Shown: positions 1-32,000 of the stretch, piece after piece
Layout: every line of letters begins with the position of its first letter
Numbering within the stretch: the first letter of the stretch is position 1
Origin: Promethearchaeia archaeon
GTDB lineage: Archaea > Asgardarchaeota > Lokiarchaeia > Sigyniarchaeales > SOKP01
Direction of reading: 5' to 3'
NCBI GenBank assembly: GCA_029856155.1
Contig: JAHQWL010000070.1
Location: 55,740-87,739 of the forward strand
DNA length: 32,000 nt
The notes under the pieces: generated by a model
Told to the model about the DNA's origin: nothing
What the model saw: the letters and a program-made list of their open reading frames with translations, nothing else
Databases searched by the model: none
Program-made: the position numbers and the translations under genes

Positions 1-1179
1 TTTTTTTTTTGACATAATTTTATCTATGGCCATGATAAAATCTTCATAAGAAATAATTTCAGAATTTTTTCTAATAGCATACATTCCTGCTTCTGTACAA
101 ATACCTTTAATGTCAGAACCTGTTGCGCCTTGAGTACGAGCACTTAAATGCTTTATTTCAATATTTGCTTCAATATTTAAATTTTTCATATGAACTCTAA
201 AGATTGATTCTCTGGCTTTTTCATTAGGAATGGGAAATTCTACTATTCGATCAAATCGACCTGGTCTTAATAAAGCGGGATCCAATATATCTGCTCTATT
301 TGTTGCTCCTATAAATTTTATATCACCTCTTTGATCGAATCCATCTAATTCACTTAATAATTGCATTAATGTTCTATTTACTTCTCTATCACCTGAAGTA
401 TCATCTTGCATTCTAACAGCACCTATTGCGTCTAATTCATCAATAAACAAAATAGTAGGTGCTTTCTGTCTTGCTAAACTAAATATTTCTCTAACATATT
501 GCGCACCTTCCCCTATAAATTTTTGAACTAATTCTGTTGCAACCACTTTAATAAATGTTGCATTTGTTTCACGAGCAACAGCTTTAGCTAGTAATGTTTT
601 CCCCGTTCCTGGCAAACCATAAAAAAGAACGCCTTTGGGTGGTTCTATCCCAATCTTTTTGAATAATCCAGGTTTTTTCAATGGTAATTCTATTATTTCT
701 TTAACTTCTTGAATTTGATATTCTAAACCCCCTATATCATCATAGGACACGTCAATTGGACTATCTATTATTTCCATCCCCCTAACAAATGGGCTAAAAT
801 TGGAAGGTAATATTTCCATTATAGCATAGTTTCTTTGATTTAAGGCAACTTGTAAACCAGGTACTAGCTTCTCTTTTTGCAATCTATTGCTAATTCTAAC
901 AATAAAACTAGCGCTAGGTGAACTATCTACAATAGCACGGTCATTATTATCATCTAACATATCAGTTATACATCCCGATATTAATGGAAGTTCACTTAAC
1001 CGTCCAATTTCTTCACGTAAACTTTTTACTTCAAATTCCGCTTTTTTTACTCCGTTATTTAGTAAATTTATTACGATTTTAATATCCTCTATTTTTTTTT
1101 CAAGATGGCGTATATAGGAAGAAATTTTTTCGACATTCTCTGGATCTTTTTTACCATTTTCAATTTCTGTAGAGGTCAT
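1..1179 (-). CDS. pan: Proteasome-activating nucleotidase (PAN / Rpt-like AAA+ ATPase); C-terminal end cut by window edge
   Basis: Absent from the ORF track because it runs off the window. My minus-strand translation from ATG 1179-1177 gives MTSTEIENGKKDPENVEKISSYIRHLEKKIEDIK... (coiled coil). It continues with an OB-like segment (AIVDSSPSASFIVRISNRL...LVPGLQVALNQRNYAIMEILP), Walker A PPKGVLFYGLPGTGKTLLAKAVA (about 560-650), Walker B ILFIDELD and LRPGRFDR. The frame stays open to position 1 with no stop. Confidence 0.9.
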   Translation of the reverse strand, partial: MTSTEIENGKKDPENVEKISSYIRHLEKKIEDIKIVINLLNNGVKKAEFEVKSLREEIGRLSELPLISGCITDMLDDNNDRAIVDSSPSASFIVRISNRLQKEKLVPGLQVALNQRNYAIMEILPSNFSPFVRGMEIIDSPIDVSYDDIGGLEYQIQEVKEIIELPLKKPGLFKKIGIEPPKGVLFYGLPGTGKTLLAKAVARETNATFIKVVATELVQKFIGEGAQYVREIFSLARQKAPTILFIDELDAIGAVRMQDDTSGDREVNRTLMQLLSELDGFDQRGDIKFIGATNRADILDPALLRPGRFDRIVEFPIPNEKARESIFRVHMKNLNIEANIEIKHLSARTQGATGSDIKGICTEAGMYAIRKNSEIISYEDFIMAIDKIMSKKK

Positions 1180-1217
1180 TTTATTATAGGTATTTGATAT
1201 TAGAATTATAATTAAGT

Positions 1218-3146
1218 TTATCCAATTCTTTTCACTGCGACTTCTAAAATCTTATTTATCATTTCCTTATATGGAATATTAGCAAAATTACACATTTTTG
1301 CTAAATGACCATCCCAACACCAACCGGGATTAGGATTTACTTCTAAAAGCTTTGGATTTCCTTTCGCATCCAAACGCCAATCAAATCTAGCATAATCTTG
1401 ACATTCTAATCGTTCAAATAATTTGAGAGAATAATTTTCAATAATTTCTATTATATTTTGAGGAAGATTTGCTGGAATTGATTTAATATTCCAATAAGGA
1501 GAATCTGGTAGCCATTTTGCTTCATACCCACAAATTTTTGGTAATTCAGCAGGCAAATTTGAATAATCTTCTTCAATTATTGGAAGAATTATAAAATTAT
1601 CTGGTTTATTTCCGATAATTCCAATTGTGAGATCCTTACCAGTAAGAAACTGTTCAACTAAAACTGGTTTATCATAACCAAAATTTTCACGAATCTCTGA
1701 AATTGCATTTAATAATTCCTCTCCGTTTTTAACTACACTTCTCTGAGTAATTCCAAAACTCGAGTCCCCAAAATTTGGTTTTACAATTGCAGGGAAATAT
1801 AAAGGCAAATCTATTATTTTTTCTTCTGGTTTAATGAAAATAGCTTCAGGAACGGGAATCTCTAATTCTTTTGCAATACCTCTTACTAAGGATTTATCAT
1901 AACAAAAGGCTAGACATTGAGGTCCAGATCCGGTATATGGAATTTTTAGAATTTCTAATAAAGCGGGTATATGCAACTCCTTCCTAGCATCGTTGTAATA
2001 ACCTTCATCGCACAAATTAAAAACAAAATCAATCTTTCCTTTCAAATTAAGTAAATCTTGAACAAGAGTGCTGTGATTATCTAAAAATGAAAAATTATAT
2101 TCATTAAGGTCCTTTATTGCTGTTTTTAATTGAAATATAGTAAAGAAATCATCATCATCGAATTTATTTAAGGGTTTAAGTAAATCGGGTCTATGGGGGT
2201 CTCCAAAAATAACAACAGTATTTCTTTTCGCCTTTTTTTCTTTCTTTTTAACCTCTGTCCATTCTTTTTTAACAATAGCACTAACGATAATCCTTTTCTC
2301 CATCATACCTAAATCTTGGTCTCTTGCAGATTCAGGCGTAATTGATCCATGGAATACTACATCACTAAACCCTACATTTTCTAATAACTCTGAAATCCCT
2401 CTTTTTGAGTATAATCTTTCTGCATAGAACTGATCCACTAATACCCCTTTATTAACATGGGTTATTACTTCCCGTGCAATCAATTTTTGTTTGTCAAAAG
2501 ATAAAGATCTCTCTCGACAAACGAAAAGATTCTTATCAATCCATTCCCATGAACGTGGTTGATAATTATACTTGATGTATTCACCATCAGTTATATCTAT
2601 TAATATTTTTCCCCAAGGTTTTAAAACACGGAAAACTTCTTTTAATACCAGAAGATCATCATTGATTGATTCAAAATATCCAAAGCTATTACCTAAAATC
2701 ATAACAAAATCAAATGTATCAGGAGCATATGGTAGTTTTCTTGCATCACCTTCACGAAATTTGCATGAAACCCCACTTTTTTTAGCGTTTGCTTTAGCTT
2801 TTTGAATTAGAAATCTTGAACGATCTAACCCATATATATTTTTAAAATTATTATCAGCAAGCTCAATAGAATGTCTTCCTTGTCCACAACATAGATCAAG
2901 AATCTGATGATCTGGCTGGAAATTCATTATTTTCAAAAAATATTTCACTTCAAATTCAGTAATTTTATGATCTTCTACTACATCACTATCTGTTTTTAGA
3001 TAATATGCATTGAATATCCTTTTCCACCAATCCTTTTTGACATATTCTTCTAAGTCAAGAACAGGACCAAGACATTTGGATGAATTTTTTTCTTTACTTT
3101 CAAAATTTCTTTTTTTATTATTTATGTTTTCTGTTTGAGATGCCAT
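1218..3146 (-). CDS. Fusion protein: N-terminal class I SAM-dependent methyltransferase plus C-terminal D-Ala-D-Ala-ligase-like ATP-grasp domain
   Basis: 642-aa ORF. The N-terminal half has SAM-binding motif I ILDLCCGQGRHSIELA and a post-I acidic residue (IYGLDRS). The C-terminal half has Ddl/ATP-grasp features (VVIFGDPH..., IVKPNFGDSSFGI, LLEVNPNPGW). Confidence 0.75.
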   Translation of the reverse strand: MASQTENINNKKRNFESKEKNSSKCLGPVLDLEEYVKKDWWKRIFNAYYLKTDSDVVEDHKITEFEVKYFLKIMNFQPDHQILDLCCGQGRHSIELADNNFKNIYGLDRSRFLIQKAKANAKKSGVSCKFREGDARKLPYAPDTFDFVMILGNSFGYFESINDDLLVLKEVFRVLKPWGKILIDITDGEYIKYNYQPRSWEWIDKNLFVCRERSLSFDKQKLIAREVITHVNKGVLVDQFYAERLYSKRGISELLENVGFSDVVFHGSITPESARDQDLGMMEKRIIVSAIVKKEWTEVKKKEKKAKRNTVVIFGDPHRPDLLKPLNKFDDDDFFTIFQLKTAIKDLNEYNFSFLDNHSTLVQDLLNLKGKIDFVFNLCDEGYYNDARKELHIPALLEILKIPYTGSGPQCLAFCYDKSLVRGIAKELEIPVPEAIFIKPEEKIIDLPLYFPAIVKPNFGDSSFGITQRSVVKNGEELLNAISEIRENFGYDKPVLVEQFLTGKDLTIGIIGNKPDNFIILPIIEEDYSNLPAELPKICGYEAKWLPDSPYWNIKSIPANLPQNIIEIIENYSLKLFERLECQDYARFDWRLDAKGNPKLLEVNPNPGWCWDGHLAKMCNFANIPYKEMINKILEVAVKRIG

Positions 3147-4174
3147 TATCGTTTTATAATTAATATTTTAATTTTGATAAAATTGGAGTAAAATAAAGAC
3201 TTTTTACATTGAATGAAGTTTTTAAGAATTTTATATTATTACTAAAAAGTTTTACACAGAGATTAATCCATCTTAAATTCTCAATTATAATATAATATAT
3301 CATCTATTATTTAATCGAATACCCTTAATATGTTATTTAGATTTAATTTTACTTCATTCTATTGAAAATTTATATTTGAAGTTAAATATAAATAATCTTA
3401 TTTAAAAACTTTTCCTTTAAATTTTTACACTCCAAGACAAATTTTATTTAGATTAGATATCTTGGAATTAATAAAAAAATTGTTCAATCTTAGATATAGG
3501 ATACTAACTTAATCTAATGAGATAAATGTGAGTTTAATTTAACACCTTCTCCTCTTTTTATATGCATTTTGGAATATTAGGTAATTTCTAATAATTATTA
3601 TTTATTTGCGTCCTAAAGGGGTTATTTTTTACAATTGATGGATTTAAATATTAAATTTTTAGAACCTAATCAAGTATTAAATTCCATTTTTAATTAAAGT
3701 AAAAAGTATTACTTTATGTATAATAAAAATTAACTGTTATAATTAATAAAAGTACCCATAATGAGTTTTGAATCGTATGCAATTTCGATTAATCTTCTTT
3801 ATTTTAATTATTGTTATTAAAATTAAAAAACTTTTAATATTGAATAAGTCTTTAATCGTAATTGAAAATATATCATTATTTTAATCTATTATAAATAATA
3901 AAAAAAGAGGTCTAAATCGTGAATACAAAACGAAAATTTGAAAAAAAAAATTCGTGGAAGATGATGATTGGGATGAGGACGTAGAATATGATGATGATAC
4001 AGACTGGGATGAAGACTGGGAAGATTATGATGACTTAAAAGAAGACTTTTTCTAATTGACTTTAGAATGATATTACACCTAATTCGATTAATCCATCCCT
4101 TACAAAATGTTTAATTGATCTAATTTTTTTAATAAATGATTTAATACTCTAAAATATTAAATTTAAATAACAAC

Positions 4175-4834
4175 ATGGAAAAACAAACTAATTTAGCAAT
4201 TCTAATATTAATCGGTGGAAAGAGTACTCGTTTTGGGACCGAAAAAGCGATTGTAGAGATATATGGTAAACCTTTAATCTTACATCAATTAGAGATTTTG
4301 GCTCAAATTGATCAAGATATCTATTTGGTCGCTCATTCTGAAGAGCAAATATATAGCTATCGAAAACAAATAGATTTTCCAAAAGATACTAATTTTATAG
4401 TAGATGATAGGGAAATTTTTGAACATCCCAAAATTTTCAAACCAATGTTAGGCATATATTCTGGATTTAAAGAATTGAATAGATTAGGATTTGAAAAAGC
4501 ATTTGTACTATCTTGCGATATGCCTCTCATTAATCCCGATATAATTAATTTAATGATAAATGAATCCAAGGAATTTGAATGTTGTATTCCAAGATGGAGT
4601 AATGGCTTCTTAGAGTTATTTTTTGCTATATATCCGGTCGGGAAAGGATATCTAAAAGCAAAACAAATTCTGTTAACTGAAAATTATGGGTTAATAAATT
4701 TTATTGACAAGAATTGGAAAATAAAATATGTGTCCGTAGAAAATACTATTCGACCTTTTGATAAAAATTTATCAAGTTTAATAAACATTAACGGACCAAT
4801 AGATTTGGATAAATTAATAAAATTAAATAAATAA
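4175..4834 (+). CDS. mobA: Molybdenum cofactor guanylyltransferase (MobA-like nucleotidyltransferase)
   Basis: 219-aa ORF with N-terminal LILIGGKSTRFGTEKAIVEIYGKPL (GGxSxRxG...K motif), PMLGIYSG, VLSCDMPLINPDII and a C-terminal ININGPIDL. These match the conserved MobA blocks as I recall them. Confidence 0.75.
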   Translation: MEKQTNLAILILIGGKSTRFGTEKAIVEIYGKPLILHQLEILAQIDQDIYLVAHSEEQIYSYRKQIDFPKDTNFIVDDREIFEHPKIFKPMLGIYSGFKELNRLGFEKAFVLSCDMPLINPDIINLMINESKEFECCIPRWSNGFLELFFAIYPVGKGYLKAKQILLTENYGLINFIDKNWKIKYVSVENTIRPFDKNLSSLININGPIDLDKLIKLNK

Positions 4835-4876
4835 AAATTTAATTCATAAAAAAAAATTTAAACCTGTGATAGTATA

Positions 4877-5245
4877 ATGACCGGAAATGACACTAAATAC
4901 AATAAATTGGAAAATAATGTATTTTATATAAAAGAGGATTTTAAGAAAAAAGGAAAGGAATATGGCATAGTGAAATTAAATAAAAGACAATTTAATGCAC
5001 TAGTAGAATGTATAGATTTACAATCGGTAGCTCCATTAGTTTCTCCAAGATTTAGTCAGAGAATAGAACATTTTCTAATACCTCGAATTGATGAAATAAG
5101 TAGAATACTATATGCATTAAAACCATTTCCTGATGAGTTGGGAATTGAAATGTCAAAAGAAAATTGTAACGATATTCTTAAAGGACTTAAACTTGGTATT
5201 GTTAGTAGTGGGTTAAAAACAGAGGTTATTCCGCGGAGGAATTAA
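4877..5245 (+). CDS. Hypothetical protein (122 aa)
   Basis: Intact ORF in the gap between mobA and tfb with no overlapping better ORF. I recognise no motif. Confidence 0.4.
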   Translation: MTGNDTKYNKLENNVFYIKEDFKKKGKEYGIVKLNKRQFNALVECIDLQSVAPLVSPRFSQRIEHFLIPRIDEISRILYALKPFPDELGIEMSKENCNDILKGLKLGIVSSGLKTEVIPRRN

Positions 5246-5556
5246 ATACAACACTCAAAAAAATCAAATTTCATAAGTAAAATAAGTTATCTAGACTTTC
5301 AAAATTTTTATTTTCAATTCAAATCTTTATCATCAAATAATTTAAATATTTCTTATCTACACAACAAAAATAACTAGGCTATAATAGAACTCTAAAATTT
5401 CTAGCATATCAATAAACGAAGTTATTTAAATTTATATTTCAATATTTCTAAAAAATTAAAATAATAGATAAGTTTATTAAGCTGATACTCTAATTAGAAT
5501 ATTCAACGGAGTAATGTATTTTATTCAATTAAAATCAGTAAAAAGTGATATTGTAA

Positions 5557-6474
5557 ATGAAAAGTTATAGAGAACAATTGAACCCTAGAGAAAAATCAGA
5601 GGATAAATGCTGCGAAGACCAGTGTATAGTTCTTAAAGGAGGTAATAAAGTTTGTTTGAATTGTGGTATGGTATTAGATGTTCATTTGGTCGATAATGGA
5701 AGAAGGGCTTATAATAATGAAGAAATGGTAAAAAGAAAACAAAATGAACCTAGATGGAGAGAATTTGGTTCGAGAACAGTGCTTCCTAATCACAAAATAG
5801 ACTACAAAGGAAATTATTTAAATGCTGAAAAGAAGACTTTATTTTTACGTTTATCTAAAATTCAAAATTCTTTAATTTCAAGCATAGAAAGAAATTTTTG
5901 GGAAGCAAAACCAAAAATGAAACAAATTACTTCAAAATTAAATATTCCTGAATATATTCATGAAACAGCATGGAAAATTTACACTCTCACAGCAAAAAAA
6001 AAATTAACAATGGGGCGCTCAATTGAGGGATTTATAGCTGCTTCTTTATATGTTGCTGTTAGAGTCCATGAATTTCCAAAAGTATTAGAAGAAATTAGTG
6101 ATGCTGCTATGATTCCCCGAAAATCTATAATACATTCATTAGGTTTACTTCTTAAAGAAGTTTTACCCGAATTAAACCTTAGTTATAAGCCAATTAGTGT
6201 TAAACAGTTGATAATTAAATTTGGAAATGAATTAGGACTTCCAATAGAAACCCAGAAGAACGCTTTATATTTAGTTTCTATCACATCTAAGATGGGACTT
6301 GCTTTAATAGGTAAAGACCCAAAAGGACTTGCTGCTTCAGCTATTTACTTAGCAGTAAAATCAACAGATAAAAGGATGACTCAAACTGAAATTGCTAAAG
6401 CTGCTAAAATAACAGAAGTTACATTAAGATCACGAATAAAAGATTTTAAAAGCAAGCTTGCATTAGTGGAGTAA
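5557..6474 (+). CDS. tfb: Transcription initiation factor IIB (archaeal TFB)
   Basis: 305-aa ORF. N-terminal Zn-ribbon cysteines (CCEDQC...VCLNCG) are followed by two cyclin-fold repeats (GRSIEGFIAASLYVAVRVHEFPKVLEEIS; GKDPKGLAASAIYLAVKSTDKRMTQTEIAKAAKITEVTLRSR), typical of TFB/TFIIB. Confidence 0.9.
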   Translation: MKSYREQLNPREKSEDKCCEDQCIVLKGGNKVCLNCGMVLDVHLVDNGRRAYNNEEMVKRKQNEPRWREFGSRTVLPNHKIDYKGNYLNAEKKTLFLRLSKIQNSLISSIERNFWEAKPKMKQITSKLNIPEYIHETAWKIYTLTAKKKLTMGRSIEGFIAASLYVAVRVHEFPKVLEEISDAAMIPRKSIIHSLGLLLKEVLPELNLSYKPISVKQLIIKFGNELGLPIETQKNALYLVSITSKMGLALIGKDPKGLAASAIYLAVKSTDKRMTQTEIAKAAKITEVTLRSRIKDFKSKLALVE

Positions 6475-6581
6475 TCCAATAACTCTAAATTTAAAAATTT
6501 TTATGGACTTATTTTGTTAAAAATGAGATAACCGCTTAATTTTTTAAAAATTAAAATATAATAATGAAATCGGTTAAATAG

Positions 6582-7168
6582 ATGACTCTTTTTATTGCCT
6601 TAATGGAAAATCCATTTTTTTCTCTTATTATTTTACCTCTATTGATTCTTATAGCTCGGGTTTTTGATGTAACACTTGGAACTTTAAGAATCGTGTTTAT
6701 ATCTCAAGGTAGACGCAAATTAGCTCCAATTGTTGGTTTTTTTGAAATATTCATTTGGCTATTAGCAATGGGACAAATTTTCAGTAATTTAACGAATTTT
6801 ATATATTACTTTGCATACGCTGGAGGATTTGCAATAGGCAACTATGTTGGATTAATAGTTGAAGATAAAATATCTTTAGGTTTATTAAGTTTACAATTAA
6901 TCATTAGAGATAATCCCGATAATTTAATTGGACTATTAAAAGAAAATGGTTATAGTTTAACTACAATGTCTGCTGAGGGCCAAGAGGTATAGTTAAATTA
7001 GTATTATTAATTATTAAACGCAAAAATCTACCAAAAATCCTAGAATTTATACGACAGAATAATCCAAAAGCATTTATATCAATTGAACAAGTAAAATCTG
7101 TGAGAGGGGGTAATTTTCCTTCACATTCAAAAACTAGATGGGAACTTTTTAGTAGAAGAAAGAAATAA
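6582..7168 (+). pseudogene. UPF0316/DUF2179-type small membrane protein, interrupted by a 1-nt frameshift (or assembly indel)
   Basis: ORF 6582-6992 (TM-rich, ...ARVFDVTLGTLRIVFISQGRRKLAPIVGFFE...) stops at TAG 6990-6992. The -1 frame continues from 6977 as GPRGIVKLVLLIIKRKNLPKILEFIRQNNPKAFISIEQVKSVRGG...RRKK, stop 7166-7168. That is the expected C-terminal soluble domain of this family. The shift must lie within 6977-6989 (gagggccaagaggt). Confidence 0.7.
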
Positions 7169-7424
7169 TAATTCTAATTTAAAAGAGGGAGCAACTTTTT
7201 CTTTTTAAATTAAAATTATATTAGGATTTGCTATTAAAAATTATTTAATATCTAAAAATGAAAAGATATAGAAATTGATATTAATAAATTTAATTTATTA
7301 TCATCTTTAACTTATAAATAAGAAGAATTTGATAATTTTAATGCTTATAGTGTTAATAAATTAATTCCAGAATCAATAAAAAAAATAGTAATTGTTAATT
7401 TACTTGACAAATATCATTAAATAA

Positions 7425-9722
7425 ATGATTGTTGAGGAATTTAAATTTTCAGAAAAAAAAATTCCAATTGAACGAAGAGAAGAAATTAGCTCTTCTTATA
7501 AAATCAAATCTTATGAAAGAAAAATAAGATACATGGAAGAGAGAAAAATTCCTCAGAAAGATATTAAAGATGTTCTTGCTCATTTTTTCAATATTAATAA
7601 AAACATCTCGAGAAAAACGAAAGACTCAATATCTAAAATAATATTTTCCCAAAAAGATAGAATTTTAATAATAATTACCCCTTCTGGGAAAGATATTATT
7701 CTAAATAGAGAAAGATTAATTAAAGATTATGGATGGTTCTTTTTCATAGAAATGCCAGAAAAAGAAGAAAAAGTATTAAAAAAGAAGAAGCCTAAAAAAG
7801 AAAAGGAAAGAATGGAAGAAAAAACCATAAGTACAGAAGAATTTCGCTTTGAAGAAGTAATACTTCCTCTAAAACAAAAGGAAAATATGAGAGCATTATA
7901 TAGAACAAAAGAATATAATCATTACCTAAAAATAATTAAATCCAAAGAATTACCTCAAATTCCTATAAAAGACGTACTTCATGATTTTTTTTTTAAAGAT
8001 GCGCTCGTTCCAGTTGAAGAAAAAAAAGGAATTCGAAAGATCATCTATTACCAAAAAGAAAAAGTCATAGTCATTAAATCATTAATAGGTGATGAAATGT
8101 ATGAAAACTTGGAGAACTTAGTTAAAAAATATGGATGGTATTTTTACATAACTGGAGTCCCTGTAGGAAAAAGTGAACTTTGCATTGCAATAGATAAAAT
8201 AGAAAAAAAATTTGATGCCGAATACTTTTCTAATATCTCTCTTAAAAATGATAATGATAAAGATATTAGAGTAACTATTTACCCTATTGTTCTTAAACCG
8301 AATCATAATTGTCACATTTTAGGATTAGGTAATCTCAATATATTATTAGATTGTGGTCTTTCAGAGAAAGATGAAATAAATGAAATTGAAGGGGATCTAC
8401 GGCATATAGAAGATTATCTTCAGAATTTACCGCGATATCTTTTAGAAGAAGAAAAATTTAGAAAAAATATTACAACAGATGATCAAGATGATTTAATTTT
8501 AGAAAAAATCTCAAAAAATCCTAAAATAGATGCTATATTTATATCACATAGTCATTATGATCATGTTTCTGGGCTGAAAGAATTAAACAAATTATATCCG
8601 GAAGTACCTATTTTCTGCTCTAGAATTACTCTTGATTTATATCTCCTTAGGGATTCAAACTTCTTAAAACAAGAGAATCACGATGAAATTGAACAAGATG
8701 AATACCGAAATATAGTCAGAAATGTAATTTATGTTGAAAATGGTACTAAAATCAACTTTAAAGAAAAAAACTCTTTTCTTTCATTTTTCCATGCGGGTCA
8801 TATGCCCGGTGCTTTGATGATGTTAGCAAAAACAGACGATTTTAAATTTCTATATACTGGGGATTATACTTACATTGATATCACTCCATTTGCAGGCACA
8901 AGACGGTTCTTAGAACAGATATCTCACCCTATAGACTATTTACTTATCGATGGTACCGCTGCTCAAGAAGATTTTGGAAATATATCTGATCAATTTCATA
9001 GTTTAATCTTATTTTTAGAGCAAAAGGCAGAATATGGAGATAACTCTCTAATTGGGGCCGATCCATCAAGTTTAGCTATAAGCTTTATGTTAATCTTTTG
9101 GAGATATTTTAGAAAACTTCAATTAAGGCGTGGTTTCGAGAAACGACCTAATATTTACGTAGATATGATGGTGAGGAAAAATATACAAGTTATAAACCAT
9201 CGCTATGAATATATCTATGGTCCGATTTCAAGATTAATTAGAGACAAGGCAAATCCCTTCAACAGTATAAAATTTAGATGGTTTGATCACCCTAATTTAG
9301 ACTTTTTACGTAAAAAAAACAACATTATTATTTCTCATCCACCAGACCTTTCTTACGGATTAATAAGAAATATTATTAATATAATAGGCCGTAGTCCTCA
9401 CAATTTTGTTTTTCTCGCAGGTTCTATTCATGAATCTCCTGGTGCAGAATTGATCGGAGGTGCTAATGAAATTCAGTTCTCCGAGACATGGAAAATGCCA
9501 TTTCGAGCATTTTTACTTAATACTTTTGCTCCTCACATTAAAATAAAACTGCATGCCGATAAAAATCAATTGAGAGAAATGATAAAAAATTTAGAACCAA
9601 AAGAGGTATGTTTTTTCCACCAATCTGCTAAAAATTTAACAGATGTAGTGGAATATGTAAAAGAATTAGGAGTTGAAAAAGTTTCATTGCCCATAAAAAG
9701 AAAACTCTTAGTATTGAATTAA
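7425..9722 (+). CDS. Metallo-beta-lactamase fold / beta-CASP-type nuclease with duplicated N-terminal domain
   Basis: 765-aa ORF. MBL motifs: LLDCGLS, FISHSHYDHVSGL (HxHxDH), FFHAGHMPGA, YTGDYTY. Beta-CASP-like motifs: LLIDGTAA and a C-terminal VCFFHQS. The N-terminal roughly 245 aa are two copies of a roughly 115-aa module. Confidence 0.75.
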   Translation: MIVEEFKFSEKKIPIERREEISSSYKIKSYERKIRYMEERKIPQKDIKDVLAHFFNINKNISRKTKDSISKIIFSQKDRILIIITPSGKDIILNRERLIKDYGWFFFIEMPEKEEKVLKKKKPKKEKERMEEKTISTEEFRFEEVILPLKQKENMRALYRTKEYNHYLKIIKSKELPQIPIKDVLHDFFFKDALVPVEEKKGIRKIIYYQKEKVIVIKSLIGDEMYENLENLVKKYGWYFYITGVPVGKSELCIAIDKIEKKFDAEYFSNISLKNDNDKDIRVTIYPIVLKPNHNCHILGLGNLNILLDCGLSEKDEINEIEGDLRHIEDYLQNLPRYLLEEEKFRKNITTDDQDDLILEKISKNPKIDAIFISHSHYDHVSGLKELNKLYPEVPIFCSRITLDLYLLRDSNFLKQENHDEIEQDEYRNIVRNVIYVENGTKINFKEKNSFLSFFHAGHMPGALMMLAKTDDFKFLYTGDYTYIDITPFAGTRRFLEQISHPIDYLLIDGTAAQEDFGNISDQFHSLILFLEQKAEYGDNSLIGADPSSLAISFMLIFWRYFRKLQLRRGFEKRPNIYVDMMVRKNIQVINHRYEYIYGPISRLIRDKANPFNSIKFRWFDHPNLDFLRKKNNIIISHPPDLSYGLIRNIINIIGRSPHNFVFLAGSIHESPGAELIGGANEIQFSETWKMPFRAFLLNTFAPHIKIKLHADKNQLREMIKNLEPKEVCFFHQSAKNLTDVVEYVKELGVEKVSLPIKRKLLVLN

Positions 9723-9800
9723 TGAGTATAATTTATGAGAAATAAACCATAAATCTTTAAGATAATAAATTCTTATTTTTCATAGAATTACATATATACT

Positions 9801-9807
9801 AAGGTGA
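9801..9807 (+). promoter_or_regulatory. Shine-Dalgarno-like site (AAGGTGA) upstream of iscU
   Basis: AAGGTGA is complementary to the usual 16S rRNA 3' end. It lies 6 nt before ATA 9814 but 24 nt before ATG 9832. Confidence 0.4.
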
Positions 9808-9831
9808 ATATACATATACTCTGAAAAAGTA

Positions 9832-10194
9832 ATGGAGCACTTTAGAAATCCTCGAAATATGGGAGAAATGAAAGATGCTGATGCAATTGGGGAGATAGGT
9901 AACCCAGTTTGCGGTGATATTAGTTTAATCTATATTAAAGTTAAAGAAGAGAATGGAGAAGAAATTATTAATGATATATCTTTTCAAACATTTGGGTGTG
10001 CTGCGGCAATTGCAACATCATCGATGTTAACAGAACTAGCTAAGGGGAAGGGCTTAGATGAGGCAATGAATATTTCTAGAGACGATGTTGCTAATTCTTT
10101 AGATGGATTACCTCCCATTAAATTGCACTGCTCTAATTTAGCAGCAGACGCATTACAAGATGCTATTAAAAAATATCGAGAAAAGAAAAAATAG
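9832..10194 (+). CDS. iscU: Fe-S cluster assembly scaffold IscU / NifU N-terminal domain protein (true start probably upstream at 9814)
   Basis: The three scaffold cysteines sit in the conserved contexts NPVCGD, FGCAAAIATSS and LHCSNLAADAL. The in-frame upstream codons encode YSEKV, which matches the conserved IscU N-terminus (see finding). Confidence 0.85.
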   Translation: MEHFRNPRNMGEMKDADAIGEIGNPVCGDISLIYIKVKEENGEEIINDISFQTFGCAAAIATSSMLTELAKGKGLDEAMNISRDDVANSLDGLPPIKLHCSNLAADALQDAIKKYREKKK

Positions 10195-10269
10195 AATTTA
10201 TGTATTTTAACTCTGTTAAAATTTCTTTTATAATAAAAAAGTAAGAGATTTTTTGTCGTTGAGATTATT

Positions 10270-11124
10270 ATGAACTTTTCTAAACCAGTAACTGATATAA
10301 TTCGAGAGCGAACATCTCGTCGGACTTATTCAGGTCAACCTCTTGAGGACACTATGAGAGAAAAGATAATTAAATTATTGAAGAATCATAATTTAAAAAG
10401 TCCATTCAGTGAATATGCGGGAAAAGCGAGATTCGAACTAATTAGTGTACCTGAATTTGATCCTAATGAAAGAAAAAAAATAGGGACTTATGGTTTAATT
10501 AAAGGAGCTCAAGATTTTATGGTGGGAGCTGTTGAAAATTCTAAGTGTGATCGTGAACATTTTGGATATCTTATGGAAACTATTATATTAGCAGCCACAG
10601 ATATGGGTTTAGGAACTTGTTGGTTAGGAGGTTTCTTTAATAAGAGTCTTTTTTCAGCAAAAATTAATAGCAGTTCAAATGAAATTGTCCCTGCTATTAC
10701 TCCTATTGGCAATTATATTAAAAGAACAATAAAGGAAAAAGCAATTCGTAAATTTGTGAAAGCAAATAAACGATTCTCATGGGATCACCTTTTTTTTAAT
10801 GGCATAATGAATATTCCACTTACTCCTGAGGATTGTGGAAAGTATTCTGAATTACTCGAAATGGTTAGATTGGGTCCTTCGGCTAGTAATAAACAACCTT
10901 GGAGGATTATTAAAGATTCAAAGAAGAATATGTTTCACTTTTATACTGTGAAAACTAATTCAGTTTATAGCAAATTTCCACCTCTAGATATCGGAATAGC
11001 AGTATGCCACTTTAATCTTACAGCACAAGAATTAGGGTTCAATGGAATCTGGATATTTGATAACCCTCAAATTTTAGGAACAGAGGACCTAATATATAAG
11101 ATTACTTGGAATACCGTACTCTAG
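10270..11124 (+). CDS. Nitroreductase-family flavoprotein
   Basis: 284-aa ORF with N-terminal IRERTSRRTYSGQPL and a later GPSASNKQPWR, both characteristic FMN-binding segments of the nitroreductase superfamily. Confidence 0.8.
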   Translation: MNFSKPVTDIIRERTSRRTYSGQPLEDTMREKIIKLLKNHNLKSPFSEYAGKARFELISVPEFDPNERKKIGTYGLIKGAQDFMVGAVENSKCDREHFGYLMETIILAATDMGLGTCWLGGFFNKSLFSAKINSSSNEIVPAITPIGNYIKRTIKEKAIRKFVKANKRFSWDHLFFNGIMNIPLTPEDCGKYSELLEMVRLGPSASNKQPWRIIKDSKKNMFHFYTVKTNSVYSKFPPLDIGIAVCHFNLTAQELGFNGIWIFDNPQILGTEDLIYKITWNTVL

Positions 11125-11286
11125 ATAAAATTAAAATGATATTGATCTATATTTACTAATTCTGTTAAATTAATTATAAATCTATGGGTAAGTCTAAATT
11201 AGTTCGAGAACCAAAATCGGGAAAAACTTTTCAAATTATAACCACAACTTATAATAACTGAGCTTAGTAATTAATCAATAGATATT

Positions 11287-11293
11287 GAGGTGA
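11287..11293 (+). promoter_or_regulatory. Shine-Dalgarno site (GAGGTGA) for copA
   Basis: Exact GAGGTGA lies 12 nt upstream of ATG 11306. Confidence 0.5.
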
Positions 11294-11305
11294 ATTTTAC
11301 TTAAA

Positions 11306-14179
11306 ATGGAATCTACTGAAAAAGTAAAAATCAAGCTTAGTGGAATGACATGCGCAAATTGTGCTTATAAAATTGAGACAAAATTAAAAAGCTTGGAAGG
11401 TGTAAATAGTTCGGTTGTCAATTTTGCAAATGAAGAGGCAACTGTTGAATATAATCCTAAAATGACTAATTATGATGATTTTAATAAAGCTATTTACGAT
11501 TTAGGTTATAAAGGTTCATTAGCTAAAATTGATGTTAAAGTTATGGACTCCTTAACTGAATCAGAATTTAATGAACTGTTAAATAGAGTAAAAAATATCG
11601 ATGGAATCTATGACGTTAGGGGGAATATCAAGGCAAATAAATTATTTATAGAATTTAACGAATTGCTATTAGATGAAAATAAAATCTTTACAAGTATTAA
11701 AAAACTAGGTTATATAATTGAGAAAACAGCAGGGGTATTGGATAAAGAGATTGAAAAACATAAAAAAGAAATGAGATATAGACTTCGAATTTTAACAATA
11801 TCATTAATCTTCACTCTGATCATTACACCAATAAGTTGGTTTGTGGAAGAATCCCTTACAAGAAATATTATATTGTTTTTTTTCGCAATTGGCAATTATA
11901 TGATTGCGGGTTCTTTCTTTTTAATCGGGGCATACAAATCATTAAGAAATAAATCCACTAACATGGATGTGTTAGTTGCATTAGGTACAACAACAGCTTT
12001 GGTTTATTCAATATTAACAACGTTTCTAATTGAGGGTAAGACATTCTATGAAGCGATGAGTATGATATTATCCTTTTTACTAATTGGAAAATATTTTGAA
12101 CATAAAACGAAAGGGCAAACGTCTGAAGCAATTAAAAAATTAATTGGTTTACAGCCAAAAACCGCAACTTTAATAAAAGATAATGTAGAACTCGAAATCC
12201 CGATTGAAGAAATTGAACTTGGGGATATTTTAATAGTAAGACCTGGTGAGAAAATACCGGTAGATGGGATTGTAATTAAAGGAAAAACGAAAGTTGATGA
12301 ATCAATGATTACTGGTGAAAGTAAATATGTGAAAAAGGAAATTGATAGTGAAGTGATCGGGGCGACAGTCAATCAGACCGGACTGATACACATAATTACT
12401 GAAAAAGTAGGTAAAGAAACTTTTTTATATCAAATAATTGACTTTGTAAAAGAAGCTCAAAGTAAAAAAGCTGCAAAACAAAAATTAGCAGATAAAGTAA
12501 GCAATTACTTTGTACCCGTCGTTGTCGTCATAGCATTAGGTGCATTTCTGTATTGGTATCTAATTGCTCAAATTGGATTAGAATTTTCTTTATTAATATT
12601 TACTTCCGTTGTTGTAATATCATGTCCTTGTGCTTTAGGTTTGGCAATTCCAACAGCGATGATGGTTGGAACGGGTAAAGGAGCAGAAAATGGAATTCTA
12701 TTAAAGGGTGGAGATTCATTAGAAGCAATAAATACAATAAATACTATTGTTTTTGATAAAACGGGAACACTAACTGTTGGGAAACCAAAAGTGTCTGTAA
12801 TGTTTGCTGAAAAAGATTTAGAAGGTCAAGGGTATGATAATAATGAATTATTATTTTTCGCAGGGAGCGCTGAAATGGGTTCTGAACATACTCTCGGACA
12901 GGCTATTATAGAAGAAGCAAATCAAAGAGGATTGAAACTTGAAACTCCAACAGAATTTGATGCAGTTCCAGGAAAAGGGATTATTACTACCATTAAAGAG
13001 AAGAATATATTGATTGGTAATGAAAAATTAATTTTAGAAAATAAAATCTCTTTTGAAGCTTATAGAAACAAATATAATGAATTTCAACAACAGGGGATAA
13101 CAACTATCTTAGTTAGTATTGATAATAAAGTAAGAGGGATTATTGGAATTTCTGATAAAATTAAAGATCAAGCACCATACGCTTTAGATAAATTGAGAGA
13201 AAAGGGTTTAGATATATATATAATTACAGGAGATAATAAACAAACCGCTTTAAGTATTGGAAACCAGCTAAAAATTGATGAAGACCATATCTTAGCAGAA
13301 GTCCTACCTAATGAAAAGGCTCTTACAATAAAAAAATTACAAGAATCAAGTGATCATAAAGTTGTAGGGATGGTAGGGGATGGTATTAACGACGCTCCTG
13401 CATTAGCACAAGCAGATGTAGGAATTGCAATAGGATCTGGTACTGATATTGCTATAGAAACAGCAGATATTGTATTAATGAGAGGAGACTTAAGAAACGT
13501 AGTATCAGCTATAAATTTGTCAAAAAAAACTTACAAAAAAATGATTACAAATCTATTTTGGGCTTTCATTTATAATTTAATTGGAATTCCTATTGCTGCT
13601 GGTGTCTTATATTATGCTACAGGTTTCTTTTTACCTCCCTACCTAGCTGCTGTTTTCATGGCATCAAGCTCAGTTTCAGTAGTAACTAATGCGTTGTTTT
13701 TGAAGCGATATGAACCTAAAACACCTCAACAAGTTGAAGAAGAAATGTTATTACTCTCTCAAGAAAAAGTTGTTGATCCAGTCTGTGGAATGGAAATTGA
13801 TCCAAGACGAGCTATTGAATATGAGTATAAAGATAAAATTTATCACTTTTGTAATCCAAATTGTGAGGTTCATTTCAAAAGGGATCCTGAGAGATTTAAA
13901 AATTATGATGCGATGGATCCAAAATTAATGCAAATGAAAAATACTAATAGAAATGAGAAAATAGAAATAAAAAATGAAAATATACAAAAAAAAGAGGATG
14001 ATAAAAAAATGGGTAAATTAAAATGTTTAGAATGTGGAATTGAACAAGATATTCCAATGCATTGTGGACAATCAATGCATAAAGAAGGTAATCAATTGGT
14101 CTGCTGGATGGGGGCATCTTGTGGAGCTCAACCAATCCCAGAACATCATGGTACACCAATGAAAATAATAGAAAAGTAA
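11306..14179 (+). CDS. copA: Copper-translocating P1B-type ATPase (CopA) with C-terminal TRASH/YHS domain and an extra Cys-rich module
   Basis: 957-aa ORF. It has an HMA domain with [12 protein letters not shown] and a second HMA-like repeat lacking CxxC. Core P-type motifs: TGES, transmembrane [11 protein letters not shown] (CPC), DKTGTLT and [11 protein letters not shown]. The C-terminal [34 protein letters not shown] is a TRASH/YHS pattern, followed by a KCLECG...MHCG...CWMGASCG module. Confidence 0.95.
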
Positions 14180-14188
14180 TTAATAAAA

Positions 14189-14195
14189 GAGGTGA
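14189..14195 (+). promoter_or_regulatory. Shine-Dalgarno site (GAGGTGA) for the small Cys-rich gene
   Basis: Exact GAGGTGA lies 8 nt upstream of ATG 14204. This argues that ATG 14204, not the GTG at 14192 used by the ORF track, is the start. Confidence 0.5.
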
Positions 14196-14203
14196 ATTAT
14201 GAT

Positions 14204-14386
14204 ATGGGAGTGTACAAATGTAGTGGATGTGGCAAAGTTATAGATACAATTCCAAAATGTTGTTCTGAAGATATGATTTATAATCAAGAAAAAAACCGAT
14301 TTGAATGTAATATGGGACCAAATTGTGGATATCTTCCTTTAGATGAGTTGAAATGTGAAGAATGTTGTAATTCAAAATCAAATTAA
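14204..14386 (+). CDS. Small Cys-rich putative metal-binding protein, paralogous to the CopA C-terminal module
   Basis: MGVYKCSGCGKVIDTIPKCCSEDMIYNQEKNRFECNMGPNCGYLPLDE aligns by eye with CopA residues 902-950, [45 protein letters not shown]. The gene starts 25 nt after the copA stop (14179). Confidence 0.6.
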   Translation: MGVYKCSGCGKVIDTIPKCCSEDMIYNQEKNRFECNMGPNCGYLPLDELKCEECCNSKSN

Positions 14387-14496
14387 GTTTTTCTTTTTCT
14401 ATTTAATTTATAAAAATAATTCAAATCTTCAAAAATCAATTACAACAAAATTTCTTTAAAAAAATTGAAGATAAATAATATCTAATTTCAATTAGG

Positions 14497-15783
14497 TTAA
14501 TTTATTATATCCTGAGCTTTTAAACGTATTTCTAAAAAGATGAAAATTATTACCCCAATAAAGCACATCAATGCACCTACAATAAAGCTCACTTGGTAAG
14601 AAAAGGCTTCGCTCTTACCTTGACTTATTAAGAAATCAATCAATGGACCAGATACAAGTGTTGAGGTTACTCCCCAAGAGAGAAAGAAAGTCGTATTATA
14701 TATGGCAAATAATTTTGCTCGCATTCTCGCGGGTATAAGTATAGAAGCTATAGCATAAGATGCCGCATATATTATCACTTCAGACGCGCCTAATAAAAAA
14801 CTACCTAAAAACATAAGTCCTAAGAGGGTTGTGGTGGCTGTTACTATTAAGGCAATAATCCCTATAGAAGCTCCTAATATTAATGCTCGAGCGTGACCTA
14901 TTTTTTTACTTAAAACCCCCGCTGTAAATCCAATTAACATTGTTGCGACTGAACGTGTATTAGCTATAAAGCTCAACATAATACTATCTACATTAAACCC
15001 CGAATCTAAAGAAAGATATTGAGAATAAGGAACCGCTATGCTATTTCTACCAAAATTAATAAAAATTAGTGCTATGATAAAAACAACAAAAATTGCTATA
15101 TTCTTTTGATTATTCCTTTCTAATTCTTGAGAATCTTCTTTAATGCTTATGTCTGAATCAATTCCTCCTTCTGGTGCAAAAAGCATTGGTATTGTTGAAA
15201 TAAACATTACAAATGAAGCAACAAAAAAGAGTGGTCCATTTCTAAATCCAAAACCCGAATCATACAAGAATCCACCAATGAAAATTCCAAAAATACGCCC
15301 TAAACCACCAAGACTAGTTAATTGCCCCATTATTTTACTCCTTTTTTCAGAAGGATATAAATCACTCACCAAAGCACTCCAACCTATATTAGACATTGAC
15401 CAAAACATCTCTATAAAACTAAGACCTATAATGATTACCCATCCAGCTATTATAAAATTGTTAAATATAGAATGAATCCCCCAAACGATTATAGTGCCTA
15501 TTCCCGCTAAAATCTCTCCACAGACTATTAAAGTTCTTCGACGTTGAATTCTATCACTAATTGGACCCCAAACAAAATTCTGAAATATGACACTCATAAA
15601 CATGGGAATACTTGCATAGAGTGTTGTAATTGTTACGGATAAATTTAAAAAATCTCTCATATAAATCGATAAATAGGTATAGAAAAGACCTCTTCTAAAC
15701 ATCGCTAGCATTTGAAAAGAGGACAATCCAGAAAATACTCGGATAGAAGATTTAGAATGGTCCTTCTTCTGTACTTTTCTCAT
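14497..15783 (-). CDS. Major facilitator superfamily transporter
   Basis: 428-aa ORF with about 12 hydrophobic segments and the MFS loop 2-3 signature WGPISDRIQRRRTLIV. Confidence 0.8.
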   Translation of the reverse strand: MRKVQKKDHSKSSIRVFSGLSSFQMLAMFRRGLFYTYLSIYMRDFLNLSVTITTLYASIPMFMSVIFQNFVWGPISDRIQRRRTLIVCGEILAGIGTIIVWGIHSIFNNFIIAGWVIIIGLSFIEMFWSMSNIGWSALVSDLYPSEKRSKIMGQLTSLGGLGRIFGIFIGGFLYDSGFGFRNGPLFFVASFVMFISTIPMLFAPEGGIDSDISIKEDSQELERNNQKNIAIFVVFIIALIFINFGRNSIAVPYSQYLSLDSGFNVDSIMLSFIANTRSVATMLIGFTAGVLSKKIGHARALILGASIGIIALIVTATTTLLGLMFLGSFLLGASEVIIYAASYAIASILIPARMRAKLFAIYNTTFFLSWGVTSTLVSGPLIDFLISQGKSEAFSYQVSFIVGALMCFIGVIIFIFLEIRLKAQDIIN

Positions 15784-15917
15784 AAAAGCAAAAATAGTGA
15801 ATTTTAGATTATTGAAAGAAACGTATATTGTAAAGTTTTCTAATTATTAAATCTTAAATTAGATTGTGGTAATAATTTACATGATATACATAAAATTTAA
15901 AGCAATAATCCATAGAT

Positions 15918-18398
15918 TTAAGCATGTTTCGATTTATTTGAACTACCTATCTTCTCGATTCCCTTAATCCAACTATCCAACTGCTTTAATAATTTCTGTG
16001 TATTTGGTACGCGGCTTATCTGCTCAGAATATAGAGGATAATATAGATATAGACCATTGAGTAATTCAAGTAAAGATTTCTGGCTTTCTGTTTGACCTGA
16101 TATGTCTTTTTTCAACTGAAAAAGAGATCTTTTTTCCTTCTTAGATTTTAAGGCTTTTAAAAAGTTTTTAGTAACAATTATTCTAAAAGCGGAATATTCT
16201 TCAGGTCTAAAGTTAAATAGAGAAAAATTCATGCTATAGTCTGCAAATGGTAAAAATAGTATTCTTTTATCCTCTGGCTCATCTGGGTTATCAATTAAAG
16301 TAAATTCAATATCTCTTTTATCAAGTTCATCTAAAATTGGATATAATTCTCCTGGGTTGATTTTTGTAGCTTGCTCAATTTGATTTGAAATTTCAGAAAT
16401 AGGAAAATTAAATTCGGGAGTTTTTTCAGGATTTTCAATTCGATAAATATATTCTTTTCTTATTATTTGCATAATTTGGCTTTCTAAATCTTCAGCAAGA
16501 TTCTCTGCTGTAAAAGAAAATTGAGTTTCCTTTCTTTTTTGTTTGAAGAATTCACTATCTCTTTGTTTCTTGCTATAATCAGCTGAAAGTGATGAGATAA
16601 AACTATCTGTTGGCTGATCACCTTCTACTGTACCTAATCTACTAGTTTTAGTTTTCTTTTCTATAGCTGTTTCGTATAACCTTTCACTCAAATATCTCCT
16701 AGCTTTCTGATGAGCAACTTCCTTTTTCTCAAAACGCTCAGTTACGGAAACAAAATCAAGCATTTTCACAGGTTTTCCTAAATCTTGCTTTTCCTCCCTT
16801 ATTAGAATGTCCATGTCTTTCTTTACCAATGTATTTAGAAGTGCATAAACATTACTTTTTGATAATTGAGTTGCTTTAATTAATTCTCGTTCAATTATTT
16901 CAATCGGATAAGCCTCGCCTCTTCGAATGTATTCACTTCTAATAATTTTATAGACCTTGTCTAGGCTTCTCTCCTCTTCACTAACAGTTTCTTTTTGTAA
17001 TCTCATAAACATTGAAGTCTCGTGAGGTTTTATATAGTAAACTAATAGTGTGGTACCTAAGAAAAAAATCATAATTACTGAGATAATGTATTTATCCCAC
17101 ATTAAAATTACACCCACATCAGATATTATTTGATTTTGTATTTGATTTGCAAGAGAGAAACGTGTCAATGTTTGAGCGAAAACACAAGCTAAACAAAATA
17201 AAATTAAGCCATCTTTTTTGAAGATAAGTATACGCCAACCAAGAGTTTTCCCTAGTTTCTTTACAATTCGATATAAAAAATACATTGATATGATAAATTC
17301 GAATAGAAAGATATATGAAACAGCAGACCCTGTTGCCCCAATTGTTGCTTTAAAAGCAGTGATTGTCTCATCTTGAAGCAACATATACATACTGATTTGT
17401 AAAATTTGAAAGAAAAAGATAAAAAAAACAATCAAAGCAAAAGTTAAATTATCAAAAGTACCCGCTCTTTTAGTTTCAGCTCGTCGTCTAGTAGATACAT
17501 ATTCAAAAATGATAAAAACTAATGTCATTACTAAACTAAAGTAAATCAAGGGCATAATTCTTGTCATTTCTAAATTATAAACTGCCACAGCACTGCTTGG
17601 ATCACTACGTCCGAAAAATTCCAGAGATAAGATTACTAAAAAACTCCTGTAAAATAATGAGATTACTACAAGCATAGCCAATATTATAAAAGGAATGATA
17701 ATGGCTAAGAAATATCTTGGAATTGAATATTTCTTAATGAATCTGGCTTCTATTTTAGTTGAGAATTTTCTTGAATAAATATAAAACCGACTACTCAATA
17801 AGACTAACCAAATCATCGCTAGGCTTAATAAATAGCTCATAAAGTTGAGACTTGTCCCAACATATAGAAAAAGTATAAATAAAGATAAAATAAGACCACA
17901 ATAAAATATTAATTGCTTAATTGCACTGTTTTTTTCAAAAATAAAGAGCCTAAACTTATCTATACTAAGGAGAATGGATAAAATTAGAAAAAACGCCACA
18001 ATTGTATTTGAAAATGCAAATGGATTACCAAATGTTAAGATATTAATCCAAGACCCTGGAAAATTAATTGCTGTAATTAAAACTAAAGAATAAAAAATGA
18101 ATATTGCATATAATCCAAAAAATTTCTTTTCAAAAGAATATGATTTTGGCTCTTGACCATTAATATACACTTCTTGATGGATAATTTTATCATAAAAACT
18201 AGATTTCATTTTAGATTTTAAAGCACCTAAATTTGCCCTTTTTCGTGAAGAAAAGTCTTTAACCTTCTTTTTTGCCCCTATTTTCCCCCGTTTTGAGGTT
18301 TTTGGTAATTTTAATACTTTAAATTTCTCTTGTTTTTTCTTGGTTTCTTCTTCAGAATCATTTGACTTTTTTGAAGAATTAGATTGCTTTCCAGACAT
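15918..18398 (-). CDS. Large polytopic membrane protein with Lys-rich N-terminus and two C-terminal winged-helix-like modules (function unknown)
   Basis: 826-aa ORF. The basic N-terminal roughly 70 aa are followed by at least 10 hydrophobic helices up to about aa 460. A soluble tail then carries two similar segments, KIIRSEYIRRGEAYPIEIIERELIKATQLSKSNVYALLNTLVKKDMDILIRE and QIIRKEYIYRIENPEK...ISEISNQIEQATKINPGELYPILDELDKRDIEFTLID. Confidence 0.6.
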   Translation of the reverse strand: MSGKQSNSSKKSNDSEEETKKKQEKFKVLKLPKTSKRGKIGAKKKVKDFSSRKRANLGALKSKMKSSFYDKIIHQEVYINGQEPKSYSFEKKFFGLYAIFIFYSLVLITAINFPGSWINILTFGNPFAFSNTIVAFFLILSILLSIDKFRLFIFEKNSAIKQLIFYCGLILSLFILFLYVGTSLNFMSYLLSLAMIWLVLLSSRFYIYSRKFSTKIEARFIKKYSIPRYFLAIIIPFIILAMLVVISLFYRSFLVILSLEFFGRSDPSSAVAVYNLEMTRIMPLIYFSLVMTLVFIIFEYVSTRRRAETKRAGTFDNLTFALIVFFIFFFQILQISMYMLLQDETITAFKATIGATGSAVSYIFLFEFIISMYFLYRIVKKLGKTLGWRILIFKKDGLILFCLACVFAQTLTRFSLANQIQNQIISDVGVILMWDKYIISVIMIFFLGTTLLVYYIKPHETSMFMRLQKETVSEEERSLDKVYKIIRSEYIRRGEAYPIEIIERELIKATQLSKSNVYALLNTLVKKDMDILIREEKQDLGKPVKMLDFVSVTERFEKKEVAHQKARRYLSERLYETAIEKKTKTSRLGTVEGDQPTDSFISSLSADYSKKQRDSEFFKQKRKETQFSFTAENLAEDLESQIMQIIRKEYIYRIENPEKTPEFNFPISEISNQIEQATKINPGELYPILDELDKRDIEFTLIDNPDEPEDKRILFLPFADYSMNFSLFNFRPEEYSAFRIIVTKNFLKALKSKKEKRSLFQLKKDISGQTESQKSLLELLNGLYLYYPLYSEQISRVPNTQKLLKQLDSWIKGIEKIGSSNKSKHA

Positions 18399-18534
18399 TA
18401 TATAAATAAATCTTTTTTATTCATATAAACCTAATTGTAATATAAAATTGAAAACTAATGGTACTATATTTAGTAAAGTATAAGTTCTATATACAAATTT
18501 TAAAAATATTCCAATATAAATTTAAATATAGTTA

Positions 18535-18831
18535 ATGCATTTTAGTATTGTGAAAATGGAAAGAAAAGTTGAAAACAGAGAAAGCCTTTTAAAGTTAATC
18601 AAAAAAGCTATTGAATTGCTTGCCGAGAAAAATGTATCTCAAACAGTGATTTTATCTTCTTATAAGATTAACTCCGTTTTAAAAGAAAATTACGGCATAA
18701 ATATAAAAGTTGATAAAATTGGTAGAATTCTGAGTAAAATAGCTAAGTTAAATGAATTAAAAAGGCTTAATACTAACATCCCGAAATATAAATTACAAAT
18801 CTCTAAGGTTTCGAGTTTAGAATTCTTTTAA
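18535..18831 (+). CDS. Hypothetical small protein (98 aa), possibly helix-turn-helix-like
   Basis: Intact ORF convergent with the JAMM genes, with its stop 2 nt from the end of the neighbouring gene. The alpha-helical, K-rich pattern (LLKLIKKAIELLAEKNVSQTVIL...KIGRILSKIAKL) is only weakly suggestive of a wHTH. Confidence 0.4.
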   Translation: MHFSIVKMERKVENRESLLKLIKKAIELLAEKNVSQTVILSSYKINSVLKENYGINIKVDKIGRILSKIAKLNELKRLNTNIPKYKLQISKVSSLEFF

Positions 18832-18833
18832 GT

Positions 18834-20246
18834 TTACCTTTCACCTAAATTTCGAAACGTAGTAATTGTTTTTTGAAGTTTCTCAATTAAAACTTTTATT
18901 TCTGAGTTAAATTCTTTGAATGGTTCCAACTCCGTGTTCATTTTTTCGATTTTGTCCTCAAGATTTGTTTGAAATGAAGTATTAGAATTTTCAAACTTTT
19001 TTTCAGTATTTTGAGCTAAAGAATTTACTTGATTATTAGTAATTATTAATTCAGATTGAAGTTTTTTTATTAATTTTTCGATTTGTGAATTTATTTGCAT
19101 AGATTCTTCAACCTTTCCAGATATAGAACTACCTACCAGTTCCATCTCATTTTTAATATTTGATATGTAATCTTCGATGAGATTGTTTAGACTATCAATA
19201 AGAATGTTCTTAGTAGTAGAGATCTCTGTTATGAATTCTTTATTATTTTCAATTCGAGCATTAATATAATTAGATACACTTTTTTTAAACTCAGTTCCCG
19301 TTTCATTCAATGTCATATTGAACCAATTGGCAACTTTATTTATTCCAGATGATATTGCTTCCTTCATTTTATTTATTGACTTACTAATATATTCAGTTCC
19401 TTTAGAGGTTCCTAGATTTACATCTTTAATCCAATCTCCAATTTGAGTTTTGGTAATATTTATGAACATCTCTGAGAGTTTTTCTGTTCCTTGTTGAAAA
19501 CCTAAAACGATTGAGGTTAATTCAGGATTTTCTACAATTTCCTCTTGAACTTTCTGTGTTTCTTCTGTTTTTGGAATTTCTTGTAATTCTCCGAGAGGCT
19601 GTTCAGCAAATTCATTTATTTCCTTAATAAGAATAGGATCTTTTTTCTGAAAATCCTCTGAAAATTTTTGAACCCACTTAAAATACTCTAATGAGTTTGG
19701 AATTTCAATTTTAAATGGTACAGTATGATATTTATCAACTTTAGTATAATCATCTAATCTATAAATTTCAAATCCAAGATTCCCATCCTTCCCCATGAGT
19801 GCATGATCAAACACTATACTAAAACCATAAGGAAATTCTTCCTTTTGGAAATATTGTAAATTTACTACATCACTCTCACTGAGATATAAACCCCAAGAAG
19901 GGTGAGAATGGTAATAGCCTATTAAAGTAGATGAATATTTTTTACCGATCTCAGTAAACAAATCATAAGCATCTTTATCAAATCCAATTTCTGCTTTATC
20001 TCCATGAATTAGAGGAACGGCATTTTCTACAATGACCTTTTCTTCGATATTATCATATTTTCCTATACAGATCCCCATTACTTCTATGCTTTGTTCTAAT
20101 TTATCACTACCAAAACGTAGAACATGTGTTAGCATGTTTCTAAAAGCTTCCTTCTTAATAAATAAATCTCCCTTTTCAGATTTACTTGAACCTTTAAAAC
20201 TTTTTTGATCCGTATTTTGATTAGATTTTTTTTCAACCATTTTCAC
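18834..20246 (-). CDS. JAMM/MPN+ metalloprotease (Rpn11/CSN5/BRCC36-like) with about 270-aa C-terminal coiled-coil region
   Basis: 470-aa ORF. It has the catalytic Glu context IEVMGICIG and a complete JAMM motif YYHSHPSWGLYLSESD (HxH-x7-S-x2-D). After about aa 200 the sequence is long, heptad-like and K/E/N/I-rich. The start is GTG 20246 or ATG 20240, directly abutting the upstream stop. Confidence 0.85.
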   Translation of the reverse strand: MKMVEKKSNQNTDQKSFKGSSKSEKGDLFIKKEAFRNMLTHVLRFGSDKLEQSIEVMGICIGKYDNIEEKVIVENAVPLIHGDKAEIGFDKDAYDLFTEIGKKYSSTLIGYYHSHPSWGLYLSESDVVNLQYFQKEEFPYGFSIVFDHALMGKDGNLGFEIYRLDDYTKVDKYHTVPFKIEIPNSLEYFKWVQKFSEDFQKKDPILIKEINEFAEQPLGELQEIPKTEETQKVQEEIVENPELTSIVLGFQQGTEKLSEMFINITKTQIGDWIKDVNLGTSKGTEYISKSINKMKEAISSGINKVANWFNMTLNETGTEFKKSVSNYINARIENNKEFITEISTTKNILIDSLNNLIEDYISNIKNEMELVGSSISGKVEESMQINSQIEKLIKKLQSELIITNNQVNSLAQNTEKKFENSNTSFQTNLEDKIEKMNTELEPFKEFNSEIKVLIEKLQKTITTFRNLGER

Positions 20247-21725
20247 TCAACCCTCTCCTTTTTCTAACTTTTTTATCGTTGCTAATAAATCTTGCTTTTC
20301 TTTTCTTAAATCTGTGAGATCTTTTTGAAGTGCCCTGATTTCAACTTTTTGTGTATCAATTTTGTTTTGTAATGGTGTTTTTGAGCTCTCTAATAATATT
20401 ATAGCAGCTTTTAGATCTGATAGAAAGCTCTTAGATTCTCTATTTAAATTGATAAAATTCCCTATAATTTTATTAACATTTTTTGTAAATATTCCAGATA
20501 TATCTTCTATGACATTGTCAAATTTTTCTGGGATTATGTTTTCTATTGAATTGAGGGTTTTAGATAAATTTTTTATATTATCACTTTGCCCAACCAAACT
20601 TTTAGAAGATTCTAGAACTAAATTATTTATCGTAGTTAATTTATCTTTTTGGTTATTAAATTGATTTATAATATTATTGACATTTTCCTTTAATTTTTCT
20701 TCAACCATAGATTTAAATTGTTCATTAAGTTCAGTCTTGATATTATCAAATAGATCTTTAAAGTGTTTTTGATCAGAATCAAATTCTTCAAATTTATCAT
20801 CAATGTACATGTCCAATTCATTTAATTTTTCCTTTAAAGAAAATTTAAAATTTTTTTGAAGATTAGAAATACCCTCGCTTAACTTGTCTTTGATTGTAAT
20901 CACATCTTTTCTTATTTGCAGATTATTCTTAACAGTAGTATTTATTAAATTTTCACTCCAAGAATTAAGAAATTTGATAAATGGTACAGTAACAACTTCT
21001 AATAACTTTGTAAATTCTATATTGAGTTCAGATAAGATCTTTGCAGAATCCAATTCTGGTTTCTTTGCAAAAATTTGATTTTCACTTGGAAATGCAATAT
21101 CTCCAAAAAAATCGGGCATTTCATTAATTTCTAGTATGGGCGGTTCTTTTGAATGAACACTATTTATTAAATCGATTAATTTTACATAAAATTCAATACT
21201 ATCAGGAGGTATTACAGTTGCTTTTACCTCGTGATAACCTGACATTTGACCCTTAGCAGGATTATCTAATCGAAATGTACGAAATCCTAAATCTCCCGGT
21301 TTTTCTAAATAAACATGGTCAAAAACAATTCCTATTGCGCTAGGGTTTGGAGTCTGCCAACCAAGTTGATTACGTATATCTGTTGAAGAAAAGAAAATAT
21401 CCAATCCTGGGTGAGAATGGTACCACCCACAACTAAACCAGTTTTTTTCAGCATAAGCAGCATCAACCATAGAAAATGTGACATAATCTTCTGGGGCAAA
21501 CGCAACTTCTATTGCACCACCATGTGAAATAGGAACAACATCTTCAATTATAACATCTCTAATTCCCTTCTTATCAGGTTCACCTTCACCTAAGGACCCT
21601 ATAAGCATTCCCATTACTTCACGGTACTGCCTTTTATCTCTTTCTTTATTTCCAAAACGAAGGACATGTAGTAGCATTTTATAATAAGCTTCTGGTTTAA
21701 TAATAACAGTTTTTTCAGAAGTCAT
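20247..21725 (-). CDS. JAMM/MPN+ metalloprotease (Rpn11/CSN5-like) with about 290-aa C-terminal coiled-coil region
   Basis: 492-aa ORF with REVMGMLIG (catalytic Glu) and CGWYHSHPGLDIFFSSTDIRNQ (HxH-x7-S-x2-D). It shares HVLRFG and the PIL..EINE hinge with the 470-aa paralog. The tail is helical and ends in a clear coiled coil (VEIRALQKDLTDLRKEKQDLLATIKKLEK). Confidence 0.85.
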   Translation of the reverse strand: MTSEKTVIIKPEAYYKMLLHVLRFGNKERDKRQYREVMGMLIGSLGEGEPDKKGIRDVIIEDVVPISHGGAIEVAFAPEDYVTFSMVDAAYAEKNWFSCGWYHSHPGLDIFFSSTDIRNQLGWQTPNPSAIGIVFDHVYLEKPGDLGFRTFRLDNPAKGQMSGYHEVKATVIPPDSIEFYVKLIDLINSVHSKEPPILEINEMPDFFGDIAFPSENQIFAKKPELDSAKILSELNIEFTKLLEVVTVPFIKFLNSWSENLINTTVKNNLQIRKDVITIKDKLSEGISNLQKNFKFSLKEKLNELDMYIDDKFEEFDSDQKHFKDLFDNIKTELNEQFKSMVEEKLKENVNNIINQFNNQKDKLTTINNLVLESSKSLVGQSDNIKNLSKTLNSIENIIPEKFDNVIEDISGIFTKNVNKIIGNFINLNRESKSFLSDLKAAIILLESSKTPLQNKIDTQKVEIRALQKDLTDLRKEKQDLLATIKKLEKGEG

Positions 21726-21951
21726 TGTTCATCACGTTTTATGTTTTAGATTTAGTTTGTTAATGATCTATATATAGTTTAATTTGTTTTAAATATTTGA
21801 ATAAAAAATTGAAAATTAAAACTGAACTTTTAATTTATTCTGTATTTTGTTTTCTTTTTCAGAGTAAACTCTAATTCTCTTTCCTTATTCTCTTATCATT
21901 ATTAAATCAAATAAAAAATAAAAGCAGAATTAAATGTAATTTACTAAATCA

Positions 21952-22608
21952 TTAATCATGAGGTAATGGCTTACCACAGAAAGGACAGAATCGGAAATCT
22001 AAATCTTTACCACAATGTGGACAAAAAGAACCCTCTGTTCCTACTGGTGCTTTTTCCTCAACACCTTCTTTTGGTATTGAAGGTAACTGTCTTTTAGTTT
22101 TAAGAGTTATAGCAGATGAGGCAGCACTAGGAGTTACTTCTTGTCTTGCCTTCACTCTTTCCTTAAAAGCTTGTCTTCGTTCTTCCTCAAGTTCTTCTTG
22201 TGTTTTAGTACCTTCTGTTTTTACCCATCCTTGAACTTTGGGTCTTTTTAATTCACTTTCGGGAACCCTTTCCAATTCTACTTCTTTAGTTTCTGAAATT
22301 GGAGCAACTAATTTTCTCTCATCCTTCTTCTGTAGGGCTTGTTTTACAAGAGCTTGAGTTGTTTTCATTACTTGATGGGGATTAATATTAGGAATCGCTA
22401 CAGTTCTAAGAACCCAACCTACAATAAGATTTTGATTTGGAAAATCGCCTTCGACATCTTCATCTTTAAAAACATAAGAATCAATAATATCTTTTCCTTT
22501 TAACATGCGAACAGCCCATTTCTCATTAATTAAACCTAATTGTAGTCTGTAAGATGTTCCAGGTACGCCAAGCTGGCTCGTTAATGGTTCGAATCCTCTC
22601 TCTGTCAC
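21952..22608 (-). CDS. Hypothetical protein: about 95-aa N-terminal globular domain, charged E/K linker, C-terminal Zn-ribbon
   Basis: 218-aa ORF with a C-terminal CPHCGKDLDFRFCPFCGKPL (CxxC-x8-CxxC). The middle is E/K/R/Q-rich (TQEELEEERRQAFKERVKARQE). I recognise no family for the N-terminal domain. Confidence 0.55.
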   Translation of the reverse strand: MTERGFEPLTSQLGVPGTSYRLQLGLINEKWAVRMLKGKDIIDSYVFKDEDVEGDFPNQNLIVGWVLRTVAIPNINPHQVMKTTQALVKQALQKKDERKLVAPISETKEVELERVPESELKRPKVQGWVKTEGTKTQEELEEERRQAFKERVKARQEVTPSAASSAITLKTKRQLPSIPKEGVEEKAPVGTEGSFCPHCGKDLDFRFCPFCGKPLPHD

Positions 22609-22817
22609 TTCAAATCACTTTTTTTCCATAAATTATATGATTTCAGTAATATAATAATGATAAATTTTGAATTTATATTATTTTTTATTTATAGTAAAAA
22701 TTGGTTTTAAAGATAAAAATTTTTTTCGGATAAATTAGAGATTAAAAACACATAAATACAAAAAATTGTATTAATTTGTAAAAAGCATCCTTAAAAAAAA
22801 TGTAAAGTGTTTTTAAC

Positions 22818-23768
22818 ATGGTCGTTATAATCCCAAAGAAAGAATATTTAACTTTTGTCGCTGCTGCTGTTAGATACGCTAATGCACGTATTCCTAAGGA
22901 TGATTGGTTAGAAGTTAGTGGGGTTTTTATAGGTAAAAATGAGGGTGATAATGTCAGAATTACCACTACTTATCCAATCATGCACCAAGAGTTAGATAAA
23001 GATGCTGTAATTGATCAATATAAATGGTCTGATGAAGATTATATTGCTCTTAGTATAATTGATGACGAAGCATTTTCAGAAGGAGAATTTACAGTAGGAT
23101 GGTGGCATTCACATCCGGGATTTAAGGTAATGATGTCTCATATTGATATCCGAACAACCCTATCTTATCAGCAAAATAATCCTTTAGCTATTTCACTTGT
23201 ATTTAACCCTACGAGATTAATACGTCAAATTGAAGTAGCTAACAAGAAAGGAGATCCCGATAAACAGTTAAAAAATGATCCTGGTTTTAAAATTTATCGG
23301 TTAGATGATACAAATCAAGGATTAGAAGCATCTTATCACACTGTAGAGTATATAATAGAAGGGTATGAAAGTATGGAGCAGTTAATTACTCAAACTCAGA
23401 AATTTATTGTTGATGTAACTATTTTTTTCCCAAAGGATAATGTTCCGCAAACTTATGAAAAATTCGTTGACGATCGAATAACTCAACTGAATTCAATATT
23501 CCTTGGTACTGAAGAATATTTAACTACATTGACCAATCGTGGTGAAAAACAAAGGATCCCAGAAGTTTTAGAAAATCAAAGCAAAGAAATTAGGAAATTT
23601 GTAGCTGAAACTATTATTAAGATAGAAAATGTTAAGGAATTCATGAATTATTTAGAATATAAAGAAAGAGAAACAATAATTCCACAAATCAAGACTATAA
23701 TAAACAAGTGGGATGAACAGGTTGCTGAATTAGATAAGAAAATAAAACAACTGAAGAAGAAATTTTAA
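22818..23768 (+). CDS. JAMM/MPN+ metalloprotease with shorter C-terminal coiled-coil tail
   Basis: 316-aa ORF with LEVSGVFIG (Glu) and VGWWHSHPGFKVMMSHIDIRTT (HxH-x7-S-x2-D). The C-terminal roughly 130 aa are helical and end in QVAELDKKIKQLKKKF. Confidence 0.85.
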   Translation: MVVIIPKKEYLTFVAAAVRYANARIPKDDWLEVSGVFIGKNEGDNVRITTTYPIMHQELDKDAVIDQYKWSDEDYIALSIIDDEAFSEGEFTVGWWHSHPGFKVMMSHIDIRTTLSYQQNNPLAISLVFNPTRLIRQIEVANKKGDPDKQLKNDPGFKIYRLDDTNQGLEASYHTVEYIIEGYESMEQLITQTQKFIVDVTIFFPKDNVPQTYEKFVDDRITQLNSIFLGTEEYLTTLTNRGEKQRIPEVLENQSKEIRKFVAETIIKIENVKEFMNYLEYKERETIIPQIKTIINKWDEQVAELDKKIKQLKKKF

Positions 23769-23892
23769 CTCTAATAATTTTCATCTTATTTTTAGTTTTG
23801 ATAAATTTTTATTTGATTACGCTTTTTCTTGATTAACTACACGATTATTTTAAAAAAAAATATCAGAGAAATTTTAGTATATAGTCATTATC

Positions 23893-26097
23893 ATGAGAAA
23901 AATTAATTTTCCTTTTACAGCGATTCTTGGTCAAGAGAAAATGAAAATGGGGTTAATCTTGAACGTAATTGACCCTCAAATAGGTGGGATCTTGTTAACT
24001 GGCCAACAAGGTACTGGAAAAAGTACCGCTGTAAGATCTCTCGTAGAACTGATGCCTCAAATTGAAATTGTTGCGGGTTGTGAATTTTCATGTGACCCTA
24101 ATTCAGATATTGATGATTTATGCCAAAATTGTATAGGAAAAAAGGAAAATGAGCAAATAGTCGCAGAATTGCGTGATATGTGGCTTGTAAATCTACCTTT
24201 AGGAGTCACAGAAGATATGGTTTGTGGAAGTCTATCAATAGATAAGGTATTAACTGAGGGAATAAGAGCTTTACACCCTGGATTACTCGCGAAAGCAAAT
24301 AGAGGTATTTTATATGTAGATGAAATTAATTTACTCCAAGATCATATAGTTGATGTTCTTTTAGATTCTGCAGCGTCAGGGGTAAATATCATAGAAAGAG
24401 AAGGAATCTCTATATCTCATCCTTCAAGATTCGTTCTGGTTGGTTCAATGAATCCAGAAGAAGGTGATTTAAGGCCACAAATAGCAGATCGCTTAGGATT
24501 AGAAGTTAGAATTAAAGCCCCTAGAGACTCAGAATTAAGAGCAGAAATAACTAAAAGGGTTATAGAATTTGATGATCATCCAAAAGAATTTATTAAAAAT
24601 TTTGAAGATGAACAAGAAAAATTAAGACAACAAATCCTTAATGCTCGTGATATTTTAAAGGAAGTTCAAATCCCTAGTTCTGTATATGAATTTGTATCTA
24701 AAATTGTAAATGAGTTAGAAATCTTTTCTCAAAGAGCAGATATTACGTTTATTCGATGTGCGAGAGCTCATGCTGCTTTAAATGGTAGAAAGGATATAGT
24801 TGAAGAAGATCTTAATGTAGCTATGGATCTAGTATTCGAACATAGAATTCAATCACTTCATTATGAAATGACACCGATAGAAATAAAAGCAAAAATAGCT
24901 GAAGTATATGGCAAAATAAGAGAGGCTTATGAAAATACAAAAGTACTCCAACCTAATAGAGAAACAGAAGGCCCTTTAAAGCATTCAGATGAACATCAAA
25001 AAGAGTTCAAACGTCAATCTGTTGATCCAGATAAAGTTGATATTCCTGAGACAAGAGAACAAAAACTACCCCCGCCAAAATATCCCGATGATAAAAGAAG
25101 AAATCCTAAACCAGCGGGAGGGTGGAAGGTAAAAAATATTCCTCATATTGATGATCTTAAATTTTTCCAAGCTAAAAATGGAACGATACCTTTTATCTAT
25201 AAAATGGAAAAAAAAATGACTTCAATTCTAGATAGTATTAGAAAAGACAGGAAAATTACGGATTATGGTGGAAGAGGAATAGGGCGTCGGATTAAAATAT
25301 CTTCTTCTCAAAAAGGGAGGTATGTATCATACAGGACACCTATTCGTGAAGAACCAAGAAGTATCGCTTTAGACGCCACAATTAGGAATTATTTAAAAAA
25401 TGTTGAGTATAATGAAACTGTAATAGATTTTCCTATACACTTTAATAAGTATGATCTGATGGATAAAATCTATGAATATCGGGCCCCTTTGGTTATGTTT
25501 TTCGTATTAGATAGTTCAGCCTCGATGTACTACGTAATAAAACAAATGACCGATGTAATATTATCTCTACACCAAGAAGGATACAGAAAGAGAGATAAAA
25601 TAGCTCTAATTATATTTCGAGGTAAGGATGCTGTTGTTTTACAAAAACCTACAGTAAATTTTAAGATGGCGGTAAATAAATTGAAAAAAATAGAAGGAAA
25701 GTCTTATACGCCTATGGCTGCGGCATTGAAAAAGGTTTCAGAACTTATTAGAATTGAGCAACTAAAAAATCGGCAATCAGTTCCAGTAGCTTTCATTTTA
25801 TCTGATTGTGGTGCTAATATCTCCGTTAAATATCCGGATTTAATTGCCCAAATCGAAACGGATTATACTTTAATTACGCATGAATTAAAAGAATTAACAA
25901 AAAAATTATCAAAACAAAAAATACATATGGTAGTTCTGGAACCAAGAAAATCTTATGCAACACACGCTCTTGGAGTACACACATATTCGGCAGATAAAAT
26001 TAAAAGGAATTTTAAAAAATATGGGAATGCTGAAATTTTTAAATTTAATAAGTATGATCCTAAATCCTTAATCTTAGAATTGAAAAAAATGCTATAA
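23893..26097 (+). CDS. ChlI/ChlD (BchI/BchD)-type AAA+ ATPase fused to a C-terminal von Willebrand A domain
   Basis: 734-aa ORF. The N-terminus FPFTAILGQEKMKMGLILNVIDPQIGGILLTGQQGTGKSTAVRSL (Walker A), ILYVDEINLL (Walker B) and RFVLVGSMNPEEGDLRPQIADRLGL closely follow BchI/ChlI blocks. A Pro/Lys-rich linker (KLPPPKYPDDKRRNPKPAGG) follows. The C-terminal vWA domain has the MIDAS motif VLDSSASM plus a downstream SYTPMAAAL. Confidence 0.85.
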   Translation: MRKINFPFTAILGQEKMKMGLILNVIDPQIGGILLTGQQGTGKSTAVRSLVELMPQIEIVAGCEFSCDPNSDIDDLCQNCIGKKENEQIVAELRDMWLVNLPLGVTEDMVCGSLSIDKVLTEGIRALHPGLLAKANRGILYVDEINLLQDHIVDVLLDSAASGVNIIEREGISISHPSRFVLVGSMNPEEGDLRPQIADRLGLEVRIKAPRDSELRAEITKRVIEFDDHPKEFIKNFEDEQEKLRQQILNARDILKEVQIPSSVYEFVSKIVNELEIFSQRADITFIRCARAHAALNGRKDIVEEDLNVAMDLVFEHRIQSLHYEMTPIEIKAKIAEVYGKIREAYENTKVLQPNRETEGPLKHSDEHQKEFKRQSVDPDKVDIPETREQKLPPPKYPDDKRRNPKPAGGWKVKNIPHIDDLKFFQAKNGTIPFIYKMEKKMTSILDSIRKDRKITDYGGRGIGRRIKISSSQKGRYVSYRTPIREEPRSIALDATIRNYLKNVEYNETVIDFPIHFNKYDLMDKIYEYRAPLVMFFVLDSSASMYYVIKQMTDVILSLHQEGYRKRDKIALIIFRGKDAVVLQKPTVNFKMAVNKLKKIEGKSYTPMAAALKKVSELIRIEQLKNRQSVPVAFILSDCGANISVKYPDLIAQIETDYTLITHELKELTKKLSKQKIHMVVLEPRKSYATHALGVHTYSADKIKRNFKKYGNAEIFKFNKYDPKSLILELKKML

Positions 26098-26140
26098 TTA
26101 TTAAAAATTGCTTTAATGTTTCATTTTTATTTATTATATA

Positions 26141-27382
26141 ATGGTGAAAAATTCAAATTCAGTCTTAGTTGTTGGATTTAATATACGATCATTAGCTTAT
26201 TCCTTAAAGAAAGCGGGATATAACGTGTATGCTGTAGATTTCTTTGGTGATTTAGATCTTTATCCATATGTAGAAGATTCTATTATCGTTGTAAAAGAAT
26301 TAAGTGCTAATTATAACACAATGAAAGATACGTATGGTAAATTTCTAGTTGATTTTACGATAAGTTTACACCGTAAACATCGAGATATAAAGTTTTTATT
26401 GATTGGGAGTGGCTTAGATGATGAATATAACGGAAGAAAATTGATATTTGATGAGATTAAGAATTTTAATACGATTAGTGTCAATAATAGATTAAAAACG
26501 ATAGAGAAATCAAGAGATATTGAATATTTGTTTCATTATCTGAAATCTCAAGGTTATAAAGTGCCAAAGTATTACTCTTTTGAAAAATTTGAATTAAAAA
26601 GTAATACTTTGGACTATCCCTTTGTTTTTAAAAAAAAAAGAAGTGCTGGTGGTACGAACGTTTATAAAATTAAGGATAAAGCGAACTTAATTTCTCAAAT
26701 AGAAATTTTGGAAAATAAGTTGTTTACATCATCAGAATGGTTAGTTCAAGAATACGTTGAAGGAATTCCTATTAGTTGCACAGTGATTTCAGATGGAAAT
26801 GAGTGTGAAGTAATTACTATTAATCGTCAAATTATCGGAGAAAAGTTTCTTAATGCTCCTAAGGATTTTATGTATTGTGGCAATATCGTTCCTGCTGGAT
26901 TATCAGCTGATGAAGAAAAAATCATATCCGAGATTTCATTAATTTTAACAAAAGAATTAGGTCTAAAAGGAATTAATGGATTTGATTTTGTTTTAAAAGA
27001 TAAATATCCTTATTTAATGGAATGTAATCCAAGAATTCCTGGCTCAATTAGAGCTTCAGAATCTATTCTGAATTTGAACCTCTTAGATCTACATATAAGA
27101 TGCTTTATAAACAACAAATGGGATAATATTAAAAAATTGATTAAATCTGCGATACCTAAAAATTTTGCAACAAAATTGGTATTTTTTGCTCCAAAAAATA
27201 TAGAAAAGAGTATTTTAACAAAAATAAATAATCTTGAATTTGTACATGATAAAACCGAACTAACTAAAGATGTTTTAAGAGGTGAACCTTTATGTACGGT
27301 CTTATATGTAGCTAAAAACTACTCTAAATCTTTTAATGGAGCGAAAAAGATCATAAACAGAATTAAGAGAATTATTGGATAA
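26141..27382 (+). CDS. ATP-grasp superfamily ligase (substrate unknown)
   Basis: 413-aa ORF with an N-terminal Rossmann-like VLVVGFNIRSLAYSLKKAGYNVYAVD. The central segment is FVFKKKRSAGGTNVYKI / WLVQEYVEGIPIS. The C-terminal GINGFDFVLKDKYPYLMECNPRIPGS is typical of the ATP-grasp Mg/ATP site. Confidence 0.75.
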   Translation: MVKNSNSVLVVGFNIRSLAYSLKKAGYNVYAVDFFGDLDLYPYVEDSIIVVKELSANYNTMKDTYGKFLVDFTISLHRKHRDIKFLLIGSGLDDEYNGRKLIFDEIKNFNTISVNNRLKTIEKSRDIEYLFHYLKSQGYKVPKYYSFEKFELKSNTLDYPFVFKKKRSAGGTNVYKIKDKANLISQIEILENKLFTSSEWLVQEYVEGIPISCTVISDGNECEVITINRQIIGEKFLNAPKDFMYCGNIVPAGLSADEEKIISEISLILTKELGLKGINGFDFVLKDKYPYLMECNPRIPGSIRASESILNLNLLDLHIRCFINNKWDNIKKLIKSAIPKNFATKLVFFAPKNIEKSILTKINNLEFVHDKTELTKDVLRGEPLCTVLYVAKNYSKSFNGAKKIINRIKRIIG

Positions 27383-28112
27383 TAGCCTTAATTTTAGCGA
27401 TGTAAGATCCTAGTTTCCTTTCATCAGACTCCGGAACAGCAAGAGCTAAGACTCTGTTTTCATCTAAATCATGTATTATGACGGAACCATTCTCTCCTCC
27501 AATAATACAGTACTCCATATGACTTTCTAATAATACGCCAGATAAATTATATAATGCAGCTACCATAGCTGAAAGAATTGGTTCGGGCATTGTTGATTGT
27601 ATCTTAATTGGTAATCCGTCTTTAGTAATAATTGCTAAAACGAGAGTATTTGGTATCGCTCTTTTCAAACCTTTAAATATTTCTTCTTTAAGAATATCTG
27701 ATGTCTCTGCAATAGCGGTTATTTGTAGGCTTAATTTTTGTAGTCTATTTATAAATGAATCTAATCCTTCAAGTTCAGCTAATTCTCGATTTAAATAAGT
27801 AATCATAGTAATATTTTCTGTTAAAATTGAAAGGACAATTTTTTCCTTAGAAAAAATTAAATTATAAGAAACGTCTTGATTTAATGAATCTCTTAACATT
27901 TTAGATGAAAGGAATACAAGTGAGCTATTTGCTGCTGTAATTTCACCCGTTGTCATTTTAATTTCTTCTTTTTTGAATTTGCTTGCTATTTTTGTTCCCT
28001 CGGCGGTTCCAACATTGATACCCAGAATAGCTGGTGCTGAATCAAGCTCTTTTTCTATTAGTTCAGATACATCTGATTCTAATTCTTCGATTATTTTTTC
28101 TTGCTTTTCCAT
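27372..28112 (-). CDS. Tandem Roadblock/LC7 (MglB-like) domain protein
   Basis: 246-aa ORF. The second half, TLVLAIITKDGLPIKIQSTMPEPILSAMVAALYNLSGVLL...GSVIIHDLDENRVLALAV, is a good Roadblock/LC7 pattern. The first half, ILGINVGTAEGTKIASKF...ITAANSSLVFLSSKML...IVLSILTENITMITYL, looks like a more divergent copy. Confidence 0.65.
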   Translation of the reverse strand: MEKQEKIIEELESDVSELIEKELDSAPAILGINVGTAEGTKIASKFKKEEIKMTTGEITAANSSLVFLSSKMLRDSLNQDVSYNLIFSKEKIVLSILTENITMITYLNRELAELEGLDSFINRLQKLSLQITAIAETSDILKEEIFKGLKRAIPNTLVLAIITKDGLPIKIQSTMPEPILSAMVAALYNLSGVLLESHMEYCIIGGENGSVIIHDLDENRVLALAVPESDERKLGSYIAKIKAIIQ

Positions 28113-28373
28113 GGAAGAATATTGTATATCTGAAAATAAAAAGATATTCTAATTATTTAATAATAATAATAAAAAAATATGAATTAGTACCCCTAGAATG
28201 CTTAAAAAATGAAGATGAAATCAAGTATTTATATAATTAAATTAACAGATGATTATAGTACAAGATAAAGACCACTTTCTTATCGAATTATAAAAGAATT
28301 AGTAATAATAACTTTTTAAATTTTAATCATTATAGTAAAAATTATAAATAAATAATATTGTGATCTTGTTATA

Positions 28374-29174
28374 ATGGATTACGAAATAAAAAAACAATTA
28401 GAGACTAAGGATAATCTTATAAAATTAAAAGATGAACAAGTAAAAACTCTTGAAAATTCTTTACAGTTAAAAGATGAGCAAATCAAAACTCTTGAGAAGA
28501 CAATAAAAACTAAGGACGAAGAAACTAAAACTTTAGAAAAAACTGTCGCATTAAAAGAAGAAGAAATTAAAAAATTAAGTTCTTCTGCCATTGATCCAAA
28601 TTTTTTAAAAGATAAAGATGATACAATTATTCAGCTTCAGAAAGAGATTGAAATATTAAATGATGAATTAGCTAAAGCGGATGAAGATTTAGAAGGTTTA
28701 GAATTAGAAAATGAGAAACTAAAAAATGCTCAAACTAGTTCTAAAGAAGTAAAAATCATAGATTTTACAAATACTCAGATTAAAAAATCTGAAATTCTAG
28801 AAAAAATGAAAACTTTGTTAGAAAATGCTATAGCGAATGTTACCATTGTTGTTCCTAGTATTGAAGATTTGCAGGAACTCTGTTTATATGAACTTAGATC
28901 TTCTGTTAGTATGAAGATTGCTTGTTCAATTAATCCCGGAATTGAGGAGCATAATGAACTTCTGGAAGAATTTGAAAGTTTAGATAACATTTCCCTTAGA
29001 AATTACGAAAGAAAAGATAGATATGTCATAACTAGGGATGGAGAGGAATTACTTTTTGCTGCAATTGGTAACTCTGATGAGAATAATCTCGTATTCCATA
29101 CAAGAGACCCAAAACATATCACTTTATTCAGTTCTTTAGCCACTGATGGCTGGATCCAGAGTAGAAAAGTATAG
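28374..29174 (+). CDS. Coiled-coil protein with 14-aa tandem repeats and an uncharacterised C-terminal globular domain
   Basis: 266-aa ORF. The N-terminal roughly 130 aa are coiled coil and include the KDEQ[VI]KTLE repeats. The C-terminal roughly 120 aa (NVTIVVPSIEDLQELCLYELRSSVSMKIACSINP...RYVITRDGEELLFAAIG...LVFHTRDPKHITLF) look globular, with no confident family. Confidence 0.5.
   Translation: MDYEIKKQLETKDNLIKLKDEQVKTLENSLQLKDEQIKTLEKTIKTKDEETKTLEKTVALKEEEIKKLSSSAIDPNFLKDKDDTIIQLQKEIEILNDELAKADEDLEGLELENEKLKNAQTSSKEVKIIDFTNTQIKKSEILEKMKTLLENAIANVTIVVPSIEDLQELCLYELRSSVSMKIACSINPGIEEHNELLEEFESLDNISLRNYERKDRYVITRDGEELLFAAIGNSDENNLVFHTRDPKHITLFSSLATDGWIQSRKV
28428..28577 (+). repeat. 42-nt (14-codon) tandem repeat, about 3.5 copies, inside the coiled-coil CDS
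   Basis: The peptide units KDEQVKTLENSLQL / KDEQIKTLEKTIKT / KDEETKTLEKTVAL / KEEEIKKL are encoded by similar 42-nt DNA units (aaagatgaacaagtaaaaactcttgaaaa... / aaagatgagcaaatcaaaactcttgagaa...). Confidence 0.7.
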
Positions 29175-29177
29175 AAT

Positions 29178-29906
29178 TTAGAAGATCGGGCACTTCTCTT
29201 TTACACATTTATCATTAATGTGTGAAAAACAACACCTTTGAAAGGTGTAACTTAAATCTATATTAAACTTTTCTTTTAAGAATTTTAAGGTTTCGATGAT
29301 TGATAATCGAACGGACCTTTTACAACAATGTTCTAAATTATCGGCAATTTTATTTAATGATCGAGATGTTATTTGATTTGCTAATGTCCTTGGAAAATCT
29401 GTAGATGGTGTTGCTCCTGTAAAAATACTAATTGCTACACCCGAACCCATTCCAGCACCACACGAACCGTAAAAACCACACCACCCTCCTGGAATTTTAG
29501 AGGCTCTTCGTATTGCTTCTTTAATATCAAATAAATTTATCTCGTTTCCATCAGGTTTTTTTATATTGTTGTTTTTAAGAGCTGTTAAAATAACTGCGGG
29601 GGTTAAGACATGATGCTCTGGACCATAAAATTTGAATTTAGGATGCTTCATAATTAAGTCCGCTAATTCAAATGGATTTTTAATCTTTGTTTCCTCACAA
29701 ATTCTTTCAATAATTTCAATAGGGCCTTTGGAATGACAAGCATCGCAAATGTAATGCCCTTCTTCACAATAAATATTAGAATTAAATATATATCCACAAA
29801 ATTCACATTCAAGTTTTCTATAGTCTTCCTGTTTTGTTCCATAAATTAAACTTTTATGGCAAATCTCACACTTATCACTTTTTTTTTCAGACATTAATAA
29901 TCGCAA
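29178..29906 (-). CDS. Cys-rich putative metal-binding protein (family not confidently assigned)
   Basis: 242-aa ORF with N-terminal cysteine pairs CEICHKSL...CEFCGY...CDACH (Zn-ribbon-like) and a C-terminal GGWCGFYGSCGAGMGSGVAI Gly/Cys-rich motif plus CCKRS. It lies 9 nt upstream of the PHP phosphatase gene end on the same strand. Confidence 0.5.
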   Translation of the reverse strand: MRLLMSEKKSDKCEICHKSLIYGTKQEDYRKLECEFCGYIFNSNIYCEEGHYICDACHSKGPIEIIERICEETKIKNPFELADLIMKHPKFKFYGPEHHVLTPAVILTALKNNNIKKPDGNEINLFDIKEAIRRASKIPGGWCGFYGSCGAGMGSGVAISIFTGATPSTDFPRTLANQITSRSLNKIADNLEHCCKRSVRLSIIETLKFLKEKFNIDLSYTFQRCCFSHINDKCVKEKCPIF

Positions 29907-29915
29907 CCTTAATTT

Positions 29916-30779
29916 TTACGTTATTTCTATAAATGCTCTTTTTCTTTTGTAAAAATGAGCTAACTTAGTATAACCTATCTTGCTTACCAATTTTATTATT
30001 TTATTAAATTTATAACCTAAATCATTAGGATGATGAGCATCTGACCCTAAGAGAATTGGAATATCTAATTCATACATTTTTTCAATAATTTCAAAACTAG
30101 GGTATTGTTCTTTTATTTCTTTTCTTAATCCCCCTGTATTAATTTCAATTGTTAAATCTCTCCTTTTAATAAGCTCAAGAGTTTTAATTACTTCATTCAT
30201 AACCAATTCTTTGTCTATTGCTCTTTTTTTATATTTTTTTGGTAAATCAAAATGACTTACAACGTCAAAGTCAAATTCTTCTGAGTTGATCATATCCTGT
30301 AATTTATGATAATATTCCAGGTAGATATTATCAATACTTTCGTATTCTTTATACATACTTAAAAATCTTCTATCATCAACAGCAAATAATTTTGATTTTC
30401 CATGTAATATATGAACAGAACCTAAGATATAATCTAAATTATTCAATCTATTCTTAATCTGTAAATTTAAAAAACTCTCTTGACTTTTAAAATAATCGAC
30501 CTCAAATGCTACTCTTAATTGAATTTTATTTTTATATATCTCCTTTAATTTTTGTATAGAGGAGAGGTATAAATCAACTTCATTTAAGCTCATAGCATAT
30601 TCTTGATATGGAACTTCTTCTATTAAGATAGAACTGCTCTTAAGATATTCATATGGGAAATGATCACTAATTCCAATAAGATCTAACTTCTTATCGATTG
30701 CTTTTTTAATATAATCCTCAATCGAGCCAACTGCGTGATGGCACATTTGATTGTGAGTATGATAATCTTCTAAAACCAT
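29916..30779 (-). CDS. PHP-domain histidinol-phosphatase family protein (HisJ-like)
   Basis: 287-aa ORF with N-terminal DYHTHNQMCHHAVGS (HxH plus His), GISDHFP, a mid-protein GSVHIL and C-terminal GSDAHHPNDLG. This is the PHP metal-ligand pattern of HisJ-type phosphatases. Confidence 0.8.
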   Translation of the reverse strand: MVLEDYHTHNQMCHHAVGSIEDYIKKAIDKKLDLIGISDHFPYEYLKSSSILIEEVPYQEYAMSLNEVDLYLSSIQKLKEIYKNKIQLRVAFEVDYFKSQESFLNLQIKNRLNNLDYILGSVHILHGKSKLFAVDDRRFLSMYKEYESIDNIYLEYYHKLQDMINSEEFDFDVVSHFDLPKKYKKRAIDKELVMNEVIKTLELIKRRDLTIEINTGGLRKEIKEQYPSFEIIEKMYELDIPILLGSDAHHPNDLGYKFNKIIKLVSKIGYTKLAHFYKRKRAFIEIT

Positions 30780-30845
30780 CTTGTATTTATTAAATAATAT
30801 AAATTAGATAAAATTAATCATAACTAAATATAAGCTGATTAGTTT

Positions 30846-31655
30846 TTGGAATTTAAAAACAAAATATTTGACGGTGAATATGAAGTATCTGAAGTTCAAA
30901 TTAATAATGAAGGGCAAATCTTTCGAGGATTATTATATTTTCCCGCAGAAAGATTTAAAAAACCTTATCCATTAGTGATATATTTCCATGGATTTCCAGA
31001 GTTATTCACATTAACAGAGATTGTAAGAAAGTATAAATATATTTTAGATTTGGGTTATTCCCTTCTTATTTTTAATTTTCGAGGATATCGAATTAGTGAG
31101 GGCTCCATTTCAATTGGTTCTCAAATCTCTGATAGTTTAAAAATGCTTGAATTCGTAGAAATAATGGCAAAAAACAAAATTTTCAATGTTAATAATATTA
31201 ATATATTAGGTTATGATTTTGGAGCATATATAGCTTTAATGCTATGTTCTAGAATTAACACTATAAATAAATTGATAATTGTCAGTCCGATTCTAGATTT
31301 AAAAAAACATGTTAATAGCATAGACTTTCCGAGAGCATTGAGTTATATTAATAGATTTCTTCCAGGTTATATCAGAGGAATTGAAAATATTGAAAAATTT
31401 ATTGAAACTACAAAAGAAGAGTTAAATAATGATCAATTTCAGATAGAGAAATTTATAAATCAGTTGAAGATAAAAAAGTTAAAAATAGTTATCGGAGAAA
31501 TTGATAATCTCACACCAATTTCAGAAGTTAAAAAGGTCTTTCAAAAAACAAATGTTAGATATGAACTTTCAATCATTGACAACATGGATCATGAATGTGG
31601 GGATGAGGCGGAATTAGAAAACTTGAATAAAGAGATATTGAAATATTATATATAA
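30846..31655 (+). CDS. Alpha/beta-fold hydrolase with Asp at the nucleophile elbow (TTG start as given by the ORF track)
   Basis: 269-aa ORF with VIYFHGFPE (oxyanion region), nucleophile elbow LGYDFGAYIAL, a later GEIDNLTP (acid) and DNMDHE (His). Confidence 0.7.
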   Translation: MEFKNKIFDGEYEVSEVQINNEGQIFRGLLYFPAERFKKPYPLVIYFHGFPELFTLTEIVRKYKYILDLGYSLLIFNFRGYRISEGSISIGSQISDSLKMLEFVEIMAKNKIFNVNNINILGYDFGAYIALMLCSRINTINKLIIVSPILDLKKHVNSIDFPRALSYINRFLPGYIRGIENIEKFIETTKEELNNDQFQIEKFINQLKIKKLKIVIGEIDNLTPISEVKKVFQKTNVRYELSIIDNMDHECGDEAELENLNKEILKYYI

Positions 31656-31697
31656 ACACATATTCTTTTGAGGGAATTAAATTTGACGAAATATCAT

Positions 31698-32000
31698 ATG
31701 AGAAAAGTTGAAAAAGAAATCAAAAATAAGAAAAACTTAATAGAAATATTAAGGGGTGGAAAGTTTACAACCATTTCAATGTGCAAGGAAAATGAACCCT
31801 ATATAATAACATTAAGTTATGGTTATGACGAATCTAAACATGCTCTATATTTTCATTGCGCAAAAGAAGGGCAAAAAATTGATTTTATACAAGCTAATCC
31901 TTATGTGTGTGGTACTATTATAGAAGATAATGGTTATAAAGATGGATGTGGACAGACATTCCGATCTATTATATTTAGGGGTAAGATAGTGATTATTGAA
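31698..32000 (+). CDS. Pyridoxamine 5'-phosphate oxidase-like (FMN-binding split-barrel) family protein, 3' end beyond window
   Basis: My translation from ATG 31698 is MRKVEKEIKNKKNLIEILRGGKFTTISMCKENEPYIITLSYGYDESKHALYFHCAKEGQKIDFIQANPYVCGTIIEDNGY... This matches the general PNPOx/NimA-like pattern (PY..PL.y......lYFH.a..G.K...i..NP.Vc). The frame is open to the window end. Confidence 0.65.
   Translation, partial: MRKVEKEIKNKKNLIEILRGGKFTTISMCKENEPYIITLSYGYDESKHALYFHCAKEGQKIDFIQANPYVCGTIIEDNGYKDGCGQTFRSIIFRGKIVIIE

Follow-up and report, generated by a model that had tools for sequence, protein, structure and literature searches.

Rpn11-Rpn8 in the proteasome lid and CSN5-CSN6 in the COP9 signalosome are eukaryotic MPN+/MPN− heterodimers in which one partner lacks an active site. 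BRCC36-Abraxas/Abro1, found in the BRCA1-A and BRISC complexes, is likewise an MPN+/MPN− pair; it is joined by helices C-terminal to the MPN domain, and a vWA subunit is present in the complex. CsRpn11 from Caldiarchaeum subterraneum is a proven deubiquitinase and pro-ubiquitin processing enzyme (PMC6043591, PMC5654768). Like the short JAMMs that sit within Ub-E2-E1 operons of other archaea, it is a stand-alone protein of ~200 aa without C-terminal helices, encoded beside ubiquitin, E1 and E2 genes.

Here we analyse a window (the whole stretch of 32,000 nucleotides) from a Lokiarchaeial (Promethearchaeota) MAG, which encodes three long-tailed JAMM proteins, a family for which we found no description in the literature. 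As in Rpn11-Rpn8 and CSN5-CSN6, JAMM-2 and JAMM-1 are paralogous MPN proteins of which one is strictly catalytic and the other tolerates or shows loss of the zinc site; both carry C-terminal helices past the MPN core, and the best sequence and fold matches of the JAMMs are CSN5 and Rpn11. The putative pair differs in its tails, which are far longer (270-290 aa) than those of the eukaryotic proteins; in addition, Pfam searches found no PCI-domain partner in the window, and in this genome JAMM-1 has kept its full site. The putative pairing of JAMM-2 and JAMM-1 through MPN domains and tails would also recall BRCC36-Abraxas; BRCC36 is among the top fold matches of JAMM-3, and a long-tailed JAMM of a related Asgard lineage has a vWA-domain protein and an E2-fold gene as partners. 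However, in sequence the JAMMs match BRCC36 weakly (E 2e-5 to 1e-3), a UEV/BRE-like subunit is lacking, and the vWA domain adjoining JAMM-3 is part of a ChlI/D AAA+ motor whose linkage to the JAMMs is unsupported. CsRpn11 is of the same MPN+ subtype, and among solved proteins it matches JAMM-2 best (E 1.7e-10), whereas the window JAMMs are 316-492 aa long with long tails, form a set of three paralogs, and lie away from ubiquitin-system genes.

The neighbouring AAA+-vWA protein resembles ChlI/ChlD (BchI/BchD, the 'ChlID' cobaltochelatase subunit) in its ChlI-type AAA+ module, Pro-rich linker and MIDAS vWA domain. Unlike these subunits, it scores below the NCBIfam TIGR02442 cutoff (592 bits against 779), has no CobN or ChlH gene within 10 kb at any locus, and is paired with an ATP-grasp_3 ligase. 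Taking the locus as a whole, we consider the chances somewhat better than even that the gene block comprises several independent units inside a stretch of Lokiarchaeial chromosome whose synteny is conserved, and not one system.

Gene layout and family traits of the JAMM proteins

Re-reading of the window and Pfam searches bore out the open reading frame coordinates, strands, gaps, motif strings and domain calls of the earlier note, and the PAN-type gene it had mentioned is present in the same window (Table 1). JAMM-3 is separated from the ChlI/D-vWA gene by 124 nt, and this gene from the ATP-grasp gene by 43 nt; the 3' ends of the ATP-grasp and Roadblock genes overlap convergently by 11 nt. 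For comparison, we drew on the genomes of about 40 species and 80 metagenomic loci. The tandem Roadblock assignment stands for the whole protein and is weak for each half (17 and 15 bits).

Table 1. Features of the window and the matches that identify them.
Feature	Coordinates	Strand	Evidence or remark
PAN-type gene	about 1-1180	-	cut by window edge
TM826, membrane protein with cytosolic winged-helix segments	15918-18398	-	weak PadR/IclR winged-helix matches
s98, small protein	18535-18831	+	travels with JAMM-2/JAMM-1
JAMM-1, JAMM-2 paralogue, 470 aa from GTG, ~270-aa helical tail	18834..20246	-	Pfam JAB
JAMM-2, predicted catalytic MPN+ subunit, 492 aa, ~290-aa amphipathic helical tail	20247..21725	-	PF01398 44 bits
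ZnR, 218 aa	21952..22608	-	Pfam zinc-ribbon matches
ZnR/JAMM-3 divergent spacer, AT-rich, 209 nt	22609..22817		read directly
JAMM-3, MPN+ protein, 316 aa	22818..23768	+	PF01398 51 bits
ChlI/ChlD-type AAA+-vWA fusion, 734 aa	23893..26097	+	Pfam Mg_chelatase/AAA_lid_2/VWA_2
ATP-grasp_3 ligase, 413 aa	26141..27382	+	PF02655 105 bits
Tandem Roadblock/LC7 protein, 246 aa, convergent neighbour	27372..28112	-	Robl_LC7 27.6 bits, whole protein

All three JAMMs exceed the Pfam JAB gathering score, and their paralogy, which had been read from the motifs, was confirmed by pairwise comparison (JAMM-1/2, E 3e-34; JAMM-2/3, E 5e-24; JAMM-1/3, E 2e-11). Their description as eukaryote-type, ubiquitin-type MPN+ proteins also held, the closest solved relatives being CSN5, Rpn11 and Caldiarchaeum Rpn11. 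No SAMP-type JAMM appeared among the fold and sequence neighbours (CSN5, Rpn11, BRCC36, eIF3h and CsRpn11), and against the NCBIfam desampylase model the JAMMs reach 18-20 bits, with a cutoff of 130. The tails are helical, as had been proposed, but not made of canonical heptads; they have a period of 3.6-3.7 (3.60 in JAMM-2) and are strongly amphipathic, in a hendecad- or bundle-like manner.

The JAMM-2/JAMM-1 pair, JAMM-3 and ZnR

JAMM-2 and JAMM-1 are adjacent in 40/40 loci, and in the window they abut, stop to start. They share 30% identity in an alignment that extends into the tail; the JGI annotation starts JAMM-1 at an ATG two codons further in, giving 468 aa. All 46 orthologs and relatives that could be assessed retain the E..HxH..S..D set of JAMM-2. 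JAMM-1, complete in this window, keeps the full catalytic set in just 10 of 41 orthologs, with the Glu gone in 9 and a Zn ligand in 22. This decay follows at least eight distinct patterns, yet the reading frame is intact throughout at ~450-470 aa; no other gene of the region evolves as fast (40% median identity, down to 27%). The claim that all three JAMMs have complete active sites is thus correct for this window but does not extend to the JAMM-1 family, where completeness is clade-specific.

Because they have been lost in about three quarters of the orthologs, the catalytic residues of JAMM-1 are by this comparison dispensable. In line with the earlier proposal of an MPN complex, the repeated loss also strengthens the idea that at least JAMM-2 and JAMM-1 make up a dedicated, helical-tailed MPN dimer, and the two look like an MPN+/MPN− pair. 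In a crude neighbour-joining tree (no support values) the JAMM-1/JAMM-2 duplication appears Lokiarchaeia-specific, so the likeness to the eukaryotic MPN+/MPN− arrangement may be convergent rather than ancestral. We propose that the first part of an MPN module is a bicistron of JAMM-2 followed by JAMM-1, in which JAMM-2 would be the obligate Zn-isopeptidase and JAMM-1 mainly a scaffold or activator, and the two would join as a heterodimer by way of MPN domains and ~280-aa amphipathic helical tails. Since the JAMM-1 site is complete here, the pair in this genome could be two active enzymes.

The second part of the proposed module would be JAMM-3, an MPN+ enzyme that evolves slowly, carries a C-terminal helical bundle of its own and is expressed divergently from ZnR. 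Its catalytic residues (E/HxH/S/D) are retained in 41/41 orthologs, and its median identity is 72% (71-86% over more than 120 clusters). A conserved insert with a KKGDP motif follows an MPN beta-strand. In the AF2 model (pTM 0.70), four long helices form a C-terminal bundle (residues 186-315, pLDDT ~95), and Foldseek matches CSN5, BRCC36, eIF3h and Rpn11/8 at E ~1e-5.

ZnR has a conserved N-terminal domain of ~95 aa, conserved linear motifs and a C-terminal Zn-ribbon; its structure model reaches a pLDDT of 51. The family is confined to Promethearchaeota (median identity 70%), and among the 38 loci with both genes, ZnR and JAMM-3 are divergent neighbours in 36. Where the two arms of the block have separated, ZnR accompanies JAMM-2/1 in some loci (L053, L054, L061) and JAMM-3 in others (L042 and L044, from MK-D1). 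JAMM-3 and ZnR are kept together even in cultured MK-D1, in whose clade ZnR is the sole block neighbour retained by JAMM-3; the MK-D1 homolog keeps the N-domain and has a coiled coil in place of the ribbon. Sited between the two JAMM modules, ZnR may be a shared adaptor.

Ubiquitin-system context

No Ubl, E1 or E2 gene was found in the window (open reading frame list and Pfam), nor, across about 40 genomes of Lokiarchaeales, within 10 kb. The earlier note had reported the absence from the window correctly; its further step, that the tag is therefore unknown, is weakened by two observations. In MK-D1, genes for a ubiquitin-like protein (ending QAGG), an E2-like protein and an E1-like ThiF protein are scattered, so nothing follows from the window lacking them. 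In a related lineage (L048) a long-tailed JAMM is flanked by E2 and E1, with a vWA-RING gene following. Of the further metagenomic loci, all 8 that reach beyond the JAMM gene show the JAMM/vWA-RING pairing again; 3 of them have E2 and 1 has E1. These loci represent another long-tailed JAMM clade, as divided in a crude neighbour-joining tree without support values. The similarity of tails between long-tailed JAMM clades may be compositional.

Given that a related long-tailed JAMM adjoins vWA-RING genes, some with E2 and E1, the likeliest role of the window JAMMs would be the removal of ubiquitin-like tags, rather than erasure of an ATP-grasp product. The E1, E2 and E3 genes behind their most likely substrates, ubiquitin-like conjugates or precursors, would lie elsewhere in the genome.

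Coupling of the neighbourhood and alternative readings

The earlier note had proposed that the genes from JAMM-1 to ATP-grasp, perhaps with Roadblock, encode one MPN-vWA isopeptidase complex together with an ATP-grasp writer of the protein-tail product that the JAMMs erase. About 30 species-level genomes do share the gene order, including those where JAMM-1 is down to 27-40% identity. The ChlI/D-vWA gene follows JAMM-3 closely on the same strand, and its vWA domain, with an intact MIDAS (DSSAS), could bind a partner; in the related lineage, a vWA protein does pair with long-tailed JAMMs. Nor does this gene travel locally with CobN, none of which lies within 10 kb of it at any locus. However, the order is kept as region-wide synteny within one order-level clade, and unrelated flanking genes are no less stable (MFS-TM826 in 21/21 loci, DUF5714-PHP in 14/14). 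JAMM-3 and ChlI/D-vWA are adjacent in 31 of the 39 loci holding both and separated by insertions in 8, and ChlI/D-vWA and ATP-grasp are adjacent in 32/35 loci, with insertions in 3; across about 10 genomes the inserted genes are heterogeneous, unrelated and often on the opposite strand. The arms come apart in L004, L021 and L029/L061, and the MK-D1 clade has JAMM-3 and ZnR with neither ChlI/D-vWA nor ATP-grasp nearby. In the related lineage, the vWA partner resembles a RING E3 and is not a ChlI/D motor. The proposed RimK/LysX/TTL-like writer found no support either: the ATP-grasp protein does not specifically resemble protein-tail ligases (RimK Pfam 17 bits, cutoff 21; TIGR00768 31, cutoff 143), and its best NCBIfam matches, PylC, MfnD and Ddl, are all far under their cutoffs. 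We therefore consider a single complex improbable, and ChlI/D-vWA and ATP-grasp appear, on this gene-order evidence, to be bystanders. Still, the JAMM-3/ChlI/D-vWA/ATP-grasp order survives deep divergence, so some functional link between the three may exist.

Two further readings were weighed. MPN domains serve as scaffolds in eIF3f/h and Prp8, and JAB domains are present in several defence systems. The long-tailed MPN proteins might thus not be deubiquitinases, but cleave SAMP/Urm1-type tags, N-terminal extensions or peptides, or act mainly as helical scaffolds of another assembly. The lack of nearby ubiquitin-system genes, the tolerated catalytic loss in JAMM-1, the presence of eIF3h and Rpn8 among the Foldseek matches, and two other long-tailed clades that sit among housekeeping genes with no ubiquitin-system neighbour are consistent with this; so are weak apolipoprotein-like matches of the tails, which suggest surface or membrane binding. 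Against it stand the strict retention of every catalytic residue in JAMM-2 and JAMM-3, the Ub/Nedd8 isopeptidases, including a proven archaeal deubiquitinase, as closest solved relatives, the low desampylase scores, and the related JAMM adjoining E2, E1 and vWA-RING genes, and we regard this reading as unlikely, though deserving some weight. That the genes form a JAB-containing island for anti-virus defence, or a mobile one, of the CBASS Cap3 or Bil-like kind, has a very small probability: PADLOC JAB matches are weak (29 bits at best), and PADLOC gave no other defence-system component. The genes are instead single-copy, conserved (ChlI/D-vWA, the most conserved gene of the region, has a median identity of 80%) and fixed in chromosomal position across the whole order, contrary to the behaviour of defence islands.

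Returning to the favoured arrangement of independent units, the MPN module sits in this stretch beside unrelated ones, with Roadblock and coiled-coil genes as further neighbours. ChlI/D-vWA and ATP-grasp form a separate two-gene unit, probably metal or cofactor related, a pairing for which we found no description in the literature. The AAA+ protein matches ChlI in the PDB at 4e-99 (336 bits) and has intact Walker A (GQQGTGKS) and Walker B (ILYVDE) motifs; the ATP-grasp ortholog group is confined to Promethearchaeota. On the other side of the block, TM826 and s98 remain with the JAMM-2/JAMM-1 pair after the arms split (L051, L053, L054, L060, L061 and L069), a co-travel that is non-specific because the neighbouring MFS gene is equally syntenic.

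Gene complement and the JAMM family

The window derives from a Promethearchaeota (Lokiarchaeia) MAG and has a GC content of around 29%. The ORFs were found exactly where the earlier note had placed them, Pfam and NCBIfam confirmed every one of its domain calls, and translation of the left edge recovered the PAN gene that it had described. The fusion protein beside this gene combines a SAM-dependent methyltransferase domain with an ATP-grasp domain of the D-Ala-D-Ala-ligase type, and is thus a second ATP-grasp protein, unrelated to the 413-aa one. The ORF-poor stretch of about 1 kb lacks ORFs of at least 80 aa, and searches for Rfam families and tRNAs found none in it. A sigma-70 promoter and terminator scan gave sites rarer than in shuffles, with a model that is irrelevant to an archaeon. 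Against the metal-binding selenoprotein model MbdU, the DUF5714 protein reaches 151 bits, far short of that model's cutoff of 600.

Features of the window, with coordinates and strand
Feature	Position	Strand	Description
PAN-type proteasome-activating AAA ATPase	1-1180	-	cut by left window edge
Methyltransferase/ATP-grasp fusion	1218-3146	-	642 aa
ORF-poor stretch	3147-4174		~20% GC
TM826 and s98	15918-18831		826-aa polytopic membrane protein and 98-aa protein
JAMM-1	18834-20246	-	470 aa
JAMM-2	20247-21725	-	492 aa
ZnR	21952-22608	-	218-aa Zn-ribbon protein
Spacer between ZnR and JAMM-3			209 nt, divergent
JAMM-3	22818-23768	+	316 aa
ChlID (ChlI/ChlD-type AAA+-vWA)	23893-26097	+	734 aa
ATP-grasp	26141-27382	+	413 aa
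Roadblock	27372-28112	-	convergent, 11 nt overlap with ATP-grasp
CC266	28374-29174		266 aa, canonical heptad coiled coil
DUF5714 protein	29178-29906	-	Cys-rich, 181 bits

All three JAMM proteins exceed the gathering cutoff of the Pfam JAB profile PF01398 (22.5 bits), with 35.8 bits for JAMM-1, 44.0 for JAMM-2 and 50.8 for JAMM-3, and their paralogy is genuine (E = 3e-34, 5e-24 and 2e-11). Their closest solved relatives are CSN5, Rpn11, BRCC36 and CsRpn11, a proven archaeal deubiquitinase; with the halophile desampylase model they reach no more than 18-20 bits, where the cutoff is 130. By family they are predicted to be JAMM/MPN+ isopeptidases, and the databases name them 'Mov34/MPN/PAD-1 family' or 'hypothetical'.

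At 316-492 aa, and with helical tails, these proteins contrast with the short (~200 aa) stand-alone MPN proteins. The tails had been described as heptad-like; they are indeed helical and amphipathic, but the heptads are not canonical. Their hydrophobic period is 3.60-3.70, and that of the neighbouring coiled-coil protein CC266 is 3.45, which is canonical. Because the periods of the tails lie far above shuffles, we read them as amphipathic bundle or hendecad helices. An AF2 monomer model places the JAMM-3 tail with confidence in a bundle of four long helices (pLDDT ~95, pTM 0.70), and fold matches were weak (E ~1e-5, TM ~0.3).

Gene order among relatives

The earlier note had proposed a multi-subunit MPN-vWA isopeptidase complex, possibly paired with an ATP-grasp enzyme writing the bond that the JAMM proteins erase, and had looked to conserved gene order as a check. 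A scan with the JAMM-3 family alignment against one genome per GTDB species returned 79 loci, and every window gene was mapped onto these and onto 6 loci fetched earlier. Around 30 Lokiarchaeales-type genomes, with JAMM-3 identities of 52-83%, share the order MFS, TM826, s98, JAMM-1, JAMM-2, ZnR, JAMM-3, ChlID, ATP-grasp, Roadblock, CC266, (DUF5714), PHP. The order is therefore kept, but its conservation reaches flanking genes that are plainly unrelated: MFS and TM826 are neighbours in 21/21 loci, and DUF5714 and PHP in 14/14. JAMM-3 and ChlID co-occur in 39 loci and adjoin in 31 of these, and 8 further loci have a JAMM-3-like gene with no ChlID nearby; ChlID and ATP-grasp are neighbours in 32/35. 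Unrelated genes, often on the opposite strand, are inserted at the JAMM-3/ChlID and ChlID/ATP-grasp junctions, among them a radical-SAM enzyme, an SDR, a Ras-like GTPase, LVIVD surface proteins and a VapBC-like pair.

Scattering among relatives, which would have spoken against the proposed complex, is seen in part. The two arms on either side of the divergent spacer (JAMM-1/JAMM-2/ZnR and JAMM-3/ChlID/ATP-grasp) are apart in L004, L021 and L029/L061 (~20 kb apart, inverted, on one contig), and a separated arm is also seen in L053 and L054. In MK-D1, the cultured Promethearchaeum syntrophicum, and its relatives (L042, L044, L045), the JAMM-3 ortholog is 41-43% identical, ZnR is the sole retained neighbour, and a glycoside hydrolase and a TFB follow JAMM-3. 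The equal synteny of unrelated flanks, the inserted genes and the splitting of the arms lead us to conclude that the block is made up of independent pieces, namely ZnR with the three JAMM genes, ChlID with ATP-grasp, and Roadblock with CC266, which share a slowly rearranging chromosomal neighbourhood.

By sequence ChlID is a true motor of the ChlI type: ChlI structures match it at 336 bits and TIGR02442 at 591.8 bits, under the model's cutoff of 779.45, and it retains intact Walker A, Walker B and MIDAS motifs. Motors of the ChlI/ChlD chelatases partner CobN or ChlH. A consistent association with CobN-type genes had been named as an observation that would undermine the proposed complex; no CobN/ChlH large-subunit partner was found within 10 kb of ChlID in any locus compared. 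The best matches of the ATP-grasp protein are PylC, MfnD and Ddl, each far under its cutoff, and it reaches 17.3 bits for RimK (PF08443, cutoff 21) and 31 for TIGR00768 (cutoff 143). It thus has the generic fold and no specific family-level similarity to the RimK/LysX/TTL protein-tail ligases, and a role as a protein-tail writer is not borne out.

The ChlID/ATP-grasp pair is strongly conserved; among the matches listed its homologs are orthologs at least 56% identical, confined to Promethearchaeota. No description of the pairing was found in the literature, nor anything relevant on a JAB/vWA/ATP-grasp/chelatase system. Given the ChlI/D family, our guess is that its role may be related to metals or cofactors. 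Nothing beyond position ties it to the JAMM proteins: the flanks are as syntenic, the junctions are interrupted and in the MK-D1 clade neither gene lies beside JAMM-3, so that the proposed coupling is unsupported. A new MPN-vWA-ATP-grasp system is not what these loci show; the genes for the chelatase-like and the ATP-grasp protein are probably bystanders, and treating them as such would keep a misleading 'writer-eraser' annotation from spreading.

The tandem Roadblock assignment holds for the domain on the whole protein (Robl_LC7, 27.6 bits, cutoff 23); each half is weak individually, at 17.1 and 14.9 bits, and spans nearly the full profile. Roadblock and CC266 form a divergent pair, which also occurs 7 kb from JAMM-3 in L045; several genomes have an inserted nucleotidyltransferase gene that splits the pair. 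The C-terminal domain of CC266 has a faint TrmB-like match.

Ubiquitin-system context

As had been noted, no Ubl, E1 or E2 gene was found in the window, and none for Ub, E1 or E2 lies within 10 kb in it or in around 40 Lokiarchaeales loci. The earlier conclusion that this leaves the tag unspecified is weakened by two observations. In MK-D1 a Ub-like protein ending in QAGG and E2-like and ThiF proteins are encoded at scattered positions, so that a 32-kb window lacking such genes is nothing unusual for this class. Loci elsewhere do link such proteases with the ubiquitin system. Short (~200 aa) JAMMs from the same scan lie in canonical operons in Hodarchaeota, Nitrososphaerota and Caldiarchaeum, together with genes for a GG-terminated Ub, for an E2 (UQ_con) and for an E1 (ThiF). 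Unlike these archaeal Ub-operon JAMMs, those of the window do not adjoin Ub/E1/E2 genes, but a long-tailed JAMM of the L048 type does. L048 (318-5685), the most telling locus, encodes a 487-aa JAMM between a divergent E2 gene and an E1 gene; next comes the gene for a vWA protein that carries both an Ssl1-like domain and a RING finger. The tail of this JAMM has weak Apolipoprotein and Baculo_PEP_C matches, as does that of the window's JAMM-1. A metagenome scan gave 8 further loci extending past the JAMM (L087-L094), and the vWA-RING gene adjoins the long-tailed JAMM in all 8; metagenomic loci also hold E2 (L088, L096, L097) and E1 (L090). As a caveat, the JAMMs of the L048 type fall outside the clade of the window's proteins in a crude NJ tree. 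Taken together, the ubiquitin-system loci of short and L048-type JAMMs and the scattered MK-D1 genes lead us to favour ubiquitin-like conjugates or precursors as the probable substrates.

The operon recurs in an uncultured Asgard lineage (L048, L087-L094, L096, L097) and comprises a divergent E2 (UQ_con), a long-tailed JAMM (~490-525 aa), in some cases an E1 (ThiF), the vWA-RING protein and a ~196-aa membrane protein. The literature searched gave no vWA-RING partner of an archaeal Ub system. A further caveat to the favoured substrates is that two other long-tailed JAMM clades are located among housekeeping genes. Another clade of 505-550-aa long-tailed JAMMs (L123-L162, for example L130:5365-10060) is always followed by a ~225-aa protein in which two zinc fingers (C-x2-C-x9-H-x3-C) accompany an acidic linker, similar by eye to ubiquitin-binding UBZ fingers; a TPR protein is often encoded 5' of these JAMMs, and a 240-aa protein with a weak PCI match (E 6e-4, under cutoff) is often nearby. 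A defence-island reading, based only on weak generic JAB matches, is effectively excluded.

The JAMM-2/JAMM-1 pair

JAMM-2 and JAMM-1 are neighbours in 40/40 loci, and in the window the stop of one abuts the start of the other. Tabulated across orthologs, the catalytic positions were the most informative feature: Glu, both His, Ser and Asp are kept in 46/46 assessable JAMM-2 sequences and in 41/41 of JAMM-3. The complete E...HxH-x7-S-x2-D site described for all three proteins is present in each within the window, but for JAMM-1 it is not a property of the family. The window's JAMM-1 reads EHHSD and the site is likewise complete across its own clade; the full catalytic set occurs in just 10/41 orthologs, with a Zn ligand gone in 22 and the Glu in 9 of the remaining 31. 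At least 8 kinds of substitution pattern are seen (EIRTT, ESHSE, EHRSD, QCHVD, NRSND, SSRNN and others), and despite this decay the ORF is intact at ~450-470 aa in every case. JAMM-1 is also the fastest-evolving protein of the region, with a median identity of 40%, compared with 47% for JAMM-2, 70% for ZnR, 72% for JAMM-3 and 80% for ChlID. In one JAMM-3 subclade (L033-L040, L063) a single inserted residue lengthens the metal-site motif, HSHPGFKVMLSGFGD, giving S-x3-D instead of S-x2-D, with the remaining catalytic residues all retained.

The conservation pattern suggests that the pair is an always-catalytic subunit with a co-encoded paralog for which catalysis is dispensable and presence is not. 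An always-catalytic JAMM-2 beside a decay-tolerant JAMM-1 is the signature of eukaryotic MPN+/MPN− pairs, and we infer that the two form a heterodimer, with ubiquitin-like substrates and ZnR as an adaptor. In line with the Rpn11-Rpn8/CSN5-CSN6 class, whose paralogous MPN subunits are co-encoded or co-assembled, JAMM-2 and JAMM-1 are paralogs (E = 3e-34) that are always co-encoded. That class has an inactive MPN− subunit; JAMM-1 is complete in the window and degenerate in 31/41 orthologs. The class also sits among PCI subunits, whereas no protein of the block has a PCI match. BRISC/BRCA1-A contains a UEV/E2-fold (BRE-like) subunit, and the window has no UQ_con or UEV match; as for its vWA subunit, ChlID does adjoin JAMM-3, but with a linkage that is no stronger than that of unrelated flanks and breaks in several genomes; related JAMMs do pair with a different vWA protein, the vWA-RING one. 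The Rpn11-like JAMMs of archaeal Ub operons are ~200 aa and tail-less, and those of the window are longer and helical-tailed.

To our knowledge, eukaryotic JAMM deubiquitinases are active solely as MPN+/MPN− dimers within large complexes, and the archaeal JAMM enzymes characterised to date are short and stand-alone. The paired organisation of Rpn11-Rpn8, CSN5-CSN6 and BRCC36-Abraxas was not known in archaea, and CsRpn11 has neither Ins-2 nor C-terminal helices (Fuchs et al., 2018; PMC6043591); the archaeal enzyme acts alone (Hennell James et al., 2017; PMC5654768). No later paper was found that describes Asgard MPN proteins with tails or in pairs. What appears new here is the architecture of these putative JAMM/MPN+ isopeptidases, which are tailed, paired and triplicated in a lineage-specific way. 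It is possible, if rather doubtful, that Lokiarchaeia have a dedicated, tail-held MPN+/MPN− deubiquitinase pair and, besides it, another tailed MPN+ enzyme served by a Zn-ribbon adaptor, and that related lineages couple a tailed JAMM to a vWA-RING E3, E2 and E1; such an organisation would have evolved in Lokiarchaeia or been inherited from an Asgard ancestor. If true, archaea would possess an equivalent of the organisation seen in Rpn11-Rpn8, CSN5-CSN6 and BRCC36-Abraxas. Among the archaea most closely related to eukaryotes, a co-encoded pair with one partner shedding its active site would offer a tractable model for the origin of catalytic/pseudo-catalytic MPN dimers, and could be a stage on the way from a stand-alone archaeal Rpn11 to the architecture of the proteasome lid, CSN or BRISC. 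With orthologs in the cultured MK-D1 and in Lokiarchaeum, the idea is directly testable.

ZnR is encoded between the two JAMM modules, and where the arms have split it accompanies either JAMM-2/JAMM-1 (L053, L054, L061) or JAMM-3 (MK-D1 and L044). Its MK-D1 homolog keeps the N-terminal domain and linear motifs and has a coiled coil in place of the Zn-ribbon. The ZnR profile had no match among PDB sequences, nor its N-domain in Pfam, and the AF2 model is unusable (pLDDT 51, N-domain <50). M1, a zinc-finger protein 3' of another long-tailed JAMM clade, was rejected as a ZnR homolog, the hhalign match (40% probability) covering the Zn knuckle only. TM826 and s98 remain next to JAMM-2/JAMM-1 even after separation of the arms, and this co-travel could reflect a membrane anchor or mere synteny. 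TM826 has two cytosolic winged-helix-like segments, with weak PadR and IclR matches.
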